A DNA stretch of 64,000 bases from assembly GCA_963816275.1 (NCBI GenBank), contig CAWFJU010000008.1, positions 78,111-142,110 of the forward strand, read 5' to 3'. The DNA comes from an uncultured Actinomycetes bacterium (GTDB lineage: Bacteria > Actinomycetota > UBA4738 > HRBIN12). A program made the translations under genes and the position numbers. The notes under the pieces are model-generated. The model made no database searches. It was not told where the DNA came from and saw nothing but the letters and a program-made list of their open reading frames with translations. This document shows positions 1 to 64,000 of the stretch, in pieces; positions within the stretch are counted from its first letter, which is position 1, and each line of letters begins with the position of its first letter.

Positions 1-380
1 CGTCGAACATCAAGAAGGCGACCTTGCCGCCGTCGCCGCGGTGGCCGACGTAGTCGACGACCTCCTTGTGGCCGAGCAGGTAGTTGCAGATCTCCTCGAT
101 CGACTCGAACGCCCGGGGCTCGCGCTCGGACGGCACGAAGACGTTCGGGATGCGTGCCGTCGAACGAGTCGAAGTAGTTGATGAAGCGGAAGTTCCGGAC
201 CCAGCGATCGATGCCCAGCAGGTTGAATGCCGTGGCGCTCACGAAGTAGATCGGGGTCTCGTTCGTGCGGAAGAAGTGCCGGATCGCCGGGATCCCCCGG
301 AGCGGCTCGGACCCGGACGGAGTCGGAGGTCGCCGCGGCCCGAGGCGTCGATGTCGTCGGGGGTGGGTCAGGGGTCGCAT
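1..380 (-). CDS. conserved hypothetical protein, N-terminal part (gene runs off window start); possibly pre-ATP-grasp/ATP-grasp ligase family
   Basis: The minus frame is open from the ATG at 380 to position 1. It is absent from the ORF track because there is no stop in the window. The translation ...IRHFFRTNETPIYFVSATAFNLLGIDRWVRNFRFINYFDSFDGTHPNVFVPSEREPRAFESIEEICNYLLGHKEVVDYVGH has high GC3 and a globular composition. The family guess is from memory only. Confidence 0.45.
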   Translation of the reverse strand, partial: MRPLTHPRRHRRLGPRRPPTPSGSEPLRGIPAIRHFFRTNETPIYFVSATAFNLLGIDRWVRNFRFINYFDSFDGTHPERLRAVRARAPGVRVDRGDLQLPARPQGGRRLRRPPRRRRQGRLLDVR

Positions 381-469
381 CGGCCGGCCCGCGACGCGCG
401 CGCTCGGCTCGTCGGAGCCGGTCACGACGAGCCGCGCCCCGATCACGAGGGCGAGGGTGGCCGCGAGCA

Positions 470-1785
470 TCAGCGATACCCAGATAGCCCGCACCAGTCC
501 CTGATCAGGAGGCCCATGACCTGCGCCGTCTGCACCACGGACGGAAGGTACACCCGTTCTCCGACCCCGTGCGCCTGCTCCGCGTAGGGCCCGAAGCACA
601 CCGCGGGGATGCCGCCGGCGTTCCCGAAGATGCCCGCATCGGTGGTGCCGGTGGTCGACACGAGCGCGGGCGGCGCGCCCGCCTGACGAGCGAACGCGCC
701 CGCGAGCGTCGTGATCAAGGGGTGGTCGTCGGGGATGTCGTAGCCCTCGGAGGCGAAGCCGCCGTACGTGACCTCGGCCATGCCCGGCTGGTCGGCGGTC
801 GCATCGGCCACGACCTGCTCGATCCGTGTTCTGGAGGTCGGCCACCTTCTGGCCGGGGTAGAGGGCGATCCGGTACTGCGTCACGCAGACGCCCGGCACC
901 GTCGAGGCCCAGTCTCCGCCCCGGATCGCGCCAACGTTCAGGCTGATCGGGTTCGTGAACAGGTCGTACGGTGGCGGCGGCGCGGCGTTCATCTCGGCCT
1001 CGAGCTCGCGGAGCGACTGGATCACGGAGAGGCTCTTCTCGATCGCGTTCGTCGCGTTCCGGCCCTCGGCCGCATGGCCCGGTACGCCGGTGATCCGCAC
1101 CTTGAACCAGAGCACGCCGACCTGGGAGGTGGTGATGGCGGCCCCGAACGGCTCGGCCACCACGGCGGCGTCGGCCGTGTAGCCGGCGAGCAGCGTCTGC
1201 AGCGTCCCGTTGCCCGAGCACTCCTCCTCGACGACGGATTCGACGTGCACCGGGGCGCCCGGCGTGAGCCCGAGCCGCCGGAGCGCCCTCACCGCGCCGA
1301 AGATCGCCGCGAGCCCGCACTTCATGTCGGCGGCCCCGCGGCCGTAGACCCAGCCATCCTCGTGGTCGCCGCCGAACGGGTCGCGCTCGCCCCACTGGCT
1401 CAACGGCTCGGGGCTCACCACGTCGATGTGTCCGTTCAGGATCAGCGACCGCCCTCCGTTCGTCGCCCCGCTGCCGGGCGCCCAGGTGGCGACGACGTTC
1501 GCCTTGCCGTCCGTCTCCCAATCGAAGGGCGACGCGAGCGGATGCGCTCGGAGCGCCTCCTCGTCCATGCGGCACGTCGACGGCGTCGAGGTCGAGGTCT
1601 CGAAGCACGTCACGCACGATCACCTGCCCCGCCTCCTCGTTGCCGAGCGTGGTGTCGGCGCGCACGAGCCGCTGCAGGACGTCGGCCATCCATCCGGCCT
1701 CCTCCGCGATCGCATCGAGGATGCGAGCATCCTCGGGATCGGCGGGCTTCGCGCGCCAACTCGTGCGCGAGATCGCCGCGGCCAT
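470..1785 (-). pseudogene. M20 family metallopeptidase (ArgE/DapE-like), reading frame broken twice in this sequence
   Basis: The N-terminus is in the frame of ORF 715..1785 (...VIVRDVLRDLDLDAVDV). The middle lies in a second frame (MDEEALRAHPLASPFDWETDGKANVVATW...LILNGHIDVV...GRGAADMKCGLAA...VEEECSGNG...). The C-terminus is ORF 470..811. The shifts lie near 1569-1575 and 824-828. The HIDVV, GRGAADMK and EEE motifs are typical of M20. Confidence 0.8.
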
Positions 1786-1928
1786 CGAACGCCAGCTGGT
1801 CTGGGTGCGTCTCGTCGGAGGTCAGCCGGCTCCCGCCGTAGGACCCCGTCAGCGCCTCGTCGGGCACGGGCTGCATGGGGGAGAGGGTACACGCGCGTGG
1901 GCATCGCGTCGGAGCGCCGGAGCGCCGG

Positions 1929-1956
1929 TTGACGCATCTGTGTAATGAGGTAATCT
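1929..1956 (+). promoter_or_regulatory. sigma-70-like promoter TTGACG-16nt-TAATCT directly ahead of a leaderless ATG at 1964
   Basis: TTGACG at 1929-1934 and TAATCT at 1951-1956, in an AT-rich patch within a 70% GC context. The ATG lies 8 nt after the -10 hexamer and has no Shine-Dalgarno sequence. Confidence 0.35.
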
Positions 1957-1963
1957 TCGATAC

Positions 1964-2491
1964 ATGACTGATACCACGAACGTCACCGACACGATCCGCG
2001 GCTGGTTCGCCGGCCGACTCCCCGACGACTGGTTCGTCGGCGCGCCGGAGATCTCCGTCGATCGCGACGAGATCCTCGATCGTTGGCACGCTCGCCGAGC
2101 CCGGGCTCGATGCCGACGCCAGCGCCGAGACGCGCGCCGCCGCGCTCGCGTCCCGCATCTCGGGCTTCCGCGAGGACACGCGCGCCCAACGCATGCGGGT
2201 CGCCGACGAGGCGCAGCGACGCTTCGAGCGCAAGGTCTCCTGGGGAGCCGCAGTGCGGCGACCAGCGCCACCTGTTCACGATCTTGAGCGTGCCGGCGAT
2301 GACCCGGCTCCGCTTGCCCGAGCGCCAGGTGCTCGACACCCTGGTGGCCTCGGGGGTCGCGCGGAGCCGGAGCCACGCCCTCGCCTGGTGCGTGCGACTC
2401 GTGGCCGAGCGGCAGGAGGACTGGCTCCACGACCTCCGCGGAGCGCTCCGAGCACGTCGAGAAGGTGCGGTCCGAAGGGCCGAAGGACTAG
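1964..2491 (+). pseudogene. conserved hypothetical protein with a C-terminal ribbon-helix-helix-like segment; three frame changes
   Basis: The protein can be stitched from three frames. Segment 1: MTDTTNVTDTIRGWFAGRLPDDWFVGAPEISVDRDEIL. Segment 2: VGTLAEPGLDADASAETRAA...RMRVADEAQRRFERKVSWGA. Segment 3: CGDQRHLFTILSVPAMTRLRLPERQVLDTLVASGVARSRSHALAWCVRLVAERQEDWLHDLRG. Segment 4: EHVEKVRSEGPKD, ending at the stop at 2489-2491. The shifts lie near 2075, 2245 and 2450. Confidence 0.6.
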
Positions 2492-2879
2492 ACGGGCGCC
2501 GGCGGCTCCGGATCGGTTCCGCCGGCATCGTCGGCCGGCACGCCACTCGACGGATGGCCACGACCAGGTTCATCGCGCTGCTGACGAGCACGACCTCGCC
2601 CTACCGTAGGTCGTCGGGGACGCTCTCTCGGCCCAGGCGCGCCGTCGTCGTGGCGCCGTCCCGGTAGCCGACCGTGACATCGACGTAGCCGCACCCCGTG
2701 GACGTCCAGCCCGCGGACCTCGAGGACCATCGCTTCGCGCTCGCCAAGCATCGAGCGAGACTACCGCAGTGGTCACGCTCGGCCGCATGAGGGCGGAGGG
2801 CCCGATGCGAGGATCGTGCCCGATACCGTCCTACGGCAGATGGCTCAAGCGACTCGAGGCGCCTGCCGACCCTTCCTGC

Positions 2880-4173
2880 ATGGACCGAGGGAGGATCAGG
2901 CACCGCCATCGCCTCCGTGCGCTCGTCCTCGTGGCGGCCACGGGCCTCGCGCTCGTGCCGGCGAACGGCGCACGTGCGGGCGCCGCAGGCGCGGCACCCG
3001 ACCTCACTGCCGGCGAGGCAGGCTCAGGCCCGGCACCGTTCCCGATCGACGTCCCCGAGAGCCGGATGCGCCGGGCGACCTTCAAGTGGTCGGACGTGGA
3101 TGCCAGCGACGCCTGGGCCAAGGACGCGATCAACTTCGTCGGCAAGACGAAGGACTGGATGCGCGACTTCGCGCCCGGCGCCGACGGGAAGGTTCCCTTC
3201 AAACCGGACATGCTCGAGACCCGCAAGTACTTCGCGCGTGCGGCGATCCGGGCCTTCGCGCCGGACCAGGCGATCGATGCCTCGATCACGTTCCCGGACC
3301 TGGAACCCTCGCAGACGTTCTACCGGTGGGCGAACATCGCGGTGAAACTCGGGTGGATGCGCCGCAGCGCCGACGGGCGCTTCGGCCCGGACAAGCCGGT
3401 AACGATGGCGACCGTACACCGCGTGCTGATCCTCGCGCTGGGCATGAAGGACGTCGCCAAGCAGCTCGACAACCTGCACACGCGCGACGGCGTCACCTTC
3501 GGCACGCCCGCCAACTTCGGCGCCCTGATGCTCGGGATGCGCCTCGGCCTTCGCTTCAACAGCTCTGCCGAGGCGAACGACGTCGGTCCGTCGACGCCGA
3601 TGCCTCGTTCCCAGGTCGCGTTCTCCCTGTACAAGGCCGCGAACCTCGAGTCCTGGGTCGTGCCGTACGTGCAGGATCAGTACGACGGGATCGTGCTGCC
3701 GAAACATAGGCCCGTCCCGCCAGGCGATCGTCCGATGGGGCGTGCGGTACATCGGGTACCCGTACGTGTGGGGCGGGGAATGGGGTTTCAAGGCCACCGA
3801 GCCGTCCGCGCTCGGCGGGCAGCCGATCCCGGGGTTCGATTGCTCGGGATTCTCATGGTGGAACCTCCGCGCGAACGATGGCGGTGCGTGGAACATCGCT
3901 CCGCCTCGCCCGTACGACGGGTGGGCCCTCCCCCAGCGCACCTCGGCCGACATGGCCGGCGTCGGCCACCTGAAGTACGACCAGCTCCTGCCCGGCGACC
4001 TGATGTTCTACGACGGGAACGACGATGGAACGGTCGATCACGTCGACATCTACATCGGGAACGGCTACTCGCTCGACTCCTCGAGCACCCCCGGCGGCGT
4101 GACGATCATGTGGGTGGGCGACGGGTGGTACCGCGACCACTTCGTGCACGGCCGCCGCGTCCTTCCCTCGTAG
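2880..4173 (+). pseudogene. secreted NlpC/P60 cell-wall hydrolase with an N-terminal SLH-like region; one frameshift
   Basis: A signal-like N-terminus (MDRGRIRHRHRLRALVLVAATGLALVPANGARA) lies in ORF 2769..4592. The catalytic domain is in ORF 3742..4173 (RYIGYPYVWGGEW...GFDCSGFSWW...DHVDIYIGNG). The frames join near 3700-3715 (...SRQAIVRWGVRYIGYPYVWGG). Confidence 0.8.
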
Positions 4174-4178
4174 GGCGT

Positions 4179-4577
4179 CTACCTCGTCTCGATCGCGGCC
4201 TGCAGGGCAGCCCGCTCCGGCTCGGTGAGCGGACGGCTCCTCCCGCTCTTCCGATCCCTCGGGACGATCACCGCCTCGGCCTCGGCTGCCACCGTGCCGT
4301 CGGCTTTCACGATCGCTTCGCGCGTCTTCACGCTGGAGCGCCCGATCCCGGCGATCGCGCATCGGACCGTGATCTCACCGTCGTCTTGCGTGAGCTCGTT
4401 GCGGAAGTCGATCCCGACGTGGGCGAGCACGAAGTCCCACGCACCCTGGGAGCCCATCAGCGCCTCGATGGCCCGATCCCGGCACTCCTCCAGGTAGTTC
4501 AGGTACACCCCGTTGTTGACGTGGCCGTACGCGTCCATGTCGCGCCACCTGATCGTGATCGTCACCTCGGTCGCCAT
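4179..4577 (-). CDS. acyl-CoA thioesterase, 4HBT/YbgC hot-dog fold
   Basis: The start is taken at the internal ATG (MATEVTITIRWRDMDAYGHVNNGVYLNYLEECR...). The D-x-x-GHVNN motif is typical of YbgC-type thioesterases. Confidence 0.8.
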   Translation of the reverse strand: MATEVTITIRWRDMDAYGHVNNGVYLNYLEECRDRAIEALMGSQGAWDFVLAHVGIDFRNELTQDDGEITVRCAIAGIGRSSVKTREAIVKADGTVAAEAEAVIVPRDRKSGRSRPLTEPERAALQAAIETR

Positions 4578-4604
4578 GGCGCGCCATCCTAGCCCGGGAC
4601 GGCA

Positions 4605-4636
4605 GGAAGCCCCGAGTCGGGGGGACTCGGGGCTTC
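4605..4636 (-). terminator. perfect 14-bp GC-rich hairpin downstream of the MFS-cNMP gene
   Basis: GGAAGCCCCGAGTC-GGGG-GACTCGGGGCTTCC, located between the MFS stop (4728) and the thioesterase start (4577). There is no U-tract. Confidence 0.5.
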
Positions 4637-4727
4637 CGTTCGGAGAGAGGGGCTCCACCTGTGCGTTCGGTACGCCTCGCGCGGCGGTTCGATCCGAGTT
4701 GTTGCGGTTCCGTGACGGCGGATCGCG

Positions 4728-6416
4728 TCACCCCTCGCGGCCGAGCTCCTCCAACCGCCGGTCGATCAGGTCGTTCGCGCGGACCGCACTCGGCCGCGAC
4801 CCGGTCACGGCCGCGAGGAATTCGGCGCGGCTGAGCGCCAGCAGCTCGGAGGGTTCGATCGCGGTCACGCTCGCGGTGCGGGGCACGTCACGCAACAGCG
4901 CGATCTCGCCGAACTGATCGCCGTCGGAGAGTTCGGCCACCGCGCGACCATCGGCCTCCACCGACAGGCGCCCGTGCTCGACGACATAGAACCGATCACC
5001 CGGGTCACCCTGACGGATCACGACGGTGCCGGCCGAGACCTCGAGGCGCTCGAGGTTCCGGGCGACCCGCTCAAGCACCGGCTGCGCGAGCGGCGCGAAG
5101 AGCGCGATCCGCCGGAGCGCGACGACCTCGGGTCCGGGCCTCGTCGCCCGGGCCTCGACCAGGCGGAGCTGGGGCCACGCGACCAGTCCCGCCACCGGGA
5201 GGAACGCGCCGGCGACCACGAGCGCCCCCCGGCTCCCGAACCCCGCGATCAGGAGGGGCGCCGCCGCGGATCCGGCCGCCAGCCCGAGCATCACGAGAGC
5301 CTCTTGCACGCCGAAGACCCGGGCGAGCATCTCGTCGGGGACGGATCGCTGCAGGAGCGTACGGGCCGCCACGTCGAAGAAGGTGCGGCCGGCGCCGCAG
5401 ACGATGAGGAACACGATCGCGCCGGGGAGCCCGGCCACGACGATGCCGACCGCGGCGAGGCTCGCTCCGCACACGACGAGGCCGAGCTGCATCGCCGGCG
5501 TGAGGTGCCGGCGGCCGACGAGCGCGACCGAGGCAGCCGCCCCGATCAGCCCGCCGACACCCATCGCCGCGGCGAGGAAGCCGGCGGCCGACTCGCCCAC
5601 ATCCAGCACGTCGATCGCGAGCAGAGCGTAGAAGACATCGAGGAGGCCCACGACCACGAACTGCACGCCGCCGAGGAGGAGGAGCATCGAGGCTCCGGGC
5701 TCGCGCCGGAGCTCACGGGCGCCCGCGGCCGCTGCGGCCACCACGCCCTCGGGGCTGACGTGCTCGGGCTCCGGCTCGCCGGCGCCGTGATGCAGCGGGA
5801 GCTGCACCGTGAGGAGGCTGGCCGTGACCAAGAACCCGGCGGTGACCGCCACGACGAACGCGGGGCCCGCGATCGCGAAGCCCACCGCGGCGAACATCGG
5901 GCCGACGAGCACGCCGACGCCCTCGACGCTGCTCGACGCGGCGTTGGCGGCCGTGAGTTCCTCGGGCGTCTCGGCGAGGTGCGGGAGGATCGCGTTGTGA
6001 ACGGGGCGCGTGAGCGTGATCGCGCAGCTCGCGACGACGGCCGCGGCGTAGGCGGCCAGGGGCGGAGCCTTCCACAGCGCGAGCGCCAGCAGGAGGTCCG
6101 TCGCGGCCTGGATCGCGTAGCCCAGGCCGAGGGCCCGATCGCGGCGCATCCGGTCCCCGAAGGTCGCCCCGAGCGGAGCCACCAGGGCCGCGGGCACGAG
6201 CTGCGCCACGAGGACGAGGCCCGTGACCGTGGCGCCCCCGCGCTGGAACGCGAAGACCGACACGGCGATCCACACCGCCGCCTCTGCCGCGCTGAACTCC
6301 TGGAACGCGAAGAGCACGCGGACCAGAGCTCGGTTCCGCAGGATCGTGAAGAGCACGCGAACGGCGTCTCGGATCGGCACGGCGAGCGCGGACCTTTCTG
6401 AGAGGGCTGCGCGCAT
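4728..6416 (-). CDS. MFS transporter fused to a C-terminal cyclic-nucleotide-binding domain
   Basis: Intact 562-aa ORF. About 420 aa form a multi-TM MFS-like region. The C-terminus then reads RQGDPGDRFYVVEHGRLSV...GDQFGEIALLRDVPRTASVTA, the classic cNMP-binding FGE..L....RTA motif. Confidence 0.85.
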   Translation of the reverse strand: MRAALSERSALAVPIRDAVRVLFTILRNRALVRVLFAFQEFSAAEAAVWIAVSVFAFQRGGATVTGLVLVAQLVPAALVAPLGATFGDRMRRDRALGLGYAIQAATDLLLALALWKAPPLAAYAAAVVASCAITLTRPVHNAILPHLAETPEELTAANAASSSVEGVGVLVGPMFAAVGFAIAGPAFVVAVTAGFLVTASLLTVQLPLHHGAGEPEPEHVSPEGVVAAAAAGARELRREPGASMLLLLGGVQFVVVGLLDVFYALLAIDVLDVGESAAGFLAAAMGVGGLIGAAASVALVGRRHLTPAMQLGLVVCGASLAAVGIVVAGLPGAIVFLIVCGAGRTFFDVAARTLLQRSVPDEMLARVFGVQEALVMLGLAAGSAAAPLLIAGFGSRGALVVAGAFLPVAGLVAWPQLRLVEARATRPGPEVVALRRIALFAPLAQPVLERVARNLERLEVSAGTVVIRQGDPGDRFYVVEHGRLSVEADGRAVAELSDGDQFGEIALLRDVPRTASVTAIEPSELLALSRAEFLAAVTGSRPSAVRANDLIDRRLEELGREG

Positions 6417-6458
6417 CCTCCCGGCCGATCACCGGGCCGGTCAAACCCCGGAACGCGG

Positions 6459-6482
6459 AACGGGGGCCCGAGGGCCCCCGTT
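6459..6482 (-). terminator. GC-rich hairpin downstream of groEL
   Basis: AACGGGGGCCC-GA-GGGCCCCCGTT, 27 nt after the groEL stop (effectively about 9 bp of stem). The U-tract is weak. Confidence 0.45.
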
Positions 6483-6508
6483 CGGGTGGTGCGATGAGAC
6501 GGCCGGAC

Positions 6509-8182
<1,674 letters not shown>

Positions 8183-8209
8183 CTAGCACTCATGCATGCC
8201 GAGTGCTAA
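8183..8209 (-). promoter_or_regulatory. CIRCE operator (HrcA binding site) upstream of groEL
   Basis: CTAGCACTC-ATGCATGCC-GAGTGCTAA. This matches the TTAGCACTC-N9-GAGTGCTAA consensus at 17 of 18 arm positions and lies 49 nt upstream of the groEL ATG. Confidence 0.9.
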
Positions 8210-8259
8210 CGATTGTAGCCGGAACGACCCCCGACGTGGCAAGGGACTTCCGCCATCGC

Positions 8260-8694
8260 TCAGTCGCGGGCGGACCACAGGAGGAGCGGCGGGAGCGCGA
8301 TCACGCCCAGCACCGCCGCTCCGCCCCTGAAGTCGGTGAGCATCAGGGGGACCACGACGGCCGCCCACAGCGCGAGCGCACCGAGTACCCAGGCGAAGCG
8401 CGGGCGGTACCGGTGGCCGGCACGCCAGTCGGCGACCTGCCGCCACGCGATCACGCCCGGAACGATCAGGAGGAGGGTTCCGAACCCCACGCCGAGCACC
8501 GCCAGCCACAGGGCGGGTCCGTCGGTCCGAGTGCGCCAGCTCGCTGATGGTGGCGGCGCACGCCAGTCGTCGGGGTCCTCGCCGGGACTCGAGACCGCGG
8601 GCGCCTCACCGGACCGCGGGGCCAGCCGGTCCAGCAGGTCGCCCTTCGACGCACGTCGGCGACGGCGGCGGTCGTCTCGCGACGTCGCCGTCAC
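8260..8694 (-). CDS. hypothetical membrane protein (paralog of the upstream gene)
   Basis: A GTG start at 8694 overlaps the upstream stop (GTGA). The protein has an Arg-rich N-terminus, a DDWR motif and then about 3 hydrophobic helices (ALWLAVLGVGFGTLLLIVPGVIAW...FAWVLGALALWAAVVVPLML...). Confidence 0.6.
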   Translation of the reverse strand: MTATSRDDRRRRRRASKGDLLDRLAPRSGEAPAVSSPGEDPDDWRAPPPSASWRTRTDGPALWLAVLGVGFGTLLLIVPGVIAWRQVADWRAGHRYRPRFAWVLGALALWAAVVVPLMLTDFRGGAAVLGVIALPPLLLWSARD

Positions 8695-9098
8695 CCCCTG
8701 AGCACGTACGCCACGCTCGCGAGCGGTCCGACGACGGCCAGCGCGATCGTGAGCCCCGCGAGGTCGGTGAACATCGCGAGCGAGCCGAGGATCGCCGCCC
8801 AGATCCCGAGCACCGCCACCACCCACGCCGCCGAGGGCTGCAGGATCGCACCGTCGCGCCAGCGGCGGTAGCTGCGGAGCGCGATGATCCCCGGCACGAC
8901 GAGCATCAGGAACCCCAGCACGATGCCGAGCTGGGCCACGACGCGCGGCGCACCCTCCGTCGAGTACCGCCAGGCATCATCGGGGGGCGGCGTCTCCTGC
9001 TCGACACGATCGATGTCCTTGCGGCCGAGCGCGCGGCCCGCGGGCCCGACGAGCGGGCCGCGGCGATCTCGGGGGCGGGGCATCTGCGGCGTCGACAT
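8691..9098 (-). CDS. hypothetical membrane protein (paralog of the downstream gene)
   Basis: 135-aa ORF with the same architecture: PPPDDAWRY...VVAQLGIVLGFLMLVVPGIIALRSYRRW...AAWVVAVLGIWAAILGSLAMF... Confidence 0.6.
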   Translation of the reverse strand: MSTPQMPRPRDRRGPLVGPAGRALGRKDIDRVEQETPPPDDAWRYSTEGAPRVVAQLGIVLGFLMLVVPGIIALRSYRRWRDGAILQPSAAWVVAVLGIWAAILGSLAMFTDLAGLTIALAVVGPLASVAYVLRG

Positions 9099-9186
9099 GC
9101 TCGTCCATCATGGGCCACGAAGGACCGTCCGGCACACCCGCGCTAGGCTGCTGCCGCACCCGAGCCGGAGGAGCGACGCATTGGCC

Positions 9187-10985
9187 ATGTCCGACGCACC
9201 ACTCTGGCAACGACGATTCACCGCCCCTCGGATCGACCAGGTCGACTGGCCGCTCGCCGCCCCGGACCAGCTCGGCGTCGTCTCGAACGAGGGCGGCTCG
9301 TCGCAGGCGTGGTCGTGGGAGCTCGCGAGCGGCGAGCGACGGCGCGCGTCGCGCGGCGGGGTGGGCGCGGAAGAGGTGCACGTGACCCCCGACGGTGCCG
9401 GCGTGGTCTGGTGGCTCGACCCGAACGGCGACGAGCGGGGACGGTGGATGGTGACCCCGTTCGAGGGCGGAGCGGCCGGTCCCGCGATTCGACGTGGCCG
9501 ACGGGTGGGCGATGGGCCTGTCGATGGTCGCCGGGGCGTCGGCGTTCGGGCTGGCCGACGACGAGGGGTACGCGATCTACGTGCAGCACGGCGATGGGTC
9601 GCCGACGGCGATCTACCGCCATGCGCGCCCGGCGGGCGTCGGCATGGAGTGGCCGAACGGGTCCGGGCGGGCTGTCGGCCGACGCCACGTTGCTCGCGAT
9701 CCGTCATGCCGAGGACGAGCGACATCGCGCGGCCCGCGGTCCGCGTCCTCGACGCGCACACCGGCGAGGCGATCGGCGAGGTCGTCGACGAAGGGCTCCG
9801 CGCCGAGCCCGCGGGGTGGTCCCCCGTGCCCGGCGACCAACGGCTCGTGCTGATCCGGGAGCTCGACGACATCGAACGTCCGTGGCTCTGGGACCTCTCG
9901 TCCGGCGCGCTCGACGAGCTGCCCGTGGGGCTCCCGGGCGCGGTCTTCCTCGAGGACTGGTACCCGGACGGGTCGGCCGTGCTCCTGCGTCACTCGCACG
10001 AGGCGCGCGATCAGCTCGTGCGGCTCGACCTCGCGACGGGGGCCGTCACCGAGCTCGGGCCGCTCGACGGCACGATCTCCAACGCGCGGGTCCGCCCCGA
10101 CGGCGACATCTGGATGCGGATCGAGCGGGGCACGCACGCGCCGCGGATCCGAGGACCTCGACGGACGCGAGGTGCTCTCGCTCGGCGGCGAGCGCGCCGG
10201 CCGGCCGCCCCTTCGAAGCCGGTCTGGTTCGAGAACCCGCACGGCGACCGTATCCAGGGATGGCTGATCCGCCCCGAGGGCGAGGGGCCGTTCCCGACGA
10301 TCGTCTCGGTGCACGGCGGCCCCGAGTACCACAACACCGATGCGTTCGATCCCCGCAGGCAGGCGTTCGTCGACCACGGGTACGCGGTGCTGCTCGTGAA
10401 CTACCGGGGGTCGACCGGCTACGGCGCGGCGCTTCCGGCAGGCCCTGCAGGGGAACATCGGCTTCCCCGAATCCGAGGACATCATCGCGGGGCTCGACCA
10501 CCTGATCGCGACCGGGGTGACCGACCCGGACCGCGTCGCGATCGAGGGATGGTCGTGGGGCGGCTACCTCGCCACGCTCAACGCCGGCCGTCACCCCGAC
10601 CGATGGAAGGCCGTCATCGCCGGGATCCCCGTCGGCGACTACGTCGCGGCCCACTACGAGTGCGCGCCCGCGTTGCGCGCGTGGGACCTCGCGACGCTCG
10701 GCGGCTCACCGATGGAGCTGCCCGAGCTCTACGCGGAACGGAACCCGATGACGTACGTGGACGACGTCCGGGCGCCCGTGCTGATGATCGCCGGCGACCA
10801 CGACAGCCGGTGCCCGCTCGGCCAGGTGATGGTGTACGCCCACGCGCTCAAGGCACCGGGGTCGCGAGGTCGAGGTGCACCTCTACCCCGGCGGCCACCA
10901 CGCGAACGACGTCGACGAGCAGATCGCCCACGTCGAGCTGATGCTGGACTTCCTCGGGCGGCACCTCGGGGCGAACGCCCGCTAG
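9187..10985 (+). pseudogene. S9 family serine peptidase (prolyl oligopeptidase / acylaminoacyl-peptidase type), about 7 frame changes
   Basis: Segments are spread over all three + frames: MSDAPLWQRRFTAPRIDQV...; ...ADGWAMGLSMVAGASAFGLADDEGYAIYV...; ...VRVLDAHTGEAIGEVVDEGLRAEPAGWSP...; ...FRQALQGNIGFPESEDIIAGLDHLIATGVTDPDRVAIEGWSWGGYLATL... (GWSWGG nucleophile elbow); and ...EVEVHLYPGGHHAND...RHLGANAR, ending at the stop at 10983-10985. Confidence 0.8.
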
Positions 10986-11402
10986 AAGCCCCAGGTCACC
11001 ACGCGGTCGGCCCGTACCTCGACGATGATCGACGCGCCTTCGTCGATCGGCGCCTCGCGTTCGTACTGCGGGTACTTCTCGTAGAGCAGGGCGCGATCGC
11101 GCTCGAACTCGAACCCCGAGTCGATCACGTAGGCCTCGCCGTGCACGATCACCTGCTTGAGGCGCGACCAGTCCTCGTCGTACTCGTCGAACCCGATCGC
11201 GACGTTCGGGTTCCCCTCGAGGTTGCGCACCTTCGTCGTGTCGCGCTCGGTCGCGAAGACGAGTCGGTCGAGATCGAGCACCGGCGAGATCGGCACCACG
11301 TGCGGCCGGCCGTCCGGGTAGACGGTCGCCAGGTATCCGACCCGTCGGCTCCGCGACGAACTCCGCCTCGGCCCGTCCGAACATCGGTCCGTCGACGGAC
11401 AT
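10982..11402 (-). pseudogene. pyridoxamine 5'-phosphate oxidase (PPOX) family / F420-type flavin-binding protein, one frameshift
   Basis: The N-terminus [21 protein letters not shown] lies in the frame of ORF 10848..11402. It then continues as ...[53 protein letters not shown]... (ORF 10982..11299). The shift lies near 11335. Confidence 0.7.
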
Positions 11403-13366
<1,964 letters not shown>

Positions 13367-13552
13367 TGTCGTCCTCCGTGTGTGGCGAGAGGGCTGCATC
13401 GTACGCAGGAAGGGGCCTCGGTGCCGACCGGACGCTCGGACGCCCGATGTGCTTGCAACCGTGCGCACGCGGGGCCACCATCGTGCGTGAGCCGCCCACC
13501 GAGGCGGCTTCGAGGTTGATGGGGCCTCGCGGGAGGGGAAGGAGAACGAGGG

Positions 13553-13735
13553 ATGGCCGAGACCGCGTACTGCATGAAGTGCCGCGAGAAGCGTGAATTC
13601 GAGGGCCAGGTCGTGACGATGAAGAACGGGCGGCCCGCCTCTCAGGGCACCTGCCCCGTGTGCGGCACGAAGATCCAGCGGATCCTGGGGCAGGACGAGG
13701 CGAAGTCCCGCGGTTGGTCGCCGCCCGCCTCCTAG
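13553..13735 (+). CDS. small zinc-ribbon protein (DUF5679-like)
   Basis: 60 aa: MAETAYCMKCREKREFEGQVVTMKNGRPASQGTCPVCGTKIQRILG. It has a CxxC...CxxC arrangement and a purine-rich RBS (GGGAGGGGAAGGAG) upstream. Confidence 0.75.
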   Translation: MAETAYCMKCREKREFEGQVVTMKNGRPASQGTCPVCGTKIQRILGQDEAKSRGWSPPAS

Positions 13736-13744
13736 GCGAGCCCG

Positions 13745-14218
13745 CTAGTTCAGCCGCGACAACAGCTGTTCCGGGGCGATGAACGCCTGCCCCGGCGTGC
13801 TCGTCCGGTGGCGGGCCGCGAGGTCCGCCACCGTCGTCTGACGGAACACGTCCTGCACCGCCCGGGCCACATCGGCCCAGAACCCTTGCAGCCCACACCG
13901 TGAGTCCTGGAAGCACGTGTGGTCCGAGGGCTCGAGGCAGAACATCGGGAAGATCTGGCCCTCGATCGCGTCGGCGATCTCGGCCATCGTGATCTCCTCG
14001 GGCGCGCGGGCGAGCCGGCATCCGCCCCCCGCGCCACGGAAGCTCTCCACCAGCCCCGCCTTCGAGAGCGCCCCGAGCTGCTGCTCGAGGAACCGCACCG
14101 GGATCTGCTGACGCTCGGCGATCTCGCGCGCGGGCACGAGGACGTCCTCGTCGCGGTGCTGGGCGAGCTCGATCATGGCGCGCATCGCGTATTCGAGCTT
14201 CTGGGAGATCTTCAGCAC
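13745..14218 (-). CDS. Rrf2 family transcriptional regulator
   Basis: A GTG start at 14218 follows ACAGGAGG. The translation VLKISQKLEYAMRAMIELAQHRDEDVLVPAREIAERQQIPVRFLEQQLGALSKAGLVESFRGAGGGCRLA shows the classic Rrf2 N-terminal wHTH. Cys residues in the C-terminus could bind an Fe-S cluster. Confidence 0.85.
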   Translation of the reverse strand: MLKISQKLEYAMRAMIELAQHRDEDVLVPAREIAERQQIPVRFLEQQLGALSKAGLVESFRGAGGGCRLARAPEEITMAEIADAIEGQIFPMFCLEPSDHTCFQDSRCGLQGFWADVARAVQDVFRQTTVADLAARHRTSTPGQAFIAPEQLLSRLN

Positions 14219-14375
14219 GGGGCGCCTCCTGTCGTCCCAGCGTAGGTGGGGGTTCTGGCCCGTCAACGCGCGGCCGTAGCGGTTCCCTGGTTCCGGGTAT
14301 GAGGCAGCGCTCGCAGGGCGTGCCGACAACTCTGTAGGGGGAACGAGGGTCCCCCAGGAGGAGGACAAGGCAGCC

Positions 14376-14838
14376 ATGGTTCGCGTACTCGTGATCGACG
14401 ACGAGCCCGACGTGCTGCTGCTGTGCCGCGTGAACCTGCGGCACGACGGGCACGAGGTGCTCGAGGCGCCCGACGGCGCGACGGGTCTGGCGATGGCCGC
14501 CGAGTCGCCGCCCGACGTGGTGGTGCTCGACCTGATGCTGCCCGCGATGGACGGCTACGAGGTGCTCGCGGCGCTCCGCGGCTCGGCGGCGACCGAGACG
14601 TGCCGATCCTGGTGCTGAGCGCGAAGGCGCAGGTCGAGGAGCGGCGCCGGGCGTTGCGAGTCCGGCGGCGATGTCGTTCCTCGCGAAGCCGTTCGCGCCC
14701 GAGCAGCTCGCCGAGGCCGTCCGCGAGCTCGCGACGCTCGATCCCGACGGCACGCGCCGAGGCACGGCGAGCGGCGCTCGGGAGCAACTCGAGGACGGAG
14801 CGACCCTGAGCCGAGGTCAGGCGATCGTGGCGGCGTAG
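14376..14838 (+). pseudogene. stand-alone response-regulator receiver (CheY-like), 3 frame changes; 3' end uncertain
   Basis: The segments are MVRVLVIDDEPDVLLLCRVNLRHDGHEVLEAPDGATGLAMAAESPPDVVVLDLMLPAMDGYEVLAALR, then GDRDVPILVLSAKAQVEERRRAL, then ESGGD., then FLAKPFAPEQLAEAVRELA. The shifts lie near 14588, 14657 and 14675. Confidence 0.7.
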
Positions 14839-15357
14839 TCGTCGCCGACCACGACGACGACCTGCGTCGTCTTCTTCACGAGGTCGTCGATCGTCGGGAT
14901 CGAGCTCTTCGACCTTCGCGCCCTTGAAGTACTTCTTGGCCATGGCGGTCGCGTTCGACTCGTTCTGCGCGGCTGCGGCGCCACCCCGGAAGTACACGAT
15001 CGTCTTCGGCACCGGCTTCGAGGGGGCATCGAGCGCGTGGGCGTTGATCGTGTACCCCTTGCCCTCGAGGAAGTCCTGGGCCGTCGCGCCGAGCCCGGTC
15101 ACGTTCGTGCCGTTGAAGACCTGGATCAGCACTCCGTCGGTCCTGCGGGCTCGGCGTCTGCGGCGGCGGTCGGCGACACGGTTCCGCGTCGGCGATCCGC
15201 TGGGCGACTCGGTGGCGGACGCGGTCCCGCTGGGCCCGCCGCCCGGCTGCAGCGCGATCCGCCGTCGGCGAATCCGTTCGCGAGCACGGCGGCGCCCACG
15301 ACGAGCAGCGCGACGATCACGACGATCCGGCCGGTTCCCAGGTTCACGGCGCGCCAT
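14817..15357 (-). pseudogene. LytR_C (LytR/CpsA/Psr C-terminal) domain membrane-anchored protein, at least 2 frame changes
   Basis: A TM anchor VNLGTGRIVVIVALLVVGAAVLANGF lies in one frame. VLIQVFNGTNVTGLGATAQDFLEGKGYTINAHALDAPSKPVPKTIVYFRGG...AMAKKYFKGAKVEELDP lies in a second, and TIDDLVKKTTQVVVVVGDDYAATIA in a third. The start is either the ATG at 15357 or the GTG at 15347. Confidence 0.7.
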
Positions 15358-15358
15358 C

Positions 15359-15676
15359 CTACCCCAGCGCCCCGTGCGTGCCCGCTCGCCTCAGAGGCGG
15401 ACACCGAGCTGCCCCGCGACCCGCCTGCCGGCGACGCGCCTCGCGCACGCGACGGAGCCTGCGGACGAGCATCGGGTCGTAGGCGAGCGCCGCCGGAGTG
15501 TCGATGATGCGATGCAGCAGTTGGTGGTACCGGGCCGCCGAGAAGCCGAAGCGTTCGCGGATCGCCCGCTCCTTCGCGATCGTGAGCTTCCAGCCCTCGC
15601 GCTCGAAATCGAGGATCTCGCGGGATCGGTCGTCGAGCTCGGTGCGGGCGTGATCGGGCGTGTCGGGGATGGTCAC
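15359..15676 (-). CDS. DUF3263 domain protein
   Basis: 105 aa: ...LDDRSREILDFEREGWKLTIAKERAIRERFGFSAARYHQLLHRIIDTPAALAYDPMLVRRLRR, as remembered for the actinobacterial DUF3263 family. Confidence 0.65.
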   Translation of the reverse strand: MTIPDTPDHARTELDDRSREILDFEREGWKLTIAKERAIRERFGFSAARYHQLLHRIIDTPAALAYDPMLVRRLRRVREARRRQAGRGAARCPPLRRAGTHGALG

Positions 15677-15810
15677 GCGCCAAGGCTACCCAGCGGCACC
15701 GACGGTTCAAGCACCTCGGCACGCAACGTCGATGCTGATGGGAAGCGGCGGCGGCGCGAGGATGAGAGCATCGGAGCCACCGGGCCTGGCCGGGACGAGA
15801 GGCGGAACGG

Positions 15811-17998
15811 GTGTCCGAGGGTGAGCGGATGACGAGCGCGGACGACGGACGATTCAGGTCGGTCGCGCAGCTCGACATGCTGCACAGCCTCGCCGCCAAG
15901 CTGAACGCCCTGGGCGACGTCGCCGAGATCGGCGCGGCGATCACGGCCGAGCTCCGCACGATCATCGACTACCACAACTGCCGCGTGTATCTGCTCGAGC
16001 CCGACGGCGTCACGCTGATGCCGATCGCGTTCCGCGGCGAACTCTTCCACGAGTACGAGGAGGAGACGCTCGAGGAGCTGATCACGAAGGTGGGTGAGGG
16101 GCTGACGGGCCACGTCGCCGCGACCGGCGAGTCGCTGCTCACCCCGAACGCCCAGGAGGTCGAGTTCTCGATCCAGATCGAGGGGACCGACGACATCGTC
16201 GAGTCGATGCTCGTGGTCCCGATGAAGCTCGGCGAGCAGGTCACCGGCGTGATCGTGCTCTCGAGCCTCGGCTACGGCAAGTTCGACGAGGAGGACCGGC
16301 GCCTCCTGGAGGTGCTCGCCTCGCACGCCGCGGTCGCGTTCGAGAACGCCACGCTGCTCCAGGCGGAACGCCATGCGGCCGAGACCTCGGCCGCCCTGTT
16401 GCGCCTCTCCCAGGCGCTCACGAGGATGCGCTCGATCGGCGACGTCTTGCAGGAGGCGCTCGAAACGATCCCATCGCTCGCACCCTGCTCCGTCGCCGGG
16501 GCGTACGTGGTCGAGCCCTCGTCGGGAGACTTCCGGCTCGTCCGGCTCCACGAGGTGATCGAAGGCACCGCCCGTGCCAGGGCCGAGATCGCCGACGTCT
16601 CGCACGAGGTGGCTGACCGCATGCTCCTGAGCCAGACGTCGACCCGTTCGTGATCGAGGACGCCGCGATCCGGGAGCTCCCGCACGAACTCTTCATCGCG
16701 ATCGATCCCAACGAGGTGCTCGTCGCGCCGCTCCGCTGGGATCCCTCAGGGTTCGGCGCGCTCGTGCTCGTGGCGCCCCAGGGCGCTCGGCCGTACGGGG
16801 CGGAGGACCTACGGATGGCGGGGGGCCTGGCCGACATCACGTCGCTCGCGCTCGGGAACGCACGCCGTCTCTCCGAACTCGAGCGGTTCCACGAGCTCGT
16901 CGAGAGCCTCGATGCGGTCTTCTGGGAGGCGGACGCCACCACCCTGTCCTTCACCTTCCTCGGCGGAAGGGCCGAGGAACTGCTCGGCCCGACGGCGCTC
17001 CGGTGGCCGAGCCGAGCAGCGGCCCTGGGGCTCGCACATCGACCCGCAGGACCGTGGCGACGCGATGGAGGCGATGCGCCGGGCCGCGAGCGAGGGCCAC
17101 GACCAGGAGCTCGAGTACCGCATGCGAACCCCCGAGGGCGAGAACGTCTGGATCCGCGACCTCGTCGCACGTGGTGACGGGCGCGCAAGGCGCCCGACAA
17201 CTCCGGGGACTCATGGTCGACGTGACCGAGCGCAAGCGCGCGGAGCAGGCACTCCGTGAGAGCGAGCGGAAGTACTCGGAGGCGTTCAAGCGAGAGCGCG
17301 AGGCCGCCCAGCGGCTCCGGGCGCTCGACGAGATGAAGAACACGTTCCTCGAGGCCGTCTCGCACGACCTCCGCACCCCGCTCACCTCGATCCTCGGATC
17401 CGCGCTGACCCTGGAGCGGACGCGGATGGAACTCCCCCGCGAGGACGCGGTCGATCTCGTCCACCGGATCGCGGCGAACGCCCGCAAGCTCGAACGGCTG
17501 CTCTCGGACCTGCTCGACCTCGACCGGCTGCAGCGCGGGATCGTGTCACCTCAGCGACGGCCGACCGAACTCGACCTGCTCGTGCGCCGGGGCGTGGAGG
17601 AGACCGAGAATCCGAGCGGACACACGATCGAGGTCGAGGTCGAGCCGGCCGTGGTCTCGATCGACGCCGCGAAGGTCGAGCGGATCCTCGAGAACCTGGT
17701 CTCGAACGCGATCCGTCACACCCCGGCGAGCACCCGGATCTGGGTTCGAGCGCGGGCTCAGGACGGCGGCATGCTCCTGATCGTCGAGGACGAGGGGCCG
17801 GGCGTGCCGAGGGACCTGCACGAGGCGATCTTCGAACCCTTCCGGCAGGTGCCGGGCTCGGAGTCGGGCCACTCGCCCGGGGTCGGCGTCGGACTCTCGC
17901 TCGTCCTGCGGTTCGCCGAACTCCACGGCGGCCGTGCCTGGGTCGAGGACCGACCGGGCGGCGGCGCGATCTTCACGGTGTTCCTGCCCGCGGGATGA
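15811..17998 (+). pseudogene. GAF-GAF-PAS sensor histidine kinase (HisKA + HATPase_c), 3-4 frame changes
   Basis: The first GAF domain is in ORF 15811..16653 (IIDYHNCRVYLLEPDG...GLTGHVAATGESLL). The second GAF-like region is in ORF 16650..17177. PAS fragments (HIDPQDRGDAMEAMRRAASEGHDQELEYRMRTPEGENVWIRDLV) lie in a third frame. The kinase core is in ORF 17003..17998 (EMKNTFLEAVSHDLRTPLTSI...NLVSNAIRHTP...DEGPGVP...GVGVGLSLV). The shifts lie near 16632, 16995-17020 and 17165. Confidence 0.85.
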
Positions 17999-18007
17999 GG
18001 ACGTGAA

Positions 18008-18044
18008 GGACCGGGCGGCGGGGGGTACGGCCGCCGCCCGGTCC
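18008..18044. terminator. 14-bp GC hairpin between convergent genes (histidine kinase and DsrE2-like)
   Basis: GGACCGGGCGGCGG-9nt-CCGCCGCCCGGTCC. Confidence 0.45.
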
Positions 18045-18048
18045 CGAG

Positions 18049-18068
18049 CTCCCGGATATGTCCGGGAG
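18049..18068. terminator. second small hairpin in the same convergent gap
   Basis: CTCCCGGA-TATG-TCCGGGAG. Confidence 0.35.
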
Positions 18069-18085
18069 CGATCCGCCGATCGCCT

Positions 18086-18619
18086 CAGATGAACAGCGTG
18101 ACGGCGTCGCGAGCCTCGAGGAGCGCGGTCGTCGCGCCCGCCGGCTCCTCGAGCCCATCGATCAGGTCTTCCTTCGTGAGGCCCGAGCAGGTCCATCGTC
18201 ATCTGGCACGGGACGAGGTGGACACCCAGGTCGCGCGCGACCTCGAGCAGCTCCGCCGGCGAGGCCACGTGGTGCTCCTCGGCGAGCTTCTTCATCATCG
18301 CGGGGCCGGCCCCGGCGAAGTTCATCTTGCCGAGCTTCAGGTGCTCGGTGCCGCCGCGGTTCATCATCGACATCATCTTCTGCATCCAGTTCTCGCCGGT
18401 GATGTGCACGTCGTTGCGCACCAGCGGGAAGAGCCCCCAGAAGGTGAAGAAGATCGTCGTCTCCATGCCCATCGCGGCGCCGGTCGTGCCGAGGATGAAC
18501 GTCGGCCAGATCTTGTCGAGGTCGCCGCTCCAGGCCATGATCACGAGCTTGTCGTGCGGCACGTGCTCGGGCGCCGGAGCTCGCTCCGGCGCCTCGAGGG
18601 TCGCTTCGGTGGTCGCCAT
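18086..18619 (-). pseudogene. DsrE2-like (DsrE/DsrF family) sulfur-relay protein with a hydrophobic N-terminal half; single frameshift
   Basis: MATTEATLEAP...KLVIMAWSGDLDKIWPTFILGTTGAAMGMETTIFFTFWGLFPLV...GVHLVPCQMTMDLLG, then LTKEDLIDGLEEPAGATTALLEARDAVTLFI in a second frame. One extra C in GGGCCTCAC near 18180 explains the break. Confidence 0.75.
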
Positions 18620-18624
18620 CGTGC

Positions 18625-18861
18625 TCACCCCTTCTTGCGGATCACGAAGCGGAAGACGCCCGCGTCCTCGGTCTGCTCGACGAGCTCGTTCCCCGTCGAG
18701 GTGCACCACGCCTTGAAGTCCGGCACGGAGCCCGGGTCGGTGGCGAGGGACTCGATCAGCTCGCCCGGCTGCAGGTCGCGGATCCCCTGCGCGGTCTTCG
18801 CGATCGGCATCGGGCAGGAGAGCCCCTTCAGGTCCAGCGTCTTGGCGATCGTCTCGGTCAT
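18625..18861 (-). CDS. tusA: TusA/SirA family sulfur carrier
   Basis: 78 aa: MTETIAKTLDLKGLSCPMPIAKTAQGIRDLQPGELIESLATDPGSVPDFKAWC...FRFVIRKKG. The Cys-Pro-x-Pro active-site motif is present. Confidence 0.85.
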   Translation of the reverse strand: MTETIAKTLDLKGLSCPMPIAKTAQGIRDLQPGELIESLATDPGSVPDFKAWCTSTGNELVEQTEDAGVFRFVIRKKG

Positions 18862-18876
18862 CGCGGTACCCCTTCC

Positions 18877-20061
18877 TCAGTGCTCCGTCTCGGCCGATGC
18901 CTTCGGCTTCGAGAACGGTGCGTTCTCGGGGATCCGGCCCTGCGGCACGGTCTCCCAGTACATGCGGTTGAACAGCCACTTCGCCATATGCCAGGCGCGG
19001 TTCGGCTGCGGCGGCACGGGCGGGTGCTCGTAGTCGAACCGCAGCGAGGTCGCCTGGCCGTTGCCGGTCTCGAGGAAGCACATGACGCGGCCGCCGTAGT
19101 TCTCCTTCGGCGCGGTGCCGTGGATCAGCGACGCGATGCGGCTCGCGATCACCGGCGCCTCGAAGTGAGCGGTCGAGCCCGACTTCGAGATCGGCAGGTT
19201 CGTGGCGTCGCCGAGGGCGAAGATGTGCTCCTGACCCTCGACGTTCAGGGTGTGCTTGTCGGTGGGGAGCCAGCCACCGGGGTCGCCGAGGCCGGAGTCG
19301 ATCACGACCTGCTGCCCCTTGTGCGGCGGGACGAGCACCAGGAGGTCGTACTCCTGCTTCTCGCCCTCGAGCGACTCCACGACACCCGCGCTCGGGTCCA
19401 CGGCCTCGACGTTGAAGAACGTCGTCAGCCCGATCCCGCGCTCCTCCATGATCGGCGCGATCAGCTTCGACGCGCTCTCGATCGTGAACGCCCGGTTCAA
19501 CGGGCTGAGGAGCTCAACCTCGCTCTGGTCGCGGATCCCGCGCTTGCGCAGGTACTCCTCGACCATGAACGTGAACTCCACGGGCGCCGGCGGGCACTTG
19601 TACGGGATCCCCGCCACGCCGACCTTGATCCGGCCGCCCTTGAACCGGGCGAGCTCCTGACCGAGCCGCTCGGCGCCGGGCAGGGAGTAGAACTCGAACG
19701 ACCCCTCGGCGAGGCCCGGGATCGACTCGGGCACCAGCCGGGCACCCGTCGCGATCACCAGGTAGTCGTACGCCAGCTCGCCGCCTCGCTCGAGCTGCAC
19801 CGTGCCGGCGTCCGGATGGATGCGGATCGCACGCTCGATCGCGAGGTCGATGCCGCCGCGCAGCAGCGTGCGCTCCTCGCGCGTCAGCCAGTGACCCTTG
19901 GCCTCGCCGAGCGCGACGTAGAGATAGCCCGGCTGGTAGTCGTGCATGCCCGTGGGATCGACCACGGTGACGTGCACGTCATGCTCGAGCTCCTTGTCGA
20001 GCAGGTTCGCGATCAGGGTCCCTCCGACCCCGCCGCCGAGCACCACCACGCGTGCCGGCAT
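18877..20061 (-). CDS. sqr: sulfide:quinone oxidoreductase-like FAD-dependent oxidoreductase
   Basis: Intact 394 aa. The N-terminal Rossmann motif is VVVLGGGVGGT, followed by GIPYKCPPAPVEF, GDATNLP and GGRVMCFLETG. This arrangement of two redox cysteines is as remembered for SQR types III-V. No NADH-site second GxGxxG motif is obvious. Confidence 0.75.
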   Translation of the reverse strand: MPARVVVLGGGVGGTLIANLLDKELEHDVHVTVVDPTGMHDYQPGYLYVALGEAKGHWLTREERTLLRGGIDLAIERAIRIHPDAGTVQLERGGELAYDYLVIATGARLVPESIPGLAEGSFEFYSLPGAERLGQELARFKGGRIKVGVAGIPYKCPPAPVEFTFMVEEYLRKRGIRDQSEVELLSPLNRAFTIESASKLIAPIMEERGIGLTTFFNVEAVDPSAGVVESLEGEKQEYDLLVLVPPHKGQQVVIDSGLGDPGGWLPTDKHTLNVEGQEHIFALGDATNLPISKSGSTAHFEAPVIASRIASLIHGTAPKENYGGRVMCFLETGNGQATSLRFDYEHPPVPPQPNRAWHMAKWLFNRMYWETVPQGRIPENAPFSKPKASAETEH

Positions 20062-20067
20062 CGGGGA

Positions 20068-20346
20068 TCACCGAGCCTTCCGGATCACGAACCGCGTGAA
20101 GCCGTCCTCCTCGACGACCTCGACCAGCTCGTGCTGCGCCTTCTGGACCCACGCGGGGATGTCCGACTTCGAGCCCTCGTCGCTCGAGAGCACCTCGATC
20201 ACGTCTCCGACCTGTCCCTCGCGGATCGCGCCGATCAGCGTCATCAGTGGTCCCGGGCACGCCATGCCGCGGGCATCGATCGAACGCGTTACCACTGCCG
20301 TCGTCTCTCCTGGTTGCACTACCGCATCCGCTCCTTGAGTGCTCAT
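20068..20346 (-). CDS. tusA: TusA/SirA family sulfur carrier (second copy)
   Basis: The start is taken at the internal ATG. The translation is MSTQGADAVVQPGETTAVVTRSIDARGMACPGPLMTLIGAIREGQVGDVIEVLSSDEGSKSDIPAWVQKAQHELVEVVEEDGFTRFVIRKAR, with a CPGP motif. Confidence 0.85.
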   Translation of the reverse strand: MSTQGADAVVQPGETTAVVTRSIDARGMACPGPLMTLIGAIREGQVGDVIEVLSSDEGSKSDIPAWVQKAQHELVEVVEEDGFTRFVIRKAR

Positions 20347-20357
20347 GTCGCTACCTC

Positions 20358-20762
20358 CTAGATGAACGTCACCGGGCCCTCGGCCTCCATGAAGAAGGAG
20401 GCGACGCCCCAGATGCCGTCCACCATCGGGTCGAGATCGTCCTTCGTGATCTCGAACATCTCCATCGAGTCCGCGCATGCCTGGATCTGGACCTCGCCGA
20501 GGTCCTTGGCCTGCGCGAACAGTTCGCTCCAGTGGGTCTTGCCCTGGGCCTGCATCGCCCGCTGCCCGGCCTCGCCGGCCTCGGGCGACACCCCGTGATC
20601 CTTCAGCACGCGGTCGGCACGGAACGCGTCGAGCGCCCAGTACTGGAGGAAGACGTTGACCTTGCGGCCCATCGCCGCGGCCCCGACCGCCAACACCGCA
20701 GCCGCTTGGAGCTTGTCGTCGGTTCCGGAGAACAGCACCAGCGAAACGGTGTCGTCACTCAT
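20358..20762 (-). CDS. DsrE/DsrF-like family protein (soluble, DsrE3-like)
   Basis: The start is taken at the internal ATG. The translation is MSDDTVSLVLFSGTDDKLQAAAVLAVGAAAMGRKVNVFLQYWALDAF...EVQIQACADSMEMFEITKDDL... The conserved Cys context is as remembered for the DrsE_2 family. Confidence 0.75.
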   Translation of the reverse strand: MSDDTVSLVLFSGTDDKLQAAAVLAVGAAAMGRKVNVFLQYWALDAFRADRVLKDHGVSPEAGEAGQRAMQAQGKTHWSELFAQAKDLGEVQIQACADSMEMFEITKDDLDPMVDGIWGVASFFMEAEGPVTFI

Positions 20763-20913
20763 CGCGTACCCCTTTCCGTGTACCCCTGTTCCTATACGAC
20801 AAGCATCCACCGGGCTCGGGACCCGCGTTGGGGGCGGCGGACCCACGGCAGGTGGGACCTTCCGGGACCCAAGGCGGGAATATCGGCGGACGGCCTGAGG
20901 TTCGCGCGGCGGC

Positions 20914-20919
20914 TAGGAT
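20914..20919 (+). promoter_or_regulatory. -10-like TAGGAT hexamer 9 nt before the D-aminoacylase ATG (probable leaderless transcript)
   Basis: GCTAGGATGCCGCTCCGATG. There is no Shine-Dalgarno sequence. Confidence 0.25.
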
Positions 20920-20928
20920 GCCGCTCCG

Positions 20929-22491
20929 ATGCTCGACCTCGCGATCACCGGTGCCTTCGTCGTCGACGGCACCGGTGCGCCCGGGTTCCTCGGATCGGTC
21001 GGGATCTCCGACGATCGGGTGACGTGGATCGGTCGCGGTGCCGCCGCACCGCCCGAGGCTCTGCGGGTCGTCGAGGCAGCTGGGCGTGTCGTCGGCCCCG
21101 GGCTCATCGACGTCCACACGCACTCGGATCTCGGCCCGTTGGTGGACCCGTGGATGCCGAGCACCCTTCGCCAGGGCGTGACGACCGTCGTGGTGGGCAA
21201 CTGCGGCACGTCGCCGTGGCCGGCCGCGGGTGCCGACGAGGCCGCGGCGCTGGTCGGCGGGCCGGCCGGCGCATTCCGCTACGACTCGTTCGGTGGCTAC
21301 CTCGAGGCCCTGGCCTCGTCAGGTCCTTCGGTCAACCTCGCGGCGCTCGTCGGTCACGGCGCCGTCCGATCGGAGGTCATGGGGTTGGAACGCCGACCCC
21401 CGGACGAAGAGGAACTCGGATCGATGCGCCGGCTGGTGGCGGAGGCCGTCAACGACGGCGCGATCGGGATGTCGACCGGGCTGATCTACGTGCCCGGGAT
21501 GTACTCGGACACCGACGAGATCGTCGCCCTCGCGCGCGAGGTCGCCGCCCGGCACGGGATCTACGCGTCGCACATCCGCGGCGAGGGCAAGCATCTCTTC
21601 CGCGCGGTGGACGAGGCGATCACGGTCGGTCGACGCGCCGGGCTCCGAGCACACGTGAGCCACCTGAAGTGCGAATCCGACCTCGTGTGGGGACGTGCCG
21701 CCGAGCTGCTCGAGCGGTTCCACGGCGACGCCGACGTCACGGGCGACCAGTACCCCTACGCCGCCTGGGCGTCGGTCCTCGGGTCGTTCCTCCCCGAGTG
21801 GGCGCCCGTGGGCGACCTGCCCGCGCTGCTGGAGGATCCGGCGACGCGGGCGAGGCTCGCGGCGTCCGTCGAGGATGGCGAAGGCGACTCGTTCCAATCG
21901 TCGGTCAACGGCGTGGGATGGGACCGCATCGTGATCGAGAGCAGCGCCGATGGTCGATGGAACGGGAGGAGTCTGCAGGCGGTGGGCGAGGAGCTCGGCA
22001 TCGCCCCCGTCGACGCCTGCTTCCGGTTGCTCGGCGAGGATCCCGACACCTCCTGCATCGGTCATGCGATGCACGAGGACGACGTCCGGACGATCCTCGC
22101 GGACCCCGAGGTGATGGTGGCGTCCGACGGCGCCTCGATGTCACCCGAAGGCACCCTGGGACGCACGGCGGTCCATCCCCGCAACTACGGCACGTTCCCT
22201 CGGGTGCTCGGCCGCTACGTGCGCGGCGGGGTGATCCCGCTCGAGACGGCGATCCGCAAGATGACATCGTTGCCGGCCGATCGGTTCGGGCTCGGGCACC
22301 GAGGTCGCGTGGTCGAGGGCGCGTTCGCGGACCTCGTGGTGTTCGATCCCCTCACCGTGGCCGATGAAGCGACCTTCGACCAGCCCCACGCGTACCCCAC
22401 CGGCATCGACGTGGTCGTGGTCAACGGACGGATCGCGTGGGACGGAACCCCGGTCGAACGCGCCGGTCGCGTCCTGCGGCGCGGGGGCTGA
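20929..22491 (+). CDS. N-acyl-D-amino-acid deacylase (D-aminoacylase), amidohydrolase superfamily
   Basis: Intact 520 aa: MLDLAITGAFVVDGTGAPG...GPGLIDVHTHSD...GVTTVVVGNCG...GMSTGLIYVPG...YASHIRGEG...HVSHLKC... Confidence 0.8.
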   Translation: MLDLAITGAFVVDGTGAPGFLGSVGISDDRVTWIGRGAAAPPEALRVVEAAGRVVGPGLIDVHTHSDLGPLVDPWMPSTLRQGVTTVVVGNCGTSPWPAAGADEAAALVGGPAGAFRYDSFGGYLEALASSGPSVNLAALVGHGAVRSEVMGLERRPPDEEELGSMRRLVAEAVNDGAIGMSTGLIYVPGMYSDTDEIVALAREVAARHGIYASHIRGEGKHLFRAVDEAITVGRRAGLRAHVSHLKCESDLVWGRAAELLERFHGDADVTGDQYPYAAWASVLGSFLPEWAPVGDLPALLEDPATRARLAASVEDGEGDSFQSSVNGVGWDRIVIESSADGRWNGRSLQAVGEELGIAPVDACFRLLGEDPDTSCIGHAMHEDDVRTILADPEVMVASDGASMSPEGTLGRTAVHPRNYGTFPRVLGRYVRGGVIPLETAIRKMTSLPADRFGLGHRGRVVEGAFADLVVFDPLTVADEATFDQPHAYPTGIDVVVVNGRIAWDGTPVERAGRVLRRGG

Positions 22492-22512
22492 CGGGAACGG
22501 CGCACCCGGGCG

Positions 22513-23040
22513 TCACGCCGCGGGGCACGTCCCCCACAGCCCGAGGGCGTCGGCGCGGGCCGCCCGCTGCGCGGCGAGGAACCGGTCGACGTACTTCACG
22601 TTCGGCGGGAACGTCGCCACGACCGCGTATCCGTCCGCGACGATCTGCTCGTCGAACAGACGCCCGCCGACCCACACGTACGCGAGCGTCCGGTCGTAGC
22701 GGTCGGTCCGTTCGACGTCGAACTCCAGCTCGATCCGCCGCCCCGCCAAGGCGCGCTCCGTGTAGGCGCTGGCCTCGGGACCGAAACAATCCTCGTAGGT
22801 GTACGGGCCGTCCCGCTCGGGCGTATCGATGCCGATCAGGCGGATCGTGGTGTCGCCGCCGTCGAGCGAGACGTGGATCGTGTCGCCGTCGACCACCCTC
22901 GTCACCGTGGCCACCACGAGCGCACCGGGCGACGGCGGCCCGGGACCCGTTGAGCCGTGTTCGACGGGCGACATCGGGTCGCAGGCGACGAGGAGGGTGA
23001 GCGCGGCAGCGATCGCGGCGATCAGACCCTTCGCGTTCAT
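22513..23040 (-). CDS. thermonuclease (SNase-like) lipoprotein
   Basis: MNAKGLIAAIAAALTLLVAC carries a lipobox. It is followed by VTRVVDGDTIHV...IRLIGIDTPE...DRYDRTLAYVW..., a staphylococcal-nuclease fold signature. Confidence 0.8.
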   Translation of the reverse strand: MNAKGLIAAIAAALTLLVACDPMSPVEHGSTGPGPPSPGALVVATVTRVVDGDTIHVSLDGGDTTIRLIGIDTPERDGPYTYEDCFGPEASAYTERALAGRRIELEFDVERTDRYDRTLAYVWVGGRLFDEQIVADGYAVVATFPPNVKYVDRFLAAQRAARADALGLWGTCPAA

Positions 23041-23063
23041 CGCCGAGACGCTACCGTAGCCCG

Positions 23064-24281
23064 ATGACGACCACGGACGTGTTCGGCTTCGCACCGGAGG
23101 ATCCGTCGTTCGTGGCCGATCCCTACCCGATCTACGAGCGGCTCCGTTCTGAGGCGCCCCTCCACTACGACGCGGCGACCGACCACTGGCTCGTTACGCG
23201 GTACGAGGACGTGAACGCGCTCTTGCGCGACCGCCGACTCGGGCGGACCTACCGGCATCTGGCCACCGACCGCGAGATGGGGCGGGCGACACCGCCTCCC
23301 GATCAGGCGCCCTTCTGGCATCTGATCGAACACGGCATCCTCGACATGGAGCCACCGGATCACACGCGCGTCCGACGGCTCGTCGCGAAGGCGTTCACCC
23401 CCCGGATGGTCGAGGCGATGCGCGCGCCGATCGAACGGCTGATGGGCGGACTCATCGACCGGGTCGAGGGGACGGGCGAGTTCGACCTCCTGCATGAGAT
23501 CGCGGAGCCGCTGCCCGTGGCCGTGATCGCGGAGCTGCTCGGGATCCCCGAGGATGACCGACCACACCTTCGACCCTGGTCGGCCGACATCTGCCGGATG
23601 TACGAGCTCCACCCGAGCGACGAGGACTCGGGGGTCGCGGTGCGGGCCTGCGTCGAGTTCTCCGACTACCTCCGCACGCTGTTGCGCGAGCGCCGCGCGC
23701 GTCCGACGGGAGATCTGATCAGCGAACTCGCGCTCGTCGTCGACGACGGGGAGCGGCTCACGGAGGACGAGCTGATCGGTACGTGCGTGCTGCTCTTGAA
23801 CGCGGGACACGAGGCCACGGTGAACGTTACCGCGAACGGCTGGTGGGCGTTGTTCCGGCACCCCCAGGCGCTCGCCACCCTCCGCGCCGACCCGTCGCTC
23901 GTGCCGCTCGCGGTCGAGGAGCTGATGCGCTGGGACACGCCGCTCCAGCTCTTCGAACGATGGGCCCTCGAGGACGTGGAGCTCTACGGCACGACCGTGC
24001 CGCGCGGGGCCGAGTTCGGGTTGGTGTTCGGCTCGGCGAACCGTGACCCGTCGGTGTTCGCCGAGCCGGGTGCCTTGCGGATCGACCGCGAGCCGAACCC
24101 GCACCTGACGTTCGGCGCGGGCATCCACTTCTGCTTGGGGGCGCCGCTCGCGCGGATCGAGCTGCAGACGTCGTTCGGGACGCTCCTGCGGCAGATGCCG
24201 GGACTCGAGCTGGTCGAGGAACCCCGGTGGAAGCCGAACTTCATCATCCGCGGGGTCGAGACGCTCCGCGTCCGGAGCTGA
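23064..24281 (+). CDS. cytochrome P450
   Basis: Intact 405 aa. The I-helix reads LLLNAGHEATVN, the ExxR motif is EELMR, and the heme loop is FGAGIHFCLGAPLAR. Confidence 0.9.
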   Translation: MTTTDVFGFAPEDPSFVADPYPIYERLRSEAPLHYDAATDHWLVTRYEDVNALLRDRRLGRTYRHLATDREMGRATPPPDQAPFWHLIEHGILDMEPPDHTRVRRLVAKAFTPRMVEAMRAPIERLMGGLIDRVEGTGEFDLLHEIAEPLPVAVIAELLGIPEDDRPHLRPWSADICRMYELHPSDEDSGVAVRACVEFSDYLRTLLRERRARPTGDLISELALVVDDGERLTEDELIGTCVLLLNAGHEATVNVTANGWWALFRHPQALATLRADPSLVPLAVEELMRWDTPLQLFERWALEDVELYGTTVPRGAEFGLVFGSANRDPSVFAEPGALRIDREPNPHLTFGAGIHFCLGAPLARIELQTSFGTLLRQMPGLELVEEPRWKPNFIIRGVETLRVRS

Positions 24282-24353
24282 CCGAGGAGGAACCCTCGGT
24301 TCGGCAGGCGACGAAGCGCCGCGGGCATGCTGCGTCCGGGTCGTGCCGCCTCG

Positions 24354-24427
24354 AGCCGGCGGTCGGATTCGAACCGACGACCTACCGATTACAAGTCGGT
24401 TGCGCTACCGGACTGCGCCACGCCGGC
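24354..24427 (-). tRNA. tRNA-Thr (anticodon TGT)
   Basis: The hand-folded cloverleaf is GCCGGCG-TG-GCGC-AGTCCGGTA-GCGC-A-ACCGA-CTTGTAA-TCGGT-AGGTC-GTCGG-TTCGAAT-CCGAC-CGCCGGC-T. CCA is not encoded. Confidence 0.9.
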
Positions 24428-24440
24428 GTATCGGGCGAGT

Positions 24441-24896
24441 CTACCCGCGCGGCCCGTAGCGGAAGGCATCCCGATTCGTCGCGAGCGCCCAGATGATGAA
24501 GCCGTCGACGGCCAGCGTGACGAGCGACGATCCGGGGTTCGCCCCGAGTTGCAGGATGCCTCCGAACACGCCGAGCCCCGCGAAGATGAACCCGAGGACC
24601 CGTCCGCCGGGACTGAGCCGAAGCACGAGGATGCCGGCGAGCAGGTTGCCCGCTCCGACGACGAGCGCGACGATCATCACCGCGCCGACGACGCCCCGAT
24701 CGATATCCAGGCTCGAGACGAAGAGCGCCGCGAGGAGGGTGAGCACACCGACCACGATCAGGGCGCAGGCGGCCCCGGTGACCACGCCGGGACGGCGAGC
24801 CGGAGCCGCCTCGGGCGACGGCAACGGCGAACGAGGGGCGCCGGCATCGCCGAAGGGCAGGTCCGGACGGCCGGGAGGGGGAGGCAGCTGGTCCAC
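24441..24896 (-). CDS. hypothetical membrane protein with a Pro-rich N-terminus
   Basis: 151 aa. It begins MDQLPPPPGRPDLPFGDAGAPRSPLPSP and continues with about 4 hydrophobic helices. GC3 is high. Confidence 0.55.
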   Translation of the reverse strand: MDQLPPPPGRPDLPFGDAGAPRSPLPSPEAAPARRPGVVTGAACALIVVGVLTLLAALFVSSLDIDRGVVGAVMIVALVVGAGNLLAGILVLRLSPGGRVLGFIFAGLGVFGGILQLGANPGSSLVTLAVDGFIIWALATNRDAFRYGPRG

Positions 24897-24916
24897 CTAT
24901 CGAGCGTATCCCCGGG

Positions 24917-25712
24917 TCACGGGCGGAACAACGACCGCGAGGGCAGCACGTAGGCGTAGAGGACCGCGGCGAGCGAGGCCGAGGCGTTCAGCGAGCCGAC
25001 GCGTCCGCCCATCGGGAGCGCCACCGATGCATCGCAACGCTCGCGCACGAGCCGCGCCATACCCTCGCCCTCGCTCCCGATCACGACGGCGACCCGGCCC
25101 GGAGGGCAGGGCTCGTCGTAGATCGTCGCCGGCGCGTCGCCGTCGAGCCCCACGACCCAGAACCCGGCGTCCTGGAGCCGTTCGATCGCCCGAGCGATGT
25201 TCGCTACGCGAGCATGCGGTAGATGGAGGAGCGCCCCCGCCGACGCACGCACCGCCGCCGGGGTCACGTCCGCCGCGCGGCGAGTTCGGGTCACGAGCAT
25301 CGCGACGCCCGCGGCCTCCGCCGAGCGCGCCGCCGCGCCGAGGTTCTGAGGATCGGTGATCCCGTCGAGGATCACGACCACCGCGTCGTCCGAGAAGTCC
25401 CACGTGGCGAGCGCGCGCTCGGTGAGCGGAGGCGCCGCCCGTTCGGGTCCCTCCCGGAGCCTCGCGACGACCCCCTGGTGGTCATCGGCGAGCGAGTCGA
25501 GGGTCGAGCGAGGGGTCGGGGTCACCGGCACATCGGCGGCACGGGCGGCATCGAGGAGCGCGCGCAGCCCCTGGGTGGCCTTGGGCGACGCCACGATCAA
25601 GACCTCCCGAGCTGAACCGGATCTGATCGACCTCGGTGACCGCTCTGCGGCCGGCGACGACGGCCGGCTCGCGTGCGCCTCGACCGCGTGACCGGTCCGG
25701 TCGTCCGCTCAC
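24917..25712 (-). pseudogene. rlmB: 23S rRNA (guanosine-2'-O)-methyltransferase RlmB (TrmH/SpoU family), single frameshift near the N-terminus
   Basis: A GTG at 25712 overlaps the ispF stop (GTGA). The segment ...VVAGRRAVTEVDQIRFS shifts near 25608 into REVLIVASPKATQGLRALLDAA...ILDGITDPQNLGAAARSAEAAGV...VVIGSEGEGM...IPMGGRVGSLNASASLAAVLY, which carries the SpoU motifs. Confidence 0.85.
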
Positions 25713-26182
25713 ACCAGCACGGCGACGGCGAGGCATCCGGCGCCGTCCCCCGCGAGCCCCAGTCCCTCGGGCCGGGTGGCCTTGACCGATATCGCGCCAG
25801 GATCGATCCCGAGCACGGCGGCCAGGGTGGCCCGCATCTCGTCACGGCGTGGCGCCACGGCCGGGCGCTCGCAGATCACCGTCACGTCGCACGACGCCAC
25901 CTCGAGGCCCGTCTCCCGCACGAGCGCCACGCTCCGTCCGAGGAGCTCCGCCCCCTTGATCCCGGCCACGGCCGGATCGGTGTCCGGGAAATGGGCCCCG
26001 ACGTCGCCCAGGGCGGCCGCACCGAGGAGAGCGTCGGCGAGCGCGTGGCATACGGCGTCGCCGTCGGAATGGCCGGCCAGCCCGTCGACGTCGTCGAAGC
26101 GCAGACCACCGAGCCACATCGTTCGGCCCTCCGCGCGCTCGTGGACGTCGAATCCCAGCCCTACCCTCGGCGTCTCAGGCAT
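25709..26182 (-). CDS. ispF: 2-C-methyl-D-erythritol 2,4-cyclodiphosphate synthase
   Basis: MPETPRVGLGFDVHERAEGRTMWLGGLRFDDVDGLAGHSDGDAVCHALADALLGAAALGDVGAHFPDTDP... Confidence 0.93.
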   Translation of the reverse strand: MPETPRVGLGFDVHERAEGRTMWLGGLRFDDVDGLAGHSDGDAVCHALADALLGAAALGDVGAHFPDTDPAVAGIKGAELLGRSVALVRETGLEVASCDVTVICERPAVAPRRDEMRATLAAVLGIDPGAISVKATRPEGLGLAGDGAGCLAVAVLV

Positions 26183-26870
26183 CGGCTCCGCCCATCCGCG
26201 CCTCGGCACGGGCGAGGTCGAGCATCGTGGTGATCTTCACGTTCATCGGGTCACCGGGGATCGCCCGCACGACGCAGCCCGCGGCCTCGAGCGCTTGCGC
26301 GTCGTCCGTGACCTCGAGGCCCGTCGCCGCGGCCCGGTCGTGCGCCGCGCGCAGCGCGTCCGCCCGGAACGCCTGCGGAGTCTGCGCGAGCGCGAGCTCC
26401 TCGCGCGGAACCGTGGTCACCACGAGCCCGTCGAGCACGCGCTTGACCGTGTCGGCGACCGGGAGGACGGGGATCGCGCCATCCGCCTCGTCGTCAACGG
26501 CCTCGAGCACCGACACGAACAGAGCGGGCGGGGCGAAGGGGCGGGCCGCATCATGCACGGCCACGAGCTCGATCCCGGCTCCGATCGCACCCAACGCGGC
26601 GCGGACCGACGCCTGCCGCGAATCGCCCCCGGGGATCACCGTGCAAGGGATCCCGAGGCCCTCGACGCAGGAACGTGCTCGGGCCTCGAACCCGTCGGGG
26701 ACCGTCACGATCAACTCGTCGACGGCTCCCGACGCCGCCGCCGCCGCGGCTGCCACCGCGAGGATCGGCCGACCACCGATCGACAGGAACGCCTTCGGCT
26801 CGTCGGCGCCGAGGCGCCGGCCCGCGCCGGCGGCGAGCACGATCGCGGCCGCTGCCGGTCGAGGATCCAT
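26175..26870 (-). CDS. ispD: 2-C-methyl-D-erythritol 4-phosphate cytidylyltransferase
   Basis: MDPRPAAAAIVLAAGAGRRLGADEPKAFLSIGGRPIL...VAVHDAARPF...VADTVKRV...LALAQTPQAF... It overlaps the ispF start by 8 nt. Confidence 0.92.
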   Translation of the reverse strand: MDPRPAAAAIVLAAGAGRRLGADEPKAFLSIGGRPILAVAAAAAAASGAVDELIVTVPDGFEARARSCVEGLGIPCTVIPGGDSRQASVRAALGAIGAGIELVAVHDAARPFAPPALFVSVLEAVDDEADGAIPVLPVADTVKRVLDGLVVTTVPREELALAQTPQAFRADALRAAHDRAAATGLEVTDDAQALEAAGCVVRAIPGDPMNVKITTMLDLARAEARMGGADA

Positions 26871-26921
26871 GCGGGCAAGCATGCCAGACGTCCGCACAGG
26901 TGGTGCAGGAGGGAGATCCGG

Positions 26922-28007
26922 TCAGGCGTCGACGGGATGCTCGGAGTCCAGTGCCGCGAAGACCATCCGCCCGGTGGTGGTCTGGATAACGTTCGTCACC
27001 CGGACGTCGACCTGGGTGCCGATGTGGTCGCTCGCCTGCTCCACCACCACCATGGTGCCGTCGTCGAGGTAGGCCACCGCCTGCGCGTGCTCGCGGCCCT
27101 CCTTGACCAGCCGGACCGAGATCTCGTCGCCCGCCGTGTACGGCACCCTGAACTTCGTCGCCAGGGCGTTGATCTGGGCGACGGGCACGCGGAGCGCCTC
27201 GGCGACCTTGGCGAGGTTGTGATCCACGGTGATCAGGGACGCCCCCCGTTCACGAGCGAGTCGAACCAGGGCCGCGTCCACGTCGATCACGCCGGCTTCC
27301 TCGACGAGCTGGAACTGGATCGTGGGGGCCTTCTGGAGCTCCACGAGCACGTCGAGGCCGCGCCGCCCTCTCGTCCGCCGGCGAGGATCGGACGAGTCGC
27401 TGATCGCCTGGAGCTCGCGGAGCACGCCGTCGTGCAGCAAGATCGTGCCGCTCACGAAGCCCGTCGCCACGAGGTCGGCGACACGACCGTCGATCAACGC
27501 GCTCGTATCGACGACGTGCAGGTCGCCGCGGGCGGCGGCGCTCGACGCCTGTGGCTTCATCCCGACGAGCGCGAAGATGTCCTCGAACTTCGCCTTGCCG
27601 AGGCGGAAGCCGAGCGAGCCGAGCACGAGGTAGATGAACACGACGGCCGGCCAGGCGACCCCGACGGGGAGGACGAGGAACGGCACCATCATCACGGCGG
27701 CGACCACGAGCCCGACGATCAGCCCCACGACGCCTCCGGCCAGCTGCGGCGCCGGGGTGCGGCGGAGCTCCCGCTCGAGCCCACTCACCGCCCGGAGGGT
27801 CAGCCGGCCCGCCACGCCACCGATCACGAAGCCGGCGCCGGCACCCAGGAAGATCCAGAGCAAGGCTCGGCTCGGGCTATCGGCGGCCTGCGAGGCACCG
27901 ACCTGGTACCCGGCGGTCGCGAGCAGGGCGATGAAGAGCAGGCGGACGCCCTCGACCAAACGCCCACGGAGGGCCGTCTTGCGAGGCTCCGGTTCGCTCA
28001 TGGCCAC
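26922..28007 (-). CDS. PIN + TRAM domain membrane protein (YacL-like)
   Basis: Intact 361 aa. It has four N-terminal TM helices, a PIN region (HVVDTSALIDGRVADLV...) and a C-terminal TRAM region (GDEISVRLVKEGREHAQAVAYLDDGTMVVVE...VRVTNVIQTTTGRMVFA). It occupies the conserved position between carD and ispD. Confidence 0.8.
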   Translation of the reverse strand: MAMSEPEPRKTALRGRLVEGVRLLFIALLATAGYQVGASQAADSPSRALLWIFLGAGAGFVIGGVAGRLTLRAVSGLERELRRTPAPQLAGGVVGLIVGLVVAAVMMVPFLVLPVGVAWPAVVFIYLVLGSLGFRLGKAKFEDIFALVGMKPQASSAAARGDLHVVDTSALIDGRVADLVATGFVSGTILLHDGVLRELQAISDSSDPRRRTRGRRGLDVLVELQKAPTIQFQLVEEAGVIDVDAALVRLARERGASLITVDHNLAKVAEALRVPVAQINALATKFRVPYTAGDEISVRLVKEGREHAQAVAYLDDGTMVVVEQASDHIGTQVDVRVTNVIQTTTGRMVFAALDSEHPVDA

Positions 28008-28109
28008 CGTCCGATCGTCCGACGGGCAGCCCGGAGCGCCGGGCGCGCGAGAGCTACCCCTTACCGGAGTGGCATCGGCCCCTGGAGGAGGGGCCTGTAG
28101 GGCCCGAGA

Positions 28110-28619
28110 TCAGGCCTGGGCGACCATCTTGGCGCCGTGGGCGCCGTCGAGGGTGTCGTCGATCAGGGCCTCGGCGTCCTCTTCGGACTTGCCGGTGGCG
28201 TGTGAGAGCTCGGAGATCAGGATCTGCCGGGCCTTGGTGATCATCCGCTTCTCGCCGGCCGACAGGCCCTTCTCGCGATCGCGGATCGAGAGGTTCCGGA
28301 GCACCTCGGCCACCTGATACGGGTCGCCCGAGTGCAGCTTCTCCATGTTGTTCTTGAATCGCCGGCTCCAGTTGGCGGCCATCGAGGACTCGTCCTCGGT
28401 GAGCACCTTGAGGACCTTCTTGACCTCGGCCTTGCTGACCACCGAGCGAAGCCCGACCTGATCGGTCGAGTCGGTGGGGATCATCAGGGTGAGGTCCCCG
28501 TAGGCGACGCGGAGCACCAGGTAGGTTCGGGTCTCGCCGAGGAACTCCTTCTCACGCAGCTCTTCGATCACCGCCGCGCCATGCTCAGGGTGCACAACCG
28601 TATCGCCTTTGCGGAACAC
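28110..28619 (-). CDS. carD: CarD family RNA-polymerase-binding transcriptional regulator
   Basis: A GTG start follows GGGGAGG. The translation is MFRKGDTVVHPEHGAAVIEELREKEFLGETRTYLVLRVAYGDLTLMIPTDSTDQVGLRSVV... Confidence 0.92.
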   Translation of the reverse strand: MFRKGDTVVHPEHGAAVIEELREKEFLGETRTYLVLRVAYGDLTLMIPTDSTDQVGLRSVVSKAEVKKVLKVLTEDESSMAANWSRRFKNNMEKLHSGDPYQVAEVLRNLSIRDREKGLSAGEKRMITKARQILISELSHATGKSEEDAEALIDDTLDGAHGAKMVAQA

Positions 28620-28752
28620 GAAACCTCCCCTGGAGTGGTACGCGTGGGATTCGCGAGCTGACTAGTCAGAGGGTAGCACGGGACCTCCTTGCGGCGCAAC
28701 CCAAAACCGCAGGTCAGAAGGCTATTCCGACCCCCGACAGGGTCCGAACGGC

Positions 28753-30111
28753 CTACGCCGAAGGGTCCCGCAGGCTCCCGGCGGCCGAGGGGAACGCCCA
28801 GCTCACGGCCTCGCGCACGTGCCGTACGGGCTTGATCCGGACCCCGTCGATCGTCCCCGGGGCTCCCTCGGGGGCGAAGACGACACTGCACCCGGCCGCG
28901 CGGGCGGCGGCGAGACGCTGCGCGACCGCCGGCGCTGGCCGGACGAGGCCGGTGAGCGCCACCTCGCCGACGAACGCGGCGCCTGCCGGTGGCGGCGTTC
29001 CGGTCGCGGCCGAGGCGAGCGCGGCCGCGACGGCGAGGTCGCAGGCGGGATCGTCGATCCGGACGCCGCCCGAGGACGCCCCGAACAGCTCGGCGCGGCC
29101 GAGCGGGATCCCGGCCGCCCGGTCGAGGACCGCCGCCACGAGCTGGAACCGGCGTGGGTCGAGTCCGGTCGCCTGGCGACGGCCGGGGCCGTCGGTCGAG
29201 CCGACGAGGGCCTGCACCTCGACGGCGAGCGCACGACGCCCGGCCTGTGGCAGCGCCGTCGCCGCTCCGGCGACCCGTTCGCCGCTCACGAGCAGGTCGG
29301 TGGGATCGATCTCTCGGAGCCCGTCGCCGCCCATCTCGAACCACGCCGACTCACCCTCGGCGCCGAACCGGTTCTTGCCGCCCGAGAGCACGCGGAGCCC
29401 CGACCGCGGATCGCCGTCGAAGGTCAGGACCACGTCAACGGCGTGTTCGAGCGCCCGCGGCCCCGCGAGGTCCCCGTCTTTGGTTACGTGGCCCGTCAGC
29501 AGCACGGCGATGCCTTCGGCCTTCCCGAGGCCCACGAGCGCGTCGGTGCACGTGCGCACCTGCGAGACGCCGCCGGGCACCTGCGTGCCCGCGGTGTCGC
29601 GGATCGTCTGGATCGAGTCGACCGCCAGGAGGAACGGCCGTGCCTCCCGTGCGAGTTGCAGCACCTGTTCGAGATCGCGTCCGGGCGCGAACTCGATCCC
29701 GCGATCGTCGATCCCGAGCCGACGGGCACGAGCCGCCACCTGCGCGTGGGATTCCTCGCCACTCACCAACAACGTCGGCAGGCCCGCGGCTGAGAGATGG
29801 CCGAGCAGATGCAGGAGGAGGGTCGACTTGCCGATCCCGGGCTCACCGGCGAGGAGCGCCACCGAGGCGGGCACGAGGCCTCCACCCAGAACGCGGTCGA
29901 TCCCCTCGAAGCCCGAGGCCACGCGTCCCTCGTCGGCCGGCGCCTCCGCCCCGACGAGTGAGACCCGAGCCGGCGCCGGACCACCGTTCGAGCGCCCGCC
30001 CGCGGCCTCCTCGATCGTGCCCCACGCACCGCAGCCTGGGCAGCGCCCGACCCACTGCGACACCTGTTGCCGACACGACGAGCACGCGAGGATCGTCCTG
30101 GTCTTCGCCAT
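28753..30111 (-). CDS. radA: DNA repair protein RadA
   Basis: The start is taken at the internal ATG. The translation is MAKTRTILACSSCRQQVSQWVGRCPGCGAWGTIEE...LLAGEPGIGKSTLLLH...KNRFG..., followed by a Lon-like C-terminus. Confidence 0.93.
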   Translation of the reverse strand: MAKTRTILACSSCRQQVSQWVGRCPGCGAWGTIEEAAGGRSNGGPAPARVSLVGAEAPADEGRVASGFEGIDRVLGGGLVPASVALLAGEPGIGKSTLLLHLLGHLSAAGLPTLLVSGEESHAQVAARARRLGIDDRGIEFAPGRDLEQVLQLAREARPFLLAVDSIQTIRDTAGTQVPGGVSQVRTCTDALVGLGKAEGIAVLLTGHVTKDGDLAGPRALEHAVDVVLTFDGDPRSGLRVLSGGKNRFGAEGESAWFEMGGDGLREIDPTDLLVSGERVAGAATALPQAGRRALAVEVQALVGSTDGPGRRQATGLDPRRFQLVAAVLDRAAGIPLGRAELFGASSGGVRIDDPACDLAVAAALASAATGTPPPAGAAFVGEVALTGLVRPAPAVAQRLAAARAAGCSVVFAPEGAPGTIDGVRIKPVRHVREAVSWAFPSAAGSLRDPSA

Positions 30112-30160
30112 GACCAGGACGCTAGCGGGCGCCACCGACACGCCGCGGTAGGCTCGCCGC

Positions 30161-30748
30161 ATGAACGTCTCCACGATGTCGACGCTGTTCGCGTTGCTCA
30201 CGGTGGTCGCCGACCTCGCCGTGCTCGTGATCCTCGTGGTGGGCGTGGGCGCTCGATGGTCCCAGGGGCTACGGGGAGCGCGCGCCGCCCTGTGCGATCT
30301 GATGTCGGAGACGGGGCTCTGGCTCGCCTGGCTGGTCGCGCTCACCGCGACGCTGGGGAGCCTCTACTACTCCGAGGTCGCACATTTCTTGCCCTGTAAG
30401 CTCTGCTGGTACCAGCGGATCGGGATCTACCCGCTCGCCGTGGTCCTGCTCCTGGCGGCGCTCCGGCGTGACCGGGCGATCCGCTTCTACGCGATCCCGG
30501 TGGCAGCGATCAGCGCGGCGATCAGCACTTACCACTACCAACTGGAGCGGTTCCCGAACCAGACCTCCCCGTCGTGCAGCGTGGAGGCTCCGTGCACCGT
30601 CGTCTGGGTCTGGCGGTTCCACTACATCTCGATCCCGATGATGGCCCTGTCGGCGGCGCTCCTCATCGTCGCGCTGCTGTGGGCCGCGGGTCGGGGCGAC
30701 CACACCCCGTGGAAGCTCGACGACCCGATCCTCCCCGATCCCGGCTAG
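30161..30748 (+). CDS. disulfide bond formation protein, DsbB/BdbC family
   Basis: 195 aa with four TM helices. The motifs are LPCKLCWYQRIGIYP and a second Cys pair, SCSVEAPC. Confidence 0.8.
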   Translation: MNVSTMSTLFALLTVVADLAVLVILVVGVGARWSQGLRGARAALCDLMSETGLWLAWLVALTATLGSLYYSEVAHFLPCKLCWYQRIGIYPLAVVLLLAALRRDRAIRFYAIPVAAISAAISTYHYQLERFPNQTSPSCSVEAPCTVVWVWRFHYISIPMMALSAALLIVALLWAAGRGDHTPWKLDDPILPDPG

Positions 30749-30835
30749 CGCTGGCGCTCGCCGTCGCCGGACCGTATAGTGGTTCGGCTCGGCGCGATCG
30801 GCGCGCCGACACGACCGCAGAAGGAGGGATGAGGT

Positions 30836-30907
30836 ATGGCCGCGATCTCGGTTCTCGACATCGCGCGCGCGCCGCGTCCCTCCCGGTCGCTTCGCGTCGC
30901 CGCCTGA
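30836..30907 (+). other. possible 23-codon small ORF / leader peptide with a strong Shine-Dalgarno
   Basis: AAGGAGGG lies 7 nt before ATG GCC GCG ATC TCG GTT CTC GAC ATC GCG ... TGA (MAAISVLDIARAPRPSRSLRVAA). GC3 is about 86%. A TATAGT hexamer lies at 30775-30780. Confidence 0.25.
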
Positions 30908-31006
30908 CCCTCCGGCCGGCGCCGCCCTGCACTCCTTCGGGGACGTGGCTTCGTCATGTCCACGTCACGGCCGCTCCGGCGGCCACCCACCGGAAGGAGC
31001 ACCGCG

Positions 31007-31768
31007 TTGTACGACGCGAACGCACTCGAGCACTTCTTCGATGAAGGGCTTATCGAGAAGGTCATCAGACCGATCAAGAGTGGCAAGGAGGCATCGGTCC
31101 ACCTGTGCCGCGCGAACCAACGGACCACCGGCGAGGAGCTCGTCGCGCTGAAGCTGTACCACCCGCTCGATCGGCGGGACTTCCGTGACGACGCGATCTA
31201 CCACGACGGCGAGTGGATCAAGCCACGGCGCGTCCGCGTCGCGCTTGAGAAGAAGACACGCTTCGGGCGCGAGGTGCAAGGCGGGATCTGGGTCAACCGC
31301 GAGTGGGAGATGCTGCGCCTACTCTCGGATGCGGGCGCGCCCGTGCCTCGCCCGATCGAGCGCACGGACGAGGCCGTGTTGATGACCTATGTCGGCGACC
31401 TCGACGCCGCCGGGCCGCAGTTGCATTCGTACCGGCCAGACGATCGCGACGAGGCCGAGGCGCTCTTCGACCAGACGATGAAGGCCGTCGAGCATTTCCT
31501 GTTTCGGAACGCGATCCACGGCGACCTCTCCCCGTACAACATCCTCGTCTGGGAGGGCCAGCTCACCGTGATCGACTTCCCGCAGGCGGTCGACGCCCGC
31601 AAGAACAAGCACGCGGAGGCGCTGCTCGGACGCGACGTCAAGCGCATGTGCGACCACTTCGAGCGCTGGGGGGTTCACCGCCCCGCCGAGCAGATCGCGC
31701 AGGACCTCTGGACCGCCTGGATGTTCGCCGATCTCGTCCCCGATGAGCTGCGGGGTCTCACGATGTGA
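31007..31768 (+). CDS. RIO-type serine protein kinase
   Basis: A TTG start at 31007 follows GGAAGGAG by 7 nt (the ORF track starts at the ATG at 30956). The translation is LYDANALEHFFDEGLIEKVIRPIKSGKEASVHLCR...ALKLYH...REWEMLRLL...VLMTYVG...IHGDLSPYNILVWEGQLTVIDFPQAVD, which carries RIO1 signature blocks. Confidence 0.8.
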   Translation: MYDANALEHFFDEGLIEKVIRPIKSGKEASVHLCRANQRTTGEELVALKLYHPLDRRDFRDDAIYHDGEWIKPRRVRVALEKKTRFGREVQGGIWVNREWEMLRLLSDAGAPVPRPIERTDEAVLMTYVGDLDAAGPQLHSYRPDDRDEAEALFDQTMKAVEHFLFRNAIHGDLSPYNILVWEGQLTVIDFPQAVDARKNKHAEALLGRDVKRMCDHFERWGVHRPAEQIAQDLWTAWMFADLVPDELRGLTM

Positions 31769-31919
31769 CCTGACGTCCCAGCTCGATTTCCCTGGATCGT
31801 CGCGCTGTGATATCCCGCTGACGGAGGTCTGGGGCACGCCCGCACCCAGGAGGGTTCATGCGGGCAGACGCCGACGTCGTCAGGATCCATCGGGAGGCAG
31901 GGCCCTCCGGCCGCACGGT

Positions 31920-31943
31920 GAACGCCGCTCACGGATCCAGTTC
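31920..31943 (+). promoter_or_regulatory. possible ECF-type promoter (GAAC-N16-GTTC) upstream of the ECF sigma gene
   Basis: GTGAACGCCGCTCACGGATCCAGTTCGAC lies about 45 nt before the GTG start at 31989. It resembles the GGAAC-N16/17-CGTT autoregulated ECF promoters. Confidence 0.25.
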
Positions 31944-31988
31944 GACACCCGGTTGCCCACGTCGACGATCCGACGATCTGGATGCGAC

Positions 31989-32537
31989 GTGAACGATCCG
32001 GCGCCTTCGGGCATCCATGAGGGCGTGCGTGCTGAGGACAACGTCGTCGAACTCGATCGGGAACGCGCGGCGCCCGCGGGTCCCCCGAGTTTCGAAGAGC
32101 TCTTCCTCGACGTGCACGATCGCCTGTACCGAGCGCTGTACTTCATGACCGGCAGCTCGGCCGACGCGGAGGAGCTCATGCAGGACGCGTTCCTGAAGCT
32201 CTGGGAGAGGTGGGACCGGCTCGACACGATCGACGATCCCGTCGGCTATCTCTTCCGCGCCGCGCTGAACGGATCCCGGATGCGCACACGCCACGCTCGG
32301 ATGGCCGCGAGGAAGGTGATCCCCGCCGCCGGGTCGCGAGACCCGTTCGACGACATCGACGTCCAGGAGGACGTCCGTCGGATGCTGCGAGGCATCTCAC
32401 CGCGACAGCGGACCGCCCTCGTGCTCACCGAGATCTTCGGATACAGCTCGGAACAGGCCGCTCGACTCATGAACATCCAGCCGACCACCGTCCGCGTGCT
32501 CGCATCGAAGGCACGTGCGGCACTGAGGAAGGATTAG
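31989..32537 (+). CDS. ECF (group 4) RNA polymerase sigma factor
   Basis: FEELFLDVHDRLYRALYFMTGSSADAEELMQDAFLKLWERWDRL...DPVGYLFRAALN (region 2) and LSPRQRTALVLTEIFGYSSEQAARLMNIQPTTVRVLASKARAALRK (region 4). The start was chosen at the in-frame GTG at 31989. Confidence 0.85.
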   Translation: MNDPAPSGIHEGVRAEDNVVELDRERAAPAGPPSFEELFLDVHDRLYRALYFMTGSSADAEELMQDAFLKLWERWDRLDTIDDPVGYLFRAALNGSRMRTRHARMAARKVIPAAGSRDPFDDIDVQEDVRRMLRGISPRQRTALVLTEIFGYSSEQAARLMNIQPTTVRVLASKARAALRKD

Positions 32538-32547
32538 GGAGGCCAGG

Positions 32548-33330
32548 ATGTCCGACGTTCGGGAGGTGTACGAGATGGTCACGAAGCAGAAGCCACCGGC
32601 ACCTGGCGCCCTCCAGCGTCAGCAGAAACGGCAGGTCCGTGCCGCGCGGAACAAGAAGTTCGGAGCGTTCGCGGTCGCGGCGGCGATCGGCACCCTCGCG
32701 GTCGTGGTGGTCCTCGCGAATCGCCCAGAGTCCGCCTCGACGGGCCCCGCCGACGCGTCCACGACCCCCAACCCCGCCGACGCGGCGGCCCGGGACGCCG
32801 CCCTGCGGTTCCTCGGGGCGACCGGCGCCTTCGACGCACGCAACGCGATGATGTACGTCGCCTCCGACGCCGACCTCTCGGGGATGATCGACCCTCGGGT
32901 GCCGGCCAACCTCAAGGGCCTCGCGCTCGACCTTTCCTGGTACAGGGCCTCCGGCTACCACGAGACGATCACATCCTGTGACGCCTCGACGCTCGACGCC
33001 ACGACCAGTGTCGTCTGCCGATTCGACTTCAACGGCCTCAGGTCTGATGAGATCGGAAGAGGCCCGTTCAGCGGCAGCGAATACCTGCTCGAGGTCCAGG
33101 ACGGCGAGATCGTCAGTGCGTCGGTGAGCACGGACGTCACGAACTTCTCGCCGCAGATGTGGGAGCCGTTCGCGAAGTGGCTTTCGAAGACGTATCCGGA
33201 CGACGTCGCCGTGATGTACACGGACGACACGCTCACGAACTACCGACTCGGTGAGCGGTCGAACCAGCTCTGGGAGCAGCGCACGAAGGAGTACGTGGAG
33301 GTGGTGAACCAGCGGACCGCGGGGCCGTGA
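32548..33330 (+). CDS. single-pass membrane protein downstream of the ECF sigma (candidate anti-sigma / sensor); NTF2-like ectodomain suspected
   Basis: 260 aa. The cytoplasmic N-terminus (about 40 aa) has no HxxxCxxC motif. The TM helix is FGAFAVAAAIGTLAVVVVLA, followed by an extracytoplasmic domain. The gene starts 10 nt after the sigma stop. Confidence 0.6.
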   Translation: MSDVREVYEMVTKQKPPAPGALQRQQKRQVRAARNKKFGAFAVAAAIGTLAVVVVLANRPESASTGPADASTTPNPADAAARDAALRFLGATGAFDARNAMMYVASDADLSGMIDPRVPANLKGLALDLSWYRASGYHETITSCDASTLDATTSVVCRFDFNGLRSDEIGRGPFSGSEYLLEVQDGEIVSASVSTDVTNFSPQMWEPFAKWLSKTYPDDVAVMYTDDTLTNYRLGERSNQLWEQRTKEYVEVVNQRTAGP

Positions 33331-34997
33331 CCTCGCGAACCCCTCGCGGTCGAGATCCCCGTCTCGCCGTCGACGGAGCCGAGAGCGAGCAGGCGCGAAC
33401 GAGGGCGCCTGCTCGCTCACTGTCATCGTTCGCCGCTACCACCTCCATTGCGGGCATCACCTGCCTCCGCTGCGATTGGGAGGGCGAACCACGTGGGCCG
33501 GAGTGTCCGAGCTGCGGGGCTCGGTCGCTCTACCGTCTCAGCCCTCCGCCCTCGAGGGACGCGGCGATACCGGTAGCGCGTGATCCCGGCGAACGGAGCG
33601 ACGACGTCGCGGACCCCCCGGTCGTCGCTCTCCGCGACTCACCTCCTCCGTCTGACCGACCTCCTCCCTTGCCGAAGGCGGACGAGCCGACGGGCCCACC
33701 TGCTCGTTCGGTCGTCGCTCTCGTTCTCGCCGCTTTCGCAGCGATCGTCATCCTGGGCATCTGGCTCACACCGTCTCCTGCTCGCAATCGCCCGCCCGCG
33801 TCGGTCCGGTCGCCGTCAACGACGCCAGCGACGGTGGCTCGGTCGGAGGAGCCCCCCATGCGGATGTACACGGAGACCGTGGGCGGCGTTCCCGTCTCCT
33901 TCAGCGCCCCGGCGTCGGATTGGGGATGGCACGACAGGTTCTCGATGAATAGTTCCGTGTCGGGACCACAGAGCGCAGAGGCCGTCATCTTCTGGACGAG
34001 CTTCCCGGACCGCGGCCGGGCCCACCCGTGCGTCCGCGTACTGGACCCGTCGGTCGGTCCGGCGGCCGCCGATCTCGCGGCGGCCGTGGCGCGGGCACCC
34101 GGTACCGACCTCGTCTCGGGGCCGACCGACGTCACCGTCGGCGGGTACTCCGCGAATCAGGTGGTGCTAGCCGTTCGAGAGAACGTCGGGTGCGGTCCGG
34201 GATTCTTCTACGGGTGGGACGAGACGATGGGAGGGGCGTTCTGGGGAGCGCACACGGTGGCCGACACGATCTGGGTGTGGATCGTCGACGTAGCTGGGAC
34301 CCGGCTCTTCATCGAAGCCGAGGCGACGGACCAAGCGACCCCGGAACTCGAGGCAGAGATCCTGCAGATCGTGCGGTCCACCCGCTTCGAACCCGCGGGG
34401 GCGAAGGCCGGCACGACCGTAGCGATCGCGGAGCGCTTCATGCGGGCGCGCGACGACTACGACGCCGAGGAAGCCTTGTCCCTGATCGGCCACGATGGCG
34501 CGACCGTACAGCTGATGTTCAACAACCGGACTCGAGCGAACATGCCCACCCTTGAACTGGACCGAAGGGAGCTCGCCATCGCGCTGGACGCCGAGCGCCT
34601 CTACGGGGTCCGATACGAGCCCTTCGTCTGTCGGGAGGAGCCGGATCCGGGCCGCGTGGTCGTCGTCTGTTCGTACTCGATGGACAACCGGCTGCGGCAG
34701 ATCCAGGGATACGCGCCCGTGCAGTCCTGGTTCCGCCTTGGATTCCGTGACGGCCGCATCGATGAACTGAGCTTCCCCTGGCTGAACGTCAGCTTCAACC
34801 CGGGCGGCTTCAACCCGGCCGAATCCGAGGGCTTCGTCCAGTGGCTCGAGGTCGCGCATCCGGACGCCGCCGGGCCGTTCGAGCCCGGCACCCTCTTCCG
34901 ATCAGGGGGGCAGGAGCTGATGCTCAACCTGACGAGAGAGTCGCTCGATCTCCTGCGGATCTACCTCGCTGAGTACGAGCGCTCCGTCGGCGGCTAG
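33327..34997 (+). CDS. zinc-ribbon - Pro-rich linker - TM - large extracytoplasmic domain protein
   Basis: The GTG start overlaps the upstream stop (GTGA). The motif is CLRCDWEGEPRGPECPSCGA, the TM helix is VVALVLAAFAAIVILGIWL, and the ectodomain is about 400 aa. The ORF is intact. Confidence 0.65.
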   Translation: MTSRTPRGRDPRLAVDGAESEQARTRAPARSLSSFAATTSIAGITCLRCDWEGEPRGPECPSCGARSLYRLSPPPSRDAAIPVARDPGERSDDVADPPVVALRDSPPPSDRPPPLPKADEPTGPPARSVVALVLAAFAAIVILGIWLTPSPARNRPPASVRSPSTTPATVARSEEPPMRMYTETVGGVPVSFSAPASDWGWHDRFSMNSSVSGPQSAEAVIFWTSFPDRGRAHPCVRVLDPSVGPAAADLAAAVARAPGTDLVSGPTDVTVGGYSANQVVLAVRENVGCGPGFFYGWDETMGGAFWGAHTVADTIWVWIVDVAGTRLFIEAEATDQATPELEAEILQIVRSTRFEPAGAKAGTTVAIAERFMRARDDYDAEEALSLIGHDGATVQLMFNNRTRANMPTLELDRRELAIALDAERLYGVRYEPFVCREEPDPGRVVVVCSYSMDNRLRQIQGYAPVQSWFRLGFRDGRIDELSFPWLNVSFNPGGFNPAESEGFVQWLEVAHPDAAGPFEPGTLFRSGGQELMLNLTRESLDLLRIYLAEYERSVGG

Positions 34998-35093
34998 ATG
35001 CCGAGAAACCCGGTCCCCTCGCGGGGCCGGGCTTCGGCCTTGGTGCCGCCCGCAGGCGGCGGGTTGAACCGGGGTCTCGCCCCGGCCACGTCG

Positions 35094-37592
<2,499 letters not shown>

Positions 37593-37994
37593 GTCAGCAT
37601 TCCTCCGGGCCATCGAGCCCACATGTTCCGGCCCCTGGGATCAACGGACTCCGTCCTACCCCTGAGGCACCGTGGGCGCCGCCCCCGGAAACCGGTCGCA
37701 GCGCCCGTTGGCAGCAAGTATACCCACCGCCCCTGATAACCCAGGAACGAGGGCATCCTTCCCGTTCACGTGCGTGTTCCTACCTTGGTATTCGGTAGGA
37801 AGGGCTCCCGGGATGAGGTGCCGTTCGACGTAGGCCGCCGACCCCCCGTTCGGGCTAGTCGAAGTCCCCCGGATGGCAGATTGTCCTTGGCCTACAACGC
37901 GGGGGACAATGCCCCTGCTTCCCGCCCCCGCAGATCGGATCGTCCACCAGGAAGCATCCAGCGTGGACCCGCATACCCTCGAAGGAGACAGCCC

Positions 37995-38387
37995 GTGCGC
38001 GTGCTCGTCGTGGACGACCACCCGGCTTTCCGAAAGGCGCTGACGTCGGCGCTGCGCATGGTCGACGACATCGAGGTCGCCGGGGAGGCGGGTGGCGGCG
38101 TCGCCGCGTGCGAGGAGGCGACGCACCTCGAACCCGACGTGATCCTGATGGACCTCTCGATGCCCGATCTGTCCGGCATCGACGCGATGAAGAAGATCCA
38201 CGAGACGAAGCCCGACCTGCCCGTCGTGATCCTCACCGCCCATGCCGACGAGGGCGTCGAGCGCGCGGCACGGGAGGCCGGGGCGAGCGGGTTCCTGGCG
38301 AAGGGGATCGGCCTGCAGGACCTCGTCGTCGTGCTCCAGGAGGCGGCGGAACCGCCGATCGAGGGCCGCCGGGCCGCGGAAGTTTGA
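37995..38387 (+). CDS. receiver-only response regulator (no output domain)
   Basis: A GTG start follows GAAGGAGA by 6 nt. The translation is VRVLVVDDHPAFRKALTSALRMVDDIEVAGEAGGG...DVILMDLSMPDLSGIDAMKKI...PVVILTAHADE...GASGFLAKG. The protein ends after about 130 aa with no HTH. Confidence 0.8.
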   Translation: MRVLVVDDHPAFRKALTSALRMVDDIEVAGEAGGGVAACEEATHLEPDVILMDLSMPDLSGIDAMKKIHETKPDLPVVILTAHADEGVERAAREAGASGFLAKGIGLQDLVVVLQEAAEPPIEGRRAAEV

Positions 38388-38393
38388 CCGCCC

Positions 38394-38813
38394 TCAGGCG
38401 GTGATCATCGCCTCGACGTTGCGGAGGCGTGCGCAGAGCATCAACATGAGTTCCTTCGTGATCGTGGGGTACCGATCGAGGAACGCGTTGAAGCTCCACG
38501 ACGGGATCACGAGCGAGCGCATCTCGGTCTTCGTCTTCACGGTCGCGGTGCGAGGCTTCCCGTCGATCAGCGAAACCTCGCCGAAGTAGTCACCGGGACC
38601 GAAGGTCGACACGTGCCGCCCGCTGACCTCGATGTCGGCCTCCCCTTCGAGGATCAGGTGGAAGCCCACGGCGGAGTGGTCCTGCTCCACGATCGTGTGC
38701 CCGGCCTCGAGCGAGACCTCCTTCGAGATCTCGAGGATCGCCTTCAGGTCCTTGTCGGAGAGCGAGCTGAACAGGGGAACGGCCCTGAGCGTGGCGATCA
38801 TATCGTCGGCCAT
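38394..38813 (-). CDS. stand-alone cyclic-nucleotide-binding domain protein
   Basis: MADDMIATLRAVPLFSSLSDKDLKAILE...GHTIVEQDHSAVGFHLILEGEADI...GDYFGEVSLIDGKPRTATVKT... Confidence 0.85.
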   Translation of the reverse strand: MADDMIATLRAVPLFSSLSDKDLKAILEISKEVSLEAGHTIVEQDHSAVGFHLILEGEADIEVSGRHVSTFGPGDYFGEVSLIDGKPRTATVKTKTEMRSLVIPSWSFNAFLDRYPTITKELMLMLCARLRNVEAMITA

Positions 38814-38904
38814 GTTGAACCCCTCTCGGTGAACGAGCACCGCGGTGCGCGATGTGGCGCGATTCTAGTCCGAGCGTTCGCCGTCATGCGACCGGCCTCG
38901 CGGG

Positions 38905-40482
38905 TCACTCCGGTCGCTGGCTCGGGTACATGATCAGGTCGCGCAGGCTCCCCGCGTCGGTGAGCAGCAGCAGCAGCCGGTCGATGCCCATGCCCAGGCC
39001 GCCCGCCGGCGGCATGCCGTGCTCGAGCGCACGCAGGAAGTCCTCGTCGAACGGGTGGGCCTCGTCGCCGAGGATCTCCTTCATCTGCTGCTGGAGCTCG
39101 AACTTCGCGCGCTGCTCGATCGGGTCGGTCAGCTCCGAGAACGCCGTCACGAGCTCCACCCCAGCCGCGACGAGATCGAAGTGCTCGGTCAGCCCGGGAT
39201 CGTCGCGATGCGGCCGGGCGAGCGGCGAGACCTCGCGCGGGAAGTCACACACGAAGGTCGGCCGTTCGATCGTGCCCTCGACGAGCTTCTCGAACAGCTC
39301 CTGAACGATCTTGCCGGGGCCCCATGCGTCGTCGACCGCTACCGCGTGCCGCTCGGCGACCCCTCGCAGGTCGGGATGGGCGAGGGTCACCGACTCACCC
39401 GTCGCCTCGCTCACCGAGCCGAGGATCGTGAGGCGCGCGAACGGTGGCGAGAGGTCGATCGTTCGGCCGCGGACCGGGATCCGCAGATCCTCCGGATCGC
39501 GGCCCATGATGGGGTTCACGGCGCGCGCGCACTCGACGATGAGCGCCTCAGACAGGTCCATCATCGTGTGGTAGTCGCCGTACGCCTGATACGCCTCGAG
39601 CATCGTGAACTCGGGGTTGTGGTCGCGGTCGATGCCTTCGTTCCGGAAGGTGCGGCCGAGCTCGAAGACGCGCTCGGCCCCGCCGACGAGCATCCGCTTC
39701 AGGTACAGCTCGAGCGAGATCCGGAGCTTCATCGGCATGTCGAGCGCGTGGTGGTGGGTCGCGAACGGGCGCGCGTTCGCCCCACCCGCGACCGTCTGCA
39801 GCATCGGGCCCTCGAACTCGACGAAGCCACGCTCATCGAGGACGCGGCGCATCGTCTTGAGGACCGTGGCCCGCGCGAGGAAGTAGCGGCGTGGCAGGTC
39901 ATCGGCGATCAGGTGCAGGTAGCGCCGTCGCTGCTGGAGATCGGGGTCCTTGATCCCGTGCCACTTCTCCGGGAGCGGGCGGAGCGACTTCGTGAGCATC
40001 GCCCAGCGCTCGACGAAGACCGAGAGCTCGCCGCGCTTCGTCACGCCGACAGGCCCCGTGGCGCCGATGATGTCGCCGAGGTCCACCTCGTCGAGCAGCG
40101 CGAAGGCCGCCGGGTCCATACCCTTGGCCGTGCAGAAGAGCTGGAGATCGCCGGTTCGGTCGCGCACCACGAGGAACTTCAGCTTGCCCATGTCACGGCG
40201 CTGCACGACGCGCCCCGCGACGGTGCGCGTCTCGCCGGCCGTCTCACCGGGCTGGATATCCGCGAACGACGCCTGGATCCCGGCGATCGGGTCGGGCTCC
40301 CGCACGCCGAGCGCGGCCTCGAGGCTGAGCGCGAACGGCGGGATCCCGGCCTCCTCGAGGCGCCTGAGGCTCCCCCGGCGCGCGGCGAGCACCTCGGCCT
40401 CGCGGCCCCGACGGTCGTCGGTTCCCCCCGATGCCTCGTCGGTCGCGTCGTCCGGCTCGAGAGGCTCGCGCGGATCACTCAT
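38905..40482 (-). CDS. lysS: lysine--tRNA ligase (class II)
   Basis: Intact 525 aa. It has an OB-fold region (VAGRVVQRRDMGKLKFLVVRDRTGDLQL) and class II motifs (FRNEGID..HNPEFTMLE, GGLGMGIDRLLLL). Confidence 0.95.
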   Translation of the reverse strand: MSDPREPLEPDDATDEASGGTDDRRGREAEVLAARRGSLRRLEEAGIPPFALSLEAALGVREPDPIAGIQASFADIQPGETAGETRTVAGRVVQRRDMGKLKFLVVRDRTGDLQLFCTAKGMDPAAFALLDEVDLGDIIGATGPVGVTKRGELSVFVERWAMLTKSLRPLPEKWHGIKDPDLQQRRRYLHLIADDLPRRYFLARATVLKTMRRVLDERGFVEFEGPMLQTVAGGANARPFATHHHALDMPMKLRISLELYLKRMLVGGAERVFELGRTFRNEGIDRDHNPEFTMLEAYQAYGDYHTMMDLSEALIVECARAVNPIMGRDPEDLRIPVRGRTIDLSPPFARLTILGSVSEATGESVTLAHPDLRGVAERHAVAVDDAWGPGKIVQELFEKLVEGTIERPTFVCDFPREVSPLARPHRDDPGLTEHFDLVAAGVELVTAFSELTDPIEQRAKFELQQQMKEILGDEAHPFDEDFLRALEHGMPPAGGLGMGIDRLLLLLTDAGSLRDLIMYPSQRPE

Positions 40483-41255
40483 TCGGCATCCACCGTGTTC
40501 TTGTCGAAGACCAGCCGCAATCCCTCGAGGGTGAGCCAGGGCTCGTGACGGTCGACGGTCTCGCAGTGCGGGATCACGACCGGCGCGAGCCCACCGGTCG
40601 CCACGACCGTCGACGGCCCGGCCTCGGCCTGGATCCGTCGCACGATCCCGTCGACCTCGCCGGCGGTGCCGAAGATCAGCCCGGACTGGATCGCCTCGAT
40701 CGTGGAGCGCCCCACGGCCGCGGGCGGCGGGACGAGCTCCACGCGCGTGAGGCGTGCCGTCCGGCTGAACAGGCTCGCCGCGCTGGCCTGGATCCCCGGG
40801 GCGATCACCCCGCCCACGAATTCCCCGCGCTCGGAGACGACGTCGAAGTTCGTGGCCGTGCCGAAGTCGACCACGATCGCGGCGCCACCCACCTTCGAGA
40901 AGGCGGCCAGGGCGTTCACGACGCGGTCGGCACCAACCTCGCGCGGATTCTCGGTGAGGACCGGGACGCCGGTCTTGGTCCCCGGACCGACCAGGATCGG
41001 GGGGAACGGGAAGTACCGGGCGGCCATCTCGCGGAACGACGCGGTCACGTCGGGGACGACGCTCGCGATCACGAGGCCGGTGACCTGCGACTCGAACGCC
41101 ATCCCCCGCTGGGCGAGGAACCCTCCGAGCGCCAGGGCGAGCTCGTCGGCCGTGCGTTCGGGCTGGGTCGACAGGCGCCAGGTGTGCTCGAGCTCCGCGC
41201 CGCGGAAGACCCCCAGCACGATCTCGGTGTTGCCGACGTCAGCGGCCAGGAGCAC
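40479..41255 (-). CDS. coaX: type III pantothenate kinase
   Basis: MLLAADVGNTEIVLGVF...VVDFGTATNFDVVS...GGVIAPG...ATGGLA. The stop overlaps the lysS start (ATGA). Confidence 0.92.
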   Translation of the reverse strand: MLLAADVGNTEIVLGVFRGAELEHTWRLSTQPERTADELALALGGFLAQRGMAFESQVTGLVIASVVPDVTASFREMAARYFPFPPILVGPGTKTGVPVLTENPREVGADRVVNALAAFSKVGGAAIVVDFGTATNFDVVSERGEFVGGVIAPGIQASAASLFSRTARLTRVELVPPPAAVGRSTIEAIQSGLIFGTAGEVDGIVRRIQAEAGPSTVVATGGLAPVVIPHCETVDRHEPWLTLEGLRLVFDKNTVDAE

Positions 41256-41258
41256 GCG

Positions 41259-41705
41259 TCACCCTTCGATCTCGAGACGGTACGACGCGCCATCGTCGCC
41301 CACCGGACCGCGAGGCGACAACCGCGCGAGATCGGCGGCCCAGCCATCGAGCGGCTGATCCGGGTCGGGAGGCTCGGTCCCGGCGGCCACGGCGGACAGC
41401 CGGGCCAGGAACCGGAGTGCCGTGGGGGCGGCCGCGCGGATCGCCCCGAGCGGACCGCCCAACTCGGCCACGGGGATCCCGGGTCCGACCCCGGCGCCCT
41501 CCTCGACGAGCGGACGGAGCCGCGCGCCCAGGCGGCCGAACGTCTCCTTCGCGACCGCGATCCCGGCGACGCGCCCGGCGTCGACCGTCAAGATGCGGGC
41601 CGACCCCACCTCGTCCGGGTCGCCCGCAGGAGCCGCCCCGTCGTCGATCAGGGCCGCCATCACGACCGGCATCATCGTGACCCGGTCGGGCGCCGGGACC
41701 GTCAC
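41259..41705 (-). CDS. hypothetical protein occupying the panD position between panC and coaX
   Basis: A GTG at 41705 overlaps the panC stop (GTGA), and the stop lies 3 nt before the coaX ATG. GC3 is high. The translation is VTVPAPDRVTMMPVVMAALIDDGAAPAGDPDEVGSARILTVDAGRVAGIAVAKETFGRLGARLRPLVEEG...DGASYRLEIEG. No family was recognised. Confidence 0.6.
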   Translation of the reverse strand: MTVPAPDRVTMMPVVMAALIDDGAAPAGDPDEVGSARILTVDAGRVAGIAVAKETFGRLGARLRPLVEEGAGVGPGIPVAELGGPLGAIRAAAPTALRFLARLSAVAAGTEPPDPDQPLDGWAADLARLSPRGPVGDDGASYRLEIEG

Positions 41706-42559
41706 GCCGACGCCTGCGGGAGCCGGAGGTTGTCGATCAGCCGAGCGCTGGGGAACCGCGCTGCGACGATCGCGCGGGCGGGCCCGTCGACCTCGTCGAC
41801 CGGTTCGAACGACCCCTCGTCGACGACGGCCGCGTACTCGAGACGGGCGAGCGGGGTGGCGCCGACCTCCCGGGCGATCGCGGCGACCAGTGCGGGGGCG
41901 GCCCGCTCGCCGGCGCGCGAAAGGGCGGCAGACTCCGAGAGTCCGAGGAACAGGCATCCCGCCTGATCACGCTCCTCCGGCGAGAGGTAGGCGTTGCGGG
42001 ACGAGCGGGCCAGCCCGTCGGGCTCGCGGACGGTCGGGCACCCCACGATCTCGGAGGGCATCCCCAGGGCATCGACCATGCGCCGCACGAGGAAGAGCTG
42101 CTGCGCATCCTTCTCCCCGAAGTAGGCGGCACATGGGCCTGTGACGTCGAGGAGCCGGTGGACCGCCTTGAGGACCCCCGCGAAATGCCCCGGTCTCGCC
42201 GCGCCCTCGAAGACGTCGCCGACCGGCCCCGGATCGGGTTCGAGGAGCGCCACTCCCGGTGGGTACATCTCGTCGACGGACGGCGCCCAGACCACGTCGA
42301 CGCCGAGGGATGCCGCGCGCGCCAGGTCGGCCGCTTCGTCCCTCGGGTATCGGTCGAGGTCCTCGCCTCGAACGAATTGAAACGGGTTGACGAAGATCGA
42401 GACCACGACGCGGTCCCGCTCTCGCGCGGCGTTCCCGACCAGCCCGTCATGACCTTCGTGGAGCGCGCCCATCGTGGGCACGAGCCCGACCGTCTCGCCC
42501 GTCCCGCGCCATCCGTCGGTCGTGGCCCGCAGCGCGGCCGCGGTCCGGATCAGCTCCAT
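41702..42559 (-). CDS. panC: pantoate--beta-alanine ligase
   Basis: MELIRTAAALRATTDGWRGTGETVGLVPTMGALHEGHDGLV...VVVSIFVNPFQF...YPRD...GHFAGV...FGEKDAQQL...REPDGLARSSRN; 285 aa. Confidence 0.93.
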   Translation of the reverse strand: MELIRTAAALRATTDGWRGTGETVGLVPTMGALHEGHDGLVGNAARERDRVVVSIFVNPFQFVRGEDLDRYPRDEAADLARAASLGVDVVWAPSVDEMYPPGVALLEPDPGPVGDVFEGAARPGHFAGVLKAVHRLLDVTGPCAAYFGEKDAQQLFLVRRMVDALGMPSEIVGCPTVREPDGLARSSRNAYLSPEERDQAGCLFLGLSESAALSRAGERAAPALVAAIAREVGATPLARLEYAAVVDEGSFEPVDEVDGPARAIVAARFPSARLIDNLRLPQASA

Positions 42560-43413
42560 CGGGCGAGCACCCCGTCGACGCGCGTCCGGGCCTCGTCGTC
42601 GAGCCGTCCGGCCCGCTCCGCGAGGTCCAAGGCCACGCGGGCCAGCGCGACGTAGGCCGGCACGGCCTCGGGCACGACCTCGGCCACGGCCCGCAGGTTC
42701 CGCTCGACCGTGCCGGCGTCGCCGCGAACGGCAGGCCCGGTGAGCGCCAGGCCGGGACCGAGCCGTGCGAGGTTGTCGAGCGTGGTGCGCTGCAGCGGCT
42801 GCATCGCGTGGACCGGATCGGGCACGCCCGCGGACGCGAACAGGTCCGCGGCGACCGCCGACGCCGCGATCAGGTAGTTCGACGCGAAGACGGCCGCGGC
42901 GTGATAGCGCGCACGCAGGGCGTCGTCGAGCCGGAACGGGACGCCGAGGAGATCGTCGGCGATCCGCTCGGCCAGCCCGTAGCCCTGCTCGTCGTCGGCC
43001 GTCACCGCTACCGCGCAGTCGGGGATCCCATCGATCGCGCTCACGACGTCGGGGAAGGTCTGGAGCGGGTGGATCGCGAGCCGTCCCCCTCCGGCCTCCC
43101 GCACGGTCGCCAGGGCATCGAGTCCGCGCGCGCCCGACAGGTGCGCGACCCATCGCCCGGCGCCCACCGCTCCGGCGCCGGCCAGGGCTTCGGCCGTGGG
43201 TTCGATCAGGTCGTCGGGCACGCCCAGCACGACGAGTTCGGCGGCCTCGGCCGCGGGCGCGGCCTCCAGCACCGGCACGCCGGGCAGGTAACGCGCCGCG
43301 CGGTCACGGGTCGGTCCACGCCCCGACACGGCCACGACGCGGTGTCCGGCGCGTTGGAGCAACACGGCGACGCCCGTGCCGACGCGTCCCGCCCCGACCA
43401 CCGCCACCTTCAT
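42550..43413 (-). CDS. Rossmann-fold oxidoreductase with a DUF2520 C-terminal domain
   Basis: MKVAVVGAGRVGTGVAVLLQRAGHRVVAV...AIHPLQTFP...AAAVFASNYL...LTGPAVRGD... It lies in the conserved position upstream of panC. Confidence 0.75.
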   Translation of the reverse strand: MKVAVVGAGRVGTGVAVLLQRAGHRVVAVSGRGPTRDRAARYLPGVPVLEAAPAAEAAELVVLGVPDDLIEPTAEALAGAGAVGAGRWVAHLSGARGLDALATVREAGGGRLAIHPLQTFPDVVSAIDGIPDCAVAVTADDEQGYGLAERIADDLLGVPFRLDDALRARYHAAAVFASNYLIAASAVAADLFASAGVPDPVHAMQPLQRTTLDNLARLGPGLALTGPAVRGDAGTVERNLRAVAEVVPEAVPAYVALARVALDLAERAGRLDDEARTRVDGVLARWS

Positions 43414-43431
43414 GCGCGCGAGTATCCCAAC

Positions 43432-44709
43432 TCAGGGGATCCAGACGATGGGGCCACTGGGCTGCGGCGCCGACCCGGGCACGTCCAGCGACACGAGCCG
43501 GCTCCCGCGCACGATCGAGATCCCTCGCTCGGACGAGACGAACGCGGTCCCGTCGTCCGCGTAGGCCGCCCACGTGAGCCCGTCGATCGGACCCACGTAC
43601 CGGGGAGGCCGAAGTCCGCCTCCGGGACCGCCGTCGATCTCGAAGAGGCCGCTCCGATCGCCCAGCCTCCCGGCCACGAGCGCGGTGAGGCCATCGTGCG
43701 TCCAGGCCATGATCCGGTCGATCTGGAAGCGATCTCCCCCGCGTCCGTACTGGATCGGTGCCGTGTCGAGGCCGCGGAAGAACAGGGCCGTGCCGAACAC
43801 GCCGGTCGGCGAGCGGTCGCGGTCGATCCGCGCTCCGAGCGGCGCGATCGGCTGCGGGGGCAACGCGGACGCCGGAACGACCAGGAGGTCCCCCGCCGGT
43901 GAGGCGCCGATCATCGCGAAGTCGCGCAGCACGGGATGCACGAGGCCGACGCTCACGTACGCGATGCGCACCTCGTCTCCACGCTCCAGGGTGAAGTACG
44001 TCACGACCCCGGCGCGGCCGACCGACATCAGGTCGCCGCAGAGGTCGTCCGCGAACGGCCGATCGCGCAGACGCGGGAGCAACCGCACGACGGTGACGGA
44101 GATGTGACGCCGGCAGGCGCCCTTCACCGGACTCCGGCCGCCGGCGACGACGCTCGCGCCGTCCGCCCCCCAGTCGATCAGATCGCCCCGCACGAGCGGC
44201 GCCGGGCGCGCTGCCGGCTCCAGGAGCCGCAAGAGGGACGCCTGCAGCTCGGTGGGGGACGACCGCGAGGTCACGCCGATCCAGCCGTCGCCGGCGCCGC
44301 GCGCGTCGACGAGCTCGACCGGATCGGGGACCAGCGGGCCGGGCTCCGCCGTGCCGGCGACGAGGTCCCATCGCCAGAGCCGAGAGGTGCCGTCGCCGAG
44401 ATCTTCCGCGTAGACGACCGTGCCCGACAGGGCGTCGGTGACGGCCTGGGGGGTGATCGAGCGGATCCACAGGAACGCGACGGTGGCGACGATCACCGTG
44501 AGGGTTCCTGCGAGCACGAACGGCGCTCGACGGCGCGACCCGACCACCCCGCCGGTGCCGTCGGCCTCCGAGGCGACCGTCGGCGGCCGCGGCCGCGGTG
44601 AACCCGCCGCTGGCTCCGCCGCCCGATACAGAGTGGTGCCGCACGAAGGACATGTCATGGCGCTGGTCGCGCCTTCCCAGTCGCAGCGGAGACAGACGGC
44701 GACGGCCAC
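43432..44709 (-). CDS. zinc-ribbon - linker - TM - extracytoplasmic (beta-propeller-like?) protein
   Basis: A GTG at 44709 lies 1 nt after the folK stop (the ORF track starts at the ATG at 44757, inside folK). The motif is CLRCDWEGATSAMTCPSCGT, the TM helix is FVLAGTLTVIVATVAFLWI, and the ectodomain is about 340 aa. Confidence 0.65.
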   Translation of the reverse strand: MAVAVCLRCDWEGATSAMTCPSCGTTLYRAAEPAAGSPRPRPPTVASEADGTGGVVGSRRRAPFVLAGTLTVIVATVAFLWIRSITPQAVTDALSGTVVYAEDLGDGTSRLWRWDLVAGTAEPGPLVPDPVELVDARGAGDGWIGVTSRSSPTELQASLLRLLEPAARPAPLVRGDLIDWGADGASVVAGGRSPVKGACRRHISVTVVRLLPRLRDRPFADDLCGDLMSVGRAGVVTYFTLERGDEVRIAYVSVGLVHPVLRDFAMIGASPAGDLLVVPASALPPQPIAPLGARIDRDRSPTGVFGTALFFRGLDTAPIQYGRGGDRFQIDRIMAWTHDGLTALVAGRLGDRSGLFEIDGGPGGGLRPPRYVGPIDGLTWAAYADDGTAFVSSERGISIVRGSRLVSLDVPGSAPQPSGPIVWIP

Positions 44710-44710
44710 G

Positions 44711-45208
44711 TCAGCTCCGGAGCGGCGGTGCGACCGGACGCACGCCGCCGACCGCATCGGGACCGAGTGGGAGGTCGAGCACCCGCGTTCCGTCCGACAG
44801 GATCGGGTCGGCGTCGAGATCCAGCAGCGGCATCAGCACGAAGGCGCGTTCGGTCATGCGGGGGTGCGGAACGATCAAGTGCGGGTCGTCCGAGACGTAC
44901 CCGTCGATCGTGAGGACGTCGATGTCGATCGTCCTGGGTCCCCACCGCACGTCACGCACCCGGTCGAGCGCGGCCTCGACGTCGTTGCACGCGGCGAGCA
45001 GCTCGTCCGGCGCCAGCGAGGCCTCGATCCGCAGGACCACGTTCAGGAAGTCCGACTGCGGCGGTCCGCCGACCGGATCCGTCTCCCACACCCGTGAACA
45101 CGCCACGACCTCGATCCCCGGCGTCGCGCCGAGCAGGTCCGCCGCGCGCTGCAGCGTCGCGAGCCGGTCCCCGAGGTTCGACCCCAGTCCGAGGTAGGCG
45201 CCCGTCAC
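44711..45208 (-). CDS. folK: 2-amino-4-hydroxy-6-hydroxymethyldihydropteridine diphosphokinase
   Basis: MTGAYLGLGSNLGDRLATLQRA...SRVWETDPVGGPPQSDFLNVV...RWGPRTIDIDVL...PHPRMTERAFVL.PL. Confidence 0.92.
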   Translation of the reverse strand: MTGAYLGLGSNLGDRLATLQRAADLLGATPGIEVVACSRVWETDPVGGPPQSDFLNVVLRIEASLAPDELLAACNDVEAALDRVRDVRWGPRTIDIDVLTIDGYVSDDPHLIVPHPRMTERAFVLMPLLDLDADPILSDGTRVLDLPLGPDAVGGVRPVAPPLRS

Positions 45209-45211
45209 GCG

Positions 45212-45562
45212 CTACCCCGGGAGTGTGACGGTGGCGCTGACGCCGTCGATGTCGAGGCGCGTCGCCGCGTTCGGCTTGTGGACGATCGCGGTGACCTTCA
45301 CGACGTGCGGCAACGTCAGCACCGCCGCCGCGATCTCCGCGGCCATCGCCTCGATCAGGTCGAACGATCGGTCCACGATCACGGCCCGCACGGCCTCGCT
45401 CACCCCGCGGTAGTCCGCGGTGGCATCGATGTCGTCGGCGGCCACGTCGACGTCGAGCTCCAGGTCCACGACGAACGGCTGCGGGCGGTCCTGCTCGCCG
45501 GGACGCGCACCGTGGTGCCCCTCGGCGCGGATCCCGGTCAGCTGCAGGCGGGCGACGGTCAT
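45212..45562 (-). CDS. folB: dihydroneopterin aldolase
   Basis: MTVARLQLTGIRAEGHHGARPGEQDRPQPFVVDLELDVDV...DYRGVSEAVRAVI...DLIEAMAAEIAAAVL; 116 aa. The ATG overlaps the upstream stop (ATGA). Confidence 0.88.
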   Translation of the reverse strand: MTVARLQLTGIRAEGHHGARPGEQDRPQPFVVDLELDVDVAADDIDATADYRGVSEAVRAVIVDRSFDLIEAMAAEIAAAVLTLPHVVKVTAIVHKPNAATRLDIDGVSATVTLPG

Positions 45563-46578
45563 CGCTCGGCGCCTTCCCCGATCTCCTGGTCGGCGGGGTC
45601 GGGCACGCGTGGTTCCGCACCCTGGGCGTCGAACCAGTCGTCGGCTTCGGCCTCCGCGAGGTCGACCCACGGGGGACGACGTTCGAGCTGCAACATCACG
45701 ACCCCGCTCGTGTCGCCGTGGCCGTGGGGCGCGTGCAGCCACCGTGCCCGCAGGTACTCCGAGATCAGCGGCCCGATCGTGTCGGCCGCCTCGTCGACGA
45801 TCAGATGGCCGCAGCCGGGGAGGAGCCCGAGCGTCGACGACGGCATCGCCTCGTTCAGACGCTCACCGACGATCGCCGGGAAGCACGGGTCGTCCTCACC
45901 CCAGAGGATCAGCACGGGGAACGCGATCTGTGCGAGATCTCCCTCGCGGCCCACCAGACCTTCGCCGTCGATCGCCGCGAGCGCGCGCTCGTAGGCCTCG
46001 GGCGCATCGGCGAACGGCGCGACGTACGCCTCGATCACCGACTCGGGGATCCGGCTCGCAGAACCGGCGGCCGTCACGATGCCGGTGCGGACGGCCGCCA
46101 CGTGTTCCGCGTCGTCCTGCGGAGGCCGGGGCACGCGCCGTTGAGCGGCCCGCGTGGGCTCCGACGGCCACGCGTCGAACGCGGCGGCATCGAGCAACAC
46201 CATCGCCTCGACGTCGTCGCCGTCGAGGGCGAGGAGCTGCGCGATGCCGCCGCCACACCCGTGACCGACCACGGCGTAGCGCCCGACACCCAGCGCGCCC
46301 AGGAGCTCGCGGACGTATCCGGCTTGGGCGCGGATGTCCAGCGGCACGCCCTCCGGCTGCTCGGAGTCACCGGACCCGAGCAGATCGGGCGCGATCACAC
46401 GGAACCGCGTCGAGAACAGCGGGATGAGCTCGCGCCACTCGTAGCTCCACAGCGGGAACCCGTGGAGGAGGAGGAGGACCGGTCCTTCACCGGCGTCGGT
46501 GTACGCGATCTCTCCCCCCGACGTCCGGAACCGAGCGCGCGACCCGAGCGATCCCGTGTACCCGGCGAGGTCGCTCAC
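45559..46578 (-). CDS. alpha/beta-hydrolase-fold protein (epoxide hydrolase / haloalkane dehalogenase-like) with an atypical nucleophile elbow and a C-terminal extension
   Basis: A GTG at 46578 overlaps the folP stop (GTGA). The oxyanion motif is LLLLHGFPLWSYEWR. The elbow reads VVGHGCGGG where GHDWGG or GHSMGG is expected. A His is present in GCGHLIVDE, and an extra acidic tail of about 70 aa follows. Confidence 0.75.
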   Translation of the reverse strand: MSDLAGYTGSLGSRARFRTSGGEIAYTDAGEGPVLLLLHGFPLWSYEWRELIPLFSTRFRVIAPDLLGSGDSEQPEGVPLDIRAQAGYVRELLGALGVGRYAVVGHGCGGGIAQLLALDGDDVEAMVLLDAAAFDAWPSEPTRAAQRRVPRPPQDDAEHVAAVRTGIVTAAGSASRIPESVIEAYVAPFADAPEAYERALAAIDGEGLVGREGDLAQIAFPVLILWGEDDPCFPAIVGERLNEAMPSSTLGLLPGCGHLIVDEAADTIGPLISEYLRARWLHAPHGHGDTSGVVMLQLERRPPWVDLAEAEADDWFDAQGAEPRVPDPADQEIGEGAER

Positions 46579-47438
46579 GCGCGCGCTCCCCGCGCGATCG
46601 CGTCGACGACCTTCACGACCCGGGCCATGTCCTTCACGTCGTGCACGCGCACGACGTCGACGCCTTGGGCGGCGCACCACGCGACGGCGCCGGCGGTGCC
46701 CTCGACCCGCTCGGCAGGGTCGTCGACGCCGCTCAGCTCCCCGATGAACCGCTTGCGACTCGCGCCGACCAGCACGGGCACGTCGAGCCCCCGGAACGAC
46801 GCGATGTCCCGCAGCAGTGCCAGGTTGTGCGCGGTCGTCTTCCCGAAGCCGATCCCGGGGTCGACGCAGAGCCGGTCGCGGGGGACGCCGGCGGCAACGG
46901 CCGCCTCGATCCGCTCCGCGAGGAAGACGCGCACCTCGCCGACGACGTCGTCGTAGGTGGGATCGGTCTGCATCGTCTGCGGCTCGCCCTGCATGTGCAT
47001 CAGCACGAGCCCGGCGCCGGACACCCGCACCGCATCGATCGTGCCCGGGTCCGACGCCCCGGTGACGTCGTTCACGATATCGGCGCCTGCTGCGAGCGCC
47101 GCGCGAGCGACCTGGGGGTGGCGCGTGTCGACGCTGATCGCGAGGTCGGGCACCTCGGGGCGCAGGCGCTCGATCACGGGCACCACGCGGGCCGCCTCCT
47201 CGTCGAGCGAGACCGGCTCGGCCCCCGGGCGGGTCGATTCGCCGCCCACGTCGAGGATGTCGGCCCCGTCGGCCGCGAGCTGCATCGCGTGCTTCACGGC
47301 GTCATCGGTGTGCAGGAAGCGTCCCCCGTCGCTGAACGAGTCGGGGGTGACGTTCACGACGCCCATCAGGAGGGTGCGTTCACCCAGCGTGAGGACGTGG
47401 TCGCGGCAGCGCCAGACGGCCTCGGTCATGGCGACCAT
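46575..47438 (-). CDS. folP: dihydropteroate synthase
   Basis: MVAMTEAVWRC...LLMGVVNVTPDSFSDGG...ADILDVGGESTRPGA...VDTRHPQVA...IVNDVTG...DPGIGFGKT...GASRKRF. Confidence 0.93.
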   Translation of the reverse strand: MVAMTEAVWRCRDHVLTLGERTLLMGVVNVTPDSFSDGGRFLHTDDAVKHAMQLAADGADILDVGGESTRPGAEPVSLDEEAARVVPVIERLRPEVPDLAISVDTRHPQVARAALAAGADIVNDVTGASDPGTIDAVRVSGAGLVLMHMQGEPQTMQTDPTYDDVVGEVRVFLAERIEAAVAAGVPRDRLCVDPGIGFGKTTAHNLALLRDIASFRGLDVPVLVGASRKRFIGELSGVDDPAERVEGTAGAVAWCAAQGVDVVRVHDVKDMARVVKVVDAIARGARA

Positions 47439-47464
47439 CGTAGCGGCGGCCGGCGGAAGGCTCC

Positions 47465-48043
47465 TCAGCGCGCGCCGATGTGGTTCATGGCTTCCTGGCG
47501 GGTACGCGCGTCCGTGCGGAACAGCCCGCGCACCGCCGAGGTCACCGTGACGGCGCCGGGCTTCTTGATCCCGCGCATCGTCATGCACAGGTGCTCGGCC
47601 TCGATCACGACGAAGACGCCGCGGGGATCGAGCGCCCGCTCGATCGTTTCGGCGATCTCGGTCGTGAGCCGCTCCTGCACCTGGGGCTTCTTGGCGAGCA
47701 CGTCGACGACGCGCGCGATCTTGGACAGGCCCGTGATCTCGTGCTGCTTGTTCGGCACGTACGCCACGTGCGCCTTCCCGGTGAACGGCACCAAGTGGTG
47801 CTCGCAGATCGACGTGAGCGGGATGTCGCGCACCATGATCATCTCGTCGAAGTCCGCGCCCTCGACGACGGTCACGATGTCGGTGGCGTCGACGCCGACG
47901 CCCGCGCAGATCTCCTCGAACATCCGCGCGACCCGCGCCGGCGTGTCCTTCAGCCCGCCGCGATCCGGGTCCTCCCCGATGCCTTCGAGCAGCAGGCGAA
48001 TGCCCGCCTCGATCTTCCCGTGGTCGAACCCCTCAGCCGTCAC
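47465..48043 (-). CDS. folE: GTP cyclohydrolase I
   Basis: 192 aa: ...[13 protein letters not shown]...[30 protein letters not shown]...[21 protein letters not shown]...[14 protein letters not shown]. Confidence 0.95.
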
Positions 48044-48052
48044 GCTCGAATC

Positions 48053-48715
48053 CTACGCGGGAACGAGCCGATCCAGGGTGTCGGCGAGCGCCGCCAGGTC
48101 CGTCAGCTCGCCCGCACGCGGCAACTCGCTGGCCTCGTCCTGCCGGTTGATCCACACGCACGGCAGGCCGAGCTTCGCGCACGGCTCCACGTCGTGGAAG
48201 AGCGACGCCGCCACGTGGACGTGCCCGCTGCGACCCGCCCCCGTCTCGCGGAAGAACGATTCCCAATGGCCGAAGGCCGGCTTGTAGCTGCCGATGTCCG
48301 ACGCCACGATGCGCAGGTCGACCGGGACGCCGATCGCGAGCAGCGATGCGTCGAGCAGGTCGGCGTCGGTGTTCGACAGGATCGCGAGCTTCCATCCACG
48401 GGCCCGGAGCTCGGTGAGACCCGGAGGTACGTCGGGGAAGACCGGCCACGCGGGGAGCGACACCGCGAAGGCGTCCCCTTCGTCATCGGGGAGCGCGAGT
48501 CCGCGGTCGGCTGCGATCCCGGCGAGCGTCTCCGCCATCACCTGGCGGTAGGGGATCCCCCGGCCCGCCTGCACCTCGGGCTCGATCCGGTGATAGGCGG
48601 CCGCGAGCGCGTCGACATCCTCATGGGGCCACACCCTCGCGAGCGTCGTGCGGATCCCGCCCAGCCAGTCCACGAGGGTTCCGTAGCAGTCGAAGGTCGC
48701 CCAGCGGTCACGCAT
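48053..48715 (-). CDS. HAD-superfamily hydrolase (type II haloacid dehalogenase-like)
   Basis: MRDRWATFDCYGTLVDW carries motif I (DxYGTL). ILSNTD, SYKP and the downstream acidic motifs are also present. 220 aa, intact. Confidence 0.75.
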   Translation of the reverse strand: MRDRWATFDCYGTLVDWLGGIRTTLARVWPHEDVDALAAAYHRIEPEVQAGRGIPYRQVMAETLAGIAADRGLALPDDEGDAFAVSLPAWPVFPDVPPGLTELRARGWKLAILSNTDADLLDASLLAIGVPVDLRIVASDIGSYKPAFGHWESFFRETGAGRSGHVHVAASLFHDVEPCAKLGLPCVWINRQDEASELPRAGELTDLAALADTLDRLVPA

Positions 48716-48757
48716 GCCGCGAGTCTACGAGAGGAGGGCGTGCCGACCGCTGCGCGG

Positions 48758-50647
48758 TTACGCCGGCGCGAGCCCGGGTCCGCCGATCGGTGGGCGGGCG
48801 GGCGTCTCGTTCGGGTCGGGACGTTGGTGGCGGGTGACCGCGAGGCCGGCCGACCGCACCTCGTGCGTGCGCGGCTGCCGTTTCGGCACGTCGGCGAAGA
48901 ACACGACGACCTCTTCGCGGTCGAGCGTCTCGTGCTCGATCAGCTGGTCGGCGAGCGCGTCGAGCTTGGCGCGGTGCTCGGTGAGGATGTCGAGCGCGAC
49001 GTCGTGCGCCTCGTCGATCAGGAAGCGGACCTCGGTGTCGATCTCGAGCGCGACCGCATCGGAGTAGTCGGGGGTGGAGCCCCAATCCCGGCCGAGGAAG
49101 ACCTCGCCCTGCTTCTGACCGAGCGTGCGCGGTCCGATCGTGTCGGACATCCCGTACTCGGTCACCATCTGCCGGGCAACTTTGGTCGCGCGCTCGATGT
49201 CGTTCCCGGCGCCCGTCGTGATGTCGCCCGCCACGATCTCCTCCGCGACGCGCCCGCCCATCAGCATCGCGAGCTCGTCGCGGAGCTGCTCCCGCGTCAT
49301 CAGGAACTTGTCCTGTTCGGGCAGCGTGAGGGTGTAGCCGAGCGCCCGGCCGCGAGGGATCACGGTGATCTTGTGGACCTCGTCGGTGTTCGGGAGCACA
49401 TGGCCGACCAGCGCATGGCCGCCCTCGTGGTACGCGATCAGCCGGCGCTCCTCCTCGTCCATGATCCGGGTCTTGCGCTCGGGTCCCGCCATCACGCGGT
49501 CGACGGCCTCCTCGATCTCCTTCATCGAGATCGCTCGCTTGCTCCGTCGCGCCGCGAGCAGGGCGCCCTCGTTGATCACGTTCGCCAGGTCGGCGCCGGT
49601 GAAGCCCGGCGTGCGCCGCGCGAGCACCGAGAGGTCGACGGTCCGGTCGAAGGGCTTGCCCCGCGCGTGGACCTTCAGGATCGCCTTGCGCCCCTCGAGG
49701 TCGGGCCGGTCGATCACGACCTGTCGGTCGAACCGGCCGGGCCGCAGCAGGGCCGGATCCAGGATGTCGGGACGGTTCGTGGCCGCCATCAGGATCACCG
49801 TGGACCGCTGATCGAACCCGTCCATCTCCACCAGCAGCTGGTTCAGGGTCTGCTCACGCTCGTCATGCCCGCCGCCGAGCCCGGCACCACGGTGGCGACC
49901 CACCGCGTCGATCTCGTCGATGAAGACGATCGCGGGCGCGCTGGCCTTCGCCTGCTCGAACAGGTCTCGGACCCGTGCCGCGCCGACGCCCACGAACATC
50001 TCGACGAAGTCGGAGCCACTGATCGTGAAGAAGGGGACGCCCGCCTCGCCGGCCACCGCGCGCGCGAGGAGCGTCTTGCCGGTCCCGGGCGGGCCGAAGA
50101 GGAGCACGCCCCGGGGGATCTTCGCCCCCATGGCCTGGAACTTCGCCGGGTTCTGGAGGTACTCCTTGACCTCCTCGAGCTCCTCGATCGCCTCGTCGAC
50201 GCCGGCGACGTCGGCGAAGGTCGTCTTCGGCTGATCCTTGGCCACCGTCTTGTGCTTGCTCCGCCCGAACTGCATCACGCGTCCGCCTCCGCCCTGCGAG
50301 CGGTTCATCACGAACAGGAGGATCCCGCCGATCAGCAGCACCGGCAGGAACACGGTGATGATCGTCGAGAGCAACTCGTTGGGCTTCTGCGGGTCGTTCT
50401 CGACCGAGATGCCGGCCTTGTCGAGCTCTGCGACGAGCTCGTCGCCGTACTCGGCCACGTAGGTCGTGCGGTACTCGGTGCCGTCGGTGAGTTGACCCGT
50501 GACGGCCTGCTCACCCTCGAGGATCTTCGCGGTCTTGACCTCGCCGGCCTGCACCTTCTGCTGGAACTCCGAGAATGAGATCTCGTCCGGGTTCGGGGAT
50601 TGGCCGATGAACGAGAGCACCAGCAGGAACACCAGGGTTCCCAGCAC
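48758..50647 (-). CDS. ftsH: ATP-dependent zinc metalloprotease FtsH (N-terminus probably extends to about 50741; see findings)
   Basis: 629-aa ORF with Walker A ([18 protein letters not shown]), the SRH region and the HEGGHAL zinc site. The first annotated residues lie in the middle of TM1. Confidence 0.95.
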
Positions 50648-50812
50648 GATCCAGAGCGTGGGCGTGCGGGTCAGGCGCTTGAGCGGGGGCTCGTTCGGTA
50701 CCTGGCTCAGTGTCGGCTCCTCGCGCGGACGTGAGATGCATCGAGCCGCGGCGCGACGCGCGCCCGGCCCGTCGACGATGGTAGCACCGGGCCCCGACCG
50801 CGAAGGCCGGGG

Positions 50813-51193
50813 TCAGCGGATGCCGGTGTCGACCGTGAGCGTGACCTCGGCGTACCCCTGCCCGGGCACCTCGACCGTGACCGGCGAGGAGGTCGCGGGG
50901 CCTGTCACCTCGGCCTCGACCCGGTAGGTGCCGGGCTCGATCGCGATCGAGAACCGGCCGTCGTTGAACGTCGTGATCTCGAGGTCGACGGCGTCGCCGC
51001 CGGTGATGTGGATCCTGCCGTTCCAGGGGGCGTCGGGGCAGGGCGACCCCGCCTGCAGGACCGGGCACTGCGGTCCGGCGGTCACGGACCCGTGGATCCC
51101 GGAATCGGAGGGTGACGGCGGATCACCCGACCCGTTCCCCCCGCATGCCGCGAGGGCGAGGACGAGAACGAGGGGGGCGAGGATCCGACGCAT
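50813..51193 (-). CDS. lipoprotein with a carboxypeptidase-regulatory-like beta-sandwich domain
   Basis: MRRILAPLVLVLALAACGGNG carries a lipobox. It continues GIHGSVTAGPQCP...FNDGRFSIAIEPGTYRVEAEV... Confidence 0.65.
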   Translation of the reverse strand: MRRILAPLVLVLALAACGGNGSGDPPSPSDSGIHGSVTAGPQCPVLQAGSPCPDAPWNGRIHITGGDAVDLEITTFNDGRFSIAIEPGTYRVEAEVTGPATSSPVTVEVPGQGYAEVTLTVDTGIR

Positions 51194-51246
51194 GTCGCTC
51201 GGACGTGCGAGACGACGGCCGAGGTTCCCGCCGTCGCGGATCGAGC

Positions 51247-51798
51247 TCACTCGCCGCCGTAGACGCCGGGCCGGAGCGTCGCGACGTACGGGAGGTTCCG
51301 GTACCGCTCGGCGAAGTCGAGCCCGTACCCGACCACGAACTCGTCGGGGATGTCGAAGCCCACGTACCGCAGGTCGAGCGGCACCTTCTGGATGCCTTCC
51401 TTGCGCAGGAGCGCCGCCACCTCGAGCGATCTGGGCTTGCGGGCGGCCAGGTTCTTCAGCAGGTACTTCAGCGTCAGACCCGAGTCCACGATGTCCTCGA
51501 CGAGCAGGACGTCCTGGCCATCCAGATCGTGGTCGAGGTCCTTCAAGATCCGCACGACGCCCGAGGTCTTCGTGGCCGCGCCATAAGACGACACCGCCAT
51601 GAAGTCGAACTCCAGTGGGAGTCCGACGTAGCGGGCAAGGTCGGCCATCACGACGAACGCACCCTTCAGCACGCCGACCAGCAGCAGCTGCGACCCGGCG
51701 TAGTCCGCGGTGATCCGGGCGCCCATCTCGGCGAGCTTCGCCTGGATCTCTTCGCTGGAGATCAGGACCTTCTCGATGTCGGCAGCGTAGGCTTCCAC
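51247..51798 (-). CDS. hpt: hypoxanthine phosphoribosyltransferase
   Basis: 183 aa: ...LLVGVLKGAFVVMADL...FMAVSSYG...VLLVEDIVDSGLTL...VVGYGLD.AERYRNLP. Confidence 0.93.
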   Translation of the reverse strand: MEAYAADIEKVLISSEEIQAKLAEMGARITADYAGSQLLLVGVLKGAFVVMADLARYVGLPLEFDFMAVSSYGAATKTSGVVRILKDLDHDLDGQDVLLVEDIVDSGLTLKYLLKNLAARKPRSLEVAALLRKEGIQKVPLDLRYVGFDIPDEFVVGYGLDFAERYRNLPYVATLRPGVYGGE

Positions 51799-51840
51799 GT
51801 TAGGGGGCGAGTGTAGCGAGCCGGAGCGAGCGCGTCGGCC

Positions 51841-52863
51841 TCAGGCGGGCCGCGCCGCGGACACGCGCACGGACGAGCGGTCGCGGCTGGCCGTGCGCCC
51901 GCCCGGGAGGTCCCGGCGCCGCCCCGGCCGACCGGCCGCGAGGTCGAGCACCGCGTGCACCGCGTCGCGGGTCCACGGAGCCGCCTCCTCGTCCACCGTC
52001 GAGAGGTGCCAGAGCGCCGAGCGCACGACGCGGGCAGCGAGCGACGGTGGGAGCGCCGCGAGCGCCTGGGCGTCGAAGCGCACCTCACCCTCGTGATGCT
52101 CGACGATCGATCCTTCCTCGACGCGCGACTTCCGCAGGAGCTCGAGGCGATCCGCGTGGAGCACGGATGCCGTGCGGGCCAGGGTCGCCTGCACCTCTCG
52201 GCCGGTGAGGGAGCCCAGCATCGGCATCACGTCGAGACGGATCGCCGCACGCAGGAACCGCCGATCCTCGTTCATCGGGTCGCGCCGTGGCCGAAGTCCG
52301 AGGGAGCGACAGGCCGCCTCGACCTCGGTGCGCGTGACGTCGATCAACGGCTGGACGCTCACGAGCCCGGGGCGTTCACCGAACGCGGGCCAGATGCCGG
52401 CGAGTCCGTCGAGCCCGGTCCCGCGCACGAGGTTCAGCAGCACCGTCTCCGCCTGGTCGTCGAGCGTGTGGCCCTCGGCGATCACCGCCGATCCGATCTC
52501 GCGACGCACGTCGGCCGCGGCGGCCGACCGTCGACCGGTCGCCCACGACTCGACCGACTCGCCCTTGGCCGGGGCATCCTCGGCGACCCGCAGGTGGAAC
52601 GGCAACGAGTGCCGCGCCGCGAGCCGCCGCACGTACCCGGCATCGGCCGGCGAGTCGGGACGCAGACGATGGTCGAAATGGAAGACCTCGAGGCGGATCT
52701 TGAACAGCCTCCGGAGACGAAGGAGCGACTCGAGCAGGCACACGGAATCGGGACCGCCCGAGACGCAGACCAGCACGGCGTCGCCCGGCTGGACCATCTG
52801 ATGCTCGCGGACCGTGGCCGTGACCCGCTCGAGGACGCGGGCGACGGCCGGGGGGCGGCGCAT
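51841..52863 (-). CDS. tilS: tRNA(Ile)-lysidine synthetase
   Basis: 340 aa. The PP-loop is VLVCVSGGPDSVCLL, followed by ...EGHTLDDQAETVLLNLVRGTG... Confidence 0.9.
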   Translation of the reverse strand: MRRPPAVARVLERVTATVREHQMVQPGDAVLVCVSGGPDSVCLLESLLRLRRLFKIRLEVFHFDHRLRPDSPADAGYVRRLAARHSLPFHLRVAEDAPAKGESVESWATGRRSAAAADVRREIGSAVIAEGHTLDDQAETVLLNLVRGTGLDGLAGIWPAFGERPGLVSVQPLIDVTRTEVEAACRSLGLRPRRDPMNEDRRFLRAAIRLDVMPMLGSLTGREVQATLARTASVLHADRLELLRKSRVEEGSIVEHHEGEVRFDAQALAALPPSLAARVVRSALWHLSTVDEEAAPWTRDAVHAVLDLAAGRPGRRRDLPGGRTASRDRSSVRVSAARPA

Positions 52864-52870
52864 CGAGCGG

Positions 52871-53941
52871 CTACTCCACCACCCGCGCGACCCACGCGGC
52901 GGGGTCGGAGATCTCGGCGAGGCTCGGGAGGTTGTCCGGCCGCGCCCACACGAGGTTGAACGAATCCTGCCCGGCGAGCCGCACGGCCTCTCGGACGAAC
53001 CGCTCGCCGGCGTCGTACTGCTTGATCTTCTGCTCGAAGCCGATCGCCTTCTGGAAGGTCCGCTCGACGCTGGATGCCTTGCGGCGCTTGGCGAGGGTGC
53101 GGCGCATCCGGTCGACGTCGGCGACGTGTTCGCGGCCGACCTCGTTCATCACGAACGACGCGTGCCCCTCGAGGAGCGACATGATCCCTTGGAGCGTCAT
53201 CACCAGCTCACGCTGCGCCGGCGTGAGGATCAGGAAGACCGCGCCCATGCCACGGAGGTCGACGCCCGCCTTGGCCTCATCGGCGGCGCGCTTCAGCTGA
53301 TCCATGAGGTCCTTCGAGTCGAGCGAGACCGACCCCAGGTAGGTGTCGATCATCCCGGCGAGATGGTCACGGAGCCAGGGCGCCGCGCCGAACTGGACCC
53401 GGTGGGTGACCTCGTGGATCGCGATCCACAACCGGAAGTCCCGGGCCGACAGTCCGAAGGTTCGTTCGACCTCGGCGACGTTCGGGCCGACGAAGTAGAG
53501 GAGCCCCTCGTCGTCTGGTGGCACGAAGACGTCGTACTGACCGAGCACACGCTTGCCGACGTAGCCGAGGAGCGCGCCGGCCTGCGCACCCATCGCCTTG
53601 CGCTTGTAGCTCGCCCGGGACGTCTTGTCGGCCATCACGCGCGCGGCCAGCGGCTCGATCAGTCGCTGGAGGCCGTTCAGGTTCGCCCGGATCCATTCAC
53701 CGCGCGACATCACCCAGGCTCGCGACCGGAACCCCTCGACGCTGAGGCCGCTGAACGAAGTGATCAGGGTCTCCGCGTGCGGCACGAGCTCGGCGAAGTC
53801 CTCGCGCATCCGAGCGCGTTCCACCGCAGGGACGGGCACGCCCGGCCCGGAAACCTTCTTCCCGACCTGGAGCGCCGTCTCCCAGTCGGCCAGCCGAGCC
53901 GCCTGGGAACCCATGGACCAGTCGACCTCCGTCGCGCCCAT
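52871..53941 (-). CDS. zinc-dependent metalloprotease, DUF2342 family
   Basis: 356 aa with the HEXXH motif in WIAIHEVTHRVQF. It occupies the conserved position next to tilS in actinobacteria. Confidence 0.8.
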   Translation of the reverse strand: MGATEVDWSMGSQAARLADWETALQVGKKVSGPGVPVPAVERARMREDFAELVPHAETLITSFSGLSVEGFRSRAWVMSRGEWIRANLNGLQRLIEPLAARVMADKTSRASYKRKAMGAQAGALLGYVGKRVLGQYDVFVPPDDEGLLYFVGPNVAEVERTFGLSARDFRLWIAIHEVTHRVQFGAAPWLRDHLAGMIDTYLGSVSLDSKDLMDQLKRAADEAKAGVDLRGMGAVFLILTPAQRELVMTLQGIMSLLEGHASFVMNEVGREHVADVDRMRRTLAKRRKASSVERTFQKAIGFEQKIKQYDAGERFVREAVRLAGQDSFNLVWARPDNLPSLAEISDPAAWVARVVE

Positions 53942-53957
53942 GGGGGTGGGAAGGCGG

Positions 53958-54605
53958 TCAGCCCTCCCCCGCCGCCTTCTTCTTCGCGGCGATCATCCCG
54001 GCTCGGCGGGCCTTGCCCTCGGCGATGCGGCGGTCGGTGCCGGCGGCCAGCAGCTCCTCGAGGGTCGAATCGAACACGGCCTGATCCATCGAGACCTCGA
54101 CGCGCTCCGCGGGCTCGGCCGGCGGAGCCGGCGGTGCGGCCGCGGCGGGAGCAGGGGCCGCCTCGGCGGCCTGGACCGCCGGGGCCTGTGCGGCTGCGGC
54201 AGGTGCCGCGACCGCTACCGGGGCGGCAGTGGCGGGCGCCGTGGCGCCGGCGGGCACCGGGACGGCCGGCGGGGCCACGACCACGGGCACGGCCTGCGAG
54301 AGATCGACGTTGCGACGGGGCAGCTCCTGCCCGATCACCACGCGGTCGGCCCGCACGACCTTGATCGATTCCTCGTCCTTGGCGAACCGAGGCGCGAACC
54401 GCATGTAGCCGATCACGATCATCAGGATCGTCACGATCCCGACGAGCGCGAGGAGCTGGGCGGCCTGGAAGACCCAGCCCCCGTCGTTGCGAACGGGCGT
54501 GGCGGTGGGCTCGACCTTGACCTGCGCCTGGGCGACCCCGGCGACGTACATCACGAACACGGCGGCCACGGCGAACGAGGCGAGGAGACGTCCAGAGGTC
54601 TTCAT
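53958..54605 (-). CDS. hypothetical membrane protein, Ala/Pro-rich
   Basis: The start is taken at the ATG at 54605 because the ORF-track start would overlap the tRNA. The N-terminus MKTSGRLLASFAVAAVFVMYVAGVAQA is signal-like. A TM helix (LLALVGIVTILMIVIGY) follows, then a long AP-rich tract and a basic C-terminus. Confidence 0.55.
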   Translation of the reverse strand: MKTSGRLLASFAVAAVFVMYVAGVAQAQVKVEPTATPVRNDGGWVFQAAQLLALVGIVTILMIVIGYMRFAPRFAKDEESIKVVRADRVVIGQELPRRNVDLSQAVPVVVAPPAVPVPAGATAPATAAPVAVAAPAAAAQAPAVQAAEAAPAPAAAAPPAPPAEPAERVEVSMDQAVFDSTLEELLAAGTDRRIAEGKARRAGMIAAKKKAAGEG

Positions 54606-54658
54606 CACGCGGCGGATTCTAGCAACACGTCGACCCTCGACAGGAAGGGCCGTGTGAG

Positions 54659-54730
54659 AGCCGGAGGTGGGATTTGAACCCACGACCTACCACTTACGAG
54701 GCGGTTGCTCTGCCCCTGAGCTACTCCGGC
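54659..54730 (-). tRNA. tRNA-Thr (anticodon CGT)
   Basis: The hand-folded cloverleaf is GCCGGAG-TA-GCTC-AGGGGCA-GAGC-A-ACCGC-CTCGTAA-GTGGT-AGGTC-GTGGG-TTCAAAT-CCCAC-CTCCGGC-T. CCA is not encoded. Confidence 0.9.
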
Positions 54731-54859
54731 GGGGACCCATGAGTCTACCAAGGGGGTGGTTCGGGCCCACGGCGGCGCGGATCCTGGGGTGGTGGCACCA
54801 CCCGAGATGTCGCGCACGCCACCCTTCCCCGCCGTAGTCTCCTCGTCCATGATGCGCGC

Positions 54860-56968
54860 ATGGCGAGGACCGACGTGGACGTAGCACGACCCGTGCAGCG
54901 GGTGATGGTGGGGACGGATCGATCGGAAACGGCCGAGCGCGCGGTCGGCTGGGCAGCCGCGTTCGCGGAGCGATACGAGGCAGAGTTGCATGTGGTGCAG
55001 GTCATCTTGCCGCAGCACCCGGGCGACACCGCCTACGGCGCGGCCGAGGCCACGCGGGCCCGTGGCGCCGCCGATGCGCTCGAGACCTACGTCAGGACGA
55101 TCGCCGGCGAGCGCGGGCGAGCGCACGTGGTCATCGACGACGACCCGGCGATGGCCATCGTCCACGCGACCGAGGACCAGGGCATCGACGTGCTGGTCGT
55201 CGGCAACGCGGGCATGGCGGGCCGCAAGGAATTCCTGCTCGGCAACGTCCCGAACCGGATCAGCCACAACGCCCGGTGCACGGTGATCATCGTCAACACG
55301 GCCGGCGCCGACGGCCACGTCCAGCCGGTGCGCGACCCGCGGAGCACGGCGGTGATCCGCAGCTCGAAGGTGGACGAGGACGTACAACCGCACCTCACCC
55401 GACGCGGAACGCAGATCGCGGCGGTGTTCGCGAAGCACGGCCTGAAGGAACTCTTCGGGCGTCCCGACGAGCAGGGCGCCGTCGGGCGCCGGCGCCAGGC
55501 CAAGCGGCTGCGGAACGCGCTCGAGGAGCTCGGGCCCACCTTCGCCAAGCTCGGCCAGATCCTGTCGACCCGGCCGGATCTGCTCCCGTCGGAATTCATC
55601 GAGGAGCTCGCGACGCTCCAGGACCACGTGCCGCCCCTGACCGAGGAGCAGGTCGTCGCGGTCATGGAGCAGGAGCTCGGGGTTCCGTGGGAGGACGTCT
55701 TCGAGACGATCGAGCCGCAACCCCTCGCGGCCGGCACGATCGCCGAGGTGCACCGGGCGATGCTCGCCTCGGGCGTGCCGGTCGTCGTGAAGGTGCAGCG
55801 GCCCGAGGCCAAGGAGACGATCGAGCAGGACCTCGCGCTGATGGAGGTCTTCGCGGAGAAGGTCGGCGCACGCCAGGGCCTGAAGGCCGTCATCGACATG
55901 GAGGCCGTCTTCAACCACCTGTCGGACTCGCTGCACCGAGAGCTCGACTTCCGTCAAGAGGCCTCGAACATGGACCGGATGCGCGGCGTGATCGCGCCCT
56001 TCTCCCGTCTGGCGGTCCCGACCGTGATGGGCGAGCTCTCGACCTCGCGCCTGCTCGTGATGCAGGACGTGCAGGGCGGCCCCCTGTCGATCGCCCCCGA
56101 AGGGACCGCGCGGGACGAGGCGGCGCGCCAGCTCCTGGAGTCGTTCTACAAGCAGATCATGGTGGACGGCTTCTTCCACGCCGACCCGCACCCCGGGAAC
56201 CTGATGTGGCAGCCGGCCGAGGACAAGCTCTACTTCCTGGACCTGGGGATGGTGGGCGAGGTCGGGCCCGAGATGCGCGAGCACATGATGCTCCTGCTGA
56301 TGGCCTTCTGGCAGGAGGACACCGGCTTCCTCACCGACGTGTCGCTGATGCTCGCCGGCGCGATCGATCGGAGCGACCTGGACGTCGACGCGTTCGGGGC
56401 CGAGATCGGCGACCTCATGGCCAAGTACCGCACGGCGAACCTGAGCGACATCCAGCTCGGTCCGATCCTGCAGGAGATGACCGAGGTCTCGCTGCGCCAC
56501 GGCGTGCCGCTCCCCGCCTCGCTGACGCTGACCGGCAAGGCGCTCGCGCAGATGCAGCTCGCCACCGCCCAGCTCGACCCGGAGATCGATCCCTTCGAGG
56601 TCGCGGGTAAGTTCCTGATGCGAAGCATGTTCACGCAGATGGGCGGCAAGACCGACCCCAAGGCGCTCTTCTATCAAGCCCAGAAGTTCAAGGTGCGGGC
56701 GATGCGCGTGATCGAGGCGATCGAGCGGATGATCGGCGCGCGGCCAGGGCAGAAGCTCGAGGTGAACTTCCGCGCGAGCACGCTGGAGGCCACGATCCGC
56801 CGGGCCGGCCGCCGGCTGGCGTTCGCACTCACCGCGGGCGCCGCCGTCCTCGCGAGCGGGATCACCGCCGTCTCGGACAAGCCGGCCGCCTGGGTGCCGA
56901 TCGCGTTCGGCGTCGTGGGCGCGCTCCTGTTGCTGGCGATGATCGTCGACATCGCGCGCAAGCGCTAA
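54860..56968 (+). CDS. universal stress protein (USP) domain fused to an ABC1/UbiB-family atypical kinase with a C-terminal TM anchor
   Basis: Intact 702 aa. The USP part reads VMVGTDRSETAERAVGWAA...VLVVGNAGMAGRKEFLLGNVPNRISHNARCTVIIV. The UbiB part reads LEELGPTFAKLGQILSTRPDLLP...PLAAGTIAEVH...VVKVQRP...FHADPHPGNL...LDLGMVG. Confidence 0.85.
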   Translation: MARTDVDVARPVQRVMVGTDRSETAERAVGWAAAFAERYEAELHVVQVILPQHPGDTAYGAAEATRARGAADALETYVRTIAGERGRAHVVIDDDPAMAIVHATEDQGIDVLVVGNAGMAGRKEFLLGNVPNRISHNARCTVIIVNTAGADGHVQPVRDPRSTAVIRSSKVDEDVQPHLTRRGTQIAAVFAKHGLKELFGRPDEQGAVGRRRQAKRLRNALEELGPTFAKLGQILSTRPDLLPSEFIEELATLQDHVPPLTEEQVVAVMEQELGVPWEDVFETIEPQPLAAGTIAEVHRAMLASGVPVVVKVQRPEAKETIEQDLALMEVFAEKVGARQGLKAVIDMEAVFNHLSDSLHRELDFRQEASNMDRMRGVIAPFSRLAVPTVMGELSTSRLLVMQDVQGGPLSIAPEGTARDEAARQLLESFYKQIMVDGFFHADPHPGNLMWQPAEDKLYFLDLGMVGEVGPEMREHMMLLLMAFWQEDTGFLTDVSLMLAGAIDRSDLDVDAFGAEIGDLMAKYRTANLSDIQLGPILQEMTEVSLRHGVPLPASLTLTGKALAQMQLATAQLDPEIDPFEVAGKFLMRSMFTQMGGKTDPKALFYQAQKFKVRAMRVIEAIERMIGARPGQKLEVNFRASTLEATIRRAGRRLAFALTAGAAVLASGITAVSDKPAAWVPIAFGVVGALLLLAMIVDIARKR

Positions 56969-57053
56969 CGAACCGCGGCAACCCCCTTCATCCGCATGCA
57001 CGTATCACCGACCGGTGCTACGTTCCGAAACCCACATGACGAGAGAGGGAGGG

Positions 57054-59882
57054 ATGCACATGTCGTTCGGTACTTCGTCCGCCCGGAGGCGGCTCGGGGC
57101 GATGGTGGCGGCGGCTACGGTCGCGCTCGCCACGTTCGGCGGAGCGGCGCCCGGCGCCGTCGCTCGGACATCGACGTCCGTTCGGCACCTGGCACGGCCC
57201 GCGGCGGGCCGCCCGGCGGCCGGGTACGACGCCCGCACGGCCGGCACGGCCGTCGCCGTCGGCCCGCGCATCGCGAAGGCGCGCGCCTCGCTCGCGCGGT
57301 CGCTGGGTTCCCTCGGCGTCCTCCAGAGCGACCCCGTCACCGGCACGCTCCGGTACGTGGGTCGGCTCGACGGCTTCCTCACCGATGCCAGCACGGCCCC
57401 GGCCTCGAGGGTCGCGCTGCGCTACGTACGCCAGAACCGCATCGCCTTCGGGCTGCGGGCCGCCGACCTGAAGACGCTCCGGCTGCGCGATGACTACGTC
57501 GACGCCCTCGGCACCCATCACCTCTCGTGGGTGCAGCGGGCTGGCGGCCTGACGCTGTTCGGTCAGGGCCTGCGGGCCAACGTGGCGAAGGACGGCCGAC
57601 TGATCAACGTGGTGGGCGGCCCGATGCGCGGGCTCCGCGCACCGACGACGACGGCGCGCATGAGCGCGGCCGGCGCGATCACATCGGCCCGGCACGCGGT
57701 GGGCTCGAGCGCTGCCGACGAGCGCGACACGGCCACGTTGGCCCTGTTCCCGACCGGGCGCGGCGCGCGACTGGCCTGGACCACGACGACGTACGTCTCC
57801 CCGGCCGAGACCGACCTCTCGGTCGTCGACGCGGTGAGCGGGGCGGTCCTCTACCGCGACAACCTGACGGACGCGGGCGCGCCCACGGTGCAGACCGGCA
57901 CCGCCGAGGCGTGGGAGTACTACCCGAGCGACGCCGCGAACAACGGCTCCGGCGTGCCGCAGAGCGTCACCTTCCCGGTGTTCGACGGGAGCGCGCTCTT
58001 CGGGCCTAACGCGTGGGTCTTCAGGGACATCAAGGACGACTCGTATCCGGACCCGAGCGACGACGTGAGGGCATCCGACGGGGTGCTCGACTGGTCCGGC
58101 TTCACCGCGCCGCTCGACACCACTACGGCCAACCAGAACTGCAGCACCACGGTGGCCTGCACGTGGGACATGAACGTCGGCTTCAGCTGGAAGGCCAACG
58201 CGAAGCACGACGCGGTGCAGGTCTACTACTTCTTGAACCGGTTCCATGATCACCTCGCGGCGGCCCCGATCTCGTTCACGGACGCGGCCGGGAACTTCGA
58301 GTACGGCGGCACCGGGGGGCACGACCCGGTCCTCGGCAATGCCTCCGACGGCGCGAACACGGCCGGTGGCGGCTTCCCCGATCTGGGGCACGTCGACAAC
58401 GCGAACATGACCACGTTCCCCGACGGCACACCGCCGACGATGCAGATGTACCTGTTCCGCAAGTTCAATCGGTTCGGACTGCCGGACGTGGCATCGGCGA
58501 ACGGCGGCGACGACGCGGAGGTCGTGTACCACGAGTACACGCACGGCCTGTCGAACCGCCTGGTGGTCTACCCGGACGGGAACAGCGGTCTCGACAACCA
58601 GCAGGCCGGCTCGATGGGAGAGGCGTGGAGCGACTGGTACGCCCTGGACTTCCTGGTGGGCCAGGGCTACAAGCCGAACCCGGCCGGGGACGGCAACCTC
58701 GTCATGGGGGCGCTCACGTTCGGCGGTGACCTACGCAGCCAGCCGGTCGACTGTCCGGTCGGATCCTCCAGCCCGAACTGTCCCGGCACGACCGACGCCG
58801 GCCCGGGCGGCTACACCTACGGTGACCTCGGCCTGATCGCCGGCGGTCCCGAGGTGCACGCCGACGGCGAGATCTGGCTCGAGACGCTGTGGGATCTGCG
58901 CCGCGACCTGGGTCGCAACGCCACCGAGGAGCTCGTCACGCGCGGGATGGAGCTATCCCCGCCCAGCCCGTCGTTCCTCGACATGCGCAACGCGATCCTG
59001 CAGGCGGACATCGTGGCCAACGGCGGCGCCAACGAGGCCGCGATCTGGGCGGTGTTCGCCGACCGGGGGATGGGCTACTTCGCCTCATCGCTCGGTGGAG
59101 GCGACGTGACGCCGGTCGAGGATTTCGCGCTCCCGCCGGTCTGCGGCGTCGTCACCTGCAACACGGTGAGCGGCACCGTGACCGACAAGGTCACGGGCGC
59201 ACCCGCCCAGGGCGTCACCGTGGGCATCGCCGGGCTGGACTCGGGCTTCGCGACGAGCCTGTCCGACACCACCGCGGCCAACGGCACGTACAGCATCGCG
59301 AACGTGCCGCAGCACGACGCGTACGCCGCCCTGAACTTCCGGGGTGGCGGATTCGAGCCGAAGGCGGTGGCCGATCTCGTCGTGAACGGCAACGAGACGG
59401 TGGACACCGCGCTGAACCGCGACTGGGCGTCCCTCGAGGGTGGGGCGACGCTCCGCAAGTACACACCGCCGGACTACGCCCCCTTCTGCGGGTCGAACGC
59501 CAACGGCGCCTTCGACCTGAACCTGGGGAACGGGTGGCCGTCGGACGCTCCCGGCAACGACAGCAGCGGGGTAGGCGGCGCGCGCAAGGCGACCGTCAAG
59601 TTGCCCGCGAGCGTCGATGTCTCGAGCTTCGGCGTCGCGTCGGGCGGCACCTGTGGCGACGGGCCAGATTCCGCCGTCAAGGGGTTCGAGATCTGGACCC
59701 GTACGTTGAACGGCGACTGGCGCAAGGCGGTCGCCGACTCGGCTCCCTCGAACGGACGTCTGAAGACCTACGCCCCGACCAGGGGGACGAACAACGTCCG
59801 CTTCGTGCGATTCGTGATGCTGAGCAACCATGGGAACGCGGCGTACATGGACGTGCTCGAGGTCACGGTGCGAGGGACGTAG
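57054..59882 (+). CDS. secreted M36 (fungalysin-like) metalloprotease with C-terminal carboxypeptidase-regulatory-like and discoidin (F5/8 type C)-like domains
   Basis: The ATG follows GAGGGAGGG, and a signal peptide is present (...AAATVALATFGGAAPGAVA). The zinc site is VVYHEYTHGLSNRLV, with EAWSDWYA downstream. The C-terminus reads ...VRFVRFVMLSNHGNAAYMDVLEVTVRG. Confidence 0.8.
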   Translation: MHMSFGTSSARRRLGAMVAAATVALATFGGAAPGAVARTSTSVRHLARPAAGRPAAGYDARTAGTAVAVGPRIAKARASLARSLGSLGVLQSDPVTGTLRYVGRLDGFLTDASTAPASRVALRYVRQNRIAFGLRAADLKTLRLRDDYVDALGTHHLSWVQRAGGLTLFGQGLRANVAKDGRLINVVGGPMRGLRAPTTTARMSAAGAITSARHAVGSSAADERDTATLALFPTGRGARLAWTTTTYVSPAETDLSVVDAVSGAVLYRDNLTDAGAPTVQTGTAEAWEYYPSDAANNGSGVPQSVTFPVFDGSALFGPNAWVFRDIKDDSYPDPSDDVRASDGVLDWSGFTAPLDTTTANQNCSTTVACTWDMNVGFSWKANAKHDAVQVYYFLNRFHDHLAAAPISFTDAAGNFEYGGTGGHDPVLGNASDGANTAGGGFPDLGHVDNANMTTFPDGTPPTMQMYLFRKFNRFGLPDVASANGGDDAEVVYHEYTHGLSNRLVVYPDGNSGLDNQQAGSMGEAWSDWYALDFLVGQGYKPNPAGDGNLVMGALTFGGDLRSQPVDCPVGSSSPNCPGTTDAGPGGYTYGDLGLIAGGPEVHADGEIWLETLWDLRRDLGRNATEELVTRGMELSPPSPSFLDMRNAILQADIVANGGANEAAIWAVFADRGMGYFASSLGGGDVTPVEDFALPPVCGVVTCNTVSGTVTDKVTGAPAQGVTVGIAGLDSGFATSLSDTTAANGTYSIANVPQHDAYAALNFRGGGFEPKAVADLVVNGNETVDTALNRDWASLEGGATLRKYTPPDYAPFCGSNANGAFDLNLGNGWPSDAPGNDSSGVGGARKATVKLPASVDVSSFGVASGGTCGDGPDSAVKGFEIWTRTLNGDWRKAVADSAPSNGRLKTYAPTRGTNNVRFVRFVMLSNHGNAAYMDVLEVTVRGT

Positions 59883-59902
59883 CCGGTTCGATCCGACGGA
59901 TC

Positions 59903-59928
59903 ACGGGGGCGCCGCGAGGCGCCCCCGT
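59903..59928. terminator. perfect 11-bp GC hairpin between convergent genes
   Basis: ACGGGGGCGCC-GCGA-GGCGCCCCCGT, followed by TCCGTTCC. It lies 21 nt after the M36 stop. Confidence 0.55.
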
Positions 59929-59960
59929 TCCGTTCCCGGGTGCGCCCGCCCCAGGCATGG

Positions 59961-60167
59961 CTACTCGAGGTCGACCTCGGCCCCCGAGCCCGTCAGCTGG
60001 GTCGTGACCTGCTCGGGTTCGGGCCCTGACGGTTCGCCGCCACCCTTGCGCACCGACCGCATCACGGCCTTCTCCAGCACGAACGCGATCACCGCGAAGA
60101 GCACGCCGACCAGCCACCGCTCGATGCGTCGGAGCCCCTTCGGCTTGGGTCGGTCACGGCCGGTCAT
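59961..60167 (-). CDS. small single-TM protein translationally coupled to the upstream histidine kinase
   Basis: 68 aa: MTGRDRPKPKGLRRIERWLVGVLFAVIAFVLEKAVMRSVRKGGGEPSGPEPE... The ATG overlaps the kinase stop (ATGA). Confidence 0.6.
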   Translation of the reverse strand: MTGRDRPKPKGLRRIERWLVGVLFAVIAFVLEKAVMRSVRKGGGEPSGPEPEQVTTQLTGSGAEVDLE

Positions 60168-62314
60168 CGCGTGACCATACGCCCTTCGATGGCGATCGGG
60201 AGTCGGCCGGTGACCGTCGTGCCCGATCCATCCGCGCTCTCGACCTCGAGCGCGCCGTCGAGCGCGCCGAGCCGGTCGGCGATGCCCTGGAGCCCGGTGC
60301 CGAACCCGACCGAGCCGGGGTCGAAGCCGTGGCCGTCGTCGGTCACGGAGAATCGCAGCGACCCGTCGTGCGTCCGGATCGCTACGGTGGCCTCGGAGGC
60401 CTCCGCGTACTTCGCGACGTTCTGGAGGGCCTCCAGCGTCGAGAAGTAGACGGCCGCCTCGATCTCCTGGGAGAACCGTCCGACGCCCACGGCCTTCACC
60501 GTGACCGGGATCGGCGACTTGCGCGCCTGCGCGGTGAGCGCCGCCTCGAGGCCCTTGTCGGCCAGGAGGGGCGGGTAGATCCCGCGGGCGAGGTCGCGGA
60601 GGTCCTCGAGCGCGGACTGCGTCTCGGACTCGATCTGCTCGAGCATCTCGGCCGCCTTGGCCGGATCACGATCGGTGAGCGCCCGGGTCAGACGCGCCTT
60701 CACGGCGAGCGCTACGAGCTGCTGCTGGGCGCCGTCGTGGATGTTGCGTTCGAGCTTGCGCCGCTCCTCGTCCTGGGCGGCGACGAGACGCTTCTGCGCG
60801 GCCTTCAGGTCCTCCAGTCGGAGCTTCAGTTCCTCCGTGAGACGAACGTTGCGCAGCACGAGCCCGGCCTGCGAGGCGAGCCCGGAGATCAGCTTCTCGT
60901 CGGCCGGCGAGATCGGATCACTCGCAGGCTTGCGCACGGCGAGGGCACCGAGCACGTCCCCACCTTGCTCGACGAGACTCACACGGTCCATGTCCGCTAT
61001 CGCGGGCGCGCCGGCGTTCGGGAGCGGTACCGCGTCGGTACCGCTGGCGTCCTCGGGCCACGCAGCCACGTGCCGCAGCTCCGCGCCGACGGCGAGCCAG
61101 ACGTCGCTCCGCTCGGCGCCGACCCCCTCGCCGAGCACACGCGCCATCCGCGGGAGGACGTCCACCTCGGCGTACGCCTCGCCGACCCGCTCGGAGAAGT
61201 CGGTGAGGATCTCGTAGGGCGTGGCGCGCTTCCCGTACACGACCCGGTTCGCGAACCGGCTGAGCCGCTCACGGACCGGCTGGAACGTCACCGCGACGAT
61301 CACCGCCGCGACCATCGTCAGGAACGAGCTGCCCTTCCCCAGCCAGGTCCCGAGCCCGACCACGAGCCCGAGGTAGACGAGGGTGGCGAACACCGCGAGG
61401 GCGGCGTAGACGACAGCCTTCTTGACGACGACGTCCAGGTCGTAGAGGTGGAAGCGCAGGACCGAGATGCCGATCGAGATCGGGAACATCATGAAGGCGA
61501 TCCCCCCGATCAGTCCGTTCAGGGCAGGATCCGTGATCGGCATGCTGACGATGAGCAGCACGAGCCCGCTCAGGAACCCGAACGCCGCCCATTTGATCTG
61601 CTGGCGCTCGATGCCCGACGATCGCCGGAACCGCCGGAAGAGCGAGTAGAGCGTCAGCCCGAAGAGCAATGGGAAGCTGAGGCCGACCACCGGGTCGAGC
61701 GACGGGAGATCCCCGATCGCCGGCACGTAGAGAGGGTTCGCGATCCCCACGTCGCCCGATCCTGTGAGGGTCTCCTGTCCGAAGACGAGCGAGACCGCGA
61801 GGAGCCCGAGGAAGGCGACGACGAACCACACGTACACACGCCACCGCCGAGAGGGCAAACGGCCGTCGGGGAACAGCAGGGGAAGGAAGAAGACGACCGG
61901 CAAGATGCCGAGCAGCCAGCCGAAGTTGTTCAGGTACCCCACGAGCAGGACGAGCGGCCCCTCGCGTCCCTCGTTGACGAACCACGTCAGGAGCTCCCCG
62001 GAGACGAAGGCGACCCCCGTGACCACGGCCGACCAGAGGAGCATGAGACCGATGACGTTGCGGCCATCGCGGCTCACGATCAGGGCGCCGACCACGGCGA
62101 ACATCCCGAACGCCACGAGGTACGAGACCTGCCCGACCATGGACTCGCCGTTGACGACGACGAGGATCGTCCCCGAGGTGGCGAGAGCCGCGAACAGGAC
62201 GACCAGGAGCCACGGCCAGCGCGCGGGCGCTGCCGGGAGGGTGGTCTCGCTCGCCGTCGGGCCGACCTCGTCGAGGGCGGAACCCGCTGGTCGCTCGGCG
62301 GCGTCGGCGCGCAT
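60164..62314 (-). CDS. multi-TM sensor histidine kinase, NarL-type (HisKA_3 + HATPase_c)
   Basis: Intact 716 aa. It has about 8 TM helices and a GAF-like linker. The DHp region is ERRKLERNIHDGAQQQLVAL, followed by the ATPase blocks (EALQNVAKYA, DDGHGFD, GTGLQG). Confidence 0.88.
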   Translation of the reverse strand: MRADAAERPAGSALDEVGPTASETTLPAAPARWPWLLVVLFAALATSGTILVVVNGESMVGQVSYLVAFGMFAVVGALIVSRDGRNVIGLMLLWSAVVTGVAFVSGELLTWFVNEGREGPLVLLVGYLNNFGWLLGILPVVFFLPLLFPDGRLPSRRWRVYVWFVVAFLGLLAVSLVFGQETLTGSGDVGIANPLYVPAIGDLPSLDPVVGLSFPLLFGLTLYSLFRRFRRSSGIERQQIKWAAFGFLSGLVLLIVSMPITDPALNGLIGGIAFMMFPISIGISVLRFHLYDLDVVVKKAVVYAALAVFATLVYLGLVVGLGTWLGKGSSFLTMVAAVIVAVTFQPVRERLSRFANRVVYGKRATPYEILTDFSERVGEAYAEVDVLPRMARVLGEGVGAERSDVWLAVGAELRHVAAWPEDASGTDAVPLPNAGAPAIADMDRVSLVEQGGDVLGALAVRKPASDPISPADEKLISGLASQAGLVLRNVRLTEELKLRLEDLKAAQKRLVAAQDEERRKLERNIHDGAQQQLVALAVKARLTRALTDRDPAKAAEMLEQIESETQSALEDLRDLARGIYPPLLADKGLEAALTAQARKSPIPVTVKAVGVGRFSQEIEAAVYFSTLEALQNVAKYAEASEATVAIRTHDGSLRFSVTDDGHGFDPGSVGFGTGLQGIADRLGALDGALEVESADGSGTTVTGRLPIAIEGRMVTR
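60517..60787 (-). repeat. 271-bp segment 97% identical to 62658..62928 (DHp domain of the tandem kinases)
   Basis: The ungapped alignment at offset 2141 has 8 mismatches in 271 nt. The flanks drop to roughly 75-80% identity or less. Confidence 0.9.
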
Positions 62315-64000
62315 CAGCGCACCGCCTCCACGCGAACCGGGACACGGCCGTCCACGGTGGTGCCGTCGCCGGGGCGCGAGGTGACCGAAAGACTGCCGTC
62401 GAGCGCCGCGAGCCGATCCTCCATCCCTTGCAGGCCGGTCCCGTAACCGGTCGCGTCCGTTTCGAACCCTCGCCCGTCGTCGTGCACCCGGAACGTGAGC
62501 GCGTCCGCATCACGACCGAGACGGACCTCGGCGTGCCGCGCCTCCGCGTACTTCGCGACGTTCTGGAGCGCCTCGAGCACCGAGAAGTACACCGCGGCCT
62601 CCACCTCCTGCGGGTAGCGCCCGATCCCGTCGCCCGTCACGGTGACGGGGACCGGAGACTTGCGCGCCTGCGCGGTGAGCGCGGCCTCGAGGCCCTTGTC
62701 GGCCAGGAGGGGCGGGTAGATCCCGCGCGCGAGGTCGCGGAGGTCCTCGAGCGCGGACTGCGTCTCGGACTCGATCTGCTCGAGCATCTCGGCCGCCTTG
62801 GCCGGATCGCGATCGGTGAGCGCCCGGGTCAGGCGAGCCTTCACGGCGAGCGCCACGAGCTGTTGCTGGGCGCCGTCGTGGATGTTGCGTTCGAGCTTGC
62901 GCCGCTCCTCATCCTGGGCGGCGACGAGCCGCCGCCGCGATCTCCGGAGATCCTCGACCAGCCGGACGTTCCGCAGCACCAACCCCGCTTGGGCCGCGAG
63001 GTCGGCGACCAGCTTCTCCTTGGCAGGGTCCATCGGATCGTTCGCCGGCATGGCCACTGAGAGCGCCCCGAGGAGATCCCCCTGATGCCGAACCTCGGCG
63101 AGGTGATCGTCGGGCCGCTCACGGCTCGCATCGGGCGGATAGACCGCGACCGGCCGGAACCCCCCGCCCTCGGCGAGCCACACGCGCGCACGATCGGCGC
63201 CGACGCCCTCGGCGAGGACCCGCGCGGTCCTTGGAAGCACGTCGTCGGCCGAGTAGGTCTCCGCGAGCTGGTCGCCGAACGCCGCGAGCACCTCGTACGG
63301 CGTGGCCCGATCGCCGTAGACGAGCCGGTCGGCGAACCGGCGTGCGCGGGTGAGCACCGGCTGGAAGAGGGTGGCCACGATGGCCGCGGCCGCGAACGAG
63401 AGCGCCGTGTTGCTGGAGCCCTCGACGAGCGCTCCGACGCCGCCCACGACGAGCGCGTACACGAGCACGAAGAACGCCGCGAGCACGGCGAGGATCACGG
63501 TCTTCTTGATCACGACGTCGATGTCGTAGAGCCGGTACTTCAGGATCGCGATCCCGATCGAAACGGGGATCGCCGCGTAGAAGCAGAGCACGATCGCGGT
63601 GACGACCGTGTCGGTCTCCACGGACACACCCAGCAGTTGCGCCAGGATGCCGAGCAGCCAGGCCGAGATGAACACGACAGCCCCGACCGCGATCCAGCGG
63701 ATCTGGCGTCGCTCGTCGGCCGTCGTGTGACGCGCGCGCACGAAGAGCGACGCGATCGACAGGATCGCGCAGATCGCGAGTCCGATCAGCCCCGCCAACC
63801 CGATCAACGCGAGGCGCTCGTTCGCGACCGGGTTGTCGGGGGTCTCGGGCGAGAACAGGAGCCCGACGCTCAACACGACCATCGCGGTGGTGGCCAGGCG
63901 GGACACCCATCGCCACTTCGGCGACGGGAGACGACCGTTCGGCAGGCGCAACGGCAGGTGCGTCGCCATCAACCCGAAGGCGGGGACCCACCCCCATGAC
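62314..64000 (-). CDS. paralogous multi-TM NarL-type sensor histidine kinase (5' end beyond the window)
   Basis: The frame stays open to position 64000 (...SWGWVPAFGLMATHLPLRLPNGRLPSPKW aligns with the mid-TM region of the downstream paralog). The DHp sequence is identical to the paralog. The stop overlaps the downstream start (TGATG). Confidence 0.85.
   Translation of the reverse strand, partial: SWGWVPAFGLMATHLPLRLPNGRLPSPKWRWVSRLATTAMVVLSVGLLFSPETPDNPVANERLALIGLAGLIGLAICAILSIASLFVRARHTTADERRQIRWIAVGAVVFISAWLLGILAQLLGVSVETDTVVTAIVLCFYAAIPVSIGIAILKYRLYDIDVVIKKTVILAVLAAFFVLVYALVVGGVGALVEGSSNTALSFAAAAIVATLFQPVLTRARRFADRLVYGDRATPYEVLAAFGDQLAETYSADDVLPRTARVLAEGVGADRARVWLAEGGGFRPVAVYPPDASRERPDDHLAEVRHQGDLLGALSVAMPANDPMDPAKEKLVADLAAQAGLVLRNVRLVEDLRRSRRRLVAAQDEERRKLERNIHDGAQQQLVALAVKARLTRALTDRDPAKAAEMLEQIESETQSALEDLRDLARGIYPPLLADKGLEAALTAQARKSPVPVTVTGDGIGRYPQEVEAAVYFSVLEALQNVAKYAEARHAEVRLGRDADALTFRVHDDGRGFETDATGYGTGLQGMEDRLAALDGSLSVTSRPGDGTTVDGRVPVRVEAVR
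62658..62928 (-). repeat. partner copy of the 271-bp near-identical segment
   Basis: See 60517..60787. Confidence 0.9.

Follow-up and report, generated by a model that had tools for sequence, protein, structure and literature searches.

Clustered frame breaks in two tracts of a 64-kb contig stretch most probably reflect consensus error, not gene decay

The first 18 kb of the window (the whole 64,000-nucleotide stretch of DNA analysed here) is crowded with split reading frames, raising the question of whether its genes are decaying in the organism or were broken only in the deposited sequence. By combining a codon-usage Viterbi analysis with alignment to four related contigs, we identified about 36 frameshifting indels in coding sequences between positions 149 and 18181, comprising 33 insertions and 3 deletions. 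The initial annotation, which counted about 28 disruptions in the first 18 kb, was right about their clustering but had slightly under-counted them. The tally was 32 insertions versus 5 deletions in the pairwise alignments and 33 versus 3 in the three-way alignment, with a binomial p value of 7e-6 for the excess of insertions. Same-strand frame changes were called by the Viterbi analysis at 822, 1571, 2076, 2243, 2447, 3701, 9467, 9657, 9719, 10212, 10431, 10852, 11342, 11926, 12205, 12980, 14596, 14663, 16634, 17000, 17165, and 18185, thereby reproducing nearly every junction listed previously.

The events fell into two broken tracts, tract A (149-3705) and tract B (9477-18181, starting at 9.1 kb if intergenic events are counted), at a density of approximately 2.5-3 per kb inside them. 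Between the tracts lies a clean gap of 5.8 kb (3705-9477; counting one intergenic insertion moves its end to 9101), and a gap of such a size has a probability of about 5.5e-5 under uniform placement. The last 46 kb of the window contains only one or two breaks, and the p value for no more than 2 of 39 events in the final 45.8 kb is 2e-18. These data uphold the earlier description of two blocks flanking a clean one that is improbable by chance, followed by a scarcity of breaks after 18.2 kb; one further event, at 149, lies upstream of the first break noted there. In a stop test, the segments at the frame changes did not terminate at an in-frame stop, and nearly all coding segments between 18.9 and 64 kb terminated at their own stop, with an exception at about 25606 in rlmB. 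Intergenic DNA was also struck by +1 insertions (9101, 13369, 18059, 18078, and 18084). GC content did not separate the clean from the dirty tracts, and the sequence itself offered no visible cause for the sharp tract borders.

The relatives used for comparison were L001/L012 (a MAG), L009 and L010 (JGI metagenome contigs), and L013 (an NCBI MAG contig). L001/L012, which comes from a Nanopore MAG (PMC12313526), is collinear with the window at 88% nucleotide identity. No same-species sequence (>95% identity) was found in scans of genome collections and metagenomes, the best match showing 96% amino-acid and 88% nucleotide identity; exact-sequence queries with the groEL and MFS-cNMP proteins of the window gave no match. 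Unfiltered tblastn searches of the relatives' proteins against the window were swamped by compositional matches in this 70% GC DNA, and only their high-identity segments were used. Pairwise, three-way, and four-way alignments showed that every one of the indels occurs in the window alone, being absent from the related loci covering each gene, whatever the sequencing project. Gene order is unchanged in all four relatives, and each of their orthologs lies in a single frame. The intactness of orthologs, which the initial annotation had suggested checking, extends across a clade of 80-93% nucleotide identity. Gene order across the tract borders is also kept wherever a relative's contig crosses them (four relatives at the first border, five of five loci at the second); therefore, the contig is not a structural chimera. 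Downstream of tract B, the indels at 18182-23440 relative to L012 are only multiples of 3 or intergenic.

Tract A opens in the 3' part of an upstream gene (1-500, minus strand), where a private G is inserted at 149 relative to L001 and the frame switches at 150/151; its L001 counterpart is one frame of 1653 nt (550 codons). The following gene, a peptidase M20 (476-1876, minus strand; Pfam label taken via the ortholog), contains three private +1 insertions (830, 1573, and 1743-1749). The next one (1964-2491, plus strand; +1 at 2079, 2250, and 2448/2449), formerly labelled an RHH-like hypothetical, is to be renamed an Rv1265-family protein based on the Pfam assignment of its ortholog (PF27105/PF27540). 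A small hypothetical ORF of 77 codons (2496-2730, minus strand), doubtful as a real gene, has a +1 at 2692, and the +1 at 3705 in the NlpC/P60 gene (2805-4173, plus strand) is the final event of the tract. The subsequent clean stretch (3706-9100) contains no frameshifting indel in its coding sequences, namely a 4HBT thioesterase (4179-4577), MFS-cNMP (4728-6416), groEL (6509-8134), and a pair of small membrane genes that are paralogs of each other (8276-8698 and 8691-9098).

In tract B, the peptidase S9 gene (9187-10979, plus strand) is the most heavily hit, with seven +1 events (9477, 9662, 9716, 10152, 10217, 10431, and 10856) and one -2 event (10193). The DNA just upstream carries two more events, one of +1 (9101) and one of -1 (9134). 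A four-way alignment showed the S9 events in the window only and in none of L010, L001, and L009. The S9 gene is followed by a PNPOx-like gene (10982-11402, minus strand; +1 at 11352) and the acetyl-CoA synthetase gene acs (11403-13366, minus strand; +1 at 11415, 11907, 11962, 12205, and 12981), whose GTG start adjoins a further +1 at 13369. The frame breaks previously assigned to these genes were confirmed, but the minima given per gene were too low for M20 (3, not 2), S9 (8, not 7), and acs (5, against at least 4). Two small genes inside the tract, DUF5679 (13553-13735, plus strand) and Rrf2 (13745-14218, minus strand), are intact, which is unremarkable because about 3 events per kb would give only about 2 expected events at 13553-14218. 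The response-regulator receiver gene (14376-14808, plus strand) carries a -1 at 14597, +1 events at 14657, 14674, and 14751, and a +2 at 14779; its 3' end aligned poorly. For LytR_C (14817-15347, minus strand), +1 events at 14894 and 15188 and a -1 at 15255 were located, and the pairwise alignment hinted at a few extra, ambiguous events. DUF3263 (15391-15676, minus strand) has a +1 at 15429. The Pfam domains of the GAF-GAF-PAS-HisKA-HATPase histidine kinase (15829-17998, plus strand) are spread over four frames, with a +2 at 16633-16639 and +1 events at 17010-17013 and 17166 relative to L012, while its ortholog is a single protein of 721 aa. The tract closes with a +1 G at 18181 relative to L012 in the DrsE_2 (DsrE2-like) gene (18085-18619, minus strand), at which break the DrsE_2 Pfam match ends (profile position 127 of 156).

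When the private bases were removed, every named gene became full length with no internal stops, the only exception being the doubtful ORF at 2496-2730, which retained one stop. The repaired genes showed 80-95% amino-acid identity to L001 (94% for M20, with no stops), and the repaired acs covers 100% of its 652-aa homologs, 120 of 120 among the matches listed being full length. The dN/dS values of the repaired broken genes were 0.07-0.17 in seven cases (0.084 for M20 and 0.072 for the Rv1265-family gene) and about 0.3 in two poorly aligned ones, compared with 0.03-0.17 for the clean genes. With L013 as the outgroup, the window branch carries 250 synonymous codon changes in the broken genes and 60 non-synonymous ones, versus 295 and 82, respectively, for the sister, whose orthologs are intact; for the clean genes, the window-private changes were 91 and 20. 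The dirty tracts show no substitution excess: their window-to-sister ratio of synonymous changes is 0.85, compared with 0.90 for the clean genes. Despite its 8 breaks, S9 has accumulated no more than 34 private synonymous changes and 12 non-synonymous ones, whereas the intact L010 gene has more (47 and 35); likewise, of the 652 residues of the repaired acs just 1 is private, and the protein is the ingroup sequence nearest the outgroups. Neither the L013 outgroup test nor the S9 and acs comparisons found relaxed purifying selection on the window lineage, and the affected genes are under ordinary purifying selection up to the present.

The profile of the insertions was then considered. All three codon junction types were struck (16, 9, and 8 of the 33 insertions), with no codon-phase preference, and the composition of the inserted bases was close to uniform. 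About one third of these bases extend a same-base run of 2-3 nt, which is not above chance; the link to homopolymers that is usual for the errors left in nanopore and HiFi data is absent, which counts against this particular class of error but not against artefacts in general. No shared motif was enriched at 32 insertion sites. Methylation or another site motif was rejected as a candidate, there being only a weak GAC/GTC enrichment, which arises because A or T is inserted into the common GC dinucleotide. Also rejected was a mixed-strain consensus that writes both wobble alleles: it predicts insertions beside third codon positions, but 16 of the 33 lie at the 1|2 junction, and the bases on either side are mostly identical to those of the relative.

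Stray +1 bases that are private to the window and lie in genes evolving like healthy ones argue for a sequence-quality artefact, not for gene decay. The frame breaks are thus best read as errors of the deposited consensus and not as mutations of the organism, to which we assign a probability of about 0.93 from comparative sequence evidence. Such an artefact is localised, apparently affecting two contig tracts and leaving the intervening stretch and the next 46 kb almost error-free. Of the two explanations left side by side in the initial annotation, the mosaic contig with indel errors stands in its error part, with events that are private, almost all +1, phase-blind, and in genes under purifying selection. 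Isolated insertions outside homopolymers do not make up the classic nanopore pattern.

The other explanation put forward there, genuine pseudogenisation of non-essential genes in two neighbourhoods by reductive evolution, was contradicted by all of the evolutionary tests made here. Pseudogene-rich genomes shaped by reductive evolution are known from Mycobacterium leprae and from recent host-restricted symbionts, and the window resembles such decay in that many adjacent genes are frameshifted, no obviously essential gene is among those affected in the first 18 kb, and the chaperone gene groEL between the tracts is intact. However, selection on the window's own branch is not relaxed, the repaired named genes lack nonsense codons, and there are neither large deletions nor IS insertions, the lesions being all of 1-2 nt. 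Moreover, bacterial pseudogenes show a deletional bias, opposite to the 33:3 ratio of insertions to deletions observed here. With five to eight independent frameshifts in a gene, neutral substitutions should be far more numerous than the at most 12 private non-synonymous changes in S9 and the 1-2 in acs; in addition, the lesions are shared with no relative, lie several at a time in otherwise pristine-looking genes whose clade orthologs are intact, and strike intergenic positions in the tracts as well (9101, 13369, and 18059-18084). Real pseudogenisation is therefore effectively excluded, and we regard it as very improbable. Even less credit is given to a real but extremely recent burst of template-independent single-base insertions in two tracts of about 4 and 9 kb, which might arise, for example, if the tracts had been resynthesised by an insertion-prone repair polymerase and caught in one clone before selection acted.

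Slightly more plausible than decay, but still improbable, is post-assembly corruption, likewise an artefact, in which the extra bases would stem from a polishing tool, a merging tool, or data handling and not from raw read error. The insertion-only, context-free events with their near-uniform base composition, the sharp borders, and the lack of an accompanying substitution excess would fit such a process, although the 3-5 deletions and two +2 events speak against a single mechanical rule; sequence alone does not tell corruption of this kind from a low-depth consensus. Recoding, that is, expression of the genes via programmed +1 frameshifting or transcriptional slippage, has a next-to-negligible chance. 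Nearly all events require a shift of the same sign and, as in prfB, a +1 shift would restore the reading frames. Programmed +1 ribosomal frameshifting of the prfB type, however, uses single sites with a defined motif that are conserved across orthologs, whereas the window has as many as 8 sites in one gene, no common slippery or stop-codon motif at 32 sites, no counterpart in any ortholog, and non-coding sites too.

Returning to consensus error, the tracts may be segments whose consensus was derived from few or unpolished insertion-prone long reads, for which low local depth, a contig end, or a long-read gap fill between well-supported segments would be candidate settings. Random, non-homopolymer, substitution-free insertions are presumably closer to a low-depth PacBio-CLR-type consensus than to nanopore homopolymer errors. 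Gene-fragmenting indels are a well-described trait of long-read (meta)genome assemblies, where they are quantified with truncated-ORF tests and are the target of proovframe and Kastor (PMC9262707; bioRxiv 10.1101/2021.08.23.457338; PMC12007338). As in these assemblies, private single-base indels split conserved genes of the window into adjacent ORFs, reference-guided removal gives full-length proteins, and the density varies along the contig. The commonest long-read error class consists of homopolymer-length errors, mostly deletions (PMC8812927, PMC9262707), for which the window profile is atypical: its events are almost all insertions, non-homopolymer, without substitution errors, and limited to two sharp tracts of 3.6 and 9 kb in a nearly perfect 64 kb.

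The significance of these findings is limited to annotation hygiene: the genes should be treated as intact after frame correction. Without it, false calls of pseudogenes or split ORFs would result for fourteen genes of the first 18 kb, for rlmB, and perhaps for ftsH, and it would be wrong to conclude that this uncultured actinobacterial lineage has undergone genome reduction or has lost acetate activation (acs) or a two-component system. The case also indicates that artefact and decay can be told apart without reads, by the polarity of private indels together with lineage-specific dN/dS from a few related contigs.

Beyond 18.2 kb, where the window is otherwise clean, the housekeeping gene rlmB and probably also ftsH are each hit by one break of like sign, which further favours consensus error. 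The rlmB gene (24917-25740, minus strand) has one isolated frameshift at about 25600-25610, consistent with the break noted earlier near 25608 and evident from both the frame change and the missing in-frame stop at about 25606; the frame there shifts in the sense that a +1 insertion would produce. For ftsH (48758-50740, minus strand), the previously suspected 5' end indeed lacks a start codon in frame with the conserved N-terminal region, and a frameshift at about 50650-50740 is possible. The sole upstream ATG lies in the frame expected after one inserted base.

Because the GC content of the window is about 70%, long spurious ORFs occur in all frames, and frameshifts are therefore not demonstrable from ORF lists alone. 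A codon-usage model was trained on 13 long, clean window genes and applied in a Viterbi pass with seven states, one for each of the six frames and one for non-coding sequence. Same-strand frame changes in the first 18.7 kb were located at 822, 1571, 2076, 2243, 2447, 3701, 9467, 9657, 9719, 10212, 10431, 10852, 11342, 11926, 12205, 12980, 14596, 14663, 16634, 17000, 17165, and 18185, which essentially recovers the break positions listed in the initial annotation. A stop test, which tells frameshifts from ordinary gene borders, showed that nearly all coding segments between 18.9 and 64 kb are closed by their own in-frame stop, mostly ≤20 nt away, the sole exception being at about 25606 in rlmB. 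The frame-changed segments in the first 18.7 kb run for hundreds of bases without such a stop. The events were concentrated in two tracts, 149–3705 (about 2.5 per kb) and 9477–18181 (about 3.2 per kb). For the empty interval between them (3705–9477), the probability was about 5.5e-5 under uniform placement over the first 18 kb and about 3e-8 at tract density; for the last 45.8 kb to contain no more than 2 of the 39 events, it was 2e-18. The clustering noticed earlier was thus real and had been slightly understated, with about 36 coding frameshifts now counted.

We next compared the window with related contigs. L001 was recovered when species-representative genomes were scanned with the MFS-cNMP protein; it is part of a 1.05-Mb contig of MAG MFD05674.bin.1.236, whose catalogue was built from Nanopore reads with Flye assembly and one Medaka round (PMC12313526). 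Its reverse complement is collinear with window 1–16852 at about 88% identity, and L012, obtained from the same contig via its acs (acetyl-CoA synthetase) protein, carries the comparison to 23440. Two JGI contigs, L009 and L010, cover 3926–14093 and 7494–11157, respectively, and an NCBI MAG contig, L013 (about 81% identity), covers 1071–18049 and served as the outgroup. Gene order is identical in all these relatives and their contigs extend past the clean stretch on either side (L010 only across the second border), indicating that the window is not a structural chimera.

In L001/L012 each gene occupies one frame or one ORF, and nearly every frame change of the window corresponds to one extra base relative to them. 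The frameshifting indels were private to the window in three-way alignments of each gene (four-way for the S9 peptidase). About 36 lie in coding sequence, namely 33 insertions (31 of +1, two of +2) and 3 deletions: eight in the S9 peptidase gene; five each in acs and the receiver gene; three each in the M20 peptidase, Rv1265-like, LytR_C, and GAF-GAF-PAS kinase genes; and one each in the upstream gene, a 77-codon ORF, and the NlpC/P60, PNPOx, DUF3263, and DrsE_2 genes. According to Pfam, the second GAF and the PAS domains of the kinase are divided between frames, and the DrsE_2 match ends at profile position 127/156. From 18181 to 23440, where the comparison with L012 ends, there were no frameshifting coding indels, only multiples of three or intergenic ones. 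The gene at 1964–2491 (+), initially an RHH-like hypothetical, has orthologs in both relatives that match Pfam Rv1265_N and Mb1296_C (PF27105/PF27540). A compact cluster at 18085–20762 (DrsE_2, TusA, pyridine-nucleotide disulfide oxidoreductase, TusA, DrsE_2) looks like a sulfur-trafficking locus; it is kept in L012, and only its first DrsE_2 gene carries an insertion (18181).

The initial annotation had offered two explanations, indel errors and reductive decay, and five independent lines of evidence (polarity, repair, lineage-specific change, acs, and blindness to coding) agree on the former. Bacterial pseudogenes are biased towards deletions of varied size; here, insertions outnumbered deletions by 33:3 in the three-way alignments and by 32:5 in the pairwise alignment (p = 7e-6). 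Once the private bases were deleted, all named genes gave full-length, stop-free translations. Their dN/dS values against L001 were 0.07–0.17 in seven genes and about 0.3 in two that align poorly; the clean neighbours lie in the former range (thioesterase 0.17, MFS-cNMP 0.11, groEL 0.03). When private codon changes were polarised by L013, the broken genes had 250 synonymous and 60 non-synonymous changes on the window branch, compared with 295 and 82 for their intact orthologs on the sister (L012) branch; the clean genes had 91 and 20 on the window branch. In the S9 peptidase gene, with eight breaks, 34 synonymous and 12 non-synonymous changes were private to the window; its intact counterpart in L010 had 47 and 35. 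The repaired acs (five breaks) spans 652/652 residues of its homologs, has one private residue, and is the nearest to the outgroups among 25 ingroup sequences. The insertions were spread over the three types of codon junction (16, 9, and 8), shared no common motif at their sites, extended a same-base run in only about one third of cases, and also occurred in intergenic DNA within the tracts, where no substitution excess was found.

To acquire five to eight genuine frameshifts one after another, a gene would need a long neutral period, for which the substitution counts leave no room. Reductive decay is rejected. Pseudogene-rich reductive genomes differ from the window in showing relaxed selection, mixed deletion-biased lesions, and shared lesions, and programmed frameshifting differs in that its sites have a conserved motif and recur in orthologs. 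It is highly improbable that the single bases were really inserted, very recently, in a burst limited to the tracts. The extra bases are window-private, almost all insertions, and coding-blind, in genes that evolve normally and without substitution excess; we therefore regard them as most likely (probability about 0.93) consensus-sequence errors concentrated in two tracts rather than a biological feature. Gene-fragmenting indel errors in long-read assemblies are well documented (PMC9262707; 10.1101/2021.08.23.457338; PMC12007338), and the window breaks belong to this class, with an unusual insertion-only, tract-limited profile. Nanopore assemblies are usually described with a homopolymer-deletion signature (PMC9262707, PMC8812927). 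The insertion profile of the window does not match that signature. It is presumably closer to a low-depth consensus of PacBio-CLR-type reads. The two tracts may rest on insertion-prone reads that were few or unpolished, or may have had different processing from the remaining sequence; candidate causes are low depth at these places, the end of a contig, or gap filling with long reads. Introduction of the bases by a tool or data handling, also an artefact, is a possible but much less likely origin.

Beyond 18.2 kb, the only breaks previously suspected were in rlmB and possibly at the ftsH 5′ end, with which the stop test and a missing ftsH start agree. The rlmB gene (24917–25740, −) has one frameshift at about 25600–25610, its N-terminal part lying in another frame (ORF 25482–25736), and the phase shifts in the direction that a +1 insertion would give, as in the dirty tracts. 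In ftsH (−), the conserved N-terminus at 50640–50745 is in frame with the gene and has no ATG, GTG, or TTG before it, and an upstream ATG sits in the frame expected after a one-base insertion, probably through a further isolated +1 error, here in an essential gene. As both are housekeeping genes, these breaks fit error better than decay.

Two stretches, 33320–33975 (656 nt) and 37594–37992 (399 nt), gave no Viterbi coding signal and no Rfam family at the gathering threshold; the latter sits upstream of a long minus-strand gene (35107–37593). Relative to L012, 38 additional intergenic bases (20 + 18) at 20305–20346, between TusA and the second DrsE_2, look like real lineage-specific sequence rather than error. 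Relative to L001, the window has a 13-nt insertion, GCGAGCCCGCTAG, at 13736–13748, between the facing 3′ ends of the convergent genes DUF5679 and Rrf2; it terminates in CTAG, identical to the bases before it, and could be a genuine duplication of small size. At 8276–8698 (−) and 8691–9098 (−) lie two paralogous genes in tandem, each for a small membrane protein. The former copy is present in the window and L010, absent from L001/L012 and L009 (whose alignments skip 8245–8680), and apparently absent from L013, where one gene was called at this position, a distribution that resembles tandem duplication, or loss, specific to a lineage.

Follow-up and report, generated by a model that had tools for sequence, protein, structure and literature searches.

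Published work links sulfide:quinone oxidoreductase (SQR) genetically to the sulfur carriers TusA and DsrE in Metallosphaera (2014), in Methylacidiphilum (2023) and in the Firmicutes. In the verrucomicrobial methanotroph Methylacidiphilum fumariolicum SolV, MFUM_v2_0219-0221 encode a type III SQR, TusA and DsrE2, with the carriers known by annotation only, and this operon is modestly upregulated (1.7-fold) in sulfide-adapted cells oxidizing H2S to S0 (Schmitz et al. 2023, PMC10205796). Mcup_1722-1724 of Metallosphaera cuprina are tusA, sqr and dsrE4 (Liu et al. 2014, PMC4175335). Linkage to SQR in this archaeon defined the DsrE4 group (PMC4175335), which is reported as proposed to detoxify reactive sulfur species (PMC11094781). 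The cst cluster of Staphylococcus aureus encodes CstR, TauE, CstA (a rhodanese-TusA-DsrE fusion), CstB (persulfide dioxygenase (PDO)-rhodanese) and a type II SQR, and both cst and the yrk cluster of Bacillus licheniformis serve in detoxification of sulfide and sulfane sulfur (PMC9163753, PMC9918477). Rhodaneses limit sulfane-sulfur stress while SQR acts (PMC9163753). Finally, rhd-tusA-dsrE2 sets and TusA/DsrE3 cascades feed rDsr/sHdr oxidation in Allochromatium vinosum and Hyphomicrobium denitrificans (PMC11094781, PMC4175335).

Herein, we describe a five-gene operon in a 64-kb window (the whole stretch of DNA analyzed) that is a variant of these published links. The literature yielded no paper in which this block is described with a defined pathway, as the original prediction had supposed. 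Its premise of a usual separation between SQR and tusA-dsrE sets proved incomplete, given the links in Metallosphaera, Methylacidiphilum, Staphylococcus and Bacillus. By order and family names, the Methylacidiphilum operon matches the 3′ half of ours (SQR-TusA2-DsrE2), and neither has an adjacent PDO; the former, however, has three genes instead of five and, as described, no upstream DsrE-TusA pair. The M. cuprina locus, likened by gene arrangement, also has SQR flanked directly upstream by TusA and downstream by a DsrE-family gene, but it is archaeal, comprises three genes and lies inside a larger "sulfur island" with TQO. Both cst and yrk likewise encode SQR with TusA-like and DsrE-like carrier modules. 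Their SQR is type II, ~26% identical to that of the window, and is always accompanied by rhodanese, PDO, TauE and a CsoR-type repressor, all four of which the window lacks. With the rhd-tusA-dsrE2 systems, the operon shares the tusA-dsrE2 pair and may share a cytoplasmic cysteine-to-cysteine persulfide relay, but it has no rhodanese, Dsr or sHdr nearby, and, in contrast to the DsrE2A prototype, its DsrE2-like protein is predicted to lack membrane helices. The predicted lack of classical partners within 40 kb agrees with our results: the window ORFs that we scanned contained no PDO, rhodanese, TauE, Hdr, Dsr or Sox domain, and the window yielded no CsoR-type repressor.

Operon structure, frameshift and flanks

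Reading of the window sequence placed five co-directional genes on the minus strand at 18085-20762. The stop codon TGA occupies 18085-18087, which moves the operon end by one nucleotide from the 18086 given earlier. In order, the genes encode a 134-aa DsrE2-family protein, a TusA (CPGP), a type III-like SQR, a second TusA (CPMP) and a 177-aa DsrE2-like protein. Gaps between consecutive genes are 11, 6, 15 and 5 nt, in line with the 5-15 nt predicted, and the motifs quoted in that prediction (IQACADSM, CPGP, KCPPAP, MCF, CPMP and VPCQMTMD) are all present. The features are as follows.

20358-20762, minus strand: DsrE-family protein (DsrE-up, first gene); PF13686; nearest structure 2QS7; Cys96 in IQACADSM
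20068-20346 (ATG start), minus strand: TusA1; PF01206; Cys30 in CPGP
18877-20061, minus strand: SQR-like flavoprotein, 394 aa; NF049943; human SQR match; C156 and C328
18625-18861, minus strand: TusA2; PF01206; Cys16 in CPMP
18085-18619, minus strand: DsrE2-like carrier, 177 aa once repaired; PF13686; Cys138 in VPCQMTMD
18008-18069, no strand assigned: two perfect hairpins from an inverted-repeat search
20839-20859, minus strand: imperfect inverted repeat GGTCCC-N9-GGGTCC, from motif comparison across loci

None of the five translations carries a signal peptide, which gives the proteins a mutually consistent topology. The operon, combining a predicted sulfide-oxidizing flavoprotein with four small sulfur-carrier proteins, is confirmed, and its arrangement is beyond chance since the same five genes recur in 70 of 80 loci from several phyla.

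The last gene is interrupted by an extra C at 18180/18181, where DNA alignment gave GGGCCTC in the window and GGG-CTC in five relatives. The broken reading frame could mark a decaying operon with a genuine pseudogenizing mutation. Against this, protein identity to an intact ortholog is 97-99% on either side of the shift, the added base extends a C run, and about ten further frameshifts fall in seven neighboring genes, including that of acetyl-CoA synthetase, at 9.0-18.2 kb, while the other flank (18.6-30 kb) has none. A locally poor assembly would leave such a pattern, and decay is very unlikely. Based on the five relatives without the extra C and the frameshifts clustered in the adjacent 9 kb, the extra base is most likely a sequencing or assembly error, as had been suspected.

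Downstream, the hairpin arms at 18008-18021/18031-18044 (14 bp) and 18048-18056/18061-18069 (9 bp) are 100% complementary and sit between the stop codons of the operon and of a convergent gene for a histidine kinase, where they probably act as bidirectional terminators. Upstream, the GGTCCC-N9-GGGTCC repeat lies 77-97 nt before the first start codon. In ~10 of ~30 loci with the gene order of the window, a GGNCCC-N(3-16)-GGGNCC motif precedes the first gene by 88-124 nt, against a background of 7% of random 203-nt windows, making the repeat a weak lead as a candidate operator. In 30 loci with a second gene order, an ArsR-family gene precedes the set by 10-30 nt, which supports regulation by sulfur species.

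Identity of the flavoprotein and the carriers

The 394-aa flavoprotein has an N-terminal FAD-binding motif (GGGVGG) and, as its sole cysteines, C156 (KCPPAP) and C328 (MCF), which correspond to the SQR redox pair. In Pfam, only the generic Pyr_redox_2 (PF07992, E = 3e-18) exceeds its cut-off, and the source annotation reads "NAD(P)/FAD-dependent oxidoreductase", so the protein might be NDH-2, CoA-disulfide reductase (CoADR) or another two-dinucleotide-fold oxidoreductase with the carriers as unrelated neighbors. Its best curated family was NCBIfam NF049943 (type III SQR; 8e-109), at 364 bits under a curated cut-off of 525 bits. Sequence searches against solved structures matched human SQR at 9e-42 in an alignment that pairs both redox cysteines, flavocytochrome c sulfide dehydrogenase (FCSD) at 1e-25, type I and type V SQR at 1e-22, NDH-2 at 2e-7 over the N-terminal 130 residues only and CoADR at 1e-5. 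The AlphaFold model (pLDDT 92.5) compared by Foldseek gave TM-scores of 0.89 to human SQR, 0.74-0.77 to NDH-2 and 0.64 to CoADR, ranking the fold as SQR > FCSD > NDH-2 > CoADR. SQR matches that are 20-35 orders of magnitude better, this ranking, the presence of both SQR cysteines and a five-gene set kept across phyla with permuted order effectively refute the NDH-2/CoADR identity, which we regard as barely conceivable. By sequence, profile and fold, the flavoprotein is an SQR. C156 is retained in 88 and C328 in 77 of 111 distant representatives. Residues 355-369 form a C-terminal aromatic amphipathic helix and are clearly the best Wimley-White interfacial segment (-5.1 kcal/mol); the SQR is predicted to be monotopic, membrane-associated and quinone-using.

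Both TusA proteins match PF01206 (TusA1, E = 1.5e-23; TusA2, E = 2.4e-23) and belong to separate ortholog groups. TusA1 has GGAGG 8 nt ahead of its ATG; the alternative GTG at 20307, called as the start in relatives, would yield a 79-aa protein. Its Cys30 is 99% conserved among homologs, and Cys16 of TusA2, whose orthologs carry CP[MLI]P, is 100% conserved.

The first gene, originally described as a soluble DsrE-family protein, is soluble in its closest match (DsrE2B structure 2QS7, 1e-22, active-site Cys aligned), but it belongs to the DsrE2 family (PF13686, E = 4.5e-17) instead of classical DsrE. It scores 29 bits against the NCBIfam DsrE2 equivalog cut-off of 210, and its Cys96 is 100% conserved in 76 homologs. 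The repaired last gene, intact at 177 aa in relatives, matches PF13686 at E = 2.4e-45, 2QS7 at 6e-17 and 3PNX at 6e-16, and scores 88 bits against the same equivalog cut-off. Its product is a long form with an insertion resembling that of 3PNX and with Cys138 96% conserved; across all four carriers, conservation of the cysteines is 96-100% over 76-83 homologs. Its DsrE2-like assignment thus stands, whereas the hydrophobic N-terminal half corresponds to the DsrE fold's buried core and not to a membrane segment. No transmembrane segment was predicted in this protein, its maximal 19-residue Kyte-Doolittle mean (1.27) is below that of soluble 2QS7 (1.6), and two soluble crystal structures align with it over its full length.

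Conservation and gene orders

The complete set is present in the 70 loci noted above, counted at one per species representative; contig ends truncate six of the ten others. By phylum, the loci belong to Actinomycetota, Chloroflexota and Dormibacterota, plus a few other bins, with the set conserved among soil members of the three named phyla. As a unit, the module is conserved, and its genes come in two orders, DsrE-TusA1-SQR-TusA2-DsrE2 as in the window and DsrE-TusA2-DsrE2-TusA1-SQR, so the symmetric layout that had drawn attention is present but incidental. Both orders retain the pairs TusA1(CPGP)-SQR and TusA2-DsrE2. Across both orders, 81 of 83 TusA proteins encoded directly upstream of SQR carry CPGP, and TusA2 is always the paralog preceding the long DsrE2-like gene.

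More distant SQR relatives occur in DsrE-TusA-SQR or TusA-SQR arrangements, or are followed by a TusE/DsrC-like protein ending in PKPKGCI and then a DsrE2-like protein. In Ca. Chlorohelix, TusA-SQR-rhodanese-glutaredoxin adjoins TusA-DsrE-TrxB. Haloarchaeal megaplasmid clusters, known from annotation alone, carry TusA-DsrE2-like and TusA-SQR pairs that match the second gene order. A 4-nt overlap joins the TusA gene to the SQR gene on pHMA288 of Haloarcula marismortui, and the SQR is ~42% identical to that of the window. Unlike the window, these clusters include a rhodanese-metallo-beta-lactamase fusion (likely a PDO), YeeE/YedE and thioredoxin, and no short DsrE-up homolog was detected in them.

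Proposed sulfur transfer and its direction

The original prediction that SQR hands its sulfane sulfur to TusA/DsrE carriers is strengthened by the invariant TusA-SQR adjacency, by the carrier-linked arrangements of more distant SQR relatives and by SQR-DsrC/TusE fusion proteins in relatives such as Mobiluncus, and comparative data of this kind suggest such a handover. Direct SQR-to-TusA transfer is not known for any SQR. Since Caldivirga type III SQR and Sulfurimonas SQR homologs are reported to couple sulfide oxidation to quinone reduction (PMC10205796), a protein carrier may be dispensable for SQR turnover. The cargo could also be a thiosulfonate instead of a persulfide, since Metallosphaera DsrE2B was unreactive toward every sulfur compound tested and the TusA and DsrE3A of that genus carry thiosulfonate, not persulfide (PMC4175335).

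The Metallosphaera cargo also fits a reverse flow, in which carriers would bring protein-bound sulfane sulfur or thiosulfonate to a flavoprotein whose substrate would be sulfur on the carriers instead of free H2S. By analogy with enzymes that have DsrC as co-substrate, such a protein could be a persulfide/trisulfide reductase or oxidase linked to quinol or quinone. DsrC-type domains are co-substrates in Dsr systems, and in some relatives a DsrC/TusE-like domain is fused to the SQR or encoded after it; the related clusters in Chlorohelix and haloarchaea have genes for thioredoxin, thioredoxin reductase and glutaredoxin alongside. However, the catalytic cysteine pair and fold match sulfide-oxidizing SQRs, Caldivirga type III SQR and Sulfurimonas SQR homologs couple free-sulfide oxidation to quinone reduction, and the Methylacidiphilum operon is H2S-induced while H2S is consumed (PMC10205796). 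We consider reverse flow unlikely.

An assimilatory role, in which SQR would make TusA persulfide from environmental sulfide for tRNA thiolation, molybdenum cofactor and other thio-cofactors, with TusA acting as in E. coli and detoxification and energy gain not the purpose, is quite unlikely. TusA does have an established biosynthetic role, the operon is surrounded by housekeeping genes (radA, carD, ispDF, clpC, lysS, folate genes, ftsH and tilS), and no PDO, rhodanese, TauE or oxidizing enzyme is nearby. Both TusA proteins, though, score under the E. coli-type NCBIfam equivalog cut-off (45.6 and 55.4 against 78), and four dedicated carriers exceed biosynthetic need. A rhodanese-PDO fusion, YeeE and an ArsR-type regulator accompany related clusters and suggest dissimilatory or detoxifying handling.

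A self-contained, cytoplasm-facing sulfide-oxidation module, with SQR passing sulfur to carriers and the frameshift an error, is the reading we favor as reasonably probable. As family membership suggests, SQR would oxidize H2S at Cys156/Cys328 and pass electrons via FAD to the quinone pool. Invariant adjacency and the fusions in relatives point to TusA1 (CPGP) as the protein that would take the enzyme-bound sulfane sulfur as a cysteine persulfide, instead of its release as free polysulfide or to a small thiol. From TusA1, sulfur might move to the TusA2/long DsrE2-like pair and to the short DsrE2B-like protein for buffering and onward handover, the transfer order being a guess. Neither the operon nor the 64-kb window encodes a final sulfur sink, for which a PDO elsewhere in the genome, an sHdr-type oxidizer, biosynthetic acceptors and deposition as S0 are candidates. 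The net effect would be detoxification of sulfide with energy gain, while reactive sulfane sulfur would be kept protein-bound.

Operon layout and reading frames

The five genes are all read on the minus strand (window 17950-20950) with intergenic gaps of 11, 6, 15, and 5 nt, matching the 5-15 nt that had been proposed. The operon as a whole was real and had been read correctly. In gene order, it comprises:

20358-20762, minus strand: DsrE-family protein (DsrE-up), 134 aa, motif IQACADSM
20068-20346, minus strand: TusA1, 92 aa counted from ATG, motif CPGP
18877-20061, minus strand: flavoprotein (SQR), 394 aa, motifs KCPPAP and MCF
18625-18861, minus strand: TusA2, 78 aa, motif CPMP
18085-18619, minus strand: DsrE2-like protein, 177 aa once repaired, motif VPCQMTMD

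The TusA1 ATG is preceded by GGAGG on its 5′ side; relatives are annotated with a GTG start at 20307 instead. Perfect hairpins at 18008-18044 and 18048-18069 lie between the operon and a convergent GAF-PAS histidine kinase gene, and no internal terminators above chance expectation were found within the operon. An Rfam search of 17500-21500 (E ≤ 1) returned no riboswitch or known RNA in or around it. A scan for sigma-70-type promoters also gave no match, as expected in an actinobacterium of 70% GC.

The operon is located in a housekeeping region. No persulfide dioxygenase (PDO), rhodanese, TauE, Hdr, Dsr, or Sox protein was encoded by the ORFs scanned in the 64-kb window, and no CstR/SqrR/BigR-type regulator was encoded with sqr. 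The classical partners of SQR and of tusA-dsrE2 pairs are thus missing nearby, as originally stated. Two genes unrelated to the operon were also recorded in the window, encoding an MFS transporter fused to a cyclic-nucleotide-binding domain (4728-6428, minus strand) and a separate small cNMP-binding protein (38394-38864, minus strand).

Obtaining a single reading frame for the DsrE2-like gene requires removal of one C at 18180/18181. The 177-aa ortholog was intact in every related contig examined, and a DNA alignment placed GGGCCTC in the window against GGG-CTC in five relatives. Compared with the proteins of L004, a related locus 89% identical to the window, the frame of this gene is broken once. 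The same comparison revealed about ten frameshifts in seven genes at 9.0-18.2 kb, where the histidine kinase (three times), LytR_C, response regulator, acetyl-CoA synthetase, PNPOx, and peptidase S9 genes were broken in addition to the DsrE2-like gene. All fourteen genes from TusA2 (18625) to radA (30111) were unbroken. Because the frameshifts cluster on one side of the operon and are absent from the other, the extra C points to locally poor assembly at 9.0-18.2 kb rather than gene decay, bearing out the suspicion of an assembly error.

The flavoprotein and its carrier proteins

The flavoprotein carries an N-terminal FAD-binding GxGxxG motif (VVVLGGGVGGT, residues 5-15) and matches PF07992 at 3e-18. 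Among curated families, the closest match is to NCBIfam NF049943, "type III sulfide quinone reductase, selenoprotein subtype" (8e-109, residues 4-375), with a score of 364 bits that falls below the 525-bit cutoff of this Sec-specific model. An AlphaFold model (pLDDT 92.5) was compared with solved structures by Foldseek, and the sequence was compared with them by phmmer.

Comparison of the flavoprotein with solved structures (phmmer E-value; Foldseek TM-score of the model)
Human SQR: 9e-42; 0.89 (2.4 Å rmsd)
Bacterial SQRs: Aquifex SQR (type I) 1.6e-22 and Acidianus SQR (type V) 3.9e-22; 0.83-0.86 for bacterial SQRs
Flavocytochrome c sulfide dehydrogenase (FCSD): 1e-25 to 1e-23 for the flavoproteins; about 0.8
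NDH-2: 2e-7, N-terminal third only; 0.74-0.77
CoA-disulfide reductase: 1e-5; 0.64

By both sequence and fold, SQR and FCSD are the protein's nearer relatives, and NDH-2 and CoA-disulfide reductase the more distant ones. Identification as NDH-2 or as CoA-disulfide reductase was ruled out by the weaker phmmer and TM-score values of each relative to human SQR, and the flavoprotein is an SQR. Its only two cysteines are C156 (YKCPPAP), aligned to human C201 (VKCAGAP), and C328 (VMCF), aligned to human C379 (TSCPL), which identifies the two residues named in the original prediction with the redox cysteines of the human enzyme. In an alignment built on 110 full-length sequences (29-58% identical), each representing a cluster at 50% identity, C156 was kept in 88 of 111 sequences and C328 in 77 of 111.

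Membrane binding of the SQR is predicted from its C-terminal helix, which spans residues 355-371 in the model. As an interfacial segment on the Wimley-White scale, the aromatic stretch RAWHMAKWLFNRMYW of this helix scores far better than any other part of the protein, with -5.1 kcal/mol for residues 355-369, and such a segment would be expected in a monotopic quinone reductase. An Eisenberg hydrophobic-moment scan of the SQR did not single out the helix. Neither the SQR nor any of the four carriers has a signal peptide, so a location on the cytoplasmic side is expected for the whole set.

Both TusA proteins match PF01206 at about 1e-23, and both DsrE-type proteins match PF13686 (DsrE/DsrF/DrsH-like), at 4.5e-17 for the 134-aa and 2.4e-45 for the 177-aa protein, so that the profiles assign all four carriers to the families anticipated. 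The carrier cysteines that had been named are 96-100% conserved over 76-83 distinct homologs, with 99-100% for those of TusA1 (CPGP) and TusA2 (CPMP). Scores against equivalog models were lower. The two TusA proteins reached 45.6 and 55.4 bits with NCBIfam NF001423 (E. coli-type TusA, cutoff 78), and the DsrE-type proteins reached 88.5 bits (177 aa) and 29 bits (134 aa) with NF047629 (DsrE2, cutoff 210). Judged by these profiles, the former are TusA-family carriers rather than equivalogs of the TusA of tRNA thiolation, and the latter are family members rather than equivalogs of the studied DsrE2.

The last protein of the operon had been described as having a hydrophobic N-terminal half. This half is hydrophobic, but it forms the core of the fold and not a membrane anchor, since the most hydrophobic 19-residue stretch of the protein averages 1.27, lower than that of the soluble Sulfolobus DsrE2B structure 2QS7. 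Both DsrE-type proteins align with 2QS7 over their full length (DsrE-up 1e-22, long DsrE2-like protein 6e-17) with their active-site cysteines in register with that of the structure, and 3PNX is a further match of the long protein (6e-16). Its hydropathy, together with its end-to-end alignment to soluble structures, ruled out a membrane-anchored DsrE2A. Predicted membrane helices, as in DsrE2A (prototype Alvin_2601), and genetic linkage to rhodanese plus Dsr or Hdr would mark a DsrE2 of that kind; the long protein has no such helices, and no such genes were found in the window. DsrE homologs encoded downstream of SQR have been designated DsrE4 (Liu et al. 2014, PMC4175335), with Mcup_1724 as the prototype; no biochemical work on DsrE4 was found in the literature covered, which takes in few subscription journals.

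Gene orders, relatives, and candidate regulators

Relatives of the SQR number in the thousands in metagenomes. Identity to the SQR was at least 82% throughout the best 120 clusters, among which the only named matches were the five closest, all Actinomycetota MAGs. Scanning one genome per species among GTDB representatives detected an SQR relative in at least 592 genomes. The ORFs of the best 80 of these species-level loci were then searched by phmmer with the five window proteins. All 80 were MAGs except one isolate, Chloroflexus islandicus, which has TusA1-SQR only.

The complete five-gene set was present in 70 of the 80 loci. Six of the ten incomplete loci were cut by contig ends, leaving four truly reduced loci, which have TusA1-SQR and in some cases DsrE2. 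The genes are arranged in either of two orders. DsrE-TusA1-SQR-TusA2-DsrE2, the order of the window, occurs in 17 of 19 Actinomycetota/Actinomycetes bins (one of the other two ends at a contig edge), in all four Dormibacterota, and in two Limnocylindria. The other order, DsrE-TusA2-DsrE2-TusA1-SQR, was seen in about 40 Chloroflexota and one Solirubrobacterales bin. Relative to sqr, the 177-aa gene is thus the second gene downstream in the window order and is upstream in the Chloroflexota order. In both, TusA1 adjoins SQR and the long DsrE2-like gene adjoins TusA2. TusA1 and TusA2 form separate ortholog groups, with CPGP in 81 of 83 proteins encoded upstream of SQR and CP(M/L/I)P in the other group. 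The symmetric layout described for the window is only one of two conserved orders and is thus incidental. What is inherited is a unit of five genes with fixed pairs, and the conservation of this module among uncultured soil lineages is remarkably high.

The actinobacterial locus L014 had no detectable DsrE-up or TusA2. Its DsrE2-like gene is followed 0.6 kb downstream by a second, distant SQR-like gene (8584-9732, minus strand, E 9e-28), which is encoded on the opposite strand.

A wider metagenome scan with an alignment of distant SQR representatives revealed further arrangements in the same SQR clade, namely DsrE-TusA-SQR, DsrE2-TusA-SQR, and TusA-SQR. A lower-GC branch (L101-L126) has no TusA in its loci and shows another fixed architecture, in which SQR (about 410 aa) comes first, a TusE/DsrC-like gene (105 aa, C-terminus PKPKGCI) second, and a DsrE2-like gene (167-198 aa) third, as in L111 (706-2778) and L126 (4001-6192). 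Three SQR representatives carry C-terminal fusions (P0155, P0211 of the Mobiluncus cluster, and P0195). Two of these fusions add a DsrC/TusE-like domain with a penultimate cysteine (ends PKPRGCV and PKPVGCI), and the third adds a CBS-domain pair. Twenty distant representatives bear Euryarchaeota, Thermoplasmatota, or Asgard MAG labels or belong to the Mobiluncus fusion, and no characterized type III enzyme, such as that of Caldivirga or Methylacidiphilum, was identified among them.

Related gene pairs also occur in annotated genomes of cultured organisms. Haloarcula marismortui pHMA288 (L169) encodes TusA-DsrE2-like, a GATase, and then TusA-SQR overlapping by 4 nt, in a cluster that adjoins a rhodanese-metallo-beta-lactamase fusion, YeeE, and thioredoxin. 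The Haloarcula SQR is followed by a 132-aa protein, which proved not to be a homolog of DsrE-up. Halopiger has TusA-SQR-DUF1641 close to YeeE, and a Ca. Chlorohelix plasmid (L168) has TusA-SQR-rhodanese-glutaredoxin beside TusA-DsrE-TrxB. Haloarcula and Ca. Chlorohelix are possible experimental hosts, and their neighboring genes hint at the missing sulfur sink. A rhodanese-PDO fusion, found beside SQR only in the haloarchaeal relatives, is the obvious candidate for that sink there.

In 30 loci with the Chloroflexota order (L033, L035-L087; for example L069 1126-1467), the first DsrE gene is preceded, at a distance of about 10-30 nt, by an ArsR/SmtB-family HTH gene of about 115 aa (PF01022, 2e-16); in loci with the window order, no ArsR-family gene precedes the module. 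A single cysteine of the encoded protein, in the motif VAC..MRG, is nearly invariant. Rv0081 was the best match among solved structures, and BigR (3e-12), SqrR (2e-8), and many metal sensors matched as well. With metal sensors also matching and only one cysteine clearly conserved, the protein cannot yet be called a persulfide sensor of the BigR/SqrR type.

An inverted repeat, GGNCCC-N(3-16)-GGGNCC, occurs 88-124 nt upstream of the first gene (20839-20859 in the window; also in L003, L004, L012, L021, L029-L031, L034, L041, and L044) in about 10 of roughly 30 loci with the window order, Dormibacterota included, compared with 7% of random stretches. This repeat is a possible shared operator. Three regulatory genes also lie near the operon:

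15829-17995, plus strand: GAF-PAS-HisKA kinase, convergent to the operon, position kept in 14 actinobacterial loci
14376-14745, plus strand: receiver-only response regulator, less than 4 kb from the operon
13748-14218, minus strand: Rrf2 regulator, less than 4 kb from the operon

In Bacillus licheniformis, sqr is under the control of an H2S-sensing PAS kinase, NreB (PMC9918477).

Proposed sulfur transfer and its place among known systems

With the enzyme family, its catalytic residues, and the carrier families and their cysteines established, a route for sulfur can be proposed. The SQR would oxidize H2S and reduce quinone, as its family assignment suggests, and TusA1 would accept the sulfane sulfur from it as a persulfide. 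The cargo could instead be a thiosulfonate (PMC4175335). Less probably, flow would run in reverse, with carrier-bound sulfur as the substrate of the flavoprotein. In the forward direction that we propose, sulfur would pass onward to TusA2 and the DsrE2-like protein and to the short DsrE2B-like protein. Such a relay would serve sulfide detoxification and energy gain while releasing no free reactive sulfane sulfur. By analogy, this containment may resemble the role of rhodanese in SQR-PDO systems (PMC9163753). An assimilatory role of the module is a less likely alternative to this detoxifying and energy-conserving one.

Linkage of SQR to such carriers has precedents. Liu et al. (2014, PMC4175335) noted tusA (Mcup_1722), sqr (Mcup_1723), and dsrE (Mcup_1724) in Metallosphaera cuprina, and a type III SQR-TusA-DsrE2 operon of Methylacidiphilum was up 1.7-fold in sulfide-adapted cells (Schmitz et al. 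2023, PMC10205796). In Staphylococcus (cst) and Bacillus (yrk), the clusters join a type II SQR to PDO and to modules of the rhodanese, TusA, and DsrE types (PMC9163753, PMC9918477). The role of DsrE- and TusA-type carriers in sqr clusters has explicitly been called unknown (PMC9918477, PMC11094781). The window operon differs from SQR-PDO-rhodanese detoxification operons (cst, sqr-pdo, and the BigR/SqrR regulons), which encode PDO, rhodanese, and a regulator with sqr, in having none of these. The literature covered, which includes a minority of subscription journals, yielded no paper on the five-gene module or on how widely it occurs in soil phyla. The layout had been put forward as not previously characterized; within that literature this holds for the five-gene module, but versions with three genes were reported in 2014 and 2023. 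Rather than a new kind of system, the module is the SQR-TusA-DsrE linkage in an expanded variant that lacks rhodanese and PDO.

The question at stake is how SQRs dispose of sulfane sulfur outside glutathione-using lineages, and the module offers a clean test of protein carriers as physiological acceptors of type III SQRs. Because it is compact, self-contained, and conserved, with fixed gene pairs and with fusions in its relatives, the proposal that a protein rather than a small thiol is the SQR acceptor can be tested with five small recombinant proteins. We extend this proposal only tentatively to type III-like SQRs in general. That they are protein-coupled as a rule, with a dedicated TusA (CPGP) or, in other lineages, a TusE/DsrC-like protein instead of a small thiol as the obligate sulfane-sulfur acceptor, is a generalization that we regard as somewhat less likely than not. 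If it were true, the module would represent PDO-independent scavenging of H2S for energy in the dominant soil phyla Actinomycetota, Chloroflexota, and Dormibacterota, in which all sulfane sulfur stays protein-bound, and it would be a new entry point into cytoplasmic sulfur-relay networks. Since SQR relatives occur in at least 592 genomes and the best 80 loci are almost all from MAGs, the module may matter for sulfide turnover and persistence in these three soil phyla.
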